The notes under the pieces: model-generated | Databases searched by the model: none | Seen by the model: only the letters and a program-made list of their open reading frames with translations | Told to the model about the DNA's origin: nothing | Translations under genes and position numbers: made by a program | Assembly (NCBI GenBank): GCA_016223205.1 | Contig: JACRPM010000006.1 | Location: 60,257-124,256 of the forward strand | Direction of reading: 5' to 3' | Length of the DNA stretch: 64,000 bases | Origin: Candidatus Saganbacteria bacterium | GTDB lineage: Bacteria; Margulisbacteria; WOR-1; XYC2-FULL-46-14; WPAF01 | Part shown: positions 1 through 64,000 of the stretch, in pieces | How positions within the stretch are numbered: position 1 is the stretch's first letter | Layout: every line of letters starts with the position of its first letter

Positions 1-471
1 GGCACGGCGCTGGCGCTGGTATTCTATCTTTTCTATACTTTCCTGCTCAATCCCAAGCTTTCGGAGATCGATTCCCTGAACCAAAAAGCCCTTTCGTTGA
101 ACTTGGACCTTAAGGTCTCAAAAGAGAAAGTAAAGATATTACAAAGCCTGGAGCTCTTGCCCATGGAAAAGATCCGCGCCAAAAAGACCAAGGAAGAACA
201 GACGCTCGAAGCCCTAAAATATATAACCGGTGAGATCAGCAAGCTGGACCTTAAGCTTTTATCCCTGCGGCCCCGGGCGGAGGAGCGCGCGGTGGGCTCG
301 GCCAAGGCCATCTATTTTGACCTCACCTTTACCGGCAAGTACAATACCATTTATAAATATATGCAGTCGCTCTCCAAACTGCCTATCCTGATCCTGGTGG
401 ATTCGCTCACTATGACGAAAAGTGAGGGGCCCGATCTGGGCGTGACCATGGTGGTCTCGGTGTATTACTGA
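1..471 (+). CDS. PilO/GspM-like pilus assembly protein (5' truncated by window edge)
   Basis: Frame is open from position 1 (TM segment ALVFYLFYTFLL then coiled coil); C-terminal 'GKYNTIYKYMQSLSKLP' resembles PilO; lies upstream of a secretin. Confidence 0.7.
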   Translation, partial: GTALALVFYLFYTFLLNPKLSEIDSLNQKALSLNLDLKVSKEKVKILQSLELLPMEKIRAKKTKEEQTLEALKYITGEISKLDLKLLSLRPRAEERAVGSAKAIYFDLTFTGKYNTIYKYMQSLSKLPILILVDSLTMTKSEGPDLGVTMVVSVYY

Positions 472-986
472 TGAGCAAAGCCGGCAATTATATAATGGCG
501 GCAGGCGGGGTGTTGATCCTGGTGGTCTACATTCTGCTCTATACTCCGCTCTACGATCTGCTGTTCAATGTGCGGGCGGCGCGGCCTAATTTGGCCATAA
601 CCCGGCCGGCCGCAACCAAACCGCTTTCTTTCACCTCTACCAGAGAAGCGGTGAATGAACCCGTAAAACCGCCGCTCCCGGTAGTTGAGCCGGCTCCCAA
701 GTTCGTCGTTTTAAGGGATCCCTTTCAAGTGGATTTTAGCTTTGTAAAGGGGGAAGAAAAGCCGGTCGAGGGCGCGGCTCCCGCCGAAGCGCCCAAACCT
801 ATGCTGGTCTTACAGGGAATTTTCTTGAGCCCGGGGGTGGAAGCGGCTATAATAGACGACCAGGTGGTGAACGTGGGGACCCGGGTGGCCCTGGGATGGA
901 AAGTGGCCGAGATCGGAACCGACCGGGTGATCCTCTCCCAGGGTGGGAAATGGAAAGTTCTTAAGATAAAATTGGGGGTAGAGTAA
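471..986 (+). CDS. PilP/GspC-like pilus assembly protein
   Basis: N-terminal TM, Pro-rich linker, 'RDPF' motif, 'LQGIFLS...AAIIDDQVVNVG' beta domain; between PilO-like gene and secretin. Confidence 0.6.
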   Translation: MSKAGNYIMAAGGVLILVVYILLYTPLYDLLFNVRAARPNLAITRPAATKPLSFTSTREAVNEPVKPPLPVVEPAPKFVVLRDPFQVDFSFVKGEEKPVEGAAPAEAPKPMLVLQGIFLSPGVEAAIIDDQVVNVGTRVALGWKVAEIGTDRVILSQGGKWKVLKIKLGVE

Positions 987-987
987 T

Positions 988-1033
988 AAATGACAAATGA
1001 CAAATTACAAATGACAAATTGGAAATTGGGAAT
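988..1033 (+). repeat. Tandem heptamer repeat (AAATGAC x4, then AAATTGG x2), STRR-like
   Basis: AAATGAC AAATGAC AAATTAC AAATGAC AAATTGG AAATTGG read directly. Confidence 0.8.
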
Positions 1034-2276
1034 ATTAATTTTTCTGGTGATGGTCATGCCGGCGGTGGGAGCACCGGCGGTCAAGGAGGAAACCCCCAAA
1101 GTAAGCAGCGCCGGTAATTTGTCTTTCCGCTTGAAAGACGCCGACATCAAGAACGTGTTGCAGATCTTCGCGCGTCAGTTGGGGATCAACATAGTGGCCG
1201 GCGAAGGGGTTGCGGGTAAGGTTTCTTTTTCATTTACCAATGTGCGGCCGCGAGAGGGACTGGAATCGGTTTTGCGCGCCAAAGGATTTGATTGGTTCCA
1301 GGAAGGCGATACCTTGGTCGTGACCGCCAAGAAGACGGTGCGCACCTATTTGCTGGAATATGCCAACGCCAAGGAAGTCAAAGAAGCTTTGGACCTGGTA
1401 GTGGAGGGCGGCGATTCGGTCTCGAATATCGATTCTTATAACGCATTAATGGTGAAGGCCTCAACCGAGAACATCGCCCGCATCGAAAAAACCATCAAGG
1501 ATATGGATATCCCGCCCAGCCAGGTGCTGATCGAGGCCAAGGTCATCGAGGTCAAATGGAATGACGGGGGGCATGCCGGAGCAGACATCAATTATACTCG
1601 TCCCCAGAACGCCAACGACTATGCCCAGACCAAGAATCTGGCCGAACGGGTCACCGACACCGGCGCCCAGGGATTTTACGCGCATGCCATCACCACCAAC
1701 GTGGAAGCGTTCGTTTCAGCGCTTGAGACCCAGACCGGGTTTAACCTGGTGGCCTCTCCGCGCCTAACCGCCCTCAATCATAAAAAGGCCTCGATCTTGA
1801 TCGGCTCCAAACTGGGCTATCGCACCGCGGTGATCACCGATACCGGCACCGTTTATCAGGTGAACTTCCTCACCACCGGAACGGAGCTTAAACTGACCCC
1901 CCATATTTCAGAGAGCGGCTATGTGCGCTTGGAGATAGAACCAAAGATCAGCGAAGGATCGGTGACCGCCGACCAGCCGGTGGAAAGCACTACCGAGACC
2001 AAGAACGAAGTGCTGGTGAAGGATGGCCAGACCGTGGTGATCGGCGGTCTTATCAAGAACTCGGAAACCCAGACCGATACAGGGGTCCCGATCTTGATGA
2101 ACATCCCCCTGCTGGGGGGATTTTTCCGCAAAACCACCATCAGCAACGAAAAGCGCGAACTGATGGTGATCGTCACCCCTCATATTTTAACGCCGGAATA
2201 TTTGAACGAAATGTCCAAAGACATCAAAACCCTGGACCAGAAAGAGAAAAGTCAGGGGGCGGGGTTCATTCACTAG
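990..2276 (+). CDS. Secretin (PilQ/GspD family)
   Basis: Motifs 'QVLIEAKVIEV', 'SPRLTALNHKKASILIG', 'VKDGQTVVIGGLI', 'GVPILMNIPLLGGFFR'. Confidence 0.9.
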   Translation: MTNDKLQMTNWKLGILIFLVMVMPAVGAPAVKEETPKVSSAGNLSFRLKDADIKNVLQIFARQLGINIVAGEGVAGKVSFSFTNVRPREGLESVLRAKGFDWFQEGDTLVVTAKKTVRTYLLEYANAKEVKEALDLVVEGGDSVSNIDSYNALMVKASTENIARIEKTIKDMDIPPSQVLIEAKVIEVKWNDGGHAGADINYTRPQNANDYAQTKNLAERVTDTGAQGFYAHAITTNVEAFVSALETQTGFNLVASPRLTALNHKKASILIGSKLGYRTAVITDTGTVYQVNFLTTGTELKLTPHISESGYVRLEIEPKISEGSVTADQPVESTTETKNEVLVKDGQTVVIGGLIKNSETQTDTGVPILMNIPLLGGFFRKTTISNEKRELMVIVTPHILTPEYLNEMSKDIKTLDQKEKSQGAGFIH

Positions 2277-3228
2277 CGGGGGTGCGGGTCATAAGGCCGG
2301 CCAGGGCTTGATAGGGATCGAGCCCCTCGAAAAGCACCCGGTTCACCTGCTCGGTGATGGGCATCACGATCTTGTTCTTCTTAGACAAGGCCAAAGCGGC
2401 CCGTGCGGTCGGGACCCCTTCGGCAACGTCTTTCATGGTATTTACGATCTCGGCCAGCTTCTTCCCTTTGGCGATCTCAAAACCCACCCGATGATTTCTT
2501 GAAAGGACGCTTTCGCAGGTGGTGATAAGGTCTCCCATGCCGGAAAGCCCGAAGAAGGTCTCGGTTCGAGCTCCCAGGGCCACGCCCAAGCGCGTGATCT
2601 CGGCCAGGCCGCGCACCAACAGCGCGGATTTGGCGTTGTTGCCCAGGGCCAGGCCGTCGGCACAGCCCGAGGCTATCGCGATTATGTTCTTAAGCGCCCC
2701 TCCCAGTTCCACGCCCACCACATCCGTATTGGTATAAATGCGGAAGCGTTCGCGCATCAGGAATTTCCGCGCTCTCTCGGCGGTGACCACCGCGGCGGCG
2801 GGTTTGCCTTCGGCGATCTCACGGGCCAGATTGGGACCCGACAATGCCGCTATATCACCTTTGAAATATTCGCCGATGATCTCGGTCGGCCTCTTTAAGG
2901 TTTTTTCTTCCAAACCTTTGGATGCGGATATTATCAGCGCCGCCGGATCGATCTTGGCGGCTTGGATCCGGCTTCGAAGATGTTGGGTGGGGACGGCCAG
3001 GATCACCAGTTCCGCCCCGTTTAATGATCTTTCGAGGGAACTTTCGATCTCGATGGTCTCGGGGAGGGGGAAACCGGACAGGTACTTTTTGTTTTCCCTA
3101 AATTTTACCATCTCGGGGACCAGGTCGGATTCGTACGACCAGAGGGTCACCTTATGCCCTCCCTCCGCTAAAAGGACCGAAAGGGTAGTGCCCCAGGCGC
3201 CGGCCCCGATCACCGCGCATTTGCTCAT
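2266..3228 (-). CDS. gpsA: NAD(P)H-dependent glycerol-3-phosphate dehydrogenase
   Basis: GAGAWGT, LSGPNLA, GGALKNIIAIA, GMGDLITTC, SRNHRVG. Confidence 0.96.
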   Translation of the reverse strand: MSKCAVIGAGAWGTTLSVLLAEGGHKVTLWSYESDLVPEMVKFRENKKYLSGFPLPETIEIESSLERSLNGAELVILAVPTQHLRSRIQAAKIDPAALIISASKGLEEKTLKRPTEIIGEYFKGDIAALSGPNLAREIAEGKPAAAVVTAERARKFLMRERFRIYTNTDVVGVELGGALKNIIAIASGCADGLALGNNAKSALLVRGLAEITRLGVALGARTETFFGLSGMGDLITTCESVLSRNHRVGFEIAKGKKLAEIVNTMKDVAEGVPTARAALALSKKNKIVMPITEQVNRVLFEGLDPYQALAGLMTRTPASE

Positions 3229-3800
3229 ATTTTTCTCTCCGTGCCGGCCATCAGGCGTTTGATATTGGGGATGTGGCGGACCACGATCAAGGCCGCGGCC
3301 AGAAGGGAAACCATGGCATAGGGGAGGGGTTTGCCTAAAATGAACATTAAAGTCGCTACCGTAACGGCGCCAAAGATCGAGCCCGCTGAAACATAGCGGG
3401 TGGTAAAAATCAGGATCACTACCAGGATCGCGGTGAAAGCCAAGATGTCGGGAGCGATAACGGCGAGAACCCCTAGACCGGTCGCTGCGCCTTTGCCACC
3501 TTTTCCTTTTAAAAAGATCGAGAAAGAATGTCCAAGTATCGCCGCCAGGCCAACCAGTATCACTTGCAGGGGGTCATTAAGGTAAAATAAAGCGGCCAGG
3601 GTGGGGGCCAGGCCTTTAATAAAATCCAGCACAAAGACCAGTATCCCGACGGCCGGCCCCAAAGTCCGGAAAATGTTGGTGGCGCCGATATTTCCACTGC
3701 CGGTTTTCCGGATATCGATGCCTTTTGCCTTCGCTATCAAATAACCAAAGGGGATCGAACCGGATAGGTAGCCGAGAATGATGAATATTAGCAGGTTCAC
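3225..3800 (-). CDS. plsY: Glycerol-3-phosphate 1-O-acyltransferase
   Basis: GSIPFG, GSGNIGATN, GGKGAATGLG, RHIPNIKRL..GTE. Confidence 0.96.
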   Translation of the reverse strand: MNLLIFIILGYLSGSIPFGYLIAKAKGIDIRKTGSGNIGATNIFRTLGPAVGILVFVLDFIKGLAPTLAALFYLNDPLQVILVGLAAILGHSFSIFLKGKGGKGAATGLGVLAVIAPDILAFTAILVVILIFTTRYVSAGSIFGAVTVATLMFILGKPLPYAMVSLLAAALIVVRHIPNIKRLMAGTERKI

Positions 3801-3814
3801 GGACCCATTATAGC

Positions 3815-3894
3815 AAAAAAAAGACCGGGCTGTCGTCTAGCATTAAGGATCATTGTGGTGAGTTCCTGAAAGCATGTCACGACCAGCCCAGTCA
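3815..3894 (-). ncRNA. Candidate small structured RNA (or unusually large terminator hairpin of the tRNA transcript)
   Basis: GACTGGGCTG-GTCGT pairs with ACGAC-AGCCCGGTC, inner AGGA/TCCT and TCA/TGA pairing, then a T8 tract; sigma28-like promoter just upstream. Confidence 0.4.
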
Positions 3895-3899
3895 TATAT

Positions 3900-3927
3900 A
3901 TATCGGCGGTTTTTTTGGAAAATTTCA
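3900..3927 (-). promoter_or_regulatory. sigma28-like promoter GAAATTTT-N11-GCCGATAT
   Basis: Resembles FliA consensus TAAAGTTT-N11-GCCGATAA; similar motif recurs at 47866 and 52124. Confidence 0.45.
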
Positions 3928-3946
3928 CTGCGGTTAAAAAAGAAAA

Positions 3947-4020
3947 TAGCGGGGGTGGGATTTGAACCCACGACCTCAAGGTTATGAGCCTTGCGAGCTA
4001 CCGGGCTGCTCTACCCCGCG
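3947..4020 (-). tRNA. Initiator tRNA-fMet (CAT)
   Basis: CGCGGGGTAGAGCAGCCCGGTAGCTCGCAAGGCTCATAACCTTGAGGTCGTGGGTTCAAATCCCACCCCCGCTA; cloverleaf, C1 mismatch, CCA not encoded. Confidence 0.96.
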
Positions 4021-4044
4021 ATGTTCATTAGGTGTGAAATTTCT

Positions 4045-4079
4045 TTGAATATTATACGAAAAATGGGTAGAATAGTCAA
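4045..4079. promoter_or_regulatory. Overlapping divergent sigma70 promoters (tRNA-fMet and rpoN)
   Basis: Minus strand TTGACT-17-TATAAT; plus strand TTGAAT-17-TAGAAT. Confidence 0.7.
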
Positions 4080-4082
4080 GCT

Positions 4083-5422
4083 ATGGAGATACGGCACGAA
4101 CAGAATTTAGAGCAGTCCCTCCAGCTTTTGCTTTCGCCAAAGCTTTTGGCCATGCTGCGGGTCCTGGCCCTGCCTTACATCGAAATGGTGGACGAGATCA
4201 AGCGCGAATGCGAGGAAAACCCCCTGCTCGAGGTGGAGCGGGCCGATACCCTGGCCGAATACCTCCGCTACCTGGGTACGGACAAAAAAGCCAAAAAACA
4301 GCTGGACCTGGCCGAATATCCCGGCATGGAAAATGTAAAAGCCGTAGCTCACAACCTCACGGAGCATCTTTTGGAACAACTGAAACTGGTTAACCTTCCA
4401 CCCGGCGTCCTTAAAGCCGGAGAATTCCTCATTGAAAACCTGGAGCCCAATGGTTACCTTAAAAATTATCAAGAGTTGAAGCCGGCAGCGGTAAAAAAAC
4501 TCGAGGTTGATGAAGCGGCGGTCGATCGCGCGCTCTCCGTTATCCAATCCCTTGAACCGGAAGGGGTAGGAGCGCGGGACCTGAAGGAATGCCTGCTCAT
4601 CCAGGTGCGCGAATATAACTTTGAAAGCGAAGAATTGCAGGCTATTTTGACCCGTACCATCGAAAATCATCTCGATGACCTGGCCGACCAGAATTTCGGC
4701 AAGATCGCAAAGGCGCTCAAGATCTCCGAATCCGGCGTGTCCGAGATCGCTAATTACATAAAAGAAAACCTGAATTTTAATCCCGCTTCCGGATTCGCCG
4801 AAGAAGTTCGTCGGATCATCCCTTCTTTCGCCATCGAAACGGACGGTAAAGGGGCGGTTATAGGCACCAATCTCGAAGAGAAATACGGGCCCAAGATCAA
4901 GATCTCGACGGAATATGAAAAGATGCTCAAAGATCCCAAGACCGACGCGAAAACCATTAAATTTCTCAAGGAAAAAATGGAGCGCGTCAAGGACCTGATG
5001 GAGACCATGGCTAGGCGGCAGGGGACCATCGATGAGATCTTGAAGATCATAACCGAGACCCAGCAGGATTTCGTCAAAAAGGGGCCGGCCCACCTTAAGC
5101 CCCTGATGCAGAAAGACCTGGCGGAAATGATCGGGGTGCATCCTTCCACCATCTCCAGGGCGCTAGCGGAAAAATACGTGCAGACCCCGCGGGGGCTTTT
5201 CCCCGCTAAGTTCCTTTGTCCGCGGGAGGTCTCCGGTTCCACTCCGGAGCGTATCCGGTCCATCATGCTTGAAACCATAACCGAAGAAGATAAGCTCCGT
5301 CCCATCTCCGATGAGGAGCTTAAGGAATTGTTAGCTAAAGCGGGAGTGAATATCGAACGCCGCACGGTGGCGGCTTACCGCAAACAGCTGGGGATCTTGC
5401 CGGCCTCCGAGAGGCATAATCT

Positions 5423-5426
<4 letters not shown>
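4083..5426 (+). CDS. rpoN: RNA polymerase sigma-54 factor
   Basis: Q/L-rich region I, 'ENPLLE', 'EPEGVGARDLKECL', 'HPSTISRA', RpoN box 'ERRTVAAYR'. Confidence 0.96.
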
Positions 5427-8065
<2,639 letters not shown>

Positions 8066-8066
<1 letters not shown>

Positions 8067-8332
8067 TGGAGCAGGAGAAGCTAATCGAGGCCATTGAATG
8101 CATCCGCCGGGACAAAAAAGATCCCTGGCGTTATATTTTATTCACTTTTTTGAACGGCATGGCGCAGGGATTGGGTGTGGCGCTGGGAATGACGCTGGTT
8201 TTGGGATTGGTGATCTATTTTCTTACGCTTTTTATTTCCCGCATGGTCGATTTCCCGGTGATCGGCCAATATTTTGAGCAACTCGGCAAGCTGATCGACG
8301 CTTATTCCAAGGCGGCGCCGGCGGTAAAATAA
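8066..8332 (+). CDS. Small membrane protein (DUF5665-like)
   Basis: 'FLNGMAQGLGVALG...FPVIGQY' pattern, single TM. Confidence 0.65.
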
Positions 8333-8333
8333 A

Positions 8334-8750
8334 GTGCTTTTCTGGGCCGGAGCTTTAGCGGTTTTTGCCCTGGACCAGATCACTAAATACCTCGTCCACC
8401 TACGACTGACTCCCAACCAATCCTGGTGGCTTTTTACCTATGTCCAAAATCGGGGCGCGGCCTTCGGATTATTCCAGGGAAAGCGATTTTTCTTCGTGGT
8501 CGCCGGGGCGCTGGTGATCGCCCTGATATTTTATTTTCATTCCAAGTTCAAATCTTCCGACCTGCTGCAGCTCCCGCTGGGATTGATGCTGGGCGGAAGC
8601 GCGGGCAACCTCATCGACCGGCTGGCCCGGCGCTATGTCGTGGATTTCATTGACTTTCGCTTCTGGCCGGTGTTCAATGTTGCGGATACCGGTCTCAATA
8701 TCGGGGTGGGGTTGTTGATCCTGATATTCCTATTGAAAAAGGAGGGATAA
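8334..8750 (+). CDS. lspA: Lipoprotein signal peptidase II
   Basis: DQITK, NRGAAFG, GNLIDR, VVDFI, VFNVAD. Confidence 0.95.
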   Translation: MLFWAGALAVFALDQITKYLVHLRLTPNQSWWLFTYVQNRGAAFGLFQGKRFFFVVAGALVIALIFYFHSKFKSSDLLQLPLGLMLGGSAGNLIDRLARRYVVDFIDFRFWPVFNVADTGLNIGVGLLILIFLLKKEG

Positions 8751-9482
8751 ATGTATCCGATCTTGTTGAAGCTCGGTCCTTTAACCCTTTATTCTTATGG
8801 GCTGATGGTGGCTTTGGGATTTTTATCGGGCATTATCCTGGCGGCTTACCTGGCTAAAAGATCCGGGATCAAGCCGGAGCTGATCCTCGATATCGCGCCT
8901 TTTGTGCTTCTCGGCTCGCTGGTGGGGGCGCGGATCTTCTACGTGATCGAGTTCTGGACAGAGTTCAGAGGGAATCCACTCGAGATCTTCGCGATCTGGA
9001 AGGGCGGGCTGGTATTTTTTGGCGGCTTGCTGTTCGCTATTTTAGGATTGATGCTGGCGGTTAAGCTCTTCAAGCTGAATTTCTGGAAGACCATGGATAT
9101 CCTGGCGCCGGCCACGGCCCTGGGGTATGCCATCGGCCGGATCGGCTGTTTCCTAAACGGCTGCTGTTACGGCATCGTGACCAAAGTTCCCTGGGCGGTG
9201 AAATTCCCGACCGAAACCGTTTTGCGTCATCCCACCCAGATCTATGCCTCGCTTTCCGGCCTGCTGATCTGCGGCATCCTGCTCCTGGTCTTCTTTAAAT
9301 ACAGGAAATTTGACGGGCTGGTACTGGTCCTAGGGCTCTTACTTTATGGGACCTATCGGTTCCTCATCGAATTTCTCCGCGTCAATCCGAAATATTTGTT
9401 CAATCTTTCCGGCGCCCAGTGGCTATCTTTGGTAATGATTTTACTGGCGGCAGCGCTATACTTTAAACTGCGCAGGAGGTAA
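8751..9482 (+). CDS. lgt: Prolipoprotein diacylglyceryl transferase
   Basis: GARIFYV, GGLVFFGG, GRIGCFLNGCCYG, HPTQIY, RFLIEFLR. Confidence 0.95.
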   Translation: MYPILLKLGPLTLYSYGLMVALGFLSGIILAAYLAKRSGIKPELILDIAPFVLLGSLVGARIFYVIEFWTEFRGNPLEIFAIWKGGLVFFGGLLFAILGLMLAVKLFKLNFWKTMDILAPATALGYAIGRIGCFLNGCCYGIVTKVPWAVKFPTETVLRHPTQIYASLSGLLICGILLLVFFKYRKFDGLVLVLGLLLYGTYRFLIEFLRVNPKYLFNLSGAQWLSLVMILLAAALYFKLRRR

Positions 9483-9487
9483 AGATC

Positions 9488-10003
9488 ATGGAAAATATTT
9501 CCGCGGCGATCAAATTGGCGCTCCAAATGGAACATAAGGGTTACGATCTCTACATGAAGGCCGCCCAGAGCACCCTAAACCGGCTGGGACGGGCCACCCT
9601 CGAGGCCATCGCCAAGAAAGAACTGGACCACATCAAAGCCATTGAGGGATTCAGTAAGGGAATAAACCTCACCCAGGCGACCGCGGATATCGATCCCAAA
9701 GACCAAAGCTATTATTTGCGGGAGATCATGGATAAGCTGGCGGGGAACCTCGAAAAACAGGTCAAGCCGGATTCGGACCTCGAAAGGGCTTATAAGGTGG
9801 CCCTGGACCTGGAGAAGGCCTCCTTTGAGCTTTATAAAAAGCTGAACGCCGAATCCTCCGACCCCCAGGCCAAAAAGTTCTTTGAGTTCCTGATGGGGGA
9901 GGAGAATACCCATTTCGAGATCTTATCCGACACTTTGGAATACCTCAACGATCCGGGAGAATGGTACCGCCTGCAGGAAAGGTGGATCGTGGAGGGCGGA
10001 TAA
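9488..10003 (+). CDS. Ferritin-like / rubrerythrin-family protein
   Basis: Duplicated E..Y / ExxH motifs (ELDH, ENTH). Confidence 0.85.
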   Translation: MENISAAIKLALQMEHKGYDLYMKAAQSTLNRLGRATLEAIAKKELDHIKAIEGFSKGINLTQATADIDPKDQSYYLREIMDKLAGNLEKQVKPDSDLERAYKVALDLEKASFELYKKLNAESSDPQAKKFFEFLMGEENTHFEILSDTLEYLNDPGEWYRLQERWIVEGG

Positions 10004-10007
10004 GGGC

Positions 10008-10036
10008 TTGACAGGGCCGTTTCTAAAATCTATCAT
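10008..10036 (+). promoter_or_regulatory. sigma70 promoter of the AbiE pair
   Basis: TTGACA-17-TATCAT; the ORF-track TTG 'start' is actually the -35 box. Confidence 0.7.
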
Positions 10037-10049
10037 ATATGATAGAAAA

Positions 10050-10646
10050 ATGAAACTGCATGAAATACAAAATAAAATAATAGAAAGCCGACTGAAGATA
10101 TTCTCCAAGCTTGAGTTTAAACGCCTGCTGGGAGTTTCCGAATCCTCCGCGCAACAGCTTTTGGAAAGATACACCAAGAAAGGAGTTCTGGCGAGGCTTA
10201 AGGGAGGATTGTACGCCCTGAAGCTGAATTATCCCTCGGGATATTTGATCGCCAATAAACTATACGAGCCATCCTACATTTCCTTTGAAACAGCGCTTTC
10301 TTACCATAACCTGATCCCCGAAACGGTTTATAGCTTTATCTCTGCAACTACCAAGGTCACTAAAAACTTTAGCGTTGGCAATCAATTATTCAAATATCAT
10401 AAGATCAAGAAAAGAGCGTTTACCGGATATAAATTAACGGATGTCGCAGGCGAGAGGGTACTTGTGGCGGAAAAGGAAAAAGCGCTGGCGGATTATCTTT
10501 ATTATGTTTTCCTTAAAAAGAAAAGTCCGAATGAGCGTCTCCGGCTCAAAGGCGTTAAGCGCGATAAATTGTTGTCCTATGTTTCCCTTTTTGAGATGCC
10601 TAATTTCATGAAATGGGTGAAAAATGTTATCCGAACAACAACTTAG
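10050..10646 (+). CDS. AbiEi-family antitoxin / transcriptional regulator
   Basis: N-terminal wHTH 'RLKGGLY', 'PSYISFETALSYHNLIPE', 'AEKEKALAD'. Confidence 0.85.
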   Translation: MKLHEIQNKIIESRLKIFSKLEFKRLLGVSESSAQQLLERYTKKGVLARLKGGLYALKLNYPSGYLIANKLYEPSYISFETALSYHNLIPETVYSFISATTKVTKNFSVGNQLFKYHKIKKRAFTGYKLTDVAGERVLVAEKEKALADYLYYVFLKKKSPNERLRLKGVKRDKLLSYVSLFEMPNFMKWVKNVIRTTT

Positions 10647-11337
10647 CGAAATAGCGATAAAAACGCAAGGCAGTTTCATCAATGTTGCGCGGGAGTATGT
10701 CCAACACCTGTTCTTGAATTATTTTTATGCCCAAGAAAATTCAGGATCGATTTTATTTAAGGGCGGGACGGCCTTGAGGATCCTTTATAAAAGCCCGCGT
10801 TTTTCCGAAGACCTGGACTTTTCTACGCCGATGATCCGGAAGCAAGTGATCGAGGACCTTTTGCAGGAAACTCTGGTGAAGCTCGATCTGGAGGGTATTG
10901 GGATCGACCTTGAAGAGTCGACCGCGACCACCGGCGGTTTTTTGTGCATATTAAATGCTCAAATCGCAAGGCATAAATTTGATATCTCTATCGAGATCTC
11001 TTCCCGGAAGAAAAAGCCGACCGGGCAGCTGATCGTAGTGGAAAATCCCTATATCGACACTTATACGCTCATGTCCCTTAAAAGGGAGGAACTGATCTCC
11101 GAAAAGATAGAAGCCTTGCTTAACCGGAAAAAACCGAGAGATTTCTTTGACCTTTATTATATGCTTCGTTCAAATCTGATGCCCGAAAAGTCGGTTCTCA
11201 AGAAGATATTGCCTATTGTCGAAAAAACGAAAATTAATTTTAAAAAAGAATTGGGCGAGTTTCTGCCCCAAAGCCATCAGCGAATTATTAAGGGATTCCG
11301 GGACGTCCTGATATCGGAAATCAAAAGATATATTTAG
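10624..11337 (+). CDS. AbiEii/AbiGii nucleotidyltransferase toxin
   Basis: FKGGTALR, RFSEDLDF, EKIEALLNRKKPRDFFDL. Confidence 0.9.
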   Translation: MLSEQQLSEIAIKTQGSFINVAREYVQHLFLNYFYAQENSGSILFKGGTALRILYKSPRFSEDLDFSTPMIRKQVIEDLLQETLVKLDLEGIGIDLEESTATTGGFLCILNAQIARHKFDISIEISSRKKKPTGQLIVVENPYIDTYTLMSLKREELISEKIEALLNRKKPRDFFDLYYMLRSNLMPEKSVLKKILPIVEKTKINFKKELGEFLPQSHQRIIKGFRDVLISEIKRYI

Positions 11338-11345
11338 CGTAAAGC

Positions 11346-11385
11346 TTGATTTGACCTACATTATTGTATATACTACATAATTGTA
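11346..11385 (+). promoter_or_regulatory. sigma70 promoter overlapped by two TACA-N4-TGTA operators
   Basis: TTGATT-17-TATACT; TACATTATTGTA at 11357 and TACATAATTGTA at 11374. Confidence 0.7.
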
Positions 11386-12875
11386 TGGGCCTCCAACAAG
11401 ATGTTAAAGTCAAAGTGCTGGTGGATGTTGCGGAAGCGCTGGCCACTTCATTAAACCTCGAAAAAAGTTTGTCTTCCATTTTAAAGATATTGGCGGATAC
11501 GCTTGAAATGCAGAGGGGGACCATTACCCTGGTCGACCCCAAAACCAACGAACTGCACATCGAGATCGCTCACGGATTGACCCAAAAAGAAAAAGAACGG
11601 GGGCGCTATAAGATCGGGGAGGGGATCACCGGCAAGGTGGTGGGATCCGGCCAGGCCATGGTCATCCCCGATATTACGGCCGAGCCGCTGTTCCTCGACC
11701 GCACCCAGGCGCGCCAAAATCTGATGGAAAGAAAATTCGCCTTTCTGTGCGTTCCCATCAAAGCGGGGAACCGGGTGATCGGAGCGCTGTCGGTGGACCA
11801 TCTTTTTAAGGGTGAGATCTCTTACGAAGAAGATGTGAATCTTTTGACCATCATTGCCGCCATGGTAGGGCAGGCGGTGAAGCTGCGGGAGCTGGCCGAA
11901 GCCGAAAATATCAAGCTCCGTCGGGAATTGAGCGGCAAATATAAGTTCGACAATATAGTTTTTTCTTCTCCCCTGATGGAGGCGGTGCTGGATGCCGCGG
12001 TGCAGGTGGCGGAAAGCTCGGCCACGGTGCTTTTGCGCGGGGCTTCGGGCACCGGCAAGGAGCTGATCGCCGCCGCCATCCATTATGCCAGTCCGCGGGC
12101 AAACCGGCCGTTCATCAAAGTGGCCTGCGCGGCTCTCCCGGAAAATCTCCTGGAATCCGAACTGTTCGGCTACGAGCGGGGAGCTTTTACCGGAGCGATG
12201 GAGCGCAAGATCGGCCGTTTCGAGGCGGCCGATACCGGCACCATCTTCCTGGACGAGATCGGGGACCTGACCCCCTCCACCCAGGTCAAGCTCTTGCGGG
12301 TACTGCAGGAGCGGGAATTCAACCGGTTGGGAGGCAATCAGACCATCAAAGTGGATGTGCGGGTCATCTGCGCCACGCACCGGGACCTGGAAAAAATGGT
12401 CAAAGAAAATAAGTTCCGCGAAGACCTTTTTTACCGCATCAATGTTTTTCCCGTCAAACTGCCGCTGTTATGCGACCGCAAGGAAGACATACCCCTGCTG
12501 GCCGATCATTTTATCGGAAAATACAACAAGCTTAACAAGAAGAAGATCAAAGGCCTTACCCGGGCCGCCCTCGATCGCTTGCTGGCTTACGACTGGCCGG
12601 GTAACGTAAGGGAGCTTGAGAACGCGATTGAGCGGGCGGTGGTGCTCTGCCGGAGAGACCTTATCGGACCGCCGGAGCTGCCGGCTGGTCTTTCGTCCCG
12701 GATAGAGGTGGAGACCCCGGCCGTAGGCGCCACCCTTCCAGAGGTGGTGGCGGCGGTCGAGAAACAGCGTATCGAAGAAGCTTTAGCCAAATATAAATCC
12801 CAAAGAAAAGCGGCCAAAGCGCTGGGCCTTACCGAACGGATACTGGGCTACAAAGTCAAAAAGTATAAATTATGA
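11385..12875 (+). CDS. NifA-like sigma54 enhancer-binding protein (GAF-AAA+-HTH)
   Basis: GAF '[12 protein letters not shown]...EPLFLDRT', [15 protein letters not shown]-terminal HTH; start moved to ATG 11385 downstream of the promoter. Confidence 0.9.
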
Positions 12876-14446
12876 AACTCGCGCTGGCACAGATCAATCC
12901 CACGGTCGGAGACCTGCCCGGCAACACCCGTAAGATCATGGATTTTATTTCCCGGGCAAGGGAGCAGGAAGCCGACCTGGTAGTTTTTCCGGAACTGGCT
13001 ATAACCGGCTATCCCCCCGAAGACCTGTTGCTTAAACCGCAGTTTATCTCCGACAACTTGGCCTCCCTTAAGGAGATCGTTAAATTCAGCAAAGGGATCG
13101 CCGTTTACCTCGGATTCGTCGATCGGGACCGGAAAGGCATCTATAACGCGGGGGCCTTTATCGAGAACGGCCGCCTGAAAAAAATTTATCACAAGATCAA
13201 TCTGCCCAATTATGCGGTCTTTGACGAGAAAAGGTATTTCCTGCCGGGCGAAACACCCGCGGTAATCAATAAGATCGGATTGGGTATCTGCGAGGATATC
13301 TGGGTCAAAGGCGGGCCGTACCTGGCGGAAGTAAAATTGGGCGCCAAGCTAATACTCAATATCAACGCTTCTCCCTATCACGAAGGCAAGATAAAGGACC
13401 GACAAAAACTGCTAAGTAAACGTGCGCGCGAAAGCCGCACCCCGCTGGTCTATGTCAATATGGTCGGCGGGCAGGATGAGCTGGTTTTCGACGGCGGCAG
13501 TATGATGTTTAATGGGCAAGGGCGGCTTTTGGCCGCGGCCCGGCAATACGAAGAAGAACTGCTGCTTTGCCATCTTGGCCAGGCGCCCATTAAGGCCGAA
13601 TGGCTCGAGGGCGAGGCCGAGGTCTATGAAGCATTAAAGCTGGGCGTTAAGGATTACGTCAACAAGAACGGTTTTCGGGACGTGTATATCGGAGTTTCGG
13701 GAGGGATCGATTCGGCGCTGACCTTGGCTATTGCCGCCGATGCCCTGGGCAAGGGCCGGGTGCACGCGGTCTTTATGCCTTCCAAGTTCTCATCCGAGTT
13801 GAGCCGTAAGGACGCGCGGCAAGTCGCGAAGAACCTGGGGGTGGAGTTCTCCGAGATCCCGATCGATAAGATTTTTGAGGAATATCTGGCCAACCTGGCT
13901 CCGTCCTTTGGCGGACGGGAACCGAACATCGCTGAAGAAAATCTGCAGGCCCGCATCCGGGGCAACACCCTGATGGCGCTTTCCAATAAATTCGGGCGGC
14001 TGGTGTTGACCACCGGCAACAAGTCCGAGACCTCCACCGGCTATTGCACCCTCTACGGCGACATGGCCGGGGGATTTAATGTCTTAAAAGACGTTCCCAA
14101 ACTGTTGGTCTACCGGCTGGCAAACTGGAGAAACGCCGAGAAAGCGGTGATCCCGGAATCCACCATCACGCGTCCGCCCACGGCAGAACTTAAAGCCGAC
14201 CAGACCGACCAGGACACCCTGCCTCCTTACGAAGCGCTCGATCCCATCATGCAGGCCTATGTGGAGGAGAACCTGGGAGTGAAAGAGATCGCGGCCCGGG
14301 GATTCGATGAGGAGACGGTCAAAAAGATCGTTTCACTGATAGATCGTTCGGAATACAAGCGCCGCCAGGCCCCGCCCGGCCCCCGCATCAGCCCCCGCGC
14401 CTTCGGCAAGGACTGGCGCGTGCCCATCACCAACGGCTATCGCTGA
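12872..14446 (+). CDS. nadE: Glutamine-dependent NAD+ synthetase
   Basis: Nitrilase domain (FPELAITGYPPED, ICEDIW) plus SGGIDS, NLQARIR, TGNKSE, EYKRRQAP. Confidence 0.96.
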   Translation: MKLALAQINPTVGDLPGNTRKIMDFISRAREQEADLVVFPELAITGYPPEDLLLKPQFISDNLASLKEIVKFSKGIAVYLGFVDRDRKGIYNAGAFIENGRLKKIYHKINLPNYAVFDEKRYFLPGETPAVINKIGLGICEDIWVKGGPYLAEVKLGAKLILNINASPYHEGKIKDRQKLLSKRARESRTPLVYVNMVGGQDELVFDGGSMMFNGQGRLLAAARQYEEELLLCHLGQAPIKAEWLEGEAEVYEALKLGVKDYVNKNGFRDVYIGVSGGIDSALTLAIAADALGKGRVHAVFMPSKFSSELSRKDARQVAKNLGVEFSEIPIDKIFEEYLANLAPSFGGREPNIAEENLQARIRGNTLMALSNKFGRLVLTTGNKSETSTGYCTLYGDMAGGFNVLKDVPKLLVYRLANWRNAEKAVIPESTITRPPTAELKADQTDQDTLPPYEALDPIMQAYVEENLGVKEIAARGFDEETVKKIVSLIDRSEYKRRQAPPGPRISPRAFGKDWRVPITNGYR

Positions 14447-14516
14447 TCAATTTCGTAGATAAAATCCGTCAATTTATACAATATTGTAGAACCTCGCTCG
14501 TGGCGCAGGGATTGCT
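14446..14516 (+). promoter_or_regulatory. sigma54 promoter 1 with paired upstream activator boxes
   Basis: TGGCGCAGGGATTGCT at 14501; TCA-N4-CGT at 14447 and ACA-N4-TGT at 14478. Confidence 0.8.
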
Positions 14517-14553
14517 ATTGCTTTGTGTCCGCGCAGTTTAGAGGAGGGCTAAA

Positions 14554-15903
14554 ATGGATATAGCAAGTTTAGGCGCATCAATAAATATGGTTTGGCTGCT
14601 GGTCACCGGTTTCCTGGTCATGTTCATGCAGGCGGGTTTCGCCCTGGTCGAAGTCGGTATGACGCGGATCAAGAATGCCAATCACACCATGCTGATGAAC
14701 ATGATGATCTACGGCATCGGCATCCTCGGCTTCTTTTTAGTGGGATTTGGTTTGATGTTTGGCGGGGTGGGCGCGCTTCCCACACTGGGCGTGGACGGTT
14801 CGGTCTTGAGCCGTGAATTCACCGTTAACCTCTTCGGCAAAAGCTTTGGGCTTTTCGGCTTGACCGGATTTGCCCTTAGCGGCATTACCAGCATGGGCGT
14901 GATCGGCTTCTTCCTCTTCCAGCTGGTTTTTATGGACACGACCGCGACCATCCCAACGGGGGCCATGGCGGAGAGATGGAAATGGCTGGCTTTTGTCATT
15001 TACGGATTTTTTGTTTCGGCGATCCTTTATCCGCTTTACGGCAACTGGGTCTGGGGCGGGGGATGGCTTTCACAACTGGGCGCCAACTTCGGCTGGGGCC
15101 ATGGGCTGGTCGATTTTGCCGGTTCATCGGTCGTCCACATGGTCGGGGGGGTCTGCGCAATGGCTGGAGCTTTGGTGATCGGGGCGAGGGTCGGAAAGTT
15201 CAGGAAAGACGGGACTCCCGTGGCTATTCCAGGCCACAATATCCCCATGGCGATCCTGGGAACTTTTATCCTGGCTTTCGGCTGGTTCGGTTTCAATCCG
15301 GGCAGCACGCTGGCGGGGACCGACCCGCGGATCGCGCTGATTGCGGTAAATACTTTACTGGCTTCCGCTGCCGGAACCTTTGTCGCCATGCTTTATATCT
15401 GGCGGCAGCAGGGGAGGCCCGATCCCGGGATGTGCGCCAACGGAATGCTCGCCGGGCTGGTGGCGATCACCGCCCCCTGCGCATTTGTTTCGCCGCTTTC
15501 GGCCTTGGTTATAGGGGCGATCGCCGGCCTGCTGGTCTGCTGGAGCGTCTGGTTCATTGAATGGAAAATGAAGATCGACGATCCGGTCGGGGCTATCTCG
15601 GTCCATGGGGTGAACGGATTCTGGGGGATATTAAGCCTGGGGATCTTTGCCGACGGAACCTATGGCGACGGATTAAACGGGGTAACTGGAATGGTGACCG
15701 GATTATTGCACGGCGACCCAAGGCAATTCCTGGCCCAACTGATCGGCGGGCTAATTTGCTTTGCCTTTGTGTTTGGGCTGTCATTTATTTTCTTTAAAGC
15801 GCAGGATCTGATAATGGGGATCCGGGTCTCTCCGGAAGAAGAAGTGCTTGGTCTGGACCGCGCAGAAATGACCTCGGTAGCTTATCCGCGGGACATAATG
15901 TAA
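14554..15903 (+). CDS. amtB: Ammonium transporter (copy 1, divergent clade)
   Basis: MQAGFALVE, DFAGSSVVH, GWFGFNPGS, DDPVGAISVHG; twin His intact. Confidence 0.96.
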   Translation: MDIASLGASINMVWLLVTGFLVMFMQAGFALVEVGMTRIKNANHTMLMNMMIYGIGILGFFLVGFGLMFGGVGALPTLGVDGSVLSREFTVNLFGKSFGLFGLTGFALSGITSMGVIGFFLFQLVFMDTTATIPTGAMAERWKWLAFVIYGFFVSAILYPLYGNWVWGGGWLSQLGANFGWGHGLVDFAGSSVVHMVGGVCAMAGALVIGARVGKFRKDGTPVAIPGHNIPMAILGTFILAFGWFGFNPGSTLAGTDPRIALIAVNTLLASAAGTFVAMLYIWRQQGRPDPGMCANGMLAGLVAITAPCAFVSPLSALVIGAIAGLLVCWSVWFIEWKMKIDDPVGAISVHGVNGFWGILSLGIFADGTYGDGLNGVTGMVTGLLHGDPRQFLAQLIGGLICFAFVFGLSFIFFKAQDLIMGIRVSPEEEVLGLDRAEMTSVAYPRDIM

Positions 15904-15917
15904 GGAGGGCGAGGATA

Positions 15918-16259
15918 ATGAAAAAGATCGAATGCTTCATTCGGCCGGAGAAATTGGAAGAGGTAAAGGCCGCCCTGATAAAGGCCGGAGTGGTGGGTTT
16001 GACCATATCGGAGGTTTATGGCGCCGGGCGGCAAAAAGGATTTGTAGAAAAGTATCGCGTCAGCGAGGTAACGGTCAATCTTCTGCCGAAGATCAAGGTT
16101 GAATTGTACCTTAAGGACCAGGAAACAGATAAGATCTTGCAGATCCTGGCTGCCGCCGCCAAAACCGGTGAAGTGGGCGATGGCAAGATCTTCGTGCTGG
16201 ACGGGGTTGAGCAGGCCTTAAGGATCCGAACCGGGGAAAGAAATGAAGCGGCGCTTTGA
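15918..16259 (+). CDS. glnK: PII nitrogen regulator (copy 1)
   Basis: MKKIECFIRPEKL, GRQKG, TGEVGDGKIF, RIRTGE. Confidence 0.95.
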   Translation: MKKIECFIRPEKLEEVKAALIKAGVVGLTISEVYGAGRQKGFVEKYRVSEVTVNLLPKIKVELYLKDQETDKILQILAAAAKTGEVGDGKIFVLDGVEQALRIRTGERNEAAL

Positions 16260-16265
16260 ATTCCC

Positions 16266-16346
16266 TTCAAATTTGTATTCGCGGGCGTAAGCTTTTTACA
16301 TTTTTGTCGGTTTTGTATGGAGCTTACTCGTGGCGCAGGAATTGCT
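16266..16346 (+). promoter_or_regulatory. sigma54 promoter 2 with paired upstream activator boxes
   Basis: TGGCGCAGGAATTGCT at 16331; TCA-N4-TGT at 16267 and ACA-N4-TGT at 16298. Confidence 0.8.
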
Positions 16347-16360
16347 TATAACCCGGTATA

Positions 16361-16480
16361 ATGCATATTTTATTTTATTCGATAGTAATGATGGTGGCGA
16401 TCGGGGTCCCGGTATTGGGTATTGTTTTGAACAGTAAAAAGACAAAGGAGACTAATCATGAAGAACAACTGTTTGTGTAA
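16361..16480 (+). CDS. Candidate 39 aa single-pass membrane protein (not in ORF track)
   Basis: [39 protein letters not shown]; starts a few nt after the expected sigma54 TSS; hydrophobic stretch followed by basic residues. Confidence 0.55.
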   Translation: MHILFYSIVMMVAIGVPVLGIVLNSKKTKETNHEEQLFV

Positions 16481-17120
16481 GATCGCATTATTACTGATCG
16501 CGCTGGCGGGGGTTAGTTATGCCACTCCCTCCACCAATATCTGGAACCCCTCGACCGACATCCAGGCCGCGGGGACAATGCATCTGGGGATCGATAATTA
16601 CTTTACATTAGATGGCCCGGCCCAAGGGGGGTACGCTTTCCCGACCGATACCGGTTTAACCTACGGCGTTTTTCCCGGATTGGAGATCGGTCTCGATGTT
16701 TTTCTCCCCCAAACGGCGCCCTTTGTGGTTAACGCCAAATATGGGGTGGGTGAGAGCGGAATGCTGCCGGCCCTGGCGATAGGCGGATTCGGTTTCGGCA
16801 CCCAACTGGGCGTGACCGACCAGAATGTGATCTATGGAGTGGGTTCCAAGATTTTCCCGGTTATGGGAAGGATAACGGCGGGCTATTTTACCGGCAACGG
16901 AGCTAAAGATAACAGCGGGCTGATATTGGCCTGGGACAAGTCGCTTAACGACAAGCTCTGGGTCTCGATCGATTACGCCGGGTCCAAATCGGCGCTGGGA
17001 GCGACCTTCTACGGCTTTTCCTGGCTCTTCGCGCCTAACACTTCGATCATTTTTGCTTATGGCACTTATAACAGCGGAGCCCAGCCGACCGTAACCACGC
17101 AACTGGATATAAATATATGA
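16458..17120 (+). CDS. Exported protein, probable outer-membrane beta-barrel/porin
   Basis: Signal peptide, Gly/aromatic alternating strands, C-terminal 'TTQLDINI'; stop overlaps amtB start. Confidence 0.6.
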
Positions 17121-18334
17121 TAAATAGCGGCGATACGGCCTGGGTTTTGATCTCGACGGCCCTGGTGATCCTGATGACTCCGGCGCTGGCTTTCTTTTAC
17201 GCCGGGATGGTGCGGAGGAAAAATGTCCTTTCCACCATCATGTTATCGGTGGCGATCTTGGCTTTGATCTCGGTGCAATGGGTGCTCTTCGGCTATACCC
17301 TCGCTTTCGGCCCGGACCATGCGGGATTGTTCGGCGGGCTGAACTGGCTGGGGTTAAACGGGGTGGGCCAGACACCTTATCCGGGTTACGCGGCCACCAT
17401 TCCGCACCTGGCTTTTATGGTCTTTCAGCTGGCTTTTGCGGTGATCACTCCGGCGCTCATTACCGGAGCATTTGTGGAAAGGATAAATTTTCCGGGATTC
17501 CTGCTGTTTACCCTGTTATGGAGCACTTTTATTTATGATCCGGTGGCTCACTGGGTTTGGGGGATAGGGGGATGGTTGAGAAATCTAGGCGCATTGGATT
17601 TTGCCGGAGGGACCGTGGTGCATATTACTGCCGGGGTCTCCGCCCTGGCCCTGGCCTTGATCATCGGGCGGCGCAAGGGGTACGGAAAGTTCCCCATGGA
17701 GCCGTCCAATATCCCTTTCACCATATTGGGAGCTTTCCTCCTGTGGTTCGGCTGGTTCGGTTTTAACGGCGGCTCGGCCTTAAGTTCCGGCGGGTTGGCA
17801 ACCTCCGCTTTGGTGGTGACCAATACCGCAGCGGCCGCGGCGGCCCTAACCTGGATGCTGATGAGCTGGATCCATAAACGCCCGAGCGTGCTGGGGCTGG
17901 CGACCGGCGCGGTGGTGGGATTGGTGGCGATAACTCCAGCCTCGGGATATGTCAGCCCGCTTTCCGCACTGGTGATCGGGGCGGTGGCGGCGGTGGTCTC
18001 ATATTATTCCATATTGATTCGCGTCAAGAGCGGCCTGGACGATTCGCTGGATGTTTTTGCCTGCCATGGGATGGGGGGAATAACCGGGGCTCTTTTAACG
18101 GGGGTCTTTGCCGATAAGGCGATAAATTCCGCCGGGGCCAACGGTTTGCTCTTCGGCAATCCCCAGCAGCTGCTGATCCAGGCGATCGCGGTCCTGGTGG
18201 TGGCGGTCTTTTCTTTTACGGTCAGTTACATATTGGGGAGAGTCATCGATGCGGTCTTCTCGCTGCGCGCCCGGTCCGAAGAAGAGGAGATCGGCCTGGA
18301 CATAACCCAGCACGGGGAAGCGGCCTACAGCTAA
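17117..18334 (+). CDS. amtB: Ammonium transporter (copy 2)
   Basis: [44 protein letters not shown]. Confidence 0.97.
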
Positions 18335-18678
18335 TGGGCTTTAAAAAAATAGAGGCAATAATCCGGACCGAGAAGCTGGATGAGGTGAGGATGGCGGTGG
18401 AGGGGGTGGGGATCGTCGGCATGACGGTGACCGAAGTAAAAGGTAGAGGCAGCCAGAAAGGGATACTTCTGGAATGGCGGGCGGGCGAATATCGGGTGGA
18501 ATTCTTGCCCAAATTAAAGCTGGAGCTGGTAGTGCATGATGTGGATCTGGAGAAGGCGGTCGAAGCGCTGTCTGCTGCCGCCCGCACCGGAAAAGTCGGG
18601 GACGGAAAGATCTTTATATATTCCATGGAAGATATTGTGCGCGTCCGAACCGGCGAACGCGGGAGGCCCGCAGTTTAA
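18334..18678 (+). CDS. glnK: PII nitrogen regulator (copy 2)
   Basis: KKIEAIIR, T-loop 'WRAGEYRVEFLPK', TGKVGDGKIF. Confidence 0.95.
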   Translation: MGFKKIEAIIRTEKLDEVRMAVEGVGIVGMTVTEVKGRGSQKGILLEWRAGEYRVEFLPKLKLELVVHDVDLEKAVEALSAAARTGKVGDGKIFIYSMEDIVRVRTGERGRPAV

Positions 18679-18687
18679 GTTGATGTG

Positions 18688-18728
18688 AGGGGGGGGCCAC
18701 CTCCTAATCGTGGTACGGCCCCCCTTTT
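18688..18728 (+). terminator. Rho-independent terminator
   Basis: GGGGGGCC...GGCCCCCC followed by TTTT. Confidence 0.7.
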
Positions 18729-18841
18729 AACAAAATTGTATAAATCCGAAGTTGTTTCGTACATTTTTGTCATAATGTCGAACCTTGAAAATTAAGTATT
18801 TATCGGCAGTCCGCTAAAAATTATTTGGCGGGAGAATTGCT
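18729..18841 (+). promoter_or_regulatory. sigma54 promoter 3 with paired upstream activator boxes
   Basis: TGGCGGGAGAATTGCT at 18826; ACA-N4-TGT at 18730 and 18761. Confidence 0.75.
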
Positions 18842-18865
18842 TGTCTACCCTCAACGATTAGGAGG

Positions 18866-20086
18866 ATGACAATGATCAATTCCGGTGATACCGCCTGGGT
18901 TCTGATCTCCACGGCTTTAGTTATCTTAATGACCCCCGCTTTAGGTTTCTTTTATGCAGGCCTGGTCAGGAAAAAGAACGTGCTCTCGACCATCATGCTC
19001 TCTGTGGCCCTGCTGGCGCTGATCTCCCTGCAATGGGCGTTTTTCGGTTACTCCCTGGCCTTTGGAGCGGACCGGGGCGGCTTGATCGGGGGATTGAACT
19101 GGCTGGGACTTAATGGAGTAGGACAGGCTCCGAATGCGGCTTACGCGCCGACCATTCCACATCTGGCATTCATGGTCTTCCAGCTGGCTTTTGCGGTCAT
19201 TACTCCGGCGCTGATCACCGGGGCGTTCGTAGAGAGGATCAATTTTTCCGGATTCCTGGTCTTTACTTTTCTCTGGGCGACCTTTATTTACGATCCCTTG
19301 GCCCACTGGGTTTGGGGTGTAGGCGGTTGGCTTAGGACACTGGGGGCGCTGGATTTTGCCGGCGGAGCGGTGGTCCACATCAGCGCGGGATTGGCTGCGC
19401 TGGCAGTAGCCCTGGTCATCGGTAAACGCAAGGATTATGGAAAGATCCCGATGGAACCCTCCAACATACCGTTTACGGTACTGGGAGCGTTCCTGCTCTG
19501 GTTCGGTTGGTTCGGATTTAACGGGGGCTCGGCTTTGAGCAGCGGCGGATTGGCGGCCTCGGCGCTGGTGGCGACCAATCTGGCGGGGGCGGCGGCGGCC
19601 ATCACCTGGATGGTGATCAGCTGGATCCACAAAAGGCCCAATCTTTTAGGTTTGGCGACCGGCGGCATTGCCGGATTGGCGGCGGTAACCCCGGCTTCGG
19701 GGTTTATCAGCCCGCTTTCGGCCATGGCGATCGGGATGGTGGCGGCCATTTTCTGCTATTATATGATCATCTTTCGGGTGCGGGTGGGGCTGGACGAATC
19801 GCTCGATGTTTTTGCCTGCCATGGGATAGGAGGGTTGTGGGGCGTGCTGGCGGTGGGCTTGTTCGCCGAAAAGGCGGTGAACGCCGCCGGGGCCGATGGG
19901 CTCTTTTTCGGCAATCCGGGGCAGCTTGGAGCCCAGCTGATCATGGCCGCGTCGGTGGCGCTGTTCTCTTTTATTGCCACCTATATTTTGGCCAAAGTGG
20001 TGGACGCCATTTTTGTGCTGCGGGTAAAAAAGAACGAAGAGGAGATCGGGCTGGATATTTCCCAGCACGGGGAAACGGTGTATTAA
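18866..20086 (+). CDS. amtB: Ammonium transporter (copy 3, paralog of copy 2)
   Basis: Same motifs and high visible identity to 17117..18334. Confidence 0.97.
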   Translation: MTMINSGDTAWVLISTALVILMTPALGFFYAGLVRKKNVLSTIMLSVALLALISLQWAFFGYSLAFGADRGGLIGGLNWLGLNGVGQAPNAAYAPTIPHLAFMVFQLAFAVITPALITGAFVERINFSGFLVFTFLWATFIYDPLAHWVWGVGGWLRTLGALDFAGGAVVHISAGLAALAVALVIGKRKDYGKIPMEPSNIPFTVLGAFLLWFGWFGFNGGSALSSGGLAASALVATNLAGAAAAITWMVISWIHKRPNLLGLATGGIAGLAAVTPASGFISPLSAMAIGMVAAIFCYYMIIFRVRVGLDESLDVFACHGIGGLWGVLAVGLFAEKAVNAAGADGLFFGNPGQLGAQLIMAASVALFSFIATYILAKVVDAIFVLRVKKNEEEIGLDISQHGETVY

Positions 20087-20087
20087 T

Positions 20088-20426
20088 ATGAAAAAGATCG
20101 AAGCGATCATTAGGATCGAGAAATTGGACGAGGTCCGGGTAGCTCTGGAAAAGGAAGGGTTTGTGGGGATGACCGTGACCGAGATCAAGGGCCGGGGATC
20201 CCAGAAAGGAGTAATGCTGGAATGGCGGGCCGGTGAGTACCGGGTGGAGTTTTTGCCCAAGCTGAAGATCGAGCTGGTGGTTAACGGGGATCGGACCGAA
20301 GCCGCTATCCGGATCATCGCCGAGGCGGCCCGCACCGGAGCGATAGGGGACGGGAAGATATTCATCTATCCGGTGGAAGACGTGGTGCGCATCCGGACCG
20401 GGGAACGGGGGATTGAGGCGGTTTAA
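20088..20426 (+). CDS. glnK: PII nitrogen regulator (copy 3, paralog of copy 2)
   Basis: MKKIEAIIR, WRAGEYRVEFLPK, TGAIGDGKIF. Confidence 0.95.
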   Translation: MKKIEAIIRIEKLDEVRVALEKEGFVGMTVTEIKGRGSQKGVMLEWRAGEYRVEFLPKLKIELVVNGDRTEAAIRIIAEAARTGAIGDGKIFIYPVEDVVRIRTGERGIEAV

Positions 20427-20468
20427 ATTTGTGGTATAATAAAATCGAAAGAAAAGGAGTGAAGTAAA

Positions 20469-21803
20469 ATGATAACCAAAGAAGAAGTGATGAAGCAGGT
20501 AAAAGACAATGGAGTGGAGTTCATTCGTTTGTGGTTCACGGATATCAACGGGATACTGAAAAGTTTCGCCATCGGCCCCGATGAGCTGGAGGGCGCCTTA
20601 ACCCAGGGAATGGGATTTGACGGCTCCTCTATCACCGGTTTCCAATCCATCGAAGAATCCGACATGATCGCCATGCCCGATCCCAATACTTTCGCCATCC
20701 TGCCCTGGCGGCCGGAAGACAAGCCGGTAGCCCGCATGATCGCCGACATCCTCCAGCCGGCGGCCGGCAAGCATAATCCCTACGAGGGCGACCCCCGGTA
20801 CGTTTTAAAAAGAGCGCTGGCCAAAATGCAGAAAATGGGCTTCGACCATTTTTATGTCGGCCCGGAACTTGAATATTTTTATTTCAAGGATTCCAACGGC
20901 ACCGAGATCCTCGATCAGGGGGGCTATTTTGACCTGACCCCGCTCGATATGGCCAGCAACCTGCGCCGCGAAACGGTTTTCGCCTTGAGGAAGCTGGGCA
21001 TCGTGGTCGAATACTCTCACCACGAAGTCGCCCCTTCCCAGCACGAGATCGACATGCGCTACAACGATGCCCTGCCGATGGCCGACAACACCGTTACCTA
21101 TCGTCTGACGGTCAAAGAGATCGCCTCCAAGAACGGCGTCTATGCGACCTTTATGCCGAAACCGATCTTCGGCCAGAACGGGAGCGGGATGCACTGCCAC
21201 CAATCTTTGTTCAAAGGCAAAGTTAACGCTTTCTACGACGCCAATGACAAATACAATCTCTCGCCGATCGGCAAATCCTATATTGCCGGCATCCTGAAGC
21301 ACGCGCCGGAAATGGCTTCGATCCTGGCCCCGTGGGTCAACTCCTACAAGCGCTTGGTCCCGGGTTACGAAGCTCCGGTCTATATCGCCTGGTCGAGAAG
21401 GAACCGCTCGGCGCTGGTCCGCGTCCCCGGCTATCAGCCGGGCAAAGAAGCGGCGACCCGCATGGAGCTCCGCTGCCCCGATCCTTCGGGCAACCCATAC
21501 CTCCAGTTCGCCGTCATGCTCCAGGCCGGCCTCAAAGGGATCGAAGAAGGGTACAAACTGCCGGATCCGATGGAATTTAACCTCTTCCACCTGTCCGAAG
21601 AGGAACGGCAGGAGAAGGGCATCAAGTCGCTGCCGGCCAGTTTAGGCGAGGCCATTGTGATCACCGAAAAGAGCGCCTTCATGAAAGAAGCCCTGGGCGA
21701 CCATTGCTTCAACCGCTATATCTCTATCAAGAAGCAGGAGTGGGACGAGTTCCGGATCCAGGTGACAGAATACGAGCTAAAAAAATATTTGCCGATTCTG
21801 TAG
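20469..21803 (+). CDS. glnA: Glutamine synthetase type I (GSI-alpha size)
   Basis: FDGSSI, HHEVAPSQHEI, ATFMPKP, NGSGMH, SYKRLVPGYEAP, NRSA. Confidence 0.97.
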   Translation: MITKEEVMKQVKDNGVEFIRLWFTDINGILKSFAIGPDELEGALTQGMGFDGSSITGFQSIEESDMIAMPDPNTFAILPWRPEDKPVARMIADILQPAAGKHNPYEGDPRYVLKRALAKMQKMGFDHFYVGPELEYFYFKDSNGTEILDQGGYFDLTPLDMASNLRRETVFALRKLGIVVEYSHHEVAPSQHEIDMRYNDALPMADNTVTYRLTVKEIASKNGVYATFMPKPIFGQNGSGMHCHQSLFKGKVNAFYDANDKYNLSPIGKSYIAGILKHAPEMASILAPWVNSYKRLVPGYEAPVYIAWSRRNRSALVRVPGYQPGKEAATRMELRCPDPSGNPYLQFAVMLQAGLKGIEEGYKLPDPMEFNLFHLSEEERQEKGIKSLPASLGEAIVITEKSAFMKEALGDHCFNRYISIKKQEWDEFRIQVTEYELKKYLPIL

Positions 21804-21807
21804 TAAA

Positions 21808-21826
21808 ACCCTATAATTGATAGGGT
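21808..21826. promoter_or_regulatory. Inverted repeat containing TATAAT immediately before the gltB ATG
   Basis: ACCCTAT-AATTG-ATAGGGT then ATG. Confidence 0.45.
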
Positions 21827-24800
21827 ATGCATAAGCCAGAGGGTTTATACGACCCAGGATTCGAGCACGACGCTTGCGGAGTGGGGTTCGTGGCGGATAT
21901 CAACGGCCAAAAGACCCACGCTATCGTCCGGCAGGGGATCAAGGTACTGGAACGTCTCGCTCACCGCGGAGCGGTGGGGGCCGATCCTTTGACCGGCGAC
22001 GGCGCCGGGATCCTGATCCAATTGCCCCACGAATTCCTGGCCAAGGTCTTCCCTAATATAACCCGGCCGGGAAGCTATGGGACCGGAATGATATTTTTCC
22101 CCCGTGAAAAAGAAAAATACCGTCAAGCCAAAGAGATCTTGACCGAAGAGATCGGAAAAGCCGGCCAGAAACTTTTGGGCTGGAGGAAAGTCCCGGTGAA
22201 CGATTCCGGCATCGGGGAGACCGCCCGCAAGACCCAGCCGGAGATCGAACAGGTGTTCATCGGCAAGGGCTCGACCATAAGATCGCCCCTGGAGCTGGAA
22301 AAGATCCTTTACCAGATCCGCCGGGCGACGGAACGCCGGATCGATTCCGAGGGCTTCTATATCACCAATCTTTCCGCGCGAACCATGTCGTATAAAGGCC
22401 TGCTCATGCCCGCCCAGTTGAGCGAGTATTTTCCGGACCTTAATGACCCCGATTTAAAAAGCGCCCTGGCTTTGGTGCATTCGCGTTACAGCACCAACAC
22501 TTTCCCCACCTGGGACCTGTCCCAGCCCTTCCGCTTTTTGGCCCACAACGGCGAGATCAATACCCTGCGGGGGAACATCAACTGGATGAAGGCCCGGGGG
22601 ATCGACGTGATAGTCCCGGGAGGCAGCGATTCCGCCGCCCTGGATAACGCCTTTGAATTGCTGGTGCTCTCCGGCCGGTCGCTTCCCCACGCCATGATGA
22701 TGCTCATCCCGGCCGCCTGGGAGCAGAACCGGGCTTTACCCCAGAAGCTAAGGGATTTCTACAAATATCACGCCTGTTTTATGGAACCCTGGGACGGACC
22801 GGCGGCGGTGGCCTTTACCGACGGGACCAGGATCGGGGCGGTGCTGGACCGCAACGGCTTGCGGCCCGCGCGTTTTGTGGTCACCAAACAAGATCTGGTG
22901 GTCATGGCTTCGGAAGTGGGGGTCCTGGATATTCCCCCCCAGGATATTATCTCTTCCGGAAGATTGGAGCCGGGTAAAATATTCTTTATCGATACGGAGG
23001 AAAAAAGGATCATCCACGATGAGGAGATCAAAGATAAGATGGCGGCTCGCGTTCCCTACAGCGCCTGGATCAAAGACAACCTGGTGGAATTTGATAAACT
23101 CACTACCCCCTCTGTCCCTTCGGGCCATCTCCCCCTTGCCAAGGGGGAGATAGAGAGGGGGTTCAAAATCTTCGGCTATACGCGCGAAGACATGAAATTC
23201 ATCCTCCAGCCGATGGCGGAGGAAGGCAAAGAGCCGGTGGGCTCCATGGGCAACGATACGCCTCCGGCAGTGCTCTCGCAAAAACCGCAGCTGCTCTACA
23301 ATTATTTTAAACAGCTTTTTGCCCAGGTCACCAATCCGGCCATCGATCCCATCCGCGAAGAACTGGTGATGAGCCTGGACAGTTTCGTGGGGGCGCAGAA
23401 GAACATACTGGAAGAGACGCCGGAGCACTGCCGAAAGATCAGGATCAAGACCCCGGTGCTTTTTAATGACGAATTGGAAAAGATCCGGCAGATCGACGAA
23501 AAGGGATTCAAGGCCCAGACCCTCTCCCTGCTGTTTGACGCCGAACAGCCGGACGATTTTATGAGGAAACTGGACGAGGTCTGTTCAGCGGCGGAAGAAG
23601 CGGTAAAGAACGGTTTTACCTTTATAATCTTGAGCGACCGCGGGGTGAACCGGGAATTGGCCGCGCTTCCGGCGCTTTTGGCCTGCGGCGCGGTGCATCA
23701 TCATCTCATAAGAGCAGCGCTGCGCACCCGGGTGGGGATCGTGGTCGAGAGCGGCGAGCCGCGCGAAGTCCACCACTTTGCCCTGTTGTTTGGGTTTGGC
23801 GCGGATTGTATCAATCCCTATCTGGCCTATGAAGCGGTCGAGGAACTGGGCCTTAAGATCGAAAATTACCGCCACGCGGTCGAGAAGGGGATATTAAAGA
23901 TCCTTTCCAAGATGGGCATCTCCACCCTCAACAGCTATCGGGGGGCGCAGATCTTCGAGGCGCTGGGCCTGCACGAGGAAGTTATTGAAAAATGCTTTAC
24001 CGGGACCCCCTCCCGCATTGGGGGGGTAACTTTGGATGGGATCGCGCAGGAAACCATTAGGCGGCATCAAGCGGCGCACCAAAATGGGGATCTGCTGCCG
24101 ACCGGGGGACTTTACCAGTGGAAAAAAGACGGGGAGTTCCATTTGTGGAATCCCGACAGCATCGCGGCCCTGCAAGATTCGACCAGGAAGAACGATTTCA
24201 CCAGATTTTGTGATTTTTCCCGGCTGATCGACGACCAATCGAAAAACCCCGCCACCTTGCGCGGACTTTTAAAATTCAAACCGACCAAACCCATCCCGGT
24301 TGATGAAGTCGAGCCGATCTCCGAGATCTGCAAGCGCTTTGCCACCGGGGCCATGAGCTACGGCTCGATCAGCCGCGGCGCCCACGAAACCATTGCCCGG
24401 GCCTTGAACCGCATCGGCGGCCGGTCCAACACCGGCGAGGGAGGCGAAGATCCGCAGCGTTTTAAGGACGATCGCCGCTCGGCCGTCAAACAGGTGGCCT
24501 CGGGCCGCTTTGGGGTGAACACCAATTATCTGGTCAACGCCGATGAGATCCAGATCAAGATCGCCCAGGGAGCCAAGCCCGGAGAAGGCGGGCAGCTGCC
24601 CGGCCACAAGGTGAGCGCCACCATTGCGGCCACCCGCTTCACCACCCCCGGGGTGACCTTGATCTCTCCGCCTCCGCATCACGATATTTATTCGATCGAA
24701 GACCTGGCCCAGCTGATCTTTGACCTAAAGAACGTCAATCCGCGCGCCCGCATCTCGGTGAAACTGGTCTCGGAAGCGGGGGTAGGGACAGTGGCGGCGG

Positions 24801-26182
24801 GAGTGGCCAAGGGCCACGCGGACATGATCTTGATCTCGGGCGGCGACGGCGGCACCGGGGCTTCTCCCTTAAGCTCCATCAAGCACGCCGGGCTTCCCTG
24901 GGAATTGGGCTTATCCGAAACCCACCAAACGCTGGTTTTAAACGATCTAAGAAGCCGGGTGCGCCTGCAGACCGACGGCCAAATGCGAACCGGCAGGGAT
25001 GTGGTGATAGCCGCGATCCTGGGAGCCGAGGAATTCGGCTTTGCGACCGCGCCTTTGATCGTGATGGGCTGTGTAATGCTGCGCCACTGCCACCTGAACA
25101 ACTGTTCGGTAGGGGTGGCGACCCAAGACGAGCTGTTGGAGAGCAGGTTTAAAGGTGGGGTGGAGCAGGTCGTCAATTATTTTACCTTTGTAGCCCGGCA
25201 GGCGCGCGAGATCCTGGCGGAGCTGGGGATTAAGTCCATCGATGAATTGATCGGCCGAACCGATCTTTTAGAGGCCAAAGCGAAAGGCCTCGATTTTTCC
25301 CGTATTCTTTATCGCCCCGAGGCGCCGGAAAGTGTCGGCCGTCGCCAAACCAGGGCGCAGGATCATCAGATCAGCAAAGTGCTGGATCGCCGCCTCATTG
25401 AGCTGGCCCAGCCGGCGCTCTGCTTGCGCGAGCCGGTGAGGGAAGAAATCGAGATCAAAAATTTTAACCGCACCGCCGGCGCGATGCTTAGCGGCGAGGT
25501 CTGCAAGGTCTTCGGCGAAGAGGGGCTTCTCCCCGATACCATTCATTTTATATTCAAGGGAGAAGCCGGCCAGAGCTTCGGCGCCTGGCTGGCCCGGGGG
25601 ATAACTTTTGAACTGGAAGGGATGGCCAACGATTACGTGGGCAAGGGCGTCTCGGGCGGCAAGATCATTATCTATCCTAACCGCCTAACCACTTATCCGC
25701 CCGGATCCAATATCATTATCGGCAACACCGCCTTTTACGGGGCGATCTCCGGCGAGGCCTACATCCGGGGCGTGGCCGGAGAGCGTTTTTGCATCCGGAA
25801 CTCCGGCTTGAATGCGGTGGTAGAAGGGGTAGGCGACCACGGCTGTGAATATATGACCGGCGGCCGGGTGGTGATACTGGGAAAGACCGGGAGGAATTTT
25901 GGAGCGGGAATGTCGGGCGGGATCGCCTATGTTTACGATGAAGATCGGACCTTTAAATCCCGCTGTAATCCGGGAATGGTTGAACTGCTTAAGCTTACCG
26001 ACGAAGATCGCTCGTTGCTTAAGGAATTGCTGGCCAAACATCATACTTATACCGGAAGCGAAAGGGCTAAAAGCGCCGAAATCGAACGTTTCGTAAAAGT
26101 TATGCCGGTCGAATATCGTAAGGTTTTGGAACGCAAAGCGGCCGAAGAAAAGACCGCAGAGGCGGAGGTTTCCGATGGCTAA
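21827..26182 (+). CDS. gltB: Glutamate synthase large subunit
   Basis: DACGVGF, HSRYSTNT, HNGEINT, EPWDGPA, QGAKPGEGGQLPG, 3Fe-4S cysteines, GXGXG domain. Confidence 0.98.
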   Translation: MHKPEGLYDPGFEHDACGVGFVADINGQKTHAIVRQGIKVLERLAHRGAVGADPLTGDGAGILIQLPHEFLAKVFPNITRPGSYGTGMIFFPREKEKYRQAKEILTEEIGKAGQKLLGWRKVPVNDSGIGETARKTQPEIEQVFIGKGSTIRSPLELEKILYQIRRATERRIDSEGFYITNLSARTMSYKGLLMPAQLSEYFPDLNDPDLKSALALVHSRYSTNTFPTWDLSQPFRFLAHNGEINTLRGNINWMKARGIDVIVPGGSDSAALDNAFELLVLSGRSLPHAMMMLIPAAWEQNRALPQKLRDFYKYHACFMEPWDGPAAVAFTDGTRIGAVLDRNGLRPARFVVTKQDLVVMASEVGVLDIPPQDIISSGRLEPGKIFFIDTEEKRIIHDEEIKDKMAARVPYSAWIKDNLVEFDKLTTPSVPSGHLPLAKGEIERGFKIFGYTREDMKFILQPMAEEGKEPVGSMGNDTPPAVLSQKPQLLYNYFKQLFAQVTNPAIDPIREELVMSLDSFVGAQKNILEETPEHCRKIRIKTPVLFNDELEKIRQIDEKGFKAQTLSLLFDAEQPDDFMRKLDEVCSAAEEAVKNGFTFIILSDRGVNRELAALPALLACGAVHHHLIRAALRTRVGIVVESGEPREVHHFALLFGFGADCINPYLAYEAVEELGLKIENYRHAVEKGILKILSKMGISTLNSYRGAQIFEALGLHEEVIEKCFTGTPSRIGGVTLDGIAQETIRRHQAAHQNGDLLPTGGLYQWKKDGEFHLWNPDSIAALQDSTRKNDFTRFCDFSRLIDDQSKNPATLRGLLKFKPTKPIPVDEVEPISEICKRFATGAMSYGSISRGAHETIARALNRIGGRSNTGEGGEDPQRFKDDRRSAVKQVASGRFGVNTNYLVNADEIQIKIAQGAKPGEGGQLPGHKVSATIAATRFTTPGVTLISPPPHHDIYSIEDLAQLIFDLKNVNPRARISVKLVSEAGVGTVAAGVAKGHADMILISGGDGGTGASPLSSIKHAGLPWELGLSETHQTLVLNDLRSRVRLQTDGQMRTGRDVVIAAILGAEEFGFATAPLIVMGCVMLRHCHLNNCSVGVATQDELLESRFKGGVEQVVNYFTFVARQAREILAELGIKSIDELIGRTDLLEAKAKGLDFSRILYRPEAPESVGRRQTRAQDHQISKVLDRRLIELAQPALCLREPVREEIEIKNFNRTAGAMLSGEVCKVFGEEGLLPDTIHFIFKGEAGQSFGAWLARGITFELEGMANDYVGKGVSGGKIIIYPNRLTTYPPGSNIIIGNTAFYGAISGEAYIRGVAGERFCIRNSGLNAVVEGVGDHGCEYMTGGRVVILGKTGRNFGAGMSGGIAYVYDEDRTFKSRCNPGMVELLKLTDEDRSLLKELLAKHHTYTGSERAKSAEIERFVKVMPVEYRKVLERKAAEEKTAEAEVSDG
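23105..23162. repeat. Branched palindromic element in-frame within gltB
   Basis: ACCCCCTCT-GTCCCTTCGGGCC-ATCTCCCCCTTGCCAAGGGGGAGAT-AG-AGAGGGGGT; second copy at 54695. Confidence 0.85.
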
Positions 26183-27491
26183 AGACCTGCGGGCTTTTCT
26201 AAAGATCAAGCGGGTGGAAGAAGAACACCGCCCCGTGAATGAGAGGATAAAAGACCATCAGCCGGTCTTTATACTGCGCGACGAAGACCGGTCCAAAGAA
26301 CAATCCTCGCGCTGTATGGACTGCGGGACTCCCTTTTGCCACTGGGGCTGTCCGGTCGGAAATTATATTCCTGAATGGAACGAAGCGGCTGCGGCGGGCC
26401 ACTGGGAAAAAGCGTATGATCTGCTGGCGGCCGCCAATAACCTGCCCGAGGTCACCGGCCGGGTTTGTCCGGCGCCCTGTGAATTCGCCTGCGTGCTGGC
26501 TATTAACGACGATGCGGTCACTATCCGGCTGAACGAGCTGGCAATCATTGAAAAGGCCTTTAAGGAGGGCTTGGTCAAACCCCGCCCGCCTAAAACCCGC
26601 ACCGGAAAAAAAGTCGCGGTAATCGGTTCGGGCCCCGCGGGCCTCTCCTGCGCCGCGGAGCTTAACCGCGCCGGACACCAGGTTGTGGTCTTGGAGAGGG
26701 ACGATCGGCCCGGCGGGATCATGCGTTACGGCATCCCCGATTTTAAGCTCGAGAAAGAAGCGCTCGACCGCCGGATCGAGATCTGGAAAAAGGAAGGGAT
26801 CGAATTCCGCACCGGCGCAAATGTGGACAAACTGCCGGATGGATTTGACGCGACGGTTTTGGCCGGAGGGTCGCGCCGTCCCCGCGATCTGAAGATCGAG
26901 GGGAGAGAGCTTAAGGGTATCCATTTTGCGATGGAATACCTGGCAAAAAGATCGGTCAGCGCGGAAGGAAAGAAGGTGGTGGTGATCGGCGGGGGAGACA
27001 CGGGATCCGATTGTGTGGGCTGGGCCAACCGGCAAGGGGCGCTAAGCGTAGTGCAGATCGAACTTTTACCGCAGCCGGGCCTCTGCCGGCCGGAATTAAA
27101 TCCCTGGCCGACCTATCCTTTGATCCTTAAGACCACCACCAGCCATGAGGAGGGGGTCAAGCGGCTCTGGTCGGTTAAAACCGAGGGTTTCCTCGGTCAG
27201 GCAGGGATGATCAAGGGGTTGCGCTGTGTGAGATCGGATACTGGGGAGAAAATTGAGATCGAGGCCGACCTAGCGCTCTTAGCGCTGGGTTTTCTTGGGC
27301 CCGAAACCGAACTGCTCAACCGCATCGGGGTCGAACTGGACGCGCGGGGTAATGTTAAAACCGACGGGAACTATCAAACCTCGATAAAAAATGTCTTTTC
27401 GGCCGGGGACATGAGGCGGGGGCAGTCCTTGATCGTCTGGGCGATTTACGAGGGGCGGCAGGCGGCGAGCGCGATCAACTCTTGTATTTAG
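26175..27491 (+). CDS. gltD: Glutamate synthase small subunit
   Basis: RCMDCGTPFC, GRVCPAPCE, GSGPAG, GGGDTGSDC, GDMRRGQSL. Confidence 0.96.
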   Translation: MAKDLRAFLKIKRVEEEHRPVNERIKDHQPVFILRDEDRSKEQSSRCMDCGTPFCHWGCPVGNYIPEWNEAAAAGHWEKAYDLLAAANNLPEVTGRVCPAPCEFACVLAINDDAVTIRLNELAIIEKAFKEGLVKPRPPKTRTGKKVAVIGSGPAGLSCAAELNRAGHQVVVLERDDRPGGIMRYGIPDFKLEKEALDRRIEIWKKEGIEFRTGANVDKLPDGFDATVLAGGSRRPRDLKIEGRELKGIHFAMEYLAKRSVSAEGKKVVVIGGGDTGSDCVGWANRQGALSVVQIELLPQPGLCRPELNPWPTYPLILKTTTSHEEGVKRLWSVKTEGFLGQAGMIKGLRCVRSDTGEKIEIEADLALLALGFLGPETELLNRIGVELDARGNVKTDGNYQTSIKNVFSAGDMRRGQSLIVWAIYEGRQAASAINSCI

Positions 27492-28194
27492 GAGCCCTTC
27501 CCAATTCTTTCAATAAGCCGTTGATCTCTTTTTCCCGCTCCATCATCTTAAGCTCCCGCCCGATGGCCGCATCGTTTATGGCCTTTAGCTGGTCTTCGGC
27601 CTGCTTGCGGGCGGAAATATCCGTCACCACCCCCAGAATGGCGGGATTCCCTTTATGATCGATCAGCCGGGTACAGATAACCGAATCGATCCGTGCGCCG
27701 GCTTTGGTCGTTAAAGCGTATTCGACCGGCGGGACCTCATCACCGCGCATATGCTTTTTGAGATTGTCATTAATGGTATTCAGATATTCGGGCGCGATCA
27801 GACGGCGGAAGTCAAAGCTCGGATCGTAGAATTCCCTTCTACTATAGCCCGTCAGTTCTTCCGCTTTTTTATTAGTGTAAACGACCTTGCCGTTCTGGTT
27901 GATGAAAATGACATTGGGCGATTGTTCCGCCAGGTTTCGGAATAGTTCCTCGGAACGGGCCAGCTCGGCTTCGGCCAGCTCCCGGATGGATCTTTCGCGA
28001 TTGATCATCAGATAGATCGCGATCGAACTTATGATCAAAAAGGCGAATCCCTTGTAGGTTTGCCAGATAGTGAGGCGGCGGATGTCGGAAAAAATATTCT
28101 CCAATAGATAATCGGTCACGATAACCCAGAGCATGCCCAGGACCAGGTAGAAGAGGGCTATCCGCGCGGCGAAAGAGGCCGCGGGTTTCTTCAT
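27475..28194 (-). CDS. Membrane-anchored PAS-domain protein without kinase domain
   Basis: Two TMs, PAS ending 'DISARK', C-terminal 'GRELKMMEREKEIN' coil. Confidence 0.8.
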   Translation of the reverse strand: MKKPAASFAARIALFYLVLGMLWVIVTDYLLENIFSDIRRLTIWQTYKGFAFLIISSIAIYLMINRERSIRELAEAELARSEELFRNLAEQSPNVIFINQNGKVVYTNKKAEELTGYSRREFYDPSFDFRRLIAPEYLNTINDNLKKHMRGDEVPPVEYALTTKAGARIDSVICTRLIDHKGNPAILGVVTDISARKQAEDQLKAINDAAIGRELKMMEREKEINGLLKELGRAPKYKS

Positions 28195-28568
28195 AATGCC
28201 GGCCGTTTGGCTTTGAGCAGTTTCCCCACAATATCGAGAACTTTTTCGGGGGTAAAGGGTTTTTCAATGAAAGCGTTGAGCTTGTACTGGGCGATGCTTT
28301 CCATGATCTTTTGCACCTGGCCCTTTCCAGTGATAAAGGCCACCGGCAGGTCCGGATACATGACGCGCGCCTGCTTCAATATCTCATAGCCATCCAACTT
28401 AGGCATTTCCAGATCGAGCAAAACCAGGTCGTAGAGGTTTTTCTTGATCAATTTAAGGCATTCTTCCCCGTCCCCGCACGATTCCACCTCGTAGCCGCCT
28501 CCCTTGGTGAGAATGCCTTTGAGAGAATCCCGCACCACCGCCTCATCGTCGGCTATCAGTATTTTCAT
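28191..28568 (-). CDS. Single-domain response regulator
   Basis: MKILIADDE, LLDLEMP, FITG, IEKPF; start set at ATG 28568. Confidence 0.9.
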   Translation of the reverse strand: MKILIADDEAVVRDSLKGILTKGGGYEVESCGDGEECLKLIKKNLYDLVLLDLEMPKLDGYEILKQARVMYPDLPVAFITGKGQVQKIMESIAQYKLNAFIEKPFTPEKVLDIVGKLLKAKRPAL

Positions 28569-28605
28569 GATATCATCTCCCTGCAGGCCCAATTCTATAC
28601 CCGCC

Positions 28606-29691
28606 TTAAGCGGCAGGCAAGCGGAAATAAAAACGCGACCCTTTGCCCGGCTGGGACTCCACCTTAATGGTCCCGCCCTGGGCTTCGACCGCCATTTTAC
28701 AAAATGCCAATCCCAGGCCGGTATCAAATTTAGTTTTCAGTGATTGCTGCTCCACCATAAAAAACTTTTCAAATATCCGGCCCAAATATTCACCGGGGAT
28801 CCCTTCTCCATTATCTATCACTTCGAAAAGCGCCTGGTCCCCGTCTTTTCTGATAATAAGCCGAACCGTCCCTTGGGAAGGCGTATGCTTCAGGGCGTTG
28901 CTGACCAGGTTTTCCAATATGCGGACAATCAGGTCGCGGTCGGCATTGAGGCGCAGTCCTTTTTCTATTTGAATTACTATTTGCTTGGCCTCGCTTTTAG
29001 CCAAGCTCTCAAACCAAGACAGTTCTTTTACCAGCTCTTCCATTGAGAAGACGGTTTTTCTGACTTCCATTTTGCCGGCCTCGAATTTGTCGACATTGAG
29101 GATGCTATATATAAGATTGGTCAATTTGCGGGAGCTGATCTTTATGATCTCCAGATATTTTCTTTGCTCTTCGGTCACCGATCCCAAGAGGCCCTCCAAA
29201 AAAAGCTCCACCGCGGATACTATCCCCGTTAAGGGATTTTTAAGATCGTGCTCTACCATACGATTGAGGTCCGCGCGCCAATTCTCCAGGTCAACGAGCT
29301 TGGTGATATCTTCCGCAACTTTGATGTAGTGGGTGGTTGCGCCGTTGATGTCGCGGAGTGGGGCCAGCGAAACGCTTTCCCAGTATGCCGAGCCGTCCTT
29401 ACGCAGGTTATGGAAACGGCCGCGCCATTCCCCCCCGGCCCGGAGAGTTGCCCATAGCTCCTGGTATAGTTCCGGCGGTTGATCTCCCAGCTTGAGCAGC
29501 CGGACATTTTTGCCCAGCACTTCCTCCGGGGTGCGGCCGGTTATCCGATAAAACTTGGGATTGACGTAGTCAACATTCCCTTCTTTATCTGTGATCATAA
29601 CGGTGCTGGGACTTTGCTCGACCGCCTGCAGCAACTTGTGCAGTTGCTCTTCCAGGGTGCCGGTCGGCAGGTTTCTGGCATCTTGAGGCAT
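28606..29691 (-). CDS. PAS sensor histidine kinase
   Basis: PAS; H-box HDLKNPL; NLVSNALK; DNGEGI; GLGL. Confidence 0.93.
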   Translation of the reverse strand: MPQDARNLPTGTLEEQLHKLLQAVEQSPSTVMITDKEGNVDYVNPKFYRITGRTPEEVLGKNVRLLKLGDQPPELYQELWATLRAGGEWRGRFHNLRKDGSAYWESVSLAPLRDINGATTHYIKVAEDITKLVDLENWRADLNRMVEHDLKNPLTGIVSAVELFLEGLLGSVTEEQRKYLEIIKISSRKLTNLIYSILNVDKFEAGKMEVRKTVFSMEELVKELSWFESLAKSEAKQIVIQIEKGLRLNADRDLIVRILENLVSNALKHTPSQGTVRLIIRKDGDQALFEVIDNGEGIPGEYLGRIFEKFFMVEQQSLKTKFDTGLGLAFCKMAVEAQGGTIKVESQPGKGSRFYFRLPAA

Positions 29692-29754
29692 GCATGAATT
29701 GTATAGCAGAAAAAGCCGGCTTTCAACTTATTTGAAAGAATATCAGCAAATTTG

Positions 29755-30240
29755 TTAGAACGATATTTTAATTAGCGAGGAGGCCGAAGGCAGGGGCAGG
29801 TCGCCCGCGGCCTCGACCGGCGCCTCAACCAGGATCCCGGCCAGGTTGGACTTGAATTTACCGCTGATCTTATAAGGGACGCTTTTTTTGCCCGCCGCCA
29901 CTTCCGCTATAAGCTCGGCCGTGGTTCCCAGGGCTTTAGCCAGGTCTACCCTGGATTCCAAAGTAAAACCGGTTTCTCCATTTGGGAGCAGGTCAATGGT
30001 CGAAGTTACGCCGGAGGTGAACTTTTGGCCTTTAAGATAAAGATCATATTCGACGCTGCCCTGCATGCCTACCGGGTTGGGATTCTTGATCTTGAAGTGG
30101 GAAGTTGCTTGAACGGTGGTTACCGATAAGATCCTGACATCGGTATCTATGTATGTTATTTTGGGGGATTCAACCGAGATGCAACCGGTCAATCCGATAA
30201 GAATGATCAGCAGGATCGAACCAAAAAATATATTTTTCAT
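29755..30240 (-). CDS. LEA type 2 / WHy-domain lipoprotein
   Basis: Lipobox LTGC, 'IKNPNP' motif. Confidence 0.75.
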   Translation of the reverse strand: MKNIFFGSILLIILIGLTGCISVESPKITYIDTDVRILSVTTVQATSHFKIKNPNPVGMQGSVEYDLYLKGQKFTSGVTSTIDLLPNGETGFTLESRVDLAKALGTTAELIAEVAAGKKSVPYKISGKFKSNLAGILVEAPVEAAGDLPLPSASSLIKISF

Positions 30241-30273
30241 AGCTGAAAAGATTATATGATAAAATAAATCTCT

Positions 30274-31410
30274 ATGCAATTGCGATCTGTACTTATATTA
30301 TTCATAACCCTATTCGTGGTCTTGGTGGGATTCGGGATAATCATCCCGATCCTGCCGTTCTATTCCATCAGCTTGGGGGCCACGCCGTTCGAGATCGGCC
30401 TGCTGATGGCCAGCTATTCCCTTATGCAGTTCATCTTTTCTCCGCTGTGGGGCGCGCTTTCCGATAAATACGGCCGCAAACCTATCATTCTGGTAGGTTT
30501 ATCGGGTTTCGCGGTCACCTTTACGCTTTTCGGGCTGGCTACCAATCTCCCCCTGCTGTTTGCCGCGCGGATCGCGGGGGGGATACTCTCATCCGCCTGC
30601 CTGCCCACCGCCATGGCCTACGTTGCCGATGTGACGACCGAAGAAGAGCGGGGCGGGGGGATGGGGATGCTCGGGGCGGCCATGGGGTTGGGATTGGTGG
30701 TGGGGCCGGGAATAGGCGGATTGCTAAGCGTGTGGCATTTCGGTTTGCCCTTTTTCTTTGCCGCCGGCCTCGCGGCGATCAATTTTGTTTTTGCGGCGCT
30801 GTTCCTCAAGGAGTCCCGCAAACCCCATAAAGTTAGCGAGATAAAATATGATCGCTTCAAACACCTGCTTTCCCTGCGCGGGTTTATGGCCTTGGTGTTC
30901 TTCCTGGTCTTGCTGCAATCTTTTTCGATCAGCACTTATGAGAGCACCTTTCCGCTCTTTGCCCGGGAGCGCTTCGGCTACGGCGCCTACGACATGGGCG
31001 TTATTTTCACCGTCATGGGAGTGATCGGGGTCTTGGTGCAGGGTTTCTTGATCGGCCGCCTGATAAAGCGGCTGGGAGAAGAAATGGTGATCAAGATCGG
31101 GATAGGCCTGACCACCTTAAGTTTTTTCCTCACTCTCCGCGCTTTCGATCTCTTGACGCTTACCTTGTTCATCAGTTTGGCGGTGGTGGGACAGGGTTTG
31201 ATGCGGCCCTCGCTGGCTTCGCTCATCTCCAAGGATACCGATCTCGAAGAGGGTGCCACCATGGGAGCCATGCAGTCGGTCGATAGCTTCGGCCGGATAT
31301 TGGGGCCGGTTTTGGGCGGGGCCTTGTTCGGGCTGGGGATGAGCTGGCCGTATCTTGGCAACGGGGCGCTTAATCTGTTGAGTTTGCTGGCAATGCTGTT
31401 CTTGGTGTAG
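30274..31410 (+). CDS. MFS transporter (TetA/DHA1 family)
   Basis: Motif A 'GALSDKYGRKP', motif C 'GPGIGG', about 12 TMs. Confidence 0.92.
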   Translation: MQLRSVLILFITLFVVLVGFGIIIPILPFYSISLGATPFEIGLLMASYSLMQFIFSPLWGALSDKYGRKPIILVGLSGFAVTFTLFGLATNLPLLFAARIAGGILSSACLPTAMAYVADVTTEEERGGGMGMLGAAMGLGLVVGPGIGGLLSVWHFGLPFFFAAGLAAINFVFAALFLKESRKPHKVSEIKYDRFKHLLSLRGFMALVFFLVLLQSFSISTYESTFPLFARERFGYGAYDMGVIFTVMGVIGVLVQGFLIGRLIKRLGEEMVIKIGIGLTTLSFFLTLRAFDLLTLTLFISLAVVGQGLMRPSLASLISKDTDLEEGATMGAMQSVDSFGRILGPVLGGALFGLGMSWPYLGNGALNLLSLLAMLFLV

Positions 31411-31415
31411 TTGTA

Positions 31416-32294
31416 TCAAAAATCCCGGGCAATTATCTTTTTCAGCTCCAACCGGTTGATCAGCCATACGCTCCCCGCCTGGTTGTTGCCCGGCTCTCCG
31501 GGGACGGTCCGCGTTACGATCTCCTTTAATTCCAACATGCGGGCGGTATTGCCCAAAATAATGAATTCTTTAAGCGAAAGATCGGTCTTCATGTTGTTGA
31601 GCACCACTTCAATTATGAACGGGACTTTTATAAAAGCCCGGGGAGAAGCCAAGGCGGATGCCAGGGCCTTGAGGAAATCCTGCTGGCGGCCGATACGGCC
31701 GATATCCGCCGAGGCGTCGTGCCTGAACCGTAAAAATCCTTCGGCCTCCCGGCCCGAAAGGCGTCGTCTTCCGGCTTTGAGATCGATATAAAGTTTCCCC
31801 GCCCGGTCAACATAATACAGGTCCTTATCGATATTCACCGTAATGCCCCCTAAAAGATCCACCAGCTTTACGATGCCCCGGGTGTTGATGATGATGTATT
31901 TGTCGATCTTCGCCCCGGTGAGGTTCTCGACCACCCTCAAGGTGAGCTCGACCCGGCCCAGGACATAGGCGGCATTGATCTTTTGCGGGTAATATCCCGG
32001 GATATCGACGTATGAATCGCGCGGAATAGAGAGCAGGCTGACCTTGGAACTTAAGGGATCGTAATGGATCAACACGACGGTATCGGCGCGGCCCACCTCG
32101 GAGGTGGAACGGCGGGTCAAAAGATCGTGGGTTACGTCGGTCCCCAGCACCAGGATGTTGATCGGCCTTTCCATTATAGCCAGTTTAAAAAGATTGGGGA
32201 TCAATTTGGGAAAGAAGATGTTCAGGTGAAAATACACCACGCCCGAAATGAGGATCAAGAGGGCCAGCAGCCGCAGCCAGTCGGGCCGTTTCAC
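31416..32294 (-). CDS. LCP (LytR-CpsA-Psr) family protein
   Basis: NILVLGTD, RADT, LSIPRD, KINAAY, RFRHD, DIGRIGRQQ. Confidence 0.93.
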   Translation of the reverse strand: MKRPDWLRLLALLILISGVVYFHLNIFFPKLIPNLFKLAIMERPINILVLGTDVTHDLLTRRSTSEVGRADTVVLIHYDPLSSKVSLLSIPRDSYVDIPGYYPQKINAAYVLGRVELTLRVVENLTGAKIDKYIIINTRGIVKLVDLLGGITVNIDKDLYYVDRAGKLYIDLKAGRRRLSGREAEGFLRFRHDASADIGRIGRQQDFLKALASALASPRAFIKVPFIIEVVLNNMKTDLSLKEFIILGNTARMLELKEIVTRTVPGEPGNNQAGSVWLINRLELKKIIARDF

Positions 32295-32938
32295 TTTATA
32301 TATCCGACCGGTATGAGGTACAGGGGATCGTGGGCATAGGGCAGGTCCAGCACGGCTTTGACCACATCATCCCAGAAGGAGCCGACCGGAGCAGCCCCGA
32401 GCCCCAGGGCTTCCGCTTGCAGTAAAATGTTCTCTGCGACATGGCCGGCTTCGAGGTGCACATAACGCTGGGCGCGGGCCCCGAATTTTACTTCGGTCTT
32501 TTCAAAATCGGCGGCGATCACGATCACCACCGGAGCGTCCCCCAGGAAATCCTGCCCCAGGGAAGCGCGGGTGAGCGAAGGACGGCAGTCGGTATCCTTG
32601 GTCTTTTCCAAGCTGTGGGTAAGCGGCAAATAATGGAAAACCCCGTCCCGTTTTACCAAATAGATCTCGAGCGGGTAGGTGCCTCCGGCCGAAGGAGCGG
32701 TGCGAAAACCCCAGGTCCGCTCGGTTATCCCCTGTGCGGCCCAGAGCAATTGTGCGATCTGTTCGTTGGTCAAGCCCGCGGTTTGGAAAGAACGCTCGGA
32801 GCGGCGATGGGCCAGGGATTCTTCAAGAGTTATCCTTCCGGTGTAGCGGGGATCGGGCAGGCGCTGGATGTCCCGCGCGGCAAAAACTTCCCCGGAACAT
32901 AGCAAGAACATCAGGATAATGAGGAGGGATCTGACCAT
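32291..32938 (-). CDS. SagB/ThcOx-family nitroreductase with signal peptide
   Basis: RRSER, LLWAAQG, RTAPSAGGTYP, EAGHVAENI. Confidence 0.9.
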   Translation of the reverse strand: MVRSLLIILMFLLCSGEVFAARDIQRLPDPRYTGRITLEESLAHRRSERSFQTAGLTNEQIAQLLWAAQGITERTWGFRTAPSAGGTYPLEIYLVKRDGVFHYLPLTHSLEKTKDTDCRPSLTRASLGQDFLGDAPVVIVIAADFEKTEVKFGARAQRYVHLEAGHVAENILLQAEALGLGAAPVGSFWDDVVKAVLDLPYAHDPLYLIPVGYIK

Positions 32939-32952
32939 ACCGCAATTATAAT

Positions 32953-32998
32953 AAAAAAAGGGGCCCCAGGCAAGGTGAGGAAACCCGCCCGGGGCCGC
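32953..32998 (-). terminator. Rho-independent terminator after ssb
   Basis: GGCCCCGGGC...GCCTGGGGCC then T7. Confidence 0.65.
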
Positions 32999-33002
32999 GC
33001 CT

Positions 33003-33335
33003 TTAACTGGCTTTCACAAAGTCCAGCATCTGCAGCTGGTTAATGATCACTTCGGAAGAGGTCTTTTTAGCCCCATCCTTTCCTTCCCACTTGCGGATCT
33101 GGAGCCGGCCTTCCACCGCCACCATGCGGCCTTTTTTTAAATATTCGCCGCAGGTCTTGGCCAGGGGTCCCCAGGCCAGGCAATTGATGAAATCCACGGT
33201 CTTTTCCCCGTCTTTTTTGGGTATCCTTTCCACCGCCAGGGCGAAATGGGCCACGGGCTTTTCATCCTTGGTGTAGCGGACCTCGGGGTCCTGCGCCAGG
33301 CGTCCGGTCAATATGGTCTTGTTCAATCCTGCCAT
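33003..33335 (-). CDS. ssb: Single-stranded DNA-binding protein, tail-less
   Basis: LNKTILTGRL..DPE, FINCLAW, KKGRMVAVEGRLQ; SD AGGAGGTG; no acidic C-terminal tail. Confidence 0.92.
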   Translation of the reverse strand: MAGLNKTILTGRLAQDPEVRYTKDEKPVAHFALAVERIPKKDGEKTVDFINCLAWGPLAKTCGEYLKKGRMVAVEGRLQIRKWEGKDGAKKTSSEVIINQLQMLDFVKAS

Positions 33336-33478
33336 CTGATTCACCTCCTTTGTCTTTGTCCGGCTTCAAGCAATTTTCCTGCCGGAGAGAGCAGGCGTGA
33401 AATCCGGTATAAATGTCGGATTTGTTGACGGGGTAGACCAAAACGACATCACATTGTATAATCCTTTCGGGTGATAAA

Positions 33479-33604
33479 ATGAACACGGCGATCGTCATAA
33501 CGCTCATAATCTGCGGCACCATCATCGCGGTGACCCTGATCGGCATCTTCTTTGCCGGCTGGATCATAAGCAAGGGCATCGAGATGCAGAAAGGGAAGCG
33601 TTGA
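33479..33604 (+). CDS. Candidate 41 aa single-pass membrane protein (not in ORF track)
   Basis: [41 protein letters not shown]; TATAAT upstream; stop overlaps next start (TTGA). Confidence 0.65.
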   Translation: MNTAIVITLIICGTIIAVTLIGIFFAGWIISKGIEMQKGKR

Positions 33605-34431
33605 GCAGGATAGTCCGCAAGGAAAAGCTTGCCGAGAACATCCACTTGATCGAAGTGGAAGCCCCGCTGATATCTGGTGCCGCCCGGCCCGGCCAGTTCG
33701 TGGTCTTGCGGCTGAACGAATCGGGCGAACGCATTCCCCTCACTATTGCCGACAAGCATCCGGAAAAGGGAACGATCGAGATCATCTTCCAGGAAGCCGG
33801 CGCTACCACCAAACTTCTGGCCGGTTTTAAGGCCGGCGATGAGATCAAAAACCTGCTGGGCCCCCTGGGTACTCCCGCCCATGTAGAAAAAGTCGGCACG
33901 GTTTTGGTTATCGGCGGAGGGGTGGGGATCGCGGAATGCTTCCCGGCGATCGTCGCTTATAAAGCGGCCGGCAACCGGGTCATCACTATCATCGGGGCGC
34001 GGTGTAAGGAACTATTAATAACCGAAAGCAAACTGCGAGCGGCCTCCGATGAGTTCCACATCATAACCGACGACGGCACCTGCGGGCGCAAGGGTTTTGT
34101 CACGGACATCTTAAAAGAGCTGATCGAGGATGAAAAGCAGATCGACCTGGTCTATGCGGTAGGCCCGGTGCCCATGATGGAGGCGGTCTCAAAGCTTACT
34201 TATCCCCACGGCCTCAAGACCATGGTGAGCTTAAATCCCCTGATGCTGGATGCCACCGGGATGTGCGGGGTGTGCCGGGTGACGGTGGGGGGTAAGACGC
34301 TTTTTGCCTGCGTGGACGGGCCGGAATTCAACGCCCACCTGGTGGATTTTGCGGAGCTCAAACTGCGGCTTTCAACCTTTAAGGATAAGGAGAAGGAAGC
34401 CCTCGATCACGTCTGCCGGCTTAGTAAATAA
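33601..34431 (+). CDS. NfnA/SudB/PyrK-family FAD and 2Fe-2S oxidoreductase subunit
   Basis: [24 protein letters not shown], '[11 protein letters not shown]...CVDGPEF'. Confidence 0.9.
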
Positions 34432-35293
34432 CCTTATTTAAAGGATATTCCACGATCCCCGATGCCCCGGCGCGTTTTAGGCGGGGGATAAGGTCACGGA
34501 CCACTTTTTCCGAAATAATAGTGTCTACATCCACAAAACGCGGATCCGAAAGCTCGGCGATGGTAGGGGTCTGGAGCGCCGGTAATAGCGAAAGGATGGA
34601 TTTGAGCTTCAACTTGGGCAAGTTCATCTTGAGGCCGACTTTTTCCTCGGCGTTGAGCGCGCCCTGGAGCAGCATCAATAAATTCTCGATCTTCTGTTTT
34701 TTCCACTCATCCGCCAGGGCGGCTTTGTTGGTCACCACCACGGTGTTCGATTCCAGCACGGTTTCGAGTATCTTTAATTTGTTGGCCCGCAGGGATGAGC
34801 CGGTCTCGGTGAGTTCCACGATGGCGTCGGCCAGCTCCGGGGGTTTGGCCTCGGTGGCCCCCCAGGAATATTCCACTTCCGCCTGCACTTTTCTTTCTTT
34901 CAGATAATTCTTAACGACATTCACCAGTTCGGTGGCGACCCGCTTGCCTTGGAGGTTCTTCACCGTTTTGATCTTACTGCCTTCGGGCACGGCCAGCACC
35001 CAGCGCACTTTTCGGAGTCCCTGCTTGGCGTAAATTAGGTCGGCGACCTTTGCCACTTTGCGGCCGGATTCGGCTACCCAATCGGCCCCGGTGATGCCCA
35101 CATCCAGCACTCCGCTTTCAACATACCTGGGCATTTCCTGCGCGCGGATCAGCATGCAGGAGATCTCGGGATCGTCTATTTCCGGGTAATAGGAGCGCTC
35201 GGTGGTCCGCACCGAAAAACCGGCTTTTTTAAGCAGATAAATGGTGGTTTCCTGCAGCGAGCCTTTAGGGATGCCGAATTTAAGTTGTTTCAT
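34421..35293 (-). CDS. hisG: ATP phosphoribosyltransferase, long form
   Basis: [35 protein letters not shown]-terminal regulatory domain. Confidence 0.96.
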
Positions 35294-35297
35294 GCGG

Positions 35298-36176
35298 CTA
35301 TTCTAGCACCGGCATAGCTTCCCCGGCAAGTCCCAATCTGTAATAATACTCCTCCAGAATATAGCGATAAAAACCGGATATTTTGGCTTTATTGACAATA
35401 AAATTGAGTATTTTCGGTCGTTTTTTTAGGGATTCAAAGATCCCCATGGCCAGGGGATTCATGCCCAAATAATACTTAATTTCCCGATTGGGGTGCTTTT
35501 GGTAGAAGATCAGGGCGGATCTGCCCATATGATACTTTCTTTTGAGCATATCTTCGGCTTCCACCTGGTGGTCGTGGAAATTTACCGCGGAGGGAAGGTA
35601 ATAAAGGGGGACCCCGGCTTTGGACAGCCGATACCCCAGCTCGATATCCTCCCACCCATAGCCGGCAAAGTCCTGGTCGAATCCGCCGATATCCAAAAGG
35701 GTTTGCTTTCGGATGGAAAGGTTGCCGGTCAAGAAGTAGGAAAATTTAAGTTTTTGTCCGGGCCGGAGCTTCTCTTTTATATAGGGAGCGGCCTTTCCAT
35801 TCTCCAGGTAGTTATAAGTTGATCCTTCAAAGGCGGCGGCGGGATGGTTTTCGTGCGCTTTGAGATGTTCATAAAGCAGGTTGATGTCGGCCAGCATGTC
35901 GGCGTCGGTCAGCAGGATGATCTCGCCTTTTGCTTCGGTTATACCCCGGTTGCGCGCGCCCGGGCGGCCGAGATTTTCTTGGCGGATGTATTTTAGGTTG
36001 GAGAACGTGGAACATAGAACGTTGAGCGTAGTGTCCGTACCATCTGCGGACATACTGTCCACCACTATGATCTCATAGAGGGCAGGGGACATGGTTTGTT
36101 TTAACAGGGACTGCAGGGCTTTTTCCAGTTTTTCTTTCTGGTTGTAAGTGCCGATGACAACCGAGAGCTTAATCAT
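35298..36176 (-). CDS. Glycosyltransferase family 2
   Basis: [37 protein letters not shown]. Confidence 0.9.
36003..36030. repeat. Degenerate heptamer tandem repeat inside the GT2 gene
   Basis: GAACGTG GAACATA GAACGTT GAGCGTA. Confidence 0.55.
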
Positions 36177-36846
36177 AGAAGCGGTATTTTAAAAGCGCCC
36201 AGATGGCCGCAAACCCGTCCTTCCAGCTGATCTTTTTGCCTTCGGAAAACTCCCGGCCGTGATAAGAGATGGGGATCTCTTTGATCTTGATCCCGCGCTT
36301 CAATATTTTGGCGGTGATCTCGGGTTCAAAATCAAAGCGGTTGGCCCGCAGGGGGATGGATTTTATAAGAGGCGCCGGGATCAGCTTGTAGCAGGTTTCC
36401 ATATCGGTTAAGGCCGATTCATAAAGCAGATCGGTGATCCAGGTGAGCATTTTATTGCCCAGAAAGTGGGAGAGAGTGGAAAATCTATGCGCTCCCAGAA
36501 AGCGCGAGCCGTAGACCACCTGGGCTTTCCCTTCGATTATCGGAATTATCAGCTTAAGATATTCCTGCGGATCGTATTCGAGATCGGCATCCTGGATGAT
36601 GATGTAATCGCCGGTCGCATCCATAATGCCGCGCCGGATCGCCGCGCCCTTGCCCTGGTTTTTCTCCTGCAAAGCGATCTTGATATTCTGGGCGGTAAAA
36701 GAGGGGAGCAGATCGCGGGTGCCGTCGCTGCTGCAGTCATCCACCAGGATGATCTCTTTTTCGAGGTCCACCTTTTGCACGCGGTCGACTATCTCTTTAA
36801 GCGTGTTCTTTTCATTGTAGACCGGGATGATGACCGAAAGTTTCAT
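36169..36846 (-). CDS. Polyprenol-phosphate glycosyltransferase (DPM1-like GT2)
   Basis: [36 protein letters not shown]. Confidence 0.92.
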
Positions 36847-36858
36847 GGGTTTATTTTA

Positions 36859-38460
36859 CTATCGATTGGTAAATAAGACAAAGTTATTTTTACGGGAGAG
36901 GACTTTGAGCTTGAGGTTTTTGAGCGCGTCCGGCTCCTCGGTAACCGCCAGAACCTTCGCCCGGCCGTAGAGCAGCTTTTTCAGCTCGGACTCGTTATCG
37001 ATCGTGATTACTTTTTGGTCGAGATAGAACATCATGAAGTGATCTTCGAAACCGCAGTATTTGACGATCACATCGCCCGGCTGATAGAGAGCGTTTATCT
37101 TGAGTGAATATTCCTTGATGGGGTTGGCTTCTTTAAAATATACGGCTACCAAGGCACTCAAGGCAGTAAAGGCGATCAAGGCAGAAAGGGTGAAGGATTT
37201 AAGGGCTAAAAGGGATCTATGGCGGAACCAAAGCACTACCGAGACGGTCATGCCTATTGAAAGCAGGGCCAGAAAGGGCAGGAGGATGGGACGATAGCCC
37301 GCTTGTTCGGCGGGAAAGGCATAGATCAAATAGAGCGTGCCCAGAAAGAGCAGCGGGATTATAAGGGCGGTGGTAAGCCATATGGAAACCTTCATCGGAC
37401 GCTTGAACTTTTCCGGATCGTCAATATAATCCAGCCAGAATTTGGCGACCAGGATGGCTAAAGCAGGGAAGGCCGGGAGGATGTAACGGCTGATCTTATA
37501 ATTTAGCGAGAGCGAAAAGAAAAGGATCACGCCCAGCGACCAGCATAGGATGAAGAGCATCTTTTTATCGCGGATATATTTAAACCAGGCCGGATAGATG
37601 AATCCCGACCAGGGAACCGCCAGAAGAATTAGCTGGAGGAAATAGGCGTAGAAATTATATTGCGGCCGGATAACATTTTCGGCCGAAGGCTTGCCTATCA
37701 AGTCCACCGGAGAGAAGAACCTCCCAAAATGCCCGCTCCACATGGCCTGCAGGAACCGGTTCCCCAGGATCCGATATTCGGCAATGAACCAGGGGGCGGT
37801 CACCAGAAGAAAAGCCGCCGCACCCCCGACCAGGTGCCGATTAAAGAACAGCTTCCATTTTCTGCTTATGATGACGTAGGAGAGGACCACGACCGCGGGC
37901 AGAGCCAAGCCCACCGGGCCTTTGCTCATCACTGCCAGGCCCGAAAATAAGCCCGCAAGATAGAAAAACCAGGGATTGTTTTTCTTTTCCCAGACCACGA
38001 AAGCCCAAAAGCAGGCCGTGACGAACAACGTCAGCGGCATATCTTGTAAAGGCGATCTCCCCTGATAGAAAAATTGCGCAGTCGTCAATAAGATCAAACC
38101 CGACCAGAAAGCGGTCCTCTCATCAAAAAGCTCGCGAGCGACCAGATAGGTGAACACCACGGTCAACGCCGCCAGGATCGAATGGAAAATGCTCAAGGCG
38201 AATTCGTTGATGCCAAAAAGTTTGAATCCGATAGCGATCATCCAGGGGAAAAGCGGCGGCTTGTCGATGATACGCGCCGGATCGACGAACTTTAAAGTAA
38301 GCCATTCGCCGCTGGTCAGAATGTTCTTACTGATACGCGCCCAAAAAGCGGTATCCCCATCGAGGATGGGGGTCGAGCCGATCTTCCAGGTAAAGAGCAT
38401 CAGAGCCAGCAGGAAGAGCAATAGCAACCGGCGGCTAAACGCCGCGGTTAAAATTCTCAT
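36859..38460 (-). CDS. ArnT/GT39-family GT-C glycosyltransferase
   Basis: DKPPL, KGPVG, PWF, RYILP; many TMs. Confidence 0.9.
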   Translation of the reverse strand: MRILTAAFSRRLLLLFLLALMLFTWKIGSTPILDGDTAFWARISKNILTSGEWLTLKFVDPARIIDKPPLFPWMIAIGFKLFGINEFALSIFHSILAALTVVFTYLVARELFDERTAFWSGLILLTTAQFFYQGRSPLQDMPLTLFVTACFWAFVVWEKKNNPWFFYLAGLFSGLAVMSKGPVGLALPAVVVLSYVIISRKWKLFFNRHLVGGAAAFLLVTAPWFIAEYRILGNRFLQAMWSGHFGRFFSPVDLIGKPSAENVIRPQYNFYAYFLQLILLAVPWSGFIYPAWFKYIRDKKMLFILCWSLGVILFFSLSLNYKISRYILPAFPALAILVAKFWLDYIDDPEKFKRPMKVSIWLTTALIIPLLFLGTLYLIYAFPAEQAGYRPILLPFLALLSIGMTVSVVLWFRHRSLLALKSFTLSALIAFTALSALVAVYFKEANPIKEYSLKINALYQPGDVIVKYCGFEDHFMMFYLDQKVITIDNESELKKLLYGRAKVLAVTEEPDALKNLKLKVLSRKNNFVLFTNR

Positions 38461-39749
38461 AAGTAGTTTCTTCCCTTGAACCTGCCTATATAATAGCCCA
38501 ATAGCGTGGAGGCCGAAAAATCACGGCGTTCTTTTTCGGAGATCAAAAGCGGCGGGATGGGGGTTTGGGGAATGGAAAATAAGCGGGCCAGGATGAGGGC
38601 CGGGGATGAGGCGTGCCCCACCCAGTGAATGATATTGATATCCTCCAGGGTTATTTGCCGCAGCAGTCCCCTCAACGAAAGCGCGTTTTCCAGCTTTACC
38701 GCGTTGAAGCCGTTATACGATAATTCGCGCACGATCTCGTCGCGGTTGGTCAAGATATTGGCGGAACGCTTGAACCAGTCCAGCCGGGCTTCGGCCAGGT
38801 TAAGGTTCCCGCCGCCGGCCCTTATCGTCTCTATCCCTTCGATCACGTCTTCCACCGTGATCTCTTTGAGGCAATCGTCGAAAGGGCAATCGGCCGGCAG
38901 GCACTTTTGCCGGCACTGCGAGGCCTTCCTTACAATGACGTGCCTGGTCTGCCAGGGTCCCCATTCGGAGGGCTTTACGAATTTGGAAGGAAAGATCGCG
39001 ACCGTGGGGATCTTTAAGGCGGCGGCGATATGGAGAGGTCCGGTGTCCACCCCGATATACATACTGTAGGTCGCGATAAGATCGATCAATTCCGGCAGGG
39101 TGGTTTTATTCACCATGTTCACCGGATGGCTGCGGCATAGCGACAAGATCTTGTTCGCGGCATCGATCTCTTTGCCGGAGCCGGTGAGCACTACCCGCGC
39201 GCCCTTTTCGGCAAGATGGTCCGCGACCCGGGCGAACCTTTCCGGCAGCCAGGCGCGGTTGCCGCGGCCCGTGCCCAGATGGATGCCGATGGTATTTCCC
39301 TGGGGGCGGGGCTTTACTCCCAACTGCAGGGGAGGGGGAGTTTCGGGGAGATCGATTCCCAGCGGCTTTAAAAGCAGGATGTTATGCTCCACTTCGTGCA
39401 GGGTAAGGTCGCTCCAGCGGCGGTCGCTTTTTAAGTTATAAAAGGGCCTAAGCAGGGGCTTGGCGGTATCACCCAGGCGATATTTTATCCCGGCCTTGCG
39501 CGCGGCCAGGACGTAAGGCAATTCGTTATAAAAATGGATGGAAAGGTCGAACTTGTGGTCCCCGATCTCCTCGATCACTTCGGAAACCTCTAGGTTGCGG
39601 GCAAAAACCGCCCGGCTGTATCCCCGCGCCAAAACCGTGATCTCGGAGGCGGGGAATTTTTGCTTGAGCAGGGATAGGGCGGGAGTGATGAGCAGGCCGT
39701 CGCCGATGGCGTCGGGACGAATCGCCAGAATTTTATTTACAGAAATCAT
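38457..39749 (-). CDS. Glycosyltransferase family 9 (heptosyltransferase-like) with C-terminal extension
   Basis: RPDAIGD, GVDTGPLHIAAA. Confidence 0.9.
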   Translation of the reverse strand: MISVNKILAIRPDAIGDGLLITPALSLLKQKFPASEITVLARGYSRAVFARNLEVSEVIEEIGDHKFDLSIHFYNELPYVLAARKAGIKYRLGDTAKPLLRPFYNLKSDRRWSDLTLHEVEHNILLLKPLGIDLPETPPPLQLGVKPRPQGNTIGIHLGTGRGNRAWLPERFARVADHLAEKGARVVLTGSGKEIDAANKILSLCRSHPVNMVNKTTLPELIDLIATYSMYIGVDTGPLHIAAALKIPTVAIFPSKFVKPSEWGPWQTRHVIVRKASQCRQKCLPADCPFDDCLKEITVEDVIEGIETIRAGGGNLNLAEARLDWFKRSANILTNRDEIVRELSYNGFNAVKLENALSLRGLLRQITLEDINIIHWVGHASSPALILARLFSIPQTPIPPLLISEKERRDFSASTLLGYYIGRFKGRNYL

Positions 39750-40830
39750 CGATGGCTCCCGTTAGTTTTTCCCAATACAGGGTGGGGATAAAATCCTTGA
39801 TATTTTGCCGGATCTTTTCTCTTTCCGAAGCGTTCTCCGCCAGTCCCAGGATGTTTTCCGCGAAGGCCTCCGCGTCGCCGCAAGCAACTACCCGTCCCAG
39901 GTTTTTTTCTTTTATGATGGCAGAGACGGCATCCCCCGAGGATGTGACGATCGGCAGATTAGCCCACAGCAGGTCGAGCGCGCGCGTTCTCCAGGCAAAA
40001 TGGGTCTCCAGATTGTCGAAATGGGACACCACTCCCAGATCAGCCCAGGCCAGCCAATTTCCCCTTTCGGCATAGGGGATCCATTTATCTATCATCAGCA
40101 CATTTTCCGACCGAGGGATCTTTTGGCCGGCCTTGGTATTGGCGCCGAAAAACACCAGCTTGATGTCCTTTCTTTTCCGAGCGACCAGCGACAGGGCTTT
40201 GACCAAAGTAAGGTTATCCAGCCAGTCCCACATGCCGCCCCAGGAAACGACAATAAATCCTTCCGGCAGGGGTCTTTTGCTCTTTTGGGGAGGGACACTC
40301 GATATTCCCACCGGCACCAGGCCGATCTTTTTATCGAGGTCTTCATCCTTTCTTCCCGCCGCCAGCATCAATCCCAGATAAAGATCTTTTTGCCTCTCGT
40401 GCGCACAGATAAAATAGTCGCCTTTTAGCAAGAGCTCGTTTATGCCTTTGAGGTCCACACTTTTTCCGGTCACCAGATCTTCGATGAACCAGGGCCCGTA
40501 CAGGTCGATGACCAATTTGGTCTTGATCTTCGATAATCCCAGCGCCCGTAAGATCCTCCCATGGGTTATGACGGCATCAAAACGATTAAGCTCTTTTAAA
40601 AATGAGGGATTGGGAAGGGAAGCTTTTATCAAAAGGTCCAAACGATGGAAAGCCGGAATCTTCAATACCTCGACCCGCGGGGGAGGTGAAAAATCGGTTT
40701 CCACATATTCCCCGGCCAGGGTCACCTGGTGTTTTTGCGCCAGGGCGCGGGCCAGTTCATAATAGCGGAGCATAGGCCCGGCCATATTGCTGCTTAAGGG
40801 AGAGTCGACCAGCAAGACCAGTTTGCTCAT
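39733..40830 (-). CDS. Glycosyltransferase family 4-like
   Basis: MAGP..R, WGGMWDWLD, ETHFAWRTR; start set at ATG 40830. Confidence 0.8.
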   Translation of the reverse strand: MSKLVLLVDSPLSSNMAGPMLRYYELARALAQKHQVTLAGEYVETDFSPPPRVEVLKIPAFHRLDLLIKASLPNPSFLKELNRFDAVITHGRILRALGLSKIKTKLVIDLYGPWFIEDLVTGKSVDLKGINELLLKGDYFICAHERQKDLYLGLMLAAGRKDEDLDKKIGLVPVGISSVPPQKSKRPLPEGFIVVSWGGMWDWLDNLTLVKALSLVARKRKDIKLVFFGANTKAGQKIPRSENVLMIDKWIPYAERGNWLAWADLGVVSHFDNLETHFAWRTRALDLLWANLPIVTSSGDAVSAIIKEKNLGRVVACGDAEAFAENILGLAENASEREKIRQNIKDFIPTLYWEKLTGAIDDFCK

Positions 40831-41804
40831 AAGAGTTCCTGCGCCGCCTCGGCCACTTTCTGCGGATCGATCGCGTTGAGGCATAAGATCTCGCGGCATT
40901 CGCGATGCGAGCATTTAAGATCGCAAGCCCTAGGAGGGGAGACGATCGCCTTGAACACGGTTTGCCAGGGGAGCCAGCGGTTGGGATTGACGTCTTTGGC
41001 TGTATAGATGGCGACGATCGGGATATTAAAAGCGGCGGCGGCGTGGAGGGGGCCGGAATCCACTCCAATGAAAAGTCCTAATCTTTTTACCGCGGAAAAG
41101 AGTTCCTGCAGGGAAAGTTTATTAACCATATCGATAAAAGGGACTTTAAGTTGGCTTTGCATTGCCTTTAAAGTCCCAATTTCCGCCGCTCCGCCCAACA
41201 AAACCACCGAACGGTCAGTTTTCTTTGCCAGCAGATCGACGATCTCGGCGTAGGTTTCGGGTAAAAGCGCGCGATTGCCCCCGCCGGTGCCGATATGGAT
41301 GCCGATAGCCTTAGCCGGGATAAGTTTCTCCATCTTTTTTTCTGCTACCGGATCGGGATTAAGTTTTAAAGGCGGACGAAGGTTAACAATGCCTGATGGT
41401 TCCAATAGGTTCAGATAAAGTTCCACATGGTGCAGGGAGGGATCGGCGGAATTGAGCCAAACGCCCCAGTTATAGATCCAACCGTATAACAGGCGGCTTT
41501 TGTCCCCGATCCTTTTTGGTATGCCGGCTAGAAGGGTCAGATAAGCCCACTTGGGCGTTGGATTGTCTTCTAGAACCAGCGCCAGGTCGAATCTTTCCGC
41601 TTTTATCTTCTTTAGTAGCGACCAGTAATTTTCGAGGAGAATATAGCCCGCCACCTCGGGATTGTTCTTTACAACTTCTTCCATCCCCGGCCGCATGAGA
41701 AGATATATCCGGGCCTCGGGGAATTTTGTCTTTAAGGCGGAAATCACGGGGGTCAACAATATGGTGTCCCCGATCATCTCCGGCCTAATTATTAATATTT
41801 TCAT
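40827..41804 (-). CDS. Glycosyltransferase family 9
   Basis: RPEMIGD, GVDSGPLHAAAA; start set at ATG 41804. Confidence 0.9.
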   Translation of the reverse strand: MKILIIRPEMIGDTILLTPVISALKTKFPEARIYLLMRPGMEEVVKNNPEVAGYILLENYWSLLKKIKAERFDLALVLEDNPTPKWAYLTLLAGIPKRIGDKSRLLYGWIYNWGVWLNSADPSLHHVELYLNLLEPSGIVNLRPPLKLNPDPVAEKKMEKLIPAKAIGIHIGTGGGNRALLPETYAEIVDLLAKKTDRSVVLLGGAAEIGTLKAMQSQLKVPFIDMVNKLSLQELFSAVKRLGLFIGVDSGPLHAAAAFNIPIVAIYTAKDVNPNRWLPWQTVFKAIVSPPRACDLKCSHRECREILCLNAIDPQKVAEAAQELL

Positions 41805-42882
41805 ATACTTTATAAACCTGATCGGCGGCATACTTCCAATCAAACGACCGCCCGCGCTCCATCCCTTTTTTCTTAAGGTCTTCCCGCAATGATGTGTTGT
41901 TCCTAATTTCCGTGATCCGCTTGGCTAGAGCTTCGGGGTTTTGTTCGGCAAAGACCAAGCCCGCATCTCCAATGACCTTGGGTATCTCCCCCGATGAAGA
42001 ACCTATGACCGGCACGCCGCAAAGCATGGCCTCCACCAAAACGCGCCCGAACTGCTCCTTCCAGGTCTTGGTGGTGCGGGAGGGGAGGACCAGGACATCC
42101 AATGCGGAATAATAGCTGCTTATCTCGTTGGGGGTGACCGCGTCAAGCCAGATCGCTTCCGGAACCTGCGACTGAAGTCGCGGTTTGACCGGCCCATTAC
42201 CCACGAAGAAGAATTGATAAGGGAAATCCAATTGTTTACCGGCAGCGATCAGGTCTTCAATTCCCTTCTCCTGGGTCATTCTGCCGAAATAGCCGATAGT
42301 GAACTCTTTTAGTCCCAATTTGGCCCGCAATTCCCCGGCGTCTTGAGGAGAAAAAAGGCGGGTCTCCACCCCCGGATAGATAACATGGATGGGCTTATTG
42401 TATCCCCAGTGGAGCAAGACCGCTTTTCCCTCATCCGTGCAGGAGATCGCCGCGGAGGACCTTTCGAAAGTTCTCCTCTGGGTCCGGATCCAGTTGGGCC
42501 GGTAATCTTCTACCTGGTTCTGAAAGGTTTGGAAAATAAGCTTGGCGGCAGGGCAGATGATCTTCGACCAAAATGTCAGGTAAGCGGCGATATTGTGCCA
42601 GGGCTCCTCGAAAAGGTGGATGATATCCGGCTTCTCTTTCCAGAGGAAATAGGGAAGGGCGGGAGGAAAACTGGTTAGGTTATCGCCGGAAAGGACGGTC
42701 TTCCCGACTAAAACCTTATACTTCGCGTTTTGCGGGATAAAGGCCTTGAGATAGCGGCTGCCTTCTGTGCTTGCCGGAGGGACCAGCAAAGTAATATCCA
42801 GATCGGGATGCTCCGCCAGCTCGGCGATGTATTTTTGATAGGTCGCCGCCACGGCGGCGTGCCAGATAAAGAGAACTTTCAT
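41785..42882 (-). CDS. Glycosyltransferase family 4
   Basis: GRMTQEKG, LPSRT..WKEQFGRVLVEAM, SSSGEIP. Confidence 0.92.
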   Translation of the reverse strand: MKVLFIWHAAVAATYQKYIAELAEHPDLDITLLVPPASTEGSRYLKAFIPQNAKYKVLVGKTVLSGDNLTSFPPALPYFLWKEKPDIIHLFEEPWHNIAAYLTFWSKIICPAAKLIFQTFQNQVEDYRPNWIRTQRRTFERSSAAISCTDEGKAVLLHWGYNKPIHVIYPGVETRLFSPQDAGELRAKLGLKEFTIGYFGRMTQEKGIEDLIAAGKQLDFPYQFFFVGNGPVKPRLQSQVPEAIWLDAVTPNEISSYYSALDVLVLPSRTTKTWKEQFGRVLVEAMLCGVPVIGSSSGEIPKVIGDAGLVFAEQNPEALAKRITEIRNNTSLREDLKKKGMERGRSFDWKYAADQVYKVYENINN

Positions 42883-43934
42883 GAGAGAAGTTTTACGATA
42901 TCCCGGCTGATCTTGGGGATGGCGCCTGCTTCCCCCATGCGTAGCTTGCCTTCCCGGCTCATGTAATTGTAGCGGCCCTGATCGGTCAATATCTCCCAGG
43001 CCTCGTCCGCGACTTTCTTGGGATCGCGTTCGACCAATGCCAAGGCCCCGTCTAATAATTCCTGCTGCGCCCGGGCAAATCGGCGGTTATACTGCGCGCC
43101 GCGGCCGGGGAAAGCGACGATCGGCTTTCCCAATCCCGCCGCCTGCTCGTTGCCCGTGCCCGACAATCCGATCACGATATCCGAGCCGTAGATCACATCG
43201 GCAAAGGGGCGGACCTCAAAAGGGGTGGGGCCCACTAAAAGTTTGGGCTGTTTAAGCGCGATCAGGAACTTAAAATTACGGTCCAACTGCTGGAGGACCT
43301 TTACGATCCTCTCAAAATCCTCCAGGTTTTTGGGGACATCAGCTTCACGGGTGCCCGGCAAAAAGCCCACCACTCTTTTGACTTCCTGCTCCCGGTAGAG
43401 CAGTCCGGGAATGCCGATCGTGTCCATCAGGGGATTTCCCGCGTATTCGACCTTAAGATGCTCGGCGGTCACCCGGTCGCGGGCGTAAACCTTTACCGCG
43501 GACTTGAGCAGCCATTTTTCCCAGGGCGTGTAGCTGTAACTGAAAGTGTGGTAATAATCGGATTTGTTGACCCCCACAAAGACAAAGGGGCTTTTGATTT
43601 TTTTACACGCCAGCAAGGGGACGAGGTCGCCGATGCCCACCGCCAGGTCGAATTTGCCGCGGTTTTCCTCAAGTATCTTCCATTGTTCCCGCAAGGTCCC
43701 GAACAATCCGGAGTAAAGATCAAGCGGCAGCGTCCAGAGATTGCGGGCCGAAAATCCGCCGCTCGGCATAATTTTGCGCGGGCCGATGACTTTCACCGGC
43801 AGGGAGTCGAAAATCTTCCCGTCGCCCACCAGCGGCAAGACGGTAATATCCAGGGTGTTGGGCAGAAGTTTAAGTATCTCCGCGGCGACCTGGTCTTCGC
43901 CGTGGCCGTTAGGCAGGAATATTATTTTCTTCAT
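42879..43934 (-). CDS. Lipid-A-disaccharide synthase-related protein (TIGR03492-like)
   Basis: NGHGED, LPLVGDG, MPSGGF, GNPLMD, LPGTR, GTGNEQAAGLGKP; known from cyanobacteria. Confidence 0.8.
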   Translation of the reverse strand: MKKIIFLPNGHGEDQVAAEILKLLPNTLDITVLPLVGDGKIFDSLPVKVIGPRKIMPSGGFSARNLWTLPLDLYSGLFGTLREQWKILEENRGKFDLAVGIGDLVPLLACKKIKSPFVFVGVNKSDYYHTFSYSYTPWEKWLLKSAVKVYARDRVTAEHLKVEYAGNPLMDTIGIPGLLYREQEVKRVVGFLPGTREADVPKNLEDFERIVKVLQQLDRNFKFLIALKQPKLLVGPTPFEVRPFADVIYGSDIVIGLSGTGNEQAAGLGKPIVAFPGRGAQYNRRFARAQQELLDGALALVERDPKKVADEAWEILTDQGRYNYMSREGKLRMGEAGAIPKISRDIVKLLS

Positions 43935-45651
43935 CTTTGAATTGCATCTCGTACAGCTTGGCATAGAGCCCGCCCTTTTCTATTAATTCCGAATGTTTTC
44001 CGACCTCCATTATCTTCCCCTTATCGAGGACCACGATACGATCGGCGTGCTGGACGGTAGAAAGCCGGTGGGCGATGATGAGGGTGGTGCGGCCCGCCAT
44101 TAAATTATCCATGGCTTCCTGCACCAGCCGTTCCGATTCGGCATCGAGCGCAGAGGTGGCTTCGTCAAAGATCAAGATGCGCGGATCGGCCAGTATCGCC
44201 CGGGCAATGGCGACGCGCTGTCTTTCTCCTCCGGAGAGGCGGACGCCGCGCTCTCCCACCAGAGTATCGTAACCCTCCGGCAGTCCCATAATGAAATCGT
44301 GGGCGTTGGCGGTCTTAGCGGCAGATTCGATCTCTGCGGTCGTGGCATCAGATCGGGCATAGGCGATGTTCTCCCCGATCGTTCCGGAAAAAAGAATGGT
44401 CTCCTGCGGCACCATGCCGAGCTGGGAACGCAAACTTTGCAGTTTCACATCCTTAAGATCATGGCCGTCGACCAACACCATTCCTTTCTGCGGATCGTAG
44501 AAACGGGGGATGAGATTGACCAGGGAAGATTTCCCCGCGCCCGATCTTCCCACCAGGGCGATTATCTCTCCCGGCTTAATTTCAAGATCGATGTCGGTGA
44601 GCACCGGCGCCTCACCTTTTTCGTAGGAGAAGGTGAGGTTTTTAAACTCCACCTTACCCGATATTTTATTTAATTCCCTGGCGTCCGGTCTTTCTGCTAC
44701 CGAGGGCTTGATGTCGATCACCTCAAAGATGCGCTCGGCCGAGGCCAGGGCGTTCTGGATGACGGTCGAGATGTTGCCCAGCCGCGAGGCGGGATCGGCG
44801 ATCAAGGCGATACCCGCAAAGAAGGCGATGAGGTTCGAAGGGGAGAGGCGGCCCGACACCACTTCAAATCCGCCGTACCAGATGATGGCTACGATGGCCA
44901 GGGCGTTTAAAAATGCCAAAAGCGGCGTTTGGGTCACGGTGATCTGCGACTGCTTTAAGGTGAGCCAGAAGCTCTTCTCCGCTTCCTGGTTGAATTTCTC
45001 TATGACGTTCTTTTCCATGGCAAAGGATTTGACCACCCTTACCCCGGCCAAAGATTCCTGCAGCAGGGAGGCGATGTCCGCCTGTTTCTTTTGCGATTCC
45101 CGCGAGACCTCCCGCATCTCCCGGCCGAAGATCTTGATGACAAAGCTTAAAAGCGGGATCACGATCAGGGTGATGAGGGTCAACCGCCAATTAAGATAAA
45201 AAAGATAGCCCAAAACCCCCAGCAGGGTTATCAAATTGGGAAGGATCTCGGTGATGGCGGAGATGGTCGCGTTCTGCACCACATTGATGTCGTTCATCAC
45301 CCGCGAGATCACTTCGCCGGTGCGCCACTTGGCGAAAAAATCCAAAGACAGGTCTTGCAGGTGGCGGTAAAGCTGTTTGCGCAGGTCCGTCACCAGCCGG
45401 TGGCCGGCATAAGCCATCAAATATCCCTGGCCGTACATGCTCAAGCCCCGTAAAAAGTAGATCGAGACCGCGCCGATCACCACCAGGTTCAGCAGGCCGA
45501 AATCGCGGTTGCCGATCGCTTCCGACAGCTTGCCGATGAGGGGGATAAGCAGGATATTAGCCACAGAGAGGATAAGCATGGAAAGCGCGGCCCAGAAGAT
45601 CTGGATTTTATAGGGCTTCAGGTATTCAAGCAGGCGCAGATAAAGCTTCAT
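43909..45651 (-). CDS. MsbA-like ABC exporter
   Basis: TM domain plus GRSGAGKS, LSGGERQR, DEATSALD, IAHRLST. Confidence 0.92.
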   Translation of the reverse strand: MKLYLRLLEYLKPYKIQIFWAALSMLILSVANILLIPLIGKLSEAIGNRDFGLLNLVVIGAVSIYFLRGLSMYGQGYLMAYAGHRLVTDLRKQLYRHLQDLSLDFFAKWRTGEVISRVMNDINVVQNATISAITEILPNLITLLGVLGYLFYLNWRLTLITLIVIPLLSFVIKIFGREMREVSRESQKKQADIASLLQESLAGVRVVKSFAMEKNVIEKFNQEAEKSFWLTLKQSQITVTQTPLLAFLNALAIVAIIWYGGFEVVSGRLSPSNLIAFFAGIALIADPASRLGNISTVIQNALASAERIFEVIDIKPSVAERPDARELNKISGKVEFKNLTFSYEKGEAPVLTDIDLEIKPGEIIALVGRSGAGKSSLVNLIPRFYDPQKGMVLVDGHDLKDVKLQSLRSQLGMVPQETILFSGTIGENIAYARSDATTAEIESAAKTANAHDFIMGLPEGYDTLVGERGVRLSGGERQRVAIARAILADPRILIFDEATSALDAESERLVQEAMDNLMAGRTTLIIAHRLSTVQHADRIVVLDKGKIMEVGKHSELIEKGGLYAKLYEMQFKDEENNIPA

Positions 45652-46783
45652 TAAGCATAACCTCCGTGATATGGTCCGCCGCTCCGGGAGCTCCCAAAGA
45701 TACCAAAAGTTCCCGGCTCATCCGGTAGAGCCGGTCCGGATCCCTCAACAGCCCCTCAATGAGCTGGGCCACCCGGACGGGCTTTATTCTACCGCGAAAT
45801 TCGGGAATAATCATTCTATCGGCCTTGATGTTGGGCAGGGCGAAAAATTTGGTATTTTTATTTACCGCGTAAGCGACCGCTCTTTTCACTAAACCGCCAA
45901 AAAGGGGAACGATCCCCAGATAATGCAGAAGACCCTCAAGCGGGATGACCTTGGGATCATCGAGCGGAAAGATCATCACCTCCGGCACGCCCAGCAGTGC
46001 CAAATGCGCGGTGTTGGTGCCGGGAATGGTGAGCGCCAGATCGGCCGCAGTGGCGGATTCCAGCGGGGCATAGACATCAAAAAGGTGCCCCCGGGCATGT
46101 TTTTCGATCTCCGTGACCGAGGTGAAGGGGGCCACGATGACCATGGTCTGGAGGTCTTTTATTTTTCCTTTAAGGAGCTTAACTATCTTTTCATAAAGCG
46201 GCAGCATATGCTTGATCTCCCAGTCGCGGCTGCCGGGCATAAGCGCCAGGGTAGGGCGGGCGGGATCGAGGTGCCATTTTTGCCGGGCTTCGGCCTTTTC
46301 CAATCCCTTCACCGAATCCACCATCAGGTCGCCCACGATCTGCAATTTTTCATCCGGAATATCCTGCTTGGCGAACAGATCGTAAGCCACATGGTCGGGA
46401 ATAAAGAATTTTTCATAGAAGCCGACCCAGCCGATGTGACGCCCTGCCAGATAAGCATAGGCGGGGAAGCCCAATTTCTTGGCAATGAGGGTGGCGTGCA
46501 ACAAGTCCCCGCCCAAAAAAAGCACGGCGCCCAAAGCGCCGAATTTAATATCCCGCGGGAGCGTCCCGCCCAGGACCCACTTTTTATATTCTTCCGAAGA
46601 GATCACCTCATTTACCTGCAGGTTCTTTTTGGCAAACTCCACCTCGCGACCCGAAGAATACTGGCAGGGGGTGAGGAATAAGGTTATCCGGCTATCCGGC
46701 GATCGGCTACGGAATTTTTCGGCGATGGGCTTGACCAGGGAGGTGAGCTCGCCGGGACTGTTGGCGACCAGGACGATATCCAA
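45626..46783 (-). CDS. Lipid-A-disaccharide synthase-like (cyanobacterial-type LpxB)
   Basis: NSPGE, FLGGD, VGDLMVD, MPGSR, GTNTA, FALPN; TTG start just after the thrC stop. Confidence 0.75.
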   Translation of the reverse strand: MDIVLVANSPGELTSLVKPIAEKFRSRSPDSRITLFLTPCQYSSGREVEFAKKNLQVNEVISSEEYKKWVLGGTLPRDIKFGALGAVLFLGGDLLHATLIAKKLGFPAYAYLAGRHIGWVGFYEKFFIPDHVAYDLFAKQDIPDEKLQIVGDLMVDSVKGLEKAEARQKWHLDPARPTLALMPGSRDWEIKHMLPLYEKIVKLLKGKIKDLQTMVIVAPFTSVTEIEKHARGHLFDVYAPLESATAADLALTIPGTNTAHLALLGVPEVMIFPLDDPKVIPLEGLLHYLGIVPLFGGLVKRAVAYAVNKNTKFFALPNIKADRMIIPEFRGRIKPVRVAQLIEGLLRDPDRLYRMSRELLVSLGAPGAADHITEVMLNEALSAPA

Positions 46784-46784
46784 A

Positions 46785-47837
46785 CTAATATCCGAGCTCC
46801 CTGACCACCGCTTCGAGCTTACAGGGAAGTTTAACGGTTTTGGTAGTGCAATTTTTAACCGCGGTATCGGGGTCTTTAAGCCCGTGGCCGGTAAGGATGC
46901 AGACAATGAGCGAACCGTCGGCTATTTTGCCTTCTTTAACTCTCTTGAGAAGACCGGCGACGGATGCGGCCGAAGCCGGTTCGCAAAACACTCCGGTTTT
47001 TGAGGCGATCAGGTTATATGCGGCGATTATTTCTTCATCGGTCACGATCGAGATCGAACCGCCCGAATCCGCCGCGGCCGCTTCCGCCTGCTTCCAGCTG
47101 GCGGGATTGCCGATGCGGATGGCAGTAGCGATGGTCTCCGGTTTTTCAACGATATGCCCCAGCACAATGGGAGCGGCGCCCTTGGCCTGGAAGCCGGTCA
47201 TCTTGGGAAGTTTGCTGATCTGTTTGCGGTCGTAATATTCTTTGTAGCCCTTCCAGTAGGCGGTGATATTGCCGGCGTTGCCCACCGGGATCAGGTGATA
47301 ATCCGGCACGGCCTGGAGCTGGTCGCAGATCTCAAAGGCGCCGGTCTTTTGCCCTTCTATCCGATAGGGATTGATGGAGTTTACGATCTCCACCGGATAT
47401 TTTTCGCCCAGTTTCCTTACCAGGTCGAGGGCCTGGTCGAAGTTGCCCGCGACCTCAAAGACCTTGGCGCCGTGCATCAGCGCTTGCGCCAATTTCCCCA
47501 AAGCGATCTTGCCTTCAGGGATAATGACGATGCAATCGAGCCCCGCCTGGGCGGCGTAGGCGGCGGCGGAGGCAGAGGTATTGCCGGTCGAGGCGCAGAT
47601 GACCGCCTTCTTTTTGGCTTCCACCGCTTTACTGATAGCCAGGGTCATGCCGCGGTCCTTAAAGGAGCCGGTCGGGTTGGCGCCCTCAAATTTAAGATAA
47701 ACCTGGCATTTGGTTTCGTCCGACAGGTGCCGGGAAAAGATCAGCGGCGTATTGCCCTCGAAAAAGGTAATGATCGGTGTATTTTCGGTTACGGGGAGAT
47801 ATTTTCGATAGGTTTCGATGACGCCCTTATACATCAT
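46785..47837 (-). CDS. thrC: Threonine synthase
   Basis: NPTGSFKDRG, ASTGNTSAS, PVGNAGN, EPASAAS, TGHGLKD. Confidence 0.96.
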   Translation of the reverse strand: MMYKGVIETYRKYLPVTENTPIITFFEGNTPLIFSRHLSDETKCQVYLKFEGANPTGSFKDRGMTLAISKAVEAKKKAVICASTGNTSASAAAYAAQAGLDCIVIIPEGKIALGKLAQALMHGAKVFEVAGNFDQALDLVRKLGEKYPVEIVNSINPYRIEGQKTGAFEICDQLQAVPDYHLIPVGNAGNITAYWKGYKEYYDRKQISKLPKMTGFQAKGAAPIVLGHIVEKPETIATAIRIGNPASWKQAEAAAADSGGSISIVTDEEIIAAYNLIASKTGVFCEPASAASVAGLLKRVKEGKIADGSLIVCILTGHGLKDPDTAVKNCTTKTVKLPCKLEAVVRELGY

Positions 47838-47865
47838 ATTGTTAGAAATTATATCATGAAAGATG

Positions 47866-47893
47866 TGAAATTAAAATCGGCGTTCATCGATAA
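47866..47893 (+). promoter_or_regulatory. sigma28-like promoter GAAATTAA-N11-ATCGATAA
   Basis: Same spacing as the motif at 3900-3927; 9 nt before the ATG. Confidence 0.4.
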
Positions 47894-47902
47894 AAAGCCG
47901 GT

Positions 47903-49645
47903 ATGACTTCGAGAATCGATAGATTAGAAAACCGTCTGGTCACTGCTACCGCCGGCCGGATCATGGCCGGGGCAGGGGATCGCCTTAAGAAACATGACCT
48001 GTGCCGCCAGACCACCCCACAAAGGTTAGCCGCAACTTCGGCAGAGGTTGAGCGGGCCTTGCGGTTAGCAATCGATAACTATCCTTATCCGGTCAGGGCC
48101 ACCATCAGCAAAGCTTTGTTCAGCAGTTTTTTGGTTTCCGGCATAGTTATAAGATCCCATGCCGACCATATCAAGCAGGTGCGCTCTGCGATCTTCAGGC
48201 GATTCAAGCCGGTGCTGGATGTCTGCTGGAGGATACATAATGGAGAAAAAGTCCCGCCAAGAACGCTACGGCAGGTTCAGGACCACCTCTACGGTTTGAC
48301 CAGTTTGGAAGCCGATCGGATCGGAATAAACAAACGGGTTTTGAGCGAGTTCGACCACTCGTTTTTCAAGGCGCTCGTTGATTCCTTTCCCTGGTTAAAG
48401 TTGGAGCGGGCCGGCTTTGCCGTCAAAGATTGGTCCACCCGCGAGCAGGCCGTGGCCAATATCCGTTTCGGAGTCCTGCGCCACAATCCGGATATCGAAG
48501 AAGAAATACTCAAGTTCGAAGAGGCGAACGGTTCCGGAAATTCGGTCGAGAAATGCAGATATAATGAGATCCGGCAGAGATTGCTTAGGATCGGCAAGCT
48601 CGATCTGGGCACCTACGGATTGGGGGCTTATTACCGGTCCGGCTATTTTGAAGGTCCGGAAGACGCGGTCCGCCGGGCCTTCCCGCTTTTAAAACTGACT
48701 TCCTCGAAAAACTTTCTGGCGGGATTCGATCTCACCGATAAAGACGACCTCAATCTTTTCCTCGGGCTGGCTTTAGAGAGGGCGGGACTGCCGAGCTTGC
48801 TCTCCGTGGAGGTATCATCTCCGAAATTTTTCAGGCCGCTGGATTTGGACGGCGACCGGCTGGCGATGCGCTCGATCCTCAAGAGAGTGAGAGAGGTTTT
48901 CTGCGAGACCTGGGAGGCGGGCAAATGCCTGGCCAAATCCGGCCGCCGGCTGGAACAGAAGGAATTCCGCCGCTGGCTGCAGGAGCTGGTCTTGGACTCT
49001 GATATCCGCGAAAAATTGGTTCTGGAATTTTTATATATCCTGCAAAACCGCCGGGGCAACCCGGAAGATATCATAAAAATGAACAGCAGTTTTATCGCCC
49101 GCTACGGCACCGGGGTGATAAACGATCTTTTCGGAATGGACTTGAGGACCTTTTTAAGAAGGAACGAGCTGTTTAAGGATCAGCTTAGGTCTAAGCCCAA
49201 AAATACCCTGCCGAAAATGCTGGCAATTTCCGATAAAGTCGCGATCATGGAAGGCGAAGTTACCGCGGGCTTGTTTAGACGAATAATGCAGGGATACGAG
49301 ATCACGGGCGATGGGGCGGATGATCTGCGTGCGATGCTTAACGACCCTTCACGGGCCGCCGAACCGTTGACCTATACCAGCTTGATGGACGGCCGGGCGC
49401 TGGCCAGACGCTTTAGCAAGCATACCGGCAGAAGGTTTAGAGTGATGGCCAGGGGGGACTGGGATCTTGCGCTGGACAATAAGGTCAGGCAAAAGATGTC
49501 GGGTTACCATTGGAATTGGGCGGAAGAAGAAAGTTCTCCGGGCAGCGGTTTTTACCAGCTTTATTCTTTGGCGGGCGGCAGCAAGACCAGCCTGCCCGAT
49601 TTTCGTTACCCCGATAGTGCGATCCGACTGGTGGAAGACCTTTAA
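47903..49645 (+). CDS. Orphan protein with helical repeats and a degenerate C-terminal FGE/C-type-lectin-fold domain
   Basis: 'MEGEVTAGLF...PLTYTSLMDG...SKHTGRRFRV...DW...SGYHWNW...IRLVED' echoes FGE-sulfatase motifs. Confidence 0.6.
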   Translation: MTSRIDRLENRLVTATAGRIMAGAGDRLKKHDLCRQTTPQRLAATSAEVERALRLAIDNYPYPVRATISKALFSSFLVSGIVIRSHADHIKQVRSAIFRRFKPVLDVCWRIHNGEKVPPRTLRQVQDHLYGLTSLEADRIGINKRVLSEFDHSFFKALVDSFPWLKLERAGFAVKDWSTREQAVANIRFGVLRHNPDIEEEILKFEEANGSGNSVEKCRYNEIRQRLLRIGKLDLGTYGLGAYYRSGYFEGPEDAVRRAFPLLKLTSSKNFLAGFDLTDKDDLNLFLGLALERAGLPSLLSVEVSSPKFFRPLDLDGDRLAMRSILKRVREVFCETWEAGKCLAKSGRRLEQKEFRRWLQELVLDSDIREKLVLEFLYILQNRRGNPEDIIKMNSSFIARYGTGVINDLFGMDLRTFLRRNELFKDQLRSKPKNTLPKMLAISDKVAIMEGEVTAGLFRRIMQGYEITGDGADDLRAMLNDPSRAAEPLTYTSLMDGRALARRFSKHTGRRFRVMARGDWDLALDNKVRQKMSGYHWNWAEEESSPGSGFYQLYSLAGGSKTSLPDFRYPDSAIRLVEDL

Positions 49646-49658
49646 TGGAGGAGAAATC

Positions 49659-50264
49659 ATGCAGGATATAAGAATAAGTGCCGCGAATCTTGCGAGGATC
49701 AGGGTGGAAGACCGGAACATCTTGATCCTGAACCGCAACCGTCTTAAAAAGGGACAGAGAGTATTAACGCCTTTTGGAGGAGCGATCGAGTTCGAACCGT
49801 CAGCCCGGCCGTTTTTGGCGGGATTGGGCACCGCTTTCGAGAAAGGCGCCGACTTGCGCCTAATTATTCCGCAAGAACGTTTGCCCGTTTTTGAAAGATG
49901 GTTCTATTTAAGGCAGGAAAGAGAAGTTTCCCCTTTTCGCGAATTAATGGAAGAGTTGGTCGAGGAAGAAGCGATCTTACCGCACCTCTCCACCGATCAA
50001 GTAGCCGCCCAGCTTCTCTGGACCGCCAAGCCCCCTCAAGGGCTGACGGATCGGGCCGGATCCGAGGGGGTGCTGACCCAGCGCTACCTCGAGATATTTG
50101 AAGTCACCCTGGTCCCCGGCGTGCACAACCAGATCATCCAAGCTCTGGCGGTCCCCGAGGCAAAACTGATGGCCGTTTCTCAACAGGAAATATTAGCCGG
50201 ACAGACAGCGGATGGCAAAACCGAGATTGGCTCTGTTAGTAGATATCTTCTACAACGAGAATAG
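49659..50264 (+). CDS. SMODS-associated NUDIX-like protein
   Basis: 'IRISAANLARIRV...PFGG...DLR...FERWF...REVSPFRELMEELVEE'; SD GGAGG before ATG 49659. Confidence 0.7.
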   Translation: MQDIRISAANLARIRVEDRNILILNRNRLKKGQRVLTPFGGAIEFEPSARPFLAGLGTAFEKGADLRLIIPQERLPVFERWFYLRQEREVSPFRELMEELVEEEAILPHLSTDQVAAQLLWTAKPPQGLTDRAGSEGVLTQRYLEIFEVTLVPGVHNQIIQALAVPEAKLMAVSQQEILAGQTADGKTEIGSVSRYLLQRE

Positions 50265-50266
50265 TT

Positions 50267-50788
50267 TTACTGCTGACCGCGGTCCTTCAAATAACTGCTA
50301 TATTCTCTCTCTGCCGGTGTAGGGAACATGGAGAGCAGGCCGAAGGCGTTCCAGAAGCTGGGCTGGCGGTCCTTTTTGTCCTTTTCCGCTTTTTCTTTTA
50401 GATAAAGAGCCGCCTGGTTTTCCCGGTCGGTATCGCCGGCCAATTTTAATTTGTCATATTCGTTCTCGTATTCCCGGGAGCCAAAGAAAAGGTCAGCGGT
50501 ACCCCAACCGAAGGTGAGGACGCCCGGCACCCCGGTAATGACGCTTAAAGGGATAAGCCCCATCGCGGCCAAAACGTTGCTTTGTGCGGCTTGCCAGAGC
50601 CCGATACTGGTGCCAATCAGCAGCCCTCCCAAGAACATTTTTCCGCCGGCGCTCATATATCTCCAGCCGGTCTCTTCGTTCGCCATATTCTTTACCCGGT
50701 CGGCGGCGGGGAGGGGCTCGGCGAAGGCGGAAAGTGTGAAGGAAAACACGAACAGGGAAAGCAGAAGAAGCGCGATGTATTTTTTCAT
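50267..50788 (-). CDS. Hypothetical exported/membrane protein
   Basis: Signal peptide, two Gly-rich hydrophobic helices. Confidence 0.7.
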   Translation of the reverse strand: MKKYIALLLLSLFVFSFTLSAFAEPLPAADRVKNMANEETGWRYMSAGGKMFLGGLLIGTSIGLWQAAQSNVLAAMGLIPLSVITGVPGVLTFGWGTADLFFGSREYENEYDKLKLAGDTDRENQAALYLKEKAEKDKKDRQPSFWNAFGLLSMFPTPAEREYSSYLKDRGQQ

Positions 50789-50937
50789 AATGCTCTGATT
50801 ATATATTATTGGGTATTGCGGCGCAATATGTAGCCCTTTTTGTCGTGGGTGTCAATAAACACATCATTTTGGCCTAAAAACCTCCTAAAAACGCCGGCAT
50901 ATAAATTGCTGATATTTAAAATAGGAGGGAATTTTAA

Positions 50938-51447
50938 ATGAAAGATATCATTCCGCAAGAGAGGATCGAGAGCAAAATATTCCTTATACGCGGCCAAAAA
51001 GTGATATTGGATGTTGATCTGGCAAATTTATATGGGGTTAAAACCTTTGTTCTTAATCAAGCTGTCAAGAGAAATATTGAGAGATTCCCGGATGATTTTA
51101 TGTTCCAGCTTAGTAAAGAAGAGACCAACATCTTGAAATCACAGTTTGTGATATCAAGTTGGGGAGGCAGGAGAACATTCCCTTATGCCTTTACGGAGCA
51201 GGGTATAGCTATGCTTTCGGGGATTTTAAACAGCAAAAGAGCGATTCATGTCAATATTATGATCATGCGGACTTTTATCAGGTTGAAACAGATGATAACT
51301 ACCCACAAAGAACTAGCTCACAAAATCGAGGAACTGGAGAGAAAATACAAAAAGCATGATATTGAGATCGAGACGATATTCGGCGCCATCAAGAAGATGT
51401 TGGAGCCGCCGAAATCCCCACCCCGCAAGTTCGGTTTCCAGCCTTAG
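50938..51447 (+). CDS. ORF6N-domain DNA-binding protein
   Basis: IRGQKVILDVDLA, NQAVKRN..RFPDDFMFQL, PYAFTEQGIAMLS. Confidence 0.93.
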   Translation: MKDIIPQERIESKIFLIRGQKVILDVDLANLYGVKTFVLNQAVKRNIERFPDDFMFQLSKEETNILKSQFVISSWGGRRTFPYAFTEQGIAMLSGILNSKRAIHVNIMIMRTFIRLKQMITTHKELAHKIEELERKYKKHDIEIETIFGAIKKMLEPPKSPPRKFGFQP

Positions 51448-51452
51448 GGCTT

Positions 51453-51535
51453 TGGAGAGGGAAGGATTTGAACCTTCGAAGTCGTAAGACGCCTGATTTA
51501 CAGTCAGGTGCATTTGGCCGCTTTGCTACCTCTCC
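51453..51535 (-). tRNA. tRNA-Tyr (GTA)
   Basis: GGAGAGG acceptor, CCTGA-CTGTAAA-TCAGG anticodon arm, long variable arm, GGTTCAAATCC. Confidence 0.96.
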
Positions 51536-51641
51536 TTAAGAACGTCGTGCGTTTGGCGGTCGCGACGCGCGAAACGTCTGGTGTAAAGCGTCGAGGGGTA
51601 TTATAACGTAGAGGCGGATTTACTGCAATATAAGCAGAGGA

Positions 51642-52103
51642 TTACCAATGCATCAGTTCCCAGCGCCAGTTTTGGCCCAGAATGTCTGCCAATATTTCGT
51701 GACCGACGCCGCCCCGCTTTTCCAGCGTAGAAAAGGTAGCTTTCATCCATTCGTCACGGGGAATGCCGATGCCGATCTTTGCTGCACCGAATCCCACTCG
51801 GTCAAATTTCCAAAGTTCAGTTAAGATATCGGCCAACCAAACCTCATCCGGCCGGCCCCTTAATCCCATCATATCCACCAGATCCTGGTGTTCATTCGAA
51901 TCCCGCAGGACAAAAAGCAGATCACTTCTGGTTTTATCGATAAGCGCGTAAGAGAGGGTGCGCATTTTGAGGTCGGCTGCTCCCCAGCGGATAAAGACCT
52001 CCGCCAGCCGGTTAATATATCCATACACATACCGCGAGGCAGGAATACGTGCGGGCGCTGTTGGATTGGGGCGCGGTATTATCCGCGCGACGGCTTCGGT
52101 CAT
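51642..52103 (-). CDS. Orphan hypothetical protein
   Basis: SD GGAG before MTEAVAR; preceded by sigma28-like motif. Confidence 0.6.
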   Translation of the reverse strand: MTEAVARIIPRPNPTAPARIPASRYVYGYINRLAEVFIRWGAADLKMRTLSYALIDKTRSDLLFVLRDSNEHQDLVDMMGLRGRPDEVWLADILTELWKFDRVGFGAAKIGIGIPRDEWMKATFSTLEKRGGVGHEILADILGQNWRWELMHW

Positions 52104-52123
52104 GATATTTTCTCCATGATTAT

Positions 52124-52150
52124 TTATCGACTGATCTGCTTGAAATTTCA
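52124..52150 (-). promoter_or_regulatory. sigma28-like promoter TGAAATTT-N11-GTCGATAA
   Basis: Third instance of the motif. Confidence 0.4.
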
Positions 52151-52191
52151 AGGAGATTTGCTAATATTCGAGAAACCGGGAGTTGATCAAT

Positions 52192-52542
52192 ATGAAAAAG
52201 ACCCTCTTTCACTTGGTTATCGCCGTTTTGTTGTTCTCGAGTTTGACAGGATTGGCTCAAGCCGCGGTCACGCATCCCACCCGGGAAGAATGGCTGGAGG
52301 TCTGGTTAACCCATAAGATCCAGAAAATGGTCGATCCCATGGAGCCAAGAGTGACTTTTTTGGTAAATGTCCTTTCCTCGACCAAGGAGATCATCATCAC
52401 TTACATGCCGGCACAGGGTGGGAGATTTACCGATCCGGAATCGGTCGGGGGAATTATCAGGATCCCGGCAGAAAAAACCCTTAAAGATTATCCTTGGGCC
52501 CGGAATTACCAGCTGACCATAAAATACATCGAACCGTTTTAA
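52192..52542 (+). CDS. Hypothetical exported protein
   Basis: Signal peptide MKKTLF...AQA. Confidence 0.7.
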   Translation: MKKTLFHLVIAVLLFSSLTGLAQAAVTHPTREEWLEVWLTHKIQKMVDPMEPRVTFLVNVLSSTKEIIITYMPAQGGRFTDPESVGGIIRIPAEKTLKDYPWARNYQLTIKYIEPF

Positions 52543-52552
52543 GCGGGGGCCC

Positions 52553-52951
52553 TTATTTGCTCCAGCCCCGGATCCAGCCGCCTAAGGCCTTATAATGGCC
52601 GCCCTTTAATTTGATAAGATAAGCGGTGCCCCGATCGCCCGTTTCGAACTGCGGGTCCTGAACGTCGGCTTCAAGATCGGGGTTTAGTTTGGCGAACTCG
52701 ACAACTATTTGGGGGCCGGGCTTTTTGCCTTTCAGGATCTTGTCCACCTTTATTTGAGCCAGATGGACCTGTCCGTAAAGGCCGTCAACCAGCCGCTTCT
52801 GCGCCCCGGTCGGTGTAACTTTTATCACTTTGCCGGTGATCACCAGGTCGGCCTTTTTAGTCAACTGCTCGGGTGAATAATAGACCGCTTCGGAGAACGA
52901 GAAAGATACGAGACTGATCAGTAGCAGCATAGATAAAAACGCTTTTTTCAT
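52553..52951 (-). CDS. Hypothetical exported protein (TIMP/OB-fold-like)
   Basis: Signal peptide, 'ADLVITGKV...VDKILKG' pattern, SD AGGAGG. Confidence 0.65.
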   Translation of the reverse strand: MKKAFLSMLLLISLVSFSFSEAVYYSPEQLTKKADLVITGKVIKVTPTGAQKRLVDGLYGQVHLAQIKVDKILKGKKPGPQIVVEFAKLNPDLEADVQDPQFETGDRGTAYLIKLKGGHYKALGGWIRGWSK

Positions 52952-53042
52952 AGTACCCTCCTTCTAATCTTCTATTAGATTTATTATCAAAGCAATTATC
53001 GGAAAAAGGAATGTGCATTTTTTGCACCTTCCTTTCCTCCTT

Positions 53043-53789
53043 TTACTTCAGTTTCCTGAACGCCCAGGTTCCCGCGGAAATAAAGAACAAAGCGAAAGCC
53101 CCCAAGATAAGAAAATCCAATCCCAGCGGAAAGCGGTTCAGATGGAGAAGTATCCCCCGCATCGCGTCCACCGCGTAAGTTACCGGATCGATGAAAGTAA
53201 AGAACTTGAGCCAGCCGGGCAGATTTTCCAGCGGGAAAAGCGCTCCCGAGAAAAAGAACATGGGGAAGATCAGGAAACTAACAAAAAGATTAAAGCCCTC
53301 CAAACTGTCGATCAGGGCCCCGATCATCAATCCCAAACTCACCAGAGCGGCAGACAATAAGAATAATATCAGCATCGCCGCTACGACCGAAAAAATGGAA
53401 TAATGTATCCCGAAAAATAGGCCCAAGGATAAAAGTATGGCGCCCTGGATCAGGGAATCGGTGGTCCCGCCCAGCATCTTGCCGGTAAAAATGGTTACCC
53501 GGGAGAGAGGCGCCACTAATACTTCTTTGAAGAAATCGATGCGCTTGTCCCAGACGATATACAGCCCAAAAAAGATCGAGGAGAAAAGCACCGACATGCA
53601 GAGGATGCCCGGGAACAGGAAGGTTTGATAATTTACTCCCTCCACGTGCGATACCGTCCCCATGCCCCCTCCGAACACCACCAGCCACAGGATCGGGGAG
53701 AAAAGGGAAGAGACGATGCGCGATTTCTCCCGCCAGAAGACCAAAAGTTCCCGGTACCATAATCCCAATAATCCTTTAAGTTCTCTCAT
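53043..53789 (-). CDS. ABC-2 type permease (DrrB-like)
   Basis: FLFPGI, KEVLVAPLSR, FSGALFP, DPVTYAVDAMR. Confidence 0.92.
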   Translation of the reverse strand: MRELKGLLGLWYRELLVFWREKSRIVSSLFSPILWLVVFGGGMGTVSHVEGVNYQTFLFPGILCMSVLFSSIFFGLYIVWDKRIDFFKEVLVAPLSRVTIFTGKMLGGTTDSLIQGAILLSLGLFFGIHYSIFSVVAAMLILFLLSAALVSLGLMIGALIDSLEGFNLFVSFLIFPMFFFSGALFPLENLPGWLKFFTFIDPVTYAVDAMRGILLHLNRFPLGLDFLILGAFALFFISAGTWAFRKLK

Positions 53790-54619
53790 CGGTTCTTCTT
53801 GGTGAAATTCATGACCTTTTGCATAAATCCGCCCTCCGCCGTATCGCCGCTCTCCCTTAATTGCTTTCCGGTGTAATAAAGGAACACATCGTGCAGGGTG
53901 GCCTTGAGCACTTCCGGCGGCCGCTTTGGCTCGGGGATGCCGGTCTTGAGCTCCGTTGGGGTGCCGCTGACGATGATCTTGCCGTGATCGATAATGGCTA
54001 CCCGGTCGCAGAGCCGGTCGGCCTCTTCCATATAATGAGTGGTGAGGATGATGCTCACTTTTTCCACTTTTACCAGATTTTCGATGTGGACCCAGATGTT
54101 CTCGCGGGCCTGGGGATCGAGCCCCAGCGTCGGCTCATCCAAGAAGAGTATCCGGGGTTTGTGCAGGAGCCCCCGCGCCAGCTCCAGCCTTCTCCTCATC
54201 CCGCCGGAGTATTTCTTGAGCAGGGCGTCTTTCCATTCGGTGAGGTCCACCAGTTCCAGCGCCCATTTAATACGGGGACCGATCTCCGCATTGGGAACAT
54301 CGAAGAGTAGGCAATGGAGCAGGAGATTTTCCCGGCCGGTCAAGATATCGTCGGAGCTGGGATCCTGGAAAACGATACCGATCGAGCGCCTGACCGCGGC
54401 GGGATCCTTCTGCACATCGTGACCGTTGATAAGGGCGGTTCCGGAAGTGGGGCGCAGGAGAGTGGAGAGCATGGAGATGGTAGTGGTCTTGCCCGCTCCG
54501 TTGGGGCCCAAAAGCCCGAACACGCAGCCCTCGTCCACCTCAAAGTTGATCGAATCAACGGCGGTGAAGCCGTTGAACTTCTTGGTGAGGTTTTTAACTT
54601 CGATCACCGGGTTGGCCAT
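53786..54619 (-). CDS. ABC transporter ATP-binding protein (DrrA-like)
   Basis: GPNGAGKT, YSGGMRRR, LDEPT, TTHYMEEA; start set at ATG 54619. Confidence 0.93.
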   Translation of the reverse strand: MANPVIEVKNLTKKFNGFTAVDSINFEVDEGCVFGLLGPNGAGKTTTISMLSTLLRPTSGTALINGHDVQKDPAAVRRSIGIVFQDPSSDDILTGRENLLLHCLLFDVPNAEIGPRIKWALELVDLTEWKDALLKKYSGGMRRRLELARGLLHKPRILFLDEPTLGLDPQARENIWVHIENLVKVEKVSIILTTHYMEEADRLCDRVAIIDHGKIIVSGTPTELKTGIPEPKRPPEVLKATLHDVFLYYTGKQLRESGDTAEGGFMQKVMNFTKKNR

Positions 54620-54647
54620 GGAAGCTATTTTAACATATAATAATGTT

Positions 54648-55283
54648 ATGCTACTGAAGTTTATTCCGGGGTTTGCGGTAGACGAAAGTGTTTGGGAACC
54701 CCCTCTGTCCCTCGACTGCGCTCGGGACATCTCCCCCTTGGTAAGGGGGAGATTAAGAGGGGGTTCCGAAGTCCTGATAGGATGGTCTATGGGGGCGGAG
54801 GAAGCGGTCGATCAATATCTGAATGATCCGGAAAAAGTAAAGGCCCTGGTGCTGGTCTCGGCCACCCCCAAGTTCCTCGGGCCGCCGGTGGGTATCTCGT
54901 CGGCTTTGTTGAGGAATCTGGAGAAAAAGATCGAGGCCAATTTTGAAAGAGGTTTGCGCTTTTTCTATTCGCTGATGTTTCTGGGGGGCAGGATACATCC
55001 CTTGATCAAAAAAATGGCCCTGCCGGACAAAGAGAAAGTTTTTGCCGATCTGGAACATCTCAAAGTATCCGACTGGAGAAATATATTGCCGGAGATAAAA
55101 GTTCCGGTCCTGCTCATCCATGGGGAATCCGATAAGATCTGCCTGCCGGCGGCGGCCGCGTATCTCCATGACGGGATAGCGGGAGCGGAGATCAAGATAT
55201 TCGAAAGGTCGGGCCACGCGCCCTTCCTCGACTGGCCGGATAAATTCAACCGGGTGCTTAAGGAATTCATTTTGACTTTATGA
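54648..55283 (+). CDS. BioH-like alpha/beta hydrolase
   Basis: GWSMG nucleophile, SATPKF, HGESD, GHAPF; adjacent to bioC-like gene; start set at ATG 54648. Confidence 0.8.
   Translation: MLLKFIPGFAVDESVWEPPLSLDCARDISPLVRGRLRGGSEVLIGWSMGAEEAVDQYLNDPEKVKALVLVSATPKFLGPPVGISSALLRNLEKKIEANFERGLRFFYSLMFLGGRIHPLIKKMALPDKEKVFADLEHLKVSDWRNILPEIKVPVLLIHGESDKICLPAAAAYLHDGIAGAEIKIFERSGHAPFLDWPDKFNRVLKEFILTL
54695..54767. repeat. Branched palindromic element in-frame within the bioH-like gene
   Basis: GGAACCCCCTCT-GTCCC-TCGACTGCGCTC-GGGAC-ATCTCCCCCTTGGTAAGGGGGAGAT-TA-AGAGGGGGTTCC. Confidence 0.85.
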
Positions 55284-56035
55284 TCGATAAAGAAAAAGTT
55301 AAGAAACATTTTTCGCGCGGCGCAAAAAATTACGATGTGCATGCGCATTTGCACCGCCGGATCATCCACGATCTTTTGGCGCTGTTGCCAAACACCAAAC
55401 CCGTAAACATTGCCGATCTGGGGTGCGGCACCGGGCTTTTGACCGAAGAGATCCGGAAAAAATATCCCCGGGCTCGCATCGTGGGTGTTGATTTAGCGCC
55501 GGGCATGATCGAGGTAGCCAAAACCAAGGTTTTGGGCGCGGAATTCATGGAATTCGACGTGGAAGACCTGCCTTTTGAGCGTTCTTCTTTCGATCTTTTA
55601 GTCTCCTCTTCCTCTTTTCAGTGGATGGACACAGAGAAAGTTATAAAGGAAGCGGGGAGGGTATTAAAATCGGGAGGCCAGCTGGTATTTTCAACTTTCG
55701 GGGAGGGGACCTTGAAAGAGCTGGAATCCCTGGGCTTTAGGATCCATAAGCTGCCCTCGCTTGAGGAGTGGAGAAAACAGCTATCCAAGCGTTTCGCGTC
55801 GGTTGAGCTCGAAAGCCGGACCTTTAGGGAATTTTTCCAGAGCGCCAAGCAGTTGACCGATTTCCTAAAGATCATCGGGGCGCGGGGGGCTTTCGAGGAA
55901 GGCGAGATCCGCCCGATCGACCGCTTGAAGTTCCTGTCCTTAAGGCAGACCAACGGGTTCATCGCCACTTTCAATGTAATTTATGGTAAAGCATCGACCC
56001 TGCACCTAAGCGCCCCGCGCATGGTGCAGGGTTGA
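55280..56035 (+). CDS. bioC: Malonyl-ACP O-methyltransferase-like
   Basis: 'IDKEKVKKHFSRGAKNYD', DLGCGTG, FQW, STFGEGTLKEL, LKIIGA. Confidence 0.8.
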   Translation: MIDKEKVKKHFSRGAKNYDVHAHLHRRIIHDLLALLPNTKPVNIADLGCGTGLLTEEIRKKYPRARIVGVDLAPGMIEVAKTKVLGAEFMEFDVEDLPFERSSFDLLVSSSSFQWMDTEKVIKEAGRVLKSGGQLVFSTFGEGTLKELESLGFRIHKLPSLEEWRKQLSKRFASVELESRTFREFFQSAKQLTDFLKIIGARGAFEEGEIRPIDRLKFLSLRQTNGFIATFNVIYGKASTLHLSAPRMVQG

Positions 56036-56059
56036 CAAAAGGGTAAAAGGGTTTAAAAT
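56032..56059 (+). promoter_or_regulatory. sigma70 promoter
   Basis: TTGACA-16-TAAAAT. Confidence 0.55.
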
Positions 56060-56082
56060 ATCTGGCAGAAGAGGTGGTAAAC

Positions 56083-56451
56083 ATGCCAAAAGCAAAGAAA
56101 GCCAAGAAGGCCAAGAAAGCCAAGAAAGTCGCCAAGAAGATTGTAAAGAAAGTTAAAAAAGCCGTCAAAAAGGTTGTTAAGAAGGTGAAAGGTCCCAAAG
56201 TGCTGGGGATGGTCGAGCATTTCTTCTCCGGTATCTCGGTGGCCGCAGTCAAGGTGAAGGCCCCTTTTAAAGTGGGGGATAAGATACACTTTAAAGGCCA
56301 CACCACCGATTTTGAAGAAGTCATCGGATCGATGCAGATCGAGCACGAGTCCGTGAACCAGGTCAAGAAAGGCGACGACGTGGGCATCAAGGTAAAAGAC
56401 CACGTCCGCGAACACGATCTGCTGCTGGAACCGGGACCGATTCCGATTTGA
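56083..56451 (+). CDS. Lys/Ala/Val-rich tail fused to a translation-factor-like beta-barrel
   Basis: (KKA/KKV)n then '[13 protein letters not shown]...[14 protein letters not shown]...SMQIEH...GDDVGIKV'. Confidence 0.8.
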
Positions 56452-57567
56452 AAGCGATATTAGCTCTAGAGGACGGCACGGTTTTTGTCGGCCGATCTTT
56501 CGGTGCGCAGGGAGAGAAGGCCGGGGAAGTCGTTTTTAATACTTCGCTTACCGGCTATCAGGAAATTTTGACCGACCCCTCTTATAAGGGCCAGATCGTT
56601 ACCATGACGTACCCGCTCATCGGCAATTACGGTGCCAATGAAGAAGACCTCGAATCGCAAGTCCCCCAATGCGAGGGTTTTGTGGTGCGGGAGAATTCCA
56701 AGATCGCCTCCAATTTCCGCTCCAAATTCAAGCTCGACGAATACCTGGCAAAAAATAATATCATCGGCATCGAAGGGATCGACACCCGGATGCTCACCCG
56801 TATCCTGCGCATCAAAGGCGCGCTCAAAGGGATTATTTCCACTACCGATCTCGATGAAAAAAGTTTGATCAAGAAGGCCAAAGCTTCTCCCGGGGTGGAG
56901 GGCGTCGACCTGGTAAAGGTCGTTACTTGTAAGAAACCATACATTTGGAACGAGACCGCTTTTGCCCGCCGGTTCTGCCAGATGCCCGTTAAATATAATG
57001 TGGTGGCGTATGATTTTGGCGCTAAGTTCAACATCCTCTGGAACCTGCAATGCGTGAACTGCAAGGTTACGGTGGTGCCGGCCGCCACTCCGGCAGAGGA
57101 AGTCCTGGCGCTCAATCCTGACGGTATCTTTCTTTCCAACGGGCCGGCCGATCCCGCGGCGGTCACTTACGCTATCGAGAACATCAAGAAGCTGATCGGC
57201 CTGCCTGCCGGCAGGCAGGCAAGAATGCCCATCTTCGGCATCTGCCTGGGCCACCAGCTATTGGGATTGGCTTTGGGCGGCAAGACCTACAAATTAAAGT
57301 TCGGCCATCACGGCGGCAACCAGCCAGTGATGGACCTTAAGACGAGGAAGGTGGCTATCACCGCGCAAAACCACGGGTTTGCGGTGGATATCGAATCGAT
57401 CCCCAAAGGGCAGGTTGAGCTTACCCATATTAATCTTAATGACCAGACGGTCGAAGGCATGCGTCACTTGAAACTGCCCATATTCTCCGTTCAATACCAT
57501 CCCGAGGCGGGGCCGGGGCCGCACGACGCGCACTATCTTTTTAGGGAGTTTGCGGAGTTAATGAAGA

Positions 57568-57575
<8 letters not shown>
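56448..57575 (+). CDS. carA: Carbamoyl-phosphate synthase small subunit
   Basis: GEVVFNT, TDPSY, LSNGP, GICLGHQ, QYHPEA. Confidence 0.97.
57199..57220. repeat. Perfect 22 bp palindrome in-frame within carA
   Basis: GCCTGCCTGCCGGCAGGCAGGC (encodes GLPAGRQA). Confidence 0.85.
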
Positions 57576-60759
<3,184 letters not shown>

Positions 60760-60772
60760 GGAGGTAAATATC

Positions 60773-61090
60773 ATGGAACTGCACGTGCTCATAAACTGGA
60801 TCGTCATGGCCATCAGCCTGATCGGTTCTGCCGTGATCATCTGGGGCATCCTGCTGGTCATCAAGGATTTCCTGTTCAATCTCCTCTCGGACGATCCCCA
60901 ATCCAAACGGCTGATGCGGCAAAAGCTGGGATCCTATTTGATTTTGGGATTGGAGTTCTTCATTGCGGCGGACATTATCCGTACCATCATTAGGCCGGAC
61001 TGGAACGACATCGGTATGCTGGCCGCCATCATCGCCATCAGAACAGTATTAAGCTATTTTCTGGGGATGGAGTTGAGGGAGAAGGCGTAA
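60773..61090 (+). CDS. DUF1622-family membrane protein
   Basis: 'LGLEFFIAADIIRT...IRTVLSYFL..E'. Confidence 0.85.
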   Translation: MELHVLINWIVMAISLIGSAVIIWGILLVIKDFLFNLLSDDPQSKRLMRQKLGSYLILGLEFFIAADIIRTIIRPDWNDIGMLAAIIAIRTVLSYFLGMELREKA

Positions 61091-61140
61091 GATTATAATG
61101 CTAGATAATTAATGAAAGCAAAACGTTGTATATTTATAAG

Positions 61141-61169
61141 TTGCTTTTTTGGTAGAAAGGAAATATAAT
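61141..61169 (+). promoter_or_regulatory. sigma70 promoter, leaderless configuration
   Basis: TTGCTT-17-TATAAT, 6 nt before ATG 61176. Confidence 0.65.
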
Positions 61170-61175
61170 TGATAC

Positions 61176-61880
61176 ATGGTGGATCATCCCAAGCTCCATA
61201 AGTCCCCGCTTATCGAGTCTTTATTTGAAATCCAATTTAACCCTGTCTCGGATTATGCCTTATTTGCAGGGTCAGTTTACAGTTCAATAAAAAATGATTT
61301 TTCAAATACCGAATTACTCGTTCCTCCCGAATTGCCAGATATCGGTGAATGGCCCAAAATATTGAGGCATCGTTTTAAACGAAATGATGGTTCGGCATTA
61401 TTTCAATTAGGAAACGGGATTATGTCAGTCAATCTAACTAAATATGATAAATTTACTCATTTTATCAGTTTAATAAAAAATATATTAAGAGAAATTATTG
61501 CTATTAATTCCAATATACAAGTTAATCGATTGGGATTGCGATATATTAATAGGATCCCATTAAACAATAAAAGCGTGGCTGATGTATTATCAATAAATAT
61601 ATCAACACCAACTAAGTTAAGCAATCAAATAGAAGCGATTAATATTAGAATCATGTTAAAACAAACAAAATCAGGGAAAATATTATTACGAATTACAAAT
61701 CCAATAGAAAACGGAAAGCCATTAGATGAAATTATATTCGACTTAGATTGTTCTGTAATACTAGAAAATGTGCCCATAGACATAAGACATATTGAAGAAT
61801 GGATAAATACGGCCCACGATTCAATTTATGATAACTTTATTGGCAGTCTTAATTCAGAATATAAAAAGGCTATCGAATGA
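61176..61880 (+). CDS. TIGR04255-family-like protein
   Basis: 'L.KSPLIESLFEIQF', 'FQLG', 'RLGLRYINRI', 'FDLD', 'AHD....F'; AT-rich. Confidence 0.75.
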   Translation: MVDHPKLHKSPLIESLFEIQFNPVSDYALFAGSVYSSIKNDFSNTELLVPPELPDIGEWPKILRHRFKRNDGSALFQLGNGIMSVNLTKYDKFTHFISLIKNILREIIAINSNIQVNRLGLRYINRIPLNNKSVADVLSINISTPTKLSNQIEAINIRIMLKQTKSGKILLRITNPIENGKPLDEIIFDLDCSVILENVPIDIRHIEEWINTAHDSIYDNFIGSLNSEYKKAIE

Positions 61881-62230
61881 ACACACAAGTATTAAGAGAA
61901 AAATCACCCTTTGCATCTTCTGATTATGCGTTTGAGGATGAATGGCAAAGGAGGATTAATATTAGGGAGCATCCTTCTGTGACTTTGATTAAAAAGTATC
62001 CTATTTTGCCTTCAGAAAAGGAGTTTAGCGGGTACTATTACTTATCGGGTGAAAGTGTGCGTAGCATTCCTTTTTCTGAATTCCCAGAACTAGATGAATT
62101 TAAGGTATTTGGATATGGGGTGCCTGGGGAAGATATGTTGTTCGAAAGCCCAAATTTTATACCTAAAAGCTTTTATGAATTAAAATCGAGAGGCTTTAAA
62201 AGGATTAATGATCCAAGGCTTAAAATGTGA
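61877..62230 (+). CDS. Hypothetical protein
   Basis: ATGA overlap with upstream gene; AT-rich. Confidence 0.6.
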   Translation: MNTQVLREKSPFASSDYAFEDEWQRRINIREHPSVTLIKKYPILPSEKEFSGYYYLSGESVRSIPFSEFPELDEFKVFGYGVPGEDMLFESPNFIPKSFYELKSRGFKRINDPRLKM

Positions 62231-62236
62231 TAATTT

Positions 62237-62812
62237 ATGTATGCTGCCCCAAAAGAAAAAATTGACCAAAGTGATATATTTAAAAATATTTACTTCCATT
62301 CAATAGATAATACCCAAGAAGCAATTCTTATTACACCTATTTGTGATATGTATCAAGGCAAGGCAGATTATCTCATATTTTGTGGAGTATTTTTATTTAA
62401 TGAAATCATCATGAAATTTATTGAAAAATGCTGGAAAGAAGAAATACCCCCAATATTTACAAGTAAAAAGAGGTATGAAGAATTGTCGGGGAGTCAAAAA
62501 AAGAATGTATCTAAGAGGATTGCAGAATTAAGATCCAATTTTCATTTTCCGCGATATCATTGGCTTGATCCTTTTCCTGGCGAAGAAGAAAGCCATATAA
62601 TTGATTTTCAATGTTTAGCTTCAATAAATATTGACGAATTTGCTGAATCCGACCATTATGAGAGGCTTTTTAGTATTAATTCCCCGTACAGAGAACAAAT
62701 ACCTGCTAGATATAGTGCGTATATGTCAAGGGTAGGTACTCCTGATTCTAAAGAATCAGAAAAAATCATTGACCATGCTTCTAAAGATGCATTTAAAACC
62801 TTTAATTCCTAA
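62237..62812 (+). CDS. Hypothetical protein, possible MazF/PemK-like fold
   Basis: 'QSDIF...AILITPICD...IIDFQCLASI...RLFSINSPYREQI..RYSAYMSRVG'. Confidence 0.6.
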   Translation: MYAAPKEKIDQSDIFKNIYFHSIDNTQEAILITPICDMYQGKADYLIFCGVFLFNEIIMKFIEKCWKEEIPPIFTSKKRYEELSGSQKKNVSKRIAELRSNFHFPRYHWLDPFPGEEESHIIDFQCLASINIDEFAESDHYERLFSINSPYREQIPARYSAYMSRVGTPDSKESEKIIDHASKDAFKTFNS

Positions 62813-62874
62813 TTGATTAGTTAATAAAAGTTTAAAAATGGCAATATTTACAAATTCCGAATTATTACATAGAT

Positions 62875-63111
62875 ATGCATAATAATTGGACGCTTGAAGA
62901 GTTAAAAAGATATTTCACCTTCACGGCAGAAGATCAAAACACTTCTGACCCCGACATCCTCTATCGCGGGGAACTGATAGATGTGGAGAGGGGAGGGATA
63001 AGGTCCTATGAAGAGGAAAAGCCAAAAACCGCAACAAAATTCACGGAGCTTTCTCTGCCTCCTCCAACCCTCTACCCGTCAGACATAAAAACACTAAGAC
63101 CCAAACCCTAA
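62875..63111 (+). CDS. Small hypothetical protein or gene remnant
   Basis: 78 aa ORF, no recognisable motif or SD. Confidence 0.35.
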   Translation: MHNNWTLEELKRYFTFTAEDQNTSDPDILYRGELIDVERGGIRSYEEEKPKTATKFTELSLPPPTLYPSDIKTLRPKP

Positions 63112-63112
63112 A

Positions 63113-63649
63113 CTATCGGCTTTGAAGTATTTGCTCAACTCTTTTGTCAAGTTTTTCCATTTCTTGTAGGTAATTCATTTTCTGTCTTTCGATATCCAGC
63201 TCCAGTAAATATTTATTCAGGCCCTCGTCCTTAATGACGGTCAAGATCTGCTTTACCGGAGTAGTGCCGGACATAAAATATGCCGCCACCTTGGTGCTAT
63301 TAAGGTCGGCTAAACTTATAACCATCATGAGGCGCAAAGCCCGAACGGTTTGCGCGGTAATGTCCTGCTTGCTGGGTACGGGCAGTCCAGATGAGGGATG
63401 GGAGTGGTAAAAGCCCAGAGTATCCATCTTATATTCCTCAAAGAACTGGTTGGCCCGCAGGCAATCGGTTTCCGCAATACCAAACTCATGTTTCTCCCTG
63501 AATTCGATGAAAGCAAAGTTGGGGACGGGGAAAACTCCAAGGATCAAATTGCCGATCCCGCCCAAAAAGCCGCCCGCCTCCGCCGGGTAGTTGTCCCGGC
63601 AGTGCGTAATTATCAGATCAAAGTGGCGCTTAATGATAATGAGGTCCAT
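63113..63649 (-). CDS. JAB/MPN (Mov34) metallopeptidase
   Basis: E.GG.L plus JAMM motif 'YHSHP...PSKQD'; start moved to ATG 63649 because the longer ORF runs into rnpB. Confidence 0.85.
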   Translation of the reverse strand: MDLIIIKRHFDLIITHCRDNYPAEAGGFLGGIGNLILGVFPVPNFAFIEFREKHEFGIAETDCLRANQFFEEYKMDTLGFYHSHPSSGLPVPSKQDITAQTVRALRLMMVISLADLNSTKVAAYFMSGTTPVKQILTVIKDEGLNKYLLELDIERQKMNYLQEMEKLDKRVEQILQSR

Positions 63650-63658
63650 AAAAATAAT

Positions 63659-64000
63659 GGGCGGGCCGGTAAGCCGGGTTCTGTCGTTGATCGACCATCT
63701 GTCTGGGATAGACATTGCTGGCTACCTCGGTGCGGCCTACTCGGGATCATAACGACGCGAGCTACGTCTTTCCCTATTTGGCCTTGCTCCGCGTGGGGTT
63801 TACATCCCGCCATGTTACCATGGCGGGACGGGAGCTCTTACCTCCCGTTTTCACCATCGCCTCTCCCCCGGTAAACCGGGGAAGGTGGGCTGTGTAATTT
63901 CTGTTGCACTTTCCTTCAGGTTGCCCTGAGTCGCCGTTAGCGACCACGCCGCTCTGCGGAGCCCGGACTTTCCTCCGTGAACCTAAGCGCTTGCGCGCAT
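63659..64000 (-). ncRNA. rnpB: RNase P RNA, type A (5' end beyond the window)
   Basis: GAGGAAAGTCCGGGCTCC, GGAAAGTGCAACAGAAA, GAGCAAGGCCAAATAGG, ACAGAACCCGGCTTAC. Confidence 0.96.

Follow-up and report, generated by a model that had tools for sequence, protein, structure and literature searches.

A NifA-like activator with a GAF domain is probably a nitrogen-limitation regulator, which would act on the palindrome TACA-N4-TGTA, activate three amtB operons and repress its own gene. The activator gene and its candidate targets lie within one stretch of 64,000 nucleotides (hereafter the window) from a Margulisiibacteriota/WOR-1 (Saganbacteria) MAG of 1.57 Mb that is 92% complete. The host is an uncultured groundwater bacterium, and its lineage is sister to the Cyanobacteria. 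No RNA runs are recorded for this group, and a literature search on sigma54 in this phylum found no paper.

The window carries the sole copy of rpoN, the gene for sigma54, at 4083..5426 (Pfam Sigma54_AID/CBD/DBD; one match in the genome), which is overlapped by 4 bp by a receiver-type (NtrC-like) sigma54 activator at 5423..6778 (Response_reg, Sigma54_activat and HTH_8); these, like all genes, promoters and the hairpin given below, are on the plus strand. The GAF activator, a NifA-like protein of 496 aa with a GAF-AAA+-HTH build by Pfam, is encoded at 11385..12875, and the end of its gene is overlapped by 4 bp by the start of nadE (12872..14446), encoding a glutamine-dependent NAD+ synthase (CN_hydrolase and NAD_synthase; NF010588, 735.9 bits), with which it presumably forms one transcript. 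The first amtB operon (14554..16259) consists of amtB1 (14554-15903) and glnK1 (15918-16259), assigned by the Pfam families Ammonium_transp and P-II. The second (16458..18678), also assigned by Pfam, holds a porin-like gene (16458-17120), amtB2 (17117-18334) and glnK2 (18334-18678), with a terminator-like hairpin and U run 3' of glnK2 (18686..18729; -27 kcal/mol, z -2.8); the 220-aa porin-like protein is modelled as a 12-strand barrel with a likeness to KdgM/NanC-type porins. In the third (18866..27491), the Pfam-assigned genes amtB3 (18866-20086), glnK3 (20088-20426) and glnA (20469-21803) are followed downstream by gltB (21827-26182) and a gltD-like gene (26175-27491), likewise assigned by Pfam, and the short gaps and overlaps between these ORFs suggest a single operon.

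An earlier reading of this DNA, the first-pass annotation, had proposed a NifA-like regulator of ammonium scavenging. The domain build nearest to NifA and the presence of boxes at ammonium-assimilation genes throughout the phylum agree with this, but the scope appears wider than scavenging: since the third operon continues into glnA-gltB-gltD, the regulon would comprise assimilation as well as uptake. The description of the cluster as a complete sigma54 regulon was overstated, as the genome encodes two further receiver-type activators besides the GAF protein (the one at 5423-6778 and a second on contig C5) and has other sigma54-type promoters, of the class TGGCAT-N5-TTGCT. Judged from sequence, the three window operons together with the activator's own promoter are apparently the complete regulon of the GAF activator in this genome. 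By using the PF00148 (NifD/K) profile, no match to nifDK was found in the 92%-complete genome; a PF00142 match covers a 36-residue P-loop stretch, and the same model matches in 14 of 14 control genomes.

Direct reading and pattern search place a sigma54 promoter before each operon: P1, TGGCGCAGGGATTGCT (TGGCGC-N5-TTGCT; 14501..14516), P2, TGGCGCAGGAATTGCT (16331..16346), and P3, TGGCGGGAGAATTGCT (TGGCGG-N5-TTGCT; 18826..18841). The pattern TGGCG-N5-ATTGCT has three matches in the window versus 0.05 expected, at least three being reached in none of 100 shuffles, which confirms the three -24/-12 promoters first annotated there; all three are conserved upstream of orthologous operons. Each is preceded by two boxes, scored in bits on a weight matrix made from the relatives' sites. 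At P1, the putative distal box ATCAATTTCGTA (14446..14457) scores 5.2 bits, and the proximal box TACAATATTGTA (14477..14488), a perfect palindrome, is the genome's best site with 20.5 bits. The corresponding boxes are TTCAAATTTGTA (16266..16277; 15.7 bits) and TACATTTTTGTC (16297..16308; 13.7 bits) at P2, and AACAAAATTGTA (18729..18740; 15.3 bits) and TACATTTTTGTC (18760..18771; 10.9 bits) at P3. The box positions and the start-to-start spacing of 31 bp in three of three pairs stand as first described, but the box at 14447 is weak and doubtful as a real site; this box (TCAATTTCGT) and the distal box at 16267 (TCAAATTTGT) match only the relaxed pattern of the first-pass annotation. The proximal boxes start 23 (P1), 33 (P2) and 65 bp (P3) before the T of TGG, exactly as had been noted, with centres at about -45, -55 and -87 when GG is taken as -25/-24, so that the sites are indeed unusually close to their promoters.

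The GAF-activator gene has a sigma70-like promoter, TTGATT-17-TATACT (11346..11374; 9 of 12 in a consensus scan), and the two perfect boxes said to overlap it were found there: putative autoregulatory box 1, TACATTATTGTA (11357..11368; 19.6 bits; conserved in orthologues), lies in the promoter spacer, and putative box 2, TACATAATTGTA (11374..11385; 19.7 bits), begins at the final base of the -10 hexamer and reaches the A of the start codon (ATG, 11385). Orthologue promoters share this layout, namely a TTGACA-like hexamer, a box, a TATAAT-like hexamer, a box and the ATG. Across 63 distinct orthologue upstream regions, drawn from several classes of the phylum with GAF identities of 28-100%, at least one box (at least 11 bits, within 130 bp of the start) is present in 54 and two are present in 41. 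Of the 40 orthologues whose GAF identity is at least 67%, 32 have a box that starts 10-15 nt ahead of the ATG. The predicted mRNA would have almost no leader, and the two sites, 17 bp apart, would cover the spacer and start point; the activator would therefore hold down the expression of its own gene and, with it, of the co-transcribed nadE.

A short core of six fixed bases and the frequency of the relaxed pattern (622 matches genome-wide) would both suit an origin of the boxes by chance in AT-rich DNA between genes. The stricter pattern ACAWWWWTGT, however, has six matches in the window (11358, 11375, 14478, 16298, 18730 and 18761) versus 0.51 expected, a number reached in none of 100 window shuffles, and these six, out of 26 in the whole genome, fall in four short intergenic regions. 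In a genome-wide scan with the weight matrix, the top three sites all lie inside the window cluster, and three of the seven box pairs at 15-45 bp belong to three of the four window promoters; the amtB1 pair is absent, its distal box scoring too low, and the remaining four pairs are weak or of the CACA...TGTG type. As sequence, pairing and phase are also conserved across the phylum, with strict box pairs in 47 of 121 genomes versus one genome for a reversed-pattern control, the probability of the chance reading is close to nil. As far as sequence statistics go, a chance origin of the boxes is refuted.

The 12-bp palindrome recurs phylum-wide, mostly as pairs 30-32 bp apart, upstream of the sigma54 promoters of porin-amtB-glnK, amtB-glnK, glnA and GSIII genes, so the motif and spacing of the window cluster are both conserved. 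In the Margulisiibacteriota loci examined, 38 of 164 distinct sigma54-pattern matches have at least two boxes within 180 bp upstream and 15 have exactly one, counts which overstate independent support because the loci are related by descent. With a threshold of 10.5 bits, 47 of the 55 box-bearing sigma54 matches precede a porin-like gene (15), amtB (27) or glnA (5). Six additional sites yielded seven box-bearing promoters, four before type III glutamine synthetase and one each before a permease-PII fusion, amtB and an unannotated ORF. In many relatives, a single contig carries the activator gene next to amtB. Three complete activator-less genomes (G042, G047 and G056) have neither a box nor a sigma54 pattern upstream of amtB-glnK, and full-length homologues of 43-49% identity from Phycisphaerae and other phyla (L071-L088) have no boxes or amtB within 5 kb, the exception being L086, a close relative with 73-75% identity.

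It is very unlikely that the boxes are real operators of another regulator, such as the NtrC-like protein at 5423-6778, which the first-pass annotation had named, the receiver-type activator on contig C5 or some repressor. NtrC-type proteins do control amtB-glnK and glnA in enterobacteria, and the boxes are assigned to the GAF activator by sequence comparison. The activator was found at E<=1e-120 in 70 of the 121 phylum genomes; 39 have both pairs and activator, 31 the activator only and 43 neither, and eight have strict pairs without a close match to it, which would favour another regulator. Five of these eight were searched again. A homologue with an E value of about 1e-108 to 1e-110 turned up in three (in full length in one, truncated where the contig ends in another, and aligned from residue 125 onwards in the third), and two gave AAA+ matches alone; no box of at least 12.5 bits was found in the 1.5-kb flanks in these five genomes. 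Against another regulator stand the boxes on the GAF activator's own promoter in most orthologue loci, the lack of any box of at least 9 bits between window positions 355 and 10044, where rpoN and the NtrC-like gene lie, and the absence, in the loci read, of a consistent link between the box-bearing promoters and any other regulator gene. Furthermore, a tblastn search with the activator's DNA-binding domain found no paralogue in the genome (next match E 0.045) and matched neither of the two receiver-type activators, and plasmid NifA genes gave no match to this domain.

The GAF activator, the probable binder of the boxes, has an N-terminal GAF domain (PF01590) and an AAA+ domain (PF00158, 242 bits) with the GAFTGA loop, in which G266, F268 and T269 are invariant and A267 nearly invariant. 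With TIGR01817, the NifA equivalog model, it scores 497.4 bits and so falls short of the 528.85 cut-off, with model positions 2-435 of 534 matched, and its match to TIGR01818 (NtrC) is confined to the AAA+ part. The best PDB match of the whole protein is NifA (9qq6_C), and the GAF domain is closest to Aquifex Nlh1 (4g3k; E 3e-27, residues 6-179). The structure model (mean pLDDT 84) has a GAF domain at 1-147, a helix at 148-185, an AAA+ domain at 196-421 and a three-helix DNA-binding domain at 451-493; residues 1-180 contain one cysteine only, C122 in the GAF domain. In an alignment of 52 orthologues, the window protein alone has lost exactly one heptad of the signalling helix between GAF and AAA+, which is 7 residues longer in the 51 others.

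The spacing of the 38 phylum pairs is 30 (15), 31 (7), 32 (6), 29 (1), 40-41 (3) or 17-21 bp (6). Measured from TGG, the positions of the proximal boxes form classes at -30..-33, -41..-45, -52/-54, -64..-66, -73/-74 and -88..-91, in steps of about 11 bp, and the best period over 49 promoters is 11.2 bp (R 0.74, reached by none of 500 uniform nulls); the periodicity is weaker on the 21 distinct positions (R 0.57, reached by 13 of 500). Sites so near the promoter are atypical for sigma54 enhancers, and one near -45, nearer than textbook enhancers, is also compatible with repression. The activator could thus bind the close sites at P1 and P2 (centres about -45 to -55) mainly as brakes, a non-activating dimer sitting against the closed complex while activation is left to the distal site or to protein in solution; the same protein would also repress at its own promoter. 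This reading is distinctly unlikely, because the closest classes are the commonest in the phylum (of 53 promoters, -30..-33 accounts for 12 and -41..-45 for 18) and keep helical phase with those farther away, which suits a need for productive contact on one face of the helix better than it suits mere blocking, and because the boxes stay clear of the -24 element, on its upstream side. A variant of activation that seems rather unlikely is short-range activation with little or no looping, in which the sites (proximal dyad at about -45 to -65) would abut the closed complex, the classes would record a strict face-of-helix rule and helix length might be tuned with enhancer distance. The closest proximal site of all, -23 from TGG at P1, occurs in the same genome as the heptad-short activator.

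In the circuit that we favour, the GAF activator, with its GAF sensor, AAA+ motor and Fis-type HTH, would do the job that NtrC does in enterobacteria. Its dimers would bind the 12-bp palindrome, and two sites about three helical turns apart would nucleate the active ring on one DNA face, phased to match the closed sigma54 complex, switching on amtB1-glnK1, porin-amtB2-glnK2 and amtB3-glnK3-glnA-gltBD. The predicted signal is either a metabolite bound by GAF, such as 2-oxoglutarate, or a PII protein received by it, the two being about equally probable.

Among known systems, NtrC (NRI) of enterobacteria acts at glnAp2, glnAp1/glnL and glnK-amtB, and activates ammonium transport, PII and glutamine synthetase via sigma54; its ring is nucleated on two dimer sites that lie about three turns of the helix from each other, and it represses its own synthesis from sites that overlap a sigma70 promoter. 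The present system would have the same target functions, a similar pairing of sites and sites over a sigma70 promoter, but differs by a GAF sensor without a receiver domain or NtrB-type kinase partner, by a distinct operator and by sites much nearer the promoter, and GlnD was looked for and not found in the Saganbacteria genome. With NifA proper it shares the best-matching family, the best solved structure for the whole protein and the three-domain build, but the score lies under the equivalog cut-off, the match stops short of the model's C-terminal part, no nifDK was found, and the NifA UAS TGT-N10-ACA has three window matches, the chance level, and none at the four promoters. Another relative is the Aquifex aeolicus pair Nlh1/Nlh2: Nlh1 has the GAF domain nearest to ours, neither host fixes nitrogen (here, as judged from nifDK), and the model has one 38-residue helix (148-185) between GAF and AAA+. 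An Aquifex NifA homologue is reported (Studholme and others, 2000) to bind DNA some 100 bp ahead of glnBA. A review describes Nlh1 as a likely nitrogen-assimilation regulator that is kept inactive by a signalling helix, a coiled coil linking GAF to AAA+ (PMC9866876).

In Leptospira, the GAF-type activator EbpA, together with sigma54, is needed for amtB transcription and nitrogen-limited growth and binds upstream of its targets (PMC12655853). It resembles our protein as a GAF-type sigma54 activator tied to amtB, and differs in being FhlA-like, with two GAF domains and a regulon that includes lipoprotein genes (PMC12655853). AnfA of Rhodobacter capsulatus, of the GAF NifA family, binds distal and proximal TAC-N6-GTA dyads at a sigma54 promoter, the VnfA consensus being GTAC-N6-GTAC, and both proteins control alternative nitrogenase genes and have a GAF cysteine motif (PMC7294313). 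The GAF-AAA+-HTH build and two dyads are shared with AnfA/VnfA (R. capsulatus, Azotobacter vinelandii), whereas the single GAF cysteine (C122) and the lack of a nitrogenase D/K homologue in our search are not. The "different site" of the first-pass annotation is different from that of NifA but precedented, as TACA-N4-TGTA fits the AnfA-type TAC-N6-GTA dyad.

The proposed circuit is real in its sequence elements and well conserved, and it belongs to a known type: both the TAC-N6-GTA class of site and the control of nitrogen assimilation by GAF-type sigma54 activators have been published, and no new principle is involved. Cyanobacteria use NtcA and are not known to have sigma54; for their uncultured sister lineage, the analysis offers a testable nitrogen-control wiring with one sensor-activator, four promoters, a 12-bp operator and a fixed geometry. 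Dozens of natural promoter variants bear on the question of how short a distance, and what phase, a sigma54 promoter allows its enhancer, and the AnfA-type dyad is extended from nitrogenase control to general ammonium assimilation.

The cluster reads as the genuine and conserved regulon of a single activator, a NifA-like GAF-AAA+-HTH protein of 496 aa, in a genome of 1.57 Mb at 92% completeness. Genes were assigned by Pfam, and in window coordinates their order is rpoN (4083-5426), a receiver-type sigma54 activator (5423-6778), an AbiEi/AbiEii pair (10008-11337), the GAF-AAA+-HTH activator (11385-12875), nadE (12872-14446), amtB1-glnK1 (14554-16259), an unnamed 220-aa gene followed by amtB2-glnK2 (16458-18678), and amtB3-glnK3-glnA-gltB-gltD (18866-27491). 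The second operon ends in a hairpin followed by a run of U (-27 kcal/mol), immediately 5' of the distal box of the third promoter, and an Rfam scan of 10000-28000 gave no match at E<=0.1. The AbiEi-like/AbiEii genes, a toxin-antitoxin pair, lie directly 5' of the activator's promoter, and a second AbiEi-like gene adjoins the third sigma54 activator of the genome, on contig C5. Sigma70-like promoters occur just 5' of glnA (TTGAGG-16-TATAAT with TG, 20413-20440) and of gltB (TTGCCG-17-TATAAT, 21789-21817), in a scan whose overall yield was not above that of its shuffles; they could provide basal expression beside read-through from the third promoter.

Direct reading of the sequence confirmed all the coordinates that the first-pass annotation had given for promoters and boxes. 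The three sigma54 promoters, at 14501 (P1, amtB1), 16331 (P2, amtB2 operon) and 18826 (P3, amtB3 operon), match TGGCG-N5-ATTGCT, against 0.05 matches expected in the window, and none of 100 shuffles reached three. The box is a 12-bp palindrome, TACA-N4-TGTA, whose core ACAWWWWTGT was found six times in the window, where 0.51 occurrences would be expected (six being reached by 0/100 shuffles); genome-wide there are 26 such sites, six of them within the four promoter regions. At all three sigma54 promoters the paired boxes are spaced 31 bp apart, with the proximal one starting 23, 33 and 65 bp from the TGG of the -24 element, as had been annotated. The distal boxes fared unequally on the matrix built from relatives: the one at 16267 scores 15.7 bits, whereas that at 14447, with 5.2 bits only, is weak and doubtful, and both match only a relaxed pattern that occurs 622 times in the genome. 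The overlap of the activator gene's two perfect boxes with a sigma70-like promoter, TTGATT-17-TATACT at 11346-11374, was likewise confirmed.

When the genome was scanned with the matrix, the top three sites all fell within this cluster. The scan returned seven box pairs 15-45 bp apart, three of which are at three of the four window promoters, the amtB1 pair having escaped the scan through the weakness of its distal box; the remaining four are weak or of another type, CACA...TGTG. A single box at C9:2891, over the -35 element of a pilT-like gene, and good-scoring single boxes inside genes on contigs C11, C13, C14 and C15 were read as chance occurrences. In an intergenic region of contig C2 (44041-44072), the palindromes CACATTATTGTG and CACAATAATGTG stand 22 bp apart; they share the box core but differ in their flanks, so a different regulator may use them as its operator.

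The genome encodes three true sigma54 activators, and the two besides the GAF activator are of the receiver type. A second, boxless class of sigma54-type promoter, TGGCAT-N5-TTGCT, occurs outside the window (for example at C3:271638, C13:44682, C5:34244, C11:77123 and C14:52733), 3' of which lie genes whose products, judged from their first residues only, resemble ORF6N/KilA-N-type and 23S-rRNA-intervening-sequence-type proteins; these promoters are presumably the targets of the two receiver-type activators. In addition, a repeat of about 120 bp, with ten genome copies (among them C1:1154, C1:184792, C3:135157, C3:295541, C4:124560, C5:134166, C6:50525, C11:73562 and C14:80475), terminates in a perfect sigma54-like string, TGGCACACTGTTTGCT, and after it ATAGAGCC, beyond which the sequences are unrelated. 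The repeat possibly marks one end of a mobile element whose promoter points outward.

Both the box and the pair spacing proved to be conserved at the sigma54 promoters of relatives, where 38 pairs, mostly spaced 30-32 bp, were found. Among 164 distinct sigma54-pattern matches in the relatives' loci, 38 carried at least two boxes, 15 carried one and 111 none. Lowering the threshold slightly gave 55 box-bearing matches, of which 47 precede a porin-like gene (15), amtB (27) or glnA (5); the other eight comprise a spurious one inside an activator locus and seven before other or unread genes. Six further pattern-search sites correspond to seven box-bearing promoters, belonging to type III glutamine synthetase (four), a permease-PII fusion, amtB and an unannotated ORF (one each). 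The fusion, at locus L198:3300-5165 (genome G013), is a 621-aa amino-acid permease with a C-terminal PII domain. In the window, the 220-aa product of 16458-17120 has a signal-peptide-like N-terminus and is modelled as a 12-strand beta-barrel (pLDDT 82), with the KdgM/NanC-type small porins VhGalP (8xua_A) and NanC (2wjq) as best solved matches. In 15 loci a porin-like gene stands between a box-bearing sigma54 promoter and amtB, so this protein may form a channel in the outer membrane whose synthesis nitrogen limitation induces.

The promoters share descent, so the figures on geometry are descriptions and not probabilities. Pair spacing (n=38) was 30 bp in 15 cases, 31 in seven, 32 in six, 29 in one, 40-41 in three and 17-21 in six. 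Proximal boxes start in clusters at -30 to -33 (12), -41 to -45 (18), -52/-54 (2), -64 to -66 (10), -73/-74 (2) and -88 to -91 (4), and their best period is 11.2 bp (R 0.74, n=49 promoters), reached by 0/500 uniform nulls; on 21 distinct positions R was 0.57, reached by 13/500. The view that the enhancers lie unusually near the promoter was upheld for the window and close classes are common in relatives, while the -23 class of the window was seen at none of the other promoters of the loci compared. A NifA homologue of Aquifex was reportedly found, in 2000, to bind about 100 bp upstream of glnBA.

Boxes and activator were also compared across 121 genomes sampled from the phylum by searching for a strict pair, ACAWWWWTGT-N19-23-ACAWWWWTGT, which was present in 47/121 genomes, with a reversed-pattern control present in 1/121. 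The activator was found at E<=1e-120 in 70/121 genomes, 39 with strict pairs and 31 in which these were not found, the latter being no surprise because the strict pattern overlooks degenerate distal boxes. Where the activator was absent at this threshold, eight genomes had pairs and in 43 none was found. Five of these eight were searched again: in three, a homologue turned up at about 1e-108 to 1e-110 (full length in one genome, ended by a contig edge in another and matching from residue 125 in the third), two have AAA+ matches only, and the 1.5-kb flanks of the matches in all five hold no box of 12.5 bits or more. In three complete genomes without the activator, the region upstream of amtB-glnK has neither boxes nor the sigma54 pattern; a fourth such genome, G058, has one box and a truncated activator homologue.

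Orthologues of the activator, at 55-76% identity, are present in 34/40 relatives of the class, and their upstream regions are organised as in the window, with one box following a TTGACA-like hexamer and another following a TATAAT-like hexamer, ahead of the ATG. At least one box of at least 11 bits lies within 130 bp in 54/63 distinct orthologue upstream regions, and two boxes in 41/63. In 32/40 close orthologues 10-15 nt separate the start of the proximal box from the ATG, which leaves no space for a ribosome-binding site. Homologues at 43-49% identity from Phycisphaerae and other phyla (loci L071-L088 except L086) lack boxes, and amtB does not occur within 5 kb of them.

The protein consists of a GAF domain, a Sigma54_activat domain with GAFTGA, an AAA lid and a Fis-type HTH. 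Its model (mean pLDDT 84) places GAF at residues 1-147, a single helix at 148-185 and AAA+ at 196-421, beyond which a flexible linker leads to a DNA-binding domain of three helices (451-493). The linker helix is one heptad, exactly seven residues, shorter than in all 51 other aligned orthologues (window 11895-11910, residues ~171-175), and contigs from three runs, one of them from another sample of the same study, span the site without differences. No look-alike or mini-copy of the DNA-binding domain was found elsewhere in this genome; a search of plasmids with this domain gave two records from Peribacillus (44% identity) but did not hit NifA.

From the elements observed, their statistics and their conservation, we infer all the biochemical steps of the following mechanism. 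Dimers of the activator would bind the 12-bp dyad, and two dyads three helical turns apart would set both dimers on one DNA face, where the AAA+ ring would nucleate in register with the closed complex. Until nitrogen runs short, the ring would be kept off by the GAF domain and the signalling helix, and the level of the activator would be limited by the pair of dyads that covers the spacer and start point of its own sigma70-type promoter. The genome has four PII genes and GlnD was not found in it at 92% completeness; with no GlnD to uridylylate PII, 2-oxoglutarate could act on the GAF domain directly or through PII.

Literature searches found nothing on sigma54 in Margulisbacteria, nothing naming TACA-N4-TGTA or ACA-N4-TGT in this context, and nothing on GAF/amtB/glnK/sigma54 for this lineage; the motif itself led to the AnfA paper discussed below and to an unrelated Enterococcus preprint. 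The circuit would work like that of NtrC, but the activator has no receiver domain and hence is not an NtrC. It resembles NifA, its best curated family (TIGR01817) and, as chain 9qq6_C, its best solved relative, yet at 497 bits it falls short of the cut-off of 529 and leaves the C-terminal part of the family model unmatched; the check for nitrogenase genes recovered no NifD/K in the 92%-complete genome, the NifH family search being unspecific. Taken by itself, the GAF domain is most similar to Aquifex Nlh1 (4g3k, E 3e-27), and two reviews describe GAF-type activators that control nitrogen assimilation in organisms without nitrogen fixation, for Aquifex (Nlh1; PMC9866876) and Leptospira (PMC12655853). 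The proposal of a NifA-like protein with a different site holds in that TGT-N10-ACA, the NifA site, is absent from the four promoters, but not as to novelty: PMC7294313 gives the AnfA consensus as TAC-N6-GTA, with a distal and a proximal site, and TACA-N4-TGTA fits it, arrangement included. The GAF cysteine motif which the same paper ascribes to AnfA and VnfA is absent from the activator here. The operator type is therefore already described for AnfA and not new, and the most unusual traits of the system would be its very close, helically phased enhancers and its near-leaderless, apparently self-repressed activator gene.

Follow-up and report, generated by a model that had tools for sequence, protein, structure and literature searches.

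A horizontally acquired AT-rich cassette of a TIGR04255 gene, a small gene, and a predicted MazF/CcdB-fold gene: a candidate toxin–antitoxin-like module

The AT-rich island in the analysed stretch of DNA (64,000 nucleotides, referred to as the window) is best explained, with a probability that we put at about 0.6, as a horizontally acquired three-gene module of toxin–antitoxin-like type, possibly acting by abortive infection. It carries the genes g1, g2, and g3, the positions of which are collated in Table 1 together with those of the adjoining features. None of the tests that a preliminary description of the sequence had proposed for such a module (fold of the g3 protein, recurrence of the genes elsewhere, match to a described system) went against it, as far as they could be computed. 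The strongest added support came from loci elsewhere, in which a gene of the TIGR04255 family, to which g1 belongs, precedes a small ORF and a bona fide PemK/MazF toxin gene.

Table 1. Features of the island and its surroundings (positions in the window).
Feature	Position	Strand	Basis
AT-rich island	61100..62830	.	GC contrast; absence from relatives
Promoter-like TTGCTT, 17-nt spacer, TATAAT	61141..61169	+	by-eye reading
g1, TIGR04255 family, 234 aa	61176..61880	+	NCBIfam HMM; structure model; conservation
g2, 117 aa, 4-nt overlap with g1	61877..62230	+	ORF listing; family searches; locus comparison
g2 conserved basic C-terminal motif, residues 85–117	62129..62227	+	locus comparison
g3, 191 aa, unnamed family, predicted MazF/CcdB fold with helical insertion	62237..62812	+	alignments; AlphaFold model
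Fourth ORF (g4), 78 aa	62875–63111		ORF listing

The GC content was 31.9% in the island (ca. 1.7 kb) against 53.5% in positions 1–61100 of the window; windows of the same size elsewhere in the stretch had a standard deviation of 2.7% and a lowest value of 42.7%. GC fell from about 0.55 to 0.25–0.37 over positions 61100–63050, between the flanking genes for DUF1622 (PF07784, E 2.2e-27) and Prok-JAB (PF14464, E 1.4e-8). The abrupt drop between these two genes in the preliminary description was thereby recovered, as were its three tightly coupled ORFs, with the overlap of 4 nt between g1 and g2 and the gap of 6 nt between g2 and the start of g3. Because of the GC contrast, the absence of the cassette from relatives (20 of 20 related genomes), and the empty carB–rnpB interval in relative G007, the island is of foreign origin and was acquired horizontally. 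Direct repeats marking an insertion were not found at its flanks, and no empty site was seen in the contigs of four DNA runs of one study. Immediately beside the island lie carB and the gene of RNase P RNA, which have housekeeping functions and do not form a defence island; this counts against the module reading. A weak fourth ORF, previously listed with the cassette, was removed from it: g4 has a GC content of 45%, and because its homologues in relatives G007 and G002 are convergent to a JAB gene at another locus, g4 and JAB are a native pair outside the cassette, which places the cassette end near 62830 and not at 63111.

The structure of g3 was predicted with AF2 (pLDDT 72.8, pTM 0.72), the part of lowest confidence being also the most conserved one (residues 149–170), a point against the module reading. 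When this model was searched against the PDB with Foldseek, all matches listed were MazF or Kid (best E 1.5e-3, TM-score to the target of about 0.6). In VIA-align (48,161 chains), ranks 1–11 were MazF, Kid, CcdB, and the toxin of a toxin–antitoxin complex (Z 8.4–6.3, 82–110 residues aligned; top score Z 8.4, rmsd 3.4, 102 aligned), followed at rank 12 by the type III toxin CptN (Z 5.6); the first unrelated match had Z 4.6. The top five BFVD matches were PemK-like. The predicted fold is therefore that of a MazF/CcdB SH3-like barrel with a C-terminal helix, an assignment that we count as established at the level of the model, and the MazF-like fold with a helical insertion claimed earlier was borne out. 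The insertion comprises about 45 residues (approximately residues 54–99) that form two helices between strands 3 and 4.

No match to g3 was obtained in Pfam, NCBIfam, or PADLOC; the sole Pfam entry at E≤1, Autoind_synth, was judged to be due to chance. PF02452 (PemK_toxin) did not reach its gathering score and was not among the Pfam matches at E≤1, hhalign of g3 with two PF02452 members gave a probability of 0.4, a profile search against PDB sequences returned nothing relevant, and the ESM Atlas contained unnamed clusters only. Since Pfam, hhalign, and the PDB profile search all failed in this respect, g3 and PemK/MazF are not connected at the level of sequence, which also counts against the module reading. 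The family numbers 244 cluster representatives at E≤1e-3 and is marked by the motifs TPxCD, RYHWL, DFQ, SPxRE, and RVGTPD; further invariant polar residues in the alignments are R106, H108, D123, and R165. In MazF/Kid, the catalytic residues are an Arg with which strand 2 begins and a Thr/Ser after strand 3; by inspection rather than residue-level superposition, no conserved Arg precedes TPxCD in alignments A1 and A2 (the latter of 70 sequences). Going by its modelled fold, g3 represents a family of MazF/CcdB-fold effectors that is new at the sequence level. By analogy with MazF, it would be a toxic RNase with RNA as its target; CcdB shows that the MazF/CcdB fold does not fix the target.

Recurrence of the trio was followed in 13 g3 loci, 11 of them with upstream sequence; two loci that matched weakly, L016 and L017 (E 2e-4), did not enter the analysis. 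A TIGR04255 gene lay directly upstream in seven of the 11, a middle ORF was present in all 11, and ten of these middle ORFs carried the C-terminal motif of g2 (pairwise E 1e-4 to 5e-8 against g2 of the window). The first genes of variant B (L001, L005, L008) gave an hhalign probability of 0.2 with TIGR04255, so that relatedness is unsupported, and those of L015 and L002 resembled DUF3467 (E 2e-4 and 7e-3) without reaching the cut-off of Pfam. Nothing in the PDB matched the first gene of L015, and the searchable literature held only an unrelated mention of DUF3467.

Within the phylum of the host, g3 was present in 2 and TIGR04255 in 13 of 146 genomes. At the 14 TIGR04255 places of the phylum outside the window, the next ORF always overlapped the stop codon (by 4 nt in 11 cases), a third ORF followed in 12, and the GC content of the TIGR04255 gene was below that of its locus in all 14. 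The third gene was PF02452 PemK_toxin in L035 (38.8 bits) and L039 (35.1 bits; cut-off 23.1) and a relative of g3 in L034 (E 2.6e-11). All eight TIGR04255-like loci on viral contigs had a middle and a third ORF, the latter belonging to the g3 family in four (E 7.5e-56 to 9.5e-7); phylum and viral cassettes together gave a canonical PemK/MazF in two and a g3 relative in five. These viral loci were obtained with a later A3 scan, the scan of viral contigs with the A1 pattern having yielded none; g3 had no match in phage records. In NCBIfam, nothing useful was obtained for 26 proteins encoded in the middle or third position of TIGR04255 cassettes, and a HicA-like identity of the third genes of 93–97 aa (L031, L032) was unsupported by Pfam and NCBIfam. 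Gene order and coupling are conserved, the third genes are exchanged modularly, true PemK included, and the distribution is sporadic. The order TIGR04255, small ORF, g3 asserted in the preliminary description was thus found again in unrelated bacteria and in viral contigs.

The middle protein g2 had no family match in Pfam, NCBIfam, or PADLOC, a homologue search recovered only g2 itself, and its relatives were reached via synteny alone. Its N-terminal part varies across loci, and its conserved C-terminal motif reads (D/E)SPxF/W ... RGFxRINDPR. No DNA-binding Pfam domain was matched by the middle proteins. As a candidate antitoxin, g2 may neutralise g3.

The assignment of g1 to TIGR04255 was confirmed by a full-length match to the NCBIfam HMM (111.9 bits, E 4.2e-32, residues 6–233 on positions 1–251 of 252; the curated cut-off is 30 bits and a full-length match is required). 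The protein has a predicted duplicated alpha+beta fold and a conserved polar site (Y90, R118, G120, R122, N125, D189, D191), which, judged from conservation, is more in line with ligand binding or enzymatic activity than with a passive chaperone; a chaperone role is conceivable. Pfam gave no match, hence none to SecB, which was also not among the Foldseek and VIA matches listed (top 50 for VIA), and a search against PDB sequences returned nothing. The VIA matches of the model were generic, many unrelated folds being tied at Z 8.4–7.2, which counts against the module reading; guanidino and protein-arginine kinases (McsB) and glutamine-synthetase-type enzymes were among the full-length structural neighbours.

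It is unlikely that g2 and g3 form an ordinary toxin–antitoxin pair, with g1 as a separate autoregulator, a TBP-like DNA-binding protein supplying the function that the middle proteins lack. Three-part systems with a dedicated repressor do exist (omega–epsilon–zeta, PaaR–PaaA–ParE), TATA-binding proteins are numerous among the best Foldseek matches of the g1 model (E 1.7e-4 to 2e-3; TBP in VIA with Z 7.6 and 165 residues aligned), R118 and R122 are conserved, and the middle proteins have no DNA-binding Pfam domain of their own. However, the structural TM-scores reach only 0.3–0.4, equally good scores are obtained for kinases, AdoMetDC, and Mediator subunits, and with a pI of 6.6 g1 lacks a basic character. 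On a DNA-binding face, the invariant pair D189/D191 (D191 conserved in 30 of 30) is unusual, and the overlap by 4 nt between g1 and g2, present in 11 of the 14 phylum cassettes, suggests stoichiometric co-production.

Some relatives of g3 are fused to receiver domains. An N-terminal extension of at least 150 aa was present in 28 of 148 near-full-length matches to the g3 domain, eight of the 15 long forms scanned matched Response_reg, and the motifs TPxCD, DFQ, and RxGxPD were kept in ten long forms sampled. One fused form is an annotated response regulator on Acaryochloris plasmid pREB1, which follows a GHKL/kinase-like ATPase gene and lies beside a DNA methyltransferase gene, with a NACHT gene nearby. 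For nine of 13 fused forms, weak matches to the PADLOC candidates PDC-M60B/C (E 1e-6 to 7.5e-3) were obtained, confined to the REC region. A quick g3-domain tree, bearing on the possible monophyly of the fused forms, gave 12 state changes, a count that lacks a shuffle baseline and was not relied upon. The receiver-domain fusions suggest that this effector is connected to defence candidates of the phosphorelay type as well.

These fusions also feed the improbable explanation that g3 is not a toxin. Its MazF-like barrel would then be an output domain that binds nucleic acids or ligands, and the cassette would serve signalling or regulation. Many relatives occupy the C-terminal position of response regulators, which is usually taken by DNA-binding or enzymatic outputs, and g3 is acidic, without PemK sequence similarity and without recognisable MazF catalytic residues. 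Against this stand the true PemK toxins in the same slot of TIGR04255 cassettes, the AT-rich and sporadic nature of the cassette with its presence in so few genomes of the phylum, the relatives on viral contigs, the plasmid context with methyltransferase and NACHT genes, and the PDC-M60B/C matches of the REC parts.

In the toxin–antitoxin-like module that we favour, g3 would be the effector or toxin, a divergent MazF/CcdB-fold protein with T33, C36, D37, R106, H108, D123, and R165 as its putative active or binding site, and g2 its cognate neutraliser or adaptor. The basic residues 85–117 of g2 would bind the mildly acidic g3, and its variable N-terminal part would contact g1. As the third, regulatory component common to the whole cassette class, g1 might either stabilise g2 or sense a signal (a ligand or phage cue) that leads to toxin release; we infer every protein–protein contact and trigger in this scheme.

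The barrel and C-terminal helix of the g3 model are those of MazEF/PemIK/Kid–Kis and CcdAB toxins, and canonical PemK toxins occupy its slot in sister TIGR04255 cassettes. MazE-type antitoxins neutralise via their C-terminal tail, and g2 resembles them as a small, coupled, upstream partner with a conserved C-terminal tail. In contrast to PF02452 toxins, g3 shows no detectable sequence homology, and compared with MazF/Kid it has its own 45-residue helical insertion and its own motif set; unlike MazEF-type systems, the cassette has a partner (g2) without a DNA-binding domain and an added, obligatory-looking third gene. The classical MazE/MazF charge pattern is also reversed, g3 being acidic (pI 5.6) and the tail of g2 basic (pI 9.4), which is counted against the module.

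The toxin–antitoxin–chaperone systems TAC of M. tuberculosis and the anti-phage CmdTAC (PMC9098466, PMC11618068), as described in the available parts of these papers, likewise are three-gene operons with a third protein that is common to cassettes with different toxins and is proposed to control the antitoxin; a conserved three-gene operon with a third protein across different toxin families was found here too. The third component here, however, is TIGR04255, for which Pfam and the top 50 VIA matches gave nothing SecB-like; it is encoded first, g1 carries an invariant polar site, and the tail that is conserved in g2 goes with the family of the toxin and not with the third component. In GajC of type II Gabija, a defence effector, a MazF-like domain is split by a five-helix insertion, and the partner is the UvrD-type helicase GajB (PMC13069673, available part); compared by this description, g3 has two helices in its insertion, and its partners are TIGR04255 and a small protein. 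No UvrD-type GajB adjoins g3 (DUF1622, the 78-aa ORF, and JAB were checked besides TIGR04255 and the 117-aa protein), and no PADLOC Gabija match was found. Panacea/NetFlax networks combine one conserved partner domain with many unrelated toxin families, MazF/PemK being among the commonest toxin folds in such hyperpromiscuous networks, but each consists of just two genes and its conserved domain acts as the antitoxin, whereas here a variable middle protein intervenes; the available part of that source (PMC10440598) makes no mention of tripartite or three-gene systems. PemK, MazF, and CcdB are likewise not mentioned in the available part of an Aravind-lab paper on conflict systems (PMC7159879).

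PADLOC-DB v2.0.0 contained no family at E≤1 for g1, g2, g3, or g4, and TIGR04255 was not mentioned across 8.4 million searchable papers and preprints, in keeping with the novelty proposed at the outset; the lack of a PADLOC model match also means that there is no experimental precedent, which is counted against the module. The orphan TIGR04255 family, curated but unstudied, gains its first functional context, and a three-component toxin–antitoxin architecture is indicated, with a third part that appears to be neither SecB nor any regulator known so far. As true PemK and several third genes of unknown kind accompany the same first gene, such cassettes offer a ready-made route to new toxins. Under a wider and rather doubtful proposal, a large class of modular three-gene conflict systems has gone unrecognised, and TIGR04255 would be its master component, acting through ligand binding or catalysis and not as a passive chaperone. 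It might respond to a nucleotide-like signal, or attach a covalent modification to the Arg-rich tail of the middle protein, and in this way set free interchangeable toxins; these would be canonical PemK, the g3 family, and several families without a known fold. The proposal leans on the duplicated sheet with the invariant RxGxR(Y)IN and DxD site and on the kinase (McsB) and glutamine-synthetase-type structural neighbours of g1.

The leaderless promoter of the preliminary description stayed a by-eye reading. TTGCTT (61141–61146) and TATAAT (61164–61169) precede the ATG of g1 (61176), which lies 6 nt past the element, a geometry that would fit a leaderless mRNA; a consensus promoter scan did not list the element, because its first hexamer matches the consensus at 3 of 6 positions, and the region contained 12 promoter-like sites against 10.1 ± 3.5 in shuffles (no excess). 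A further reading, in which horizontal transfer has left no more than a decaying remnant or the small ORFs are functionless chance frames, is very improbable: the island is AT-rich, has no promoter or terminator that stands out statistically, and has no RNA run among the sequencing runs listed for the stretch, and the TIGR04255 gene of L004 is split into two ORFs, but all three frames are intact, the C-terminal motif of g2 and the motifs of g3 are conserved over distant loci, and the same DNA is spanned contiguously by one contig of DNA run X2, with identical fragments in two more runs of the same study.

The cassette, three plus-strand genes designated g1, g2 and g3 in order, occupies the AT-rich stretch 61100-62830 between the genes for a DUF1622 membrane protein and a Prok-JAB protein. 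The sharp fall in GC content placed there by the preliminary description was recovered (31.9% vs. 53.5% across the remaining window, in which windows of the same size have a standard deviation of 2.7% and a minimum of 42.7%), as was the tight coupling of the three reading frames. A leaderless promoter had also been proposed. The hexamers TTGCTT and TATAAT were read upstream of g1 with a 17-nt spacer, TATAAT ending 6 nt before the ATG, and as a reading this geometry would fit a leaderless g1 start; the pair is absent from the output of a consensus promoter scan, however, and promoter-like sites in the region were no more frequent than in shuffled sequence.

Features of the cassette and its surroundings
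Feature	Coordinates	Strand	Remarks
carB	57568-60759		
DUF1622 membrane protein	60773-61090		
g1	61176-61880	+	234 aa
g2	61877-62230	+	117 aa; 4-nt overlap with g1
g3	62237-62812	+	191 aa; 6-nt gap after g2
g4 (fourth ORF)	62875-63111	+	78 aa
Prok-JAB gene	63113 to about 63650	-	
RNase P RNA gene, class A	63654-64000	-	233 bits; cut by window end

g3 has no match among the families of Pfam, NCBIfam, PADLOC and PHROG. By sequence it is not a member of PF02452, and homology to PemK/MazF was not detected at sequence level. A word-indexed search retrieved 11 proteins and an exhaustive search 244 cluster representatives at E<=1e-3 (60 of them at E<=1e-10); judged from these sequences, g3 belongs to a real protein family. 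Its conserved motifs (numbered as in the window's protein) are Q11, F20, T33-P34-x-C36-D37, R106-Y-H-W-L, D123-F-Q, S149-P-x-R-E and R165-V-G-T-P-D, R165 being the sole residue invariant over 70 family sequences. The AF2 model (pLDDT 72.8, pTM 0.72) has the MazF strand order and C-terminal helix, with a predicted two-helix insertion after strand 3 (about residues 54-99) that is shorter in relatives of 166-170 aa. A MazF-like fold with such an insertion had been suspected earlier, and three comparisons of the model agree on it. In Foldseek against the PDB, every row among the matches listed was MazF or Kid (best E 1.5e-3); in VIA over 48,161 chains, ranks 1-11 were MazF, Kid, CcdB and the toxin of a toxin-antitoxin complex (Z 8.4 to 6.3), followed by the type III toxin CptN (Z 5.6) and by unrelated rows from 4.6 down; and rows 1-5 in BFVD were phage PemK-like proteins. 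The most conserved segment (149-170) is a low-confidence part of the model and may fold only on a partner.

Thirteen g3-bearing loci were examined (L001 among genome contigs, L004-L015 in metagenomes), the weak-match loci L016 and L017 being left out; L006 and L012 have no upstream sequence, leaving 11 loci for gene-order counts. A gene of the NCBIfam family TIGR04255 lies directly upstream in seven of the 11 (L004, L007, L009, L010, L011, L013 and L014), cut by the contig end in L009 and L010. In L004 (3310-4101) this gene is split into two ORFs, one of 167 aa corresponding to the N-terminal part of the family model and one of 93 aa corresponding to its C-terminal part, through either a frameshift or stop or a sequencing error. 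Three loci begin with another protein of 232-264 aa (L001, 2388-3182; L005, 4019-4729; L008, 1313-2011), for which hhalign found no relation to TIGR04255 (probability 0.2); this second, unnamed family substitutes for TIGR04255 before g2-like and g3-like genes. The first gene of the remaining locus (L015) is weakly DUF3467-like, as is that of L002, which carries a distant g3 relative.

A direct homologue search with g2 found no relative. By synteny, the middle ORFs of 10 other g3-bearing loci share its C-terminal 30 residues (pairwise E 1e-4 to 5e-8), so g2 is a real gene. The tail motif consists of an acidic residue, SPxF/W, a short spacer, RGFxRINDPR and then basic residues; at an eleventh locus, L001, only its first half is retained. 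The N-terminal parts of the middle proteins are mutually unrelated. Because the tail is kept where the first gene is not TIGR04255, it tracks g3, not g1. With a pI of 9.4 the tail is basic, whereas g3, at 5.6, is acidic.

Profile searches of the 146 genomes of the host's phylum found TIGR04255 in 13 and g3 relatives in two. The phylum has 14 other TIGR04255 places. At each of them the stop codon of TIGR04255 is overlapped by the ORF that follows (4 nt at 11 places, 1 nt at two and 7 nt at one), and the TIGR04255 gene has a lower GC content than its locus; a third ORF is present at 12. Of these third genes two encode true PemK/MazF toxins (PF02452, 38.8 and 35.1 bits, cut-off 23.1, with a match also to the PHROG 'MazF-like growth inhibitor'), that of L034 encodes a distant g3 relative (E 2.6e-11), and nine belong to no known family. 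Among the middle genes, one has a weak, below-cut-off similarity to a Phd-like antitoxin (E 2.6e-5). All eight viral contigs that carry a TIGR04255-like gene also show the three-ORF layout, and on four of them the third gene belongs to the g3 family (E 7.5e-56, 5e-22, 7e-10 and 9.5e-7). The gene order put forward as that of a candidate system thus co-occurs elsewhere, at g3 loci, phylum TIGR04255 places and viral contigs. At least five further third-gene families of TIGR04255 cassettes have no Pfam or NCBIfam match and are candidate new toxins: about 147-154 aa (L026, L028, L037, L051), 155-163 aa (L027, L030), 93-97 aa (L031, L032) and, in two separate cases, 203 aa (L036; L053).

g1, earlier assigned to TIGR04255 from motifs, is a full-length member (111.9 bits against a cut-off of 30). 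Pfam and PADLOC gave no match to it, and phrog_5464, of unknown function, a weak one (E 4e-8). Its confident AF2 model (pLDDT 86.5, pTM 0.84) predicts a duplicated alpha+beta unit forming a single long antiparallel sheet with helices behind. Neighbours of the model by VIA were Mediator Med18/20 (Z 8.4, 103 aligned), taurocyamine kinase (Z 8.0, 195 aligned), the McsB kinase domain (Z 7.7, 176 aligned) and TBP (Z 7.6, 165 aligned), and by Foldseek TBP, AdoMetDC and creatine/arginine kinases (E 2e-4 to 2e-3, TM 0.3-0.4); at the level of the model these are generic and tied, and support no family assignment. Among 30 aligned TIGR04255-like proteins from all cassette kinds, the positions conserved were Y90 (29/30), R118 (28/30), G120 (25/30), R122 (28/30), I124 (27/30), N125 (29/30), D189 (27/30), D191 (30/30) and F221 (27/30). 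Two arginines and two aspartates alternate along two adjacent strands of the model, which would set each pair on one sheet face; together they look like a putative ligand, metal or catalytic site.

The g3 domain also occurs in fused forms. From 160 family proteins, 148 near-full-length domain matches were obtained, 112 stand-alone and 28 extended at the N-terminus by at least 150 aa. A receiver domain (PF00072, E<=0.01) was found in 8 of 15 long forms, in one above the gathering score, and the TPxCD, DFQ and RxGxPD motifs are retained in 10/10 sampled. On the conjugative plasmid pREB1 of Acaryochloris marina (L044, NC_009926.1, 2967-6306), the C-terminal domain of an annotated response regulator is a g3 relative; a 723-aa GHKL/histidine-kinase-like 'ATP-binding protein' precedes it by 2 nt, and no g2-like ORF follows. 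A DNA cytosine methyltransferase adjoins the pair, and a NACHT gene lies at a distance of 5 kb; this arrangement resembles a candidate two-component defence system whose effector has the MazF fold. The receiver parts of 9/13 fused forms weakly match the PADLOC defence candidates PDC-M60B/C, in the receiver region only, which is a lead rather than membership.

Bona fide MazF toxins fill the g3 slot in sister cassettes, and their fold is also that of g3. A toxin-antitoxin-like module of three components is the most economical account (probability about 0.6), in which g3 would be the toxin, g2 its neutraliser or adaptor and g1 a regulator or sensor. The g3 fold, the synteny, the modular make-up and the foreign origin are established by these comparisons, whereas the toxicity of g3, its target, all protein contacts and the trigger are inferred. 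By analogy the target of g3 would be RNA, but CcdB, which shares this fold, acts on a different target. The first gene is the element common to the whole class, is coupled in translation to the middle gene and has a conserved polar site. The same reading takes in a middle protein whose head varies while its conserved tail is specific to the toxin, and the use of the g3 domain behind receiver domains as a gated output. Two rivals are unlikely to a similar degree: that g1 is a separate DNA-binding autoregulator, and that g3 is a non-toxic binding or output domain. That the island is a decaying remnant is very hard to credit.

The proposed module would work like MazEF with a third component; by sequence, g3 stands outside PF02452. 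TAC and CmdTAC are alike in having three components, but the sequence of g1 shows no likeness to SecB. A precedent for a MazF-like domain interrupted by helices is GajC of type II Gabija, whose partner is a helicase, unlike the cassette partners (PMC13069673). Neither 'TIGR04255' nor 'IPR026349' is mentioned in the searchable papers, supplementary tables lying outside that search; the defence-system models compared with the cassette were those of PADLOC, and it may possibly have been described under another name.

The cassette is of foreign origin. Its DNA matched none of 20 related genomes, matches being restricted to the carB and RNase P parts, and a search for flanking repeats around it found none. 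The carB-rnpB interval is variable in the host lineage: in the relative G007 (L041, G007:C2, 1512-2130) a 106-aa RRM-type RNA-binding protein replaces DUF1622, cassette and JAB. The cassette stretch is contiguous in one metagenome-run contig, which is not independent support since the run may be this DNA's own source; identical fragments were found in two other runs from the same study.

The weak fourth ORF, g4, had been counted with the cassette and was removed from it. Its GC content is 45%, and homologues occur in two related genomes, G007 and G002. In G007 a 104-aa homologue (L046, 1348-1662, minus strand) is convergent with a JAB gene (719-1351, plus strand) and overlaps its end at a different locus; the convergent pair recurs in G002, and JAB DNA matches are present in related genomes. 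Since the g4 homologue adjoins a JAB gene elsewhere in a relative, g4 and JAB are a native gene pair, and the cassette therefore ends near 62830. g4 is a conserved small partner of the JAB/desampylase-like protein. About 60 nt of the long JAB ORF (63113-63715) lie inside the RNase P RNA gene, and an internal Met is therefore the probable start of the JAB gene.
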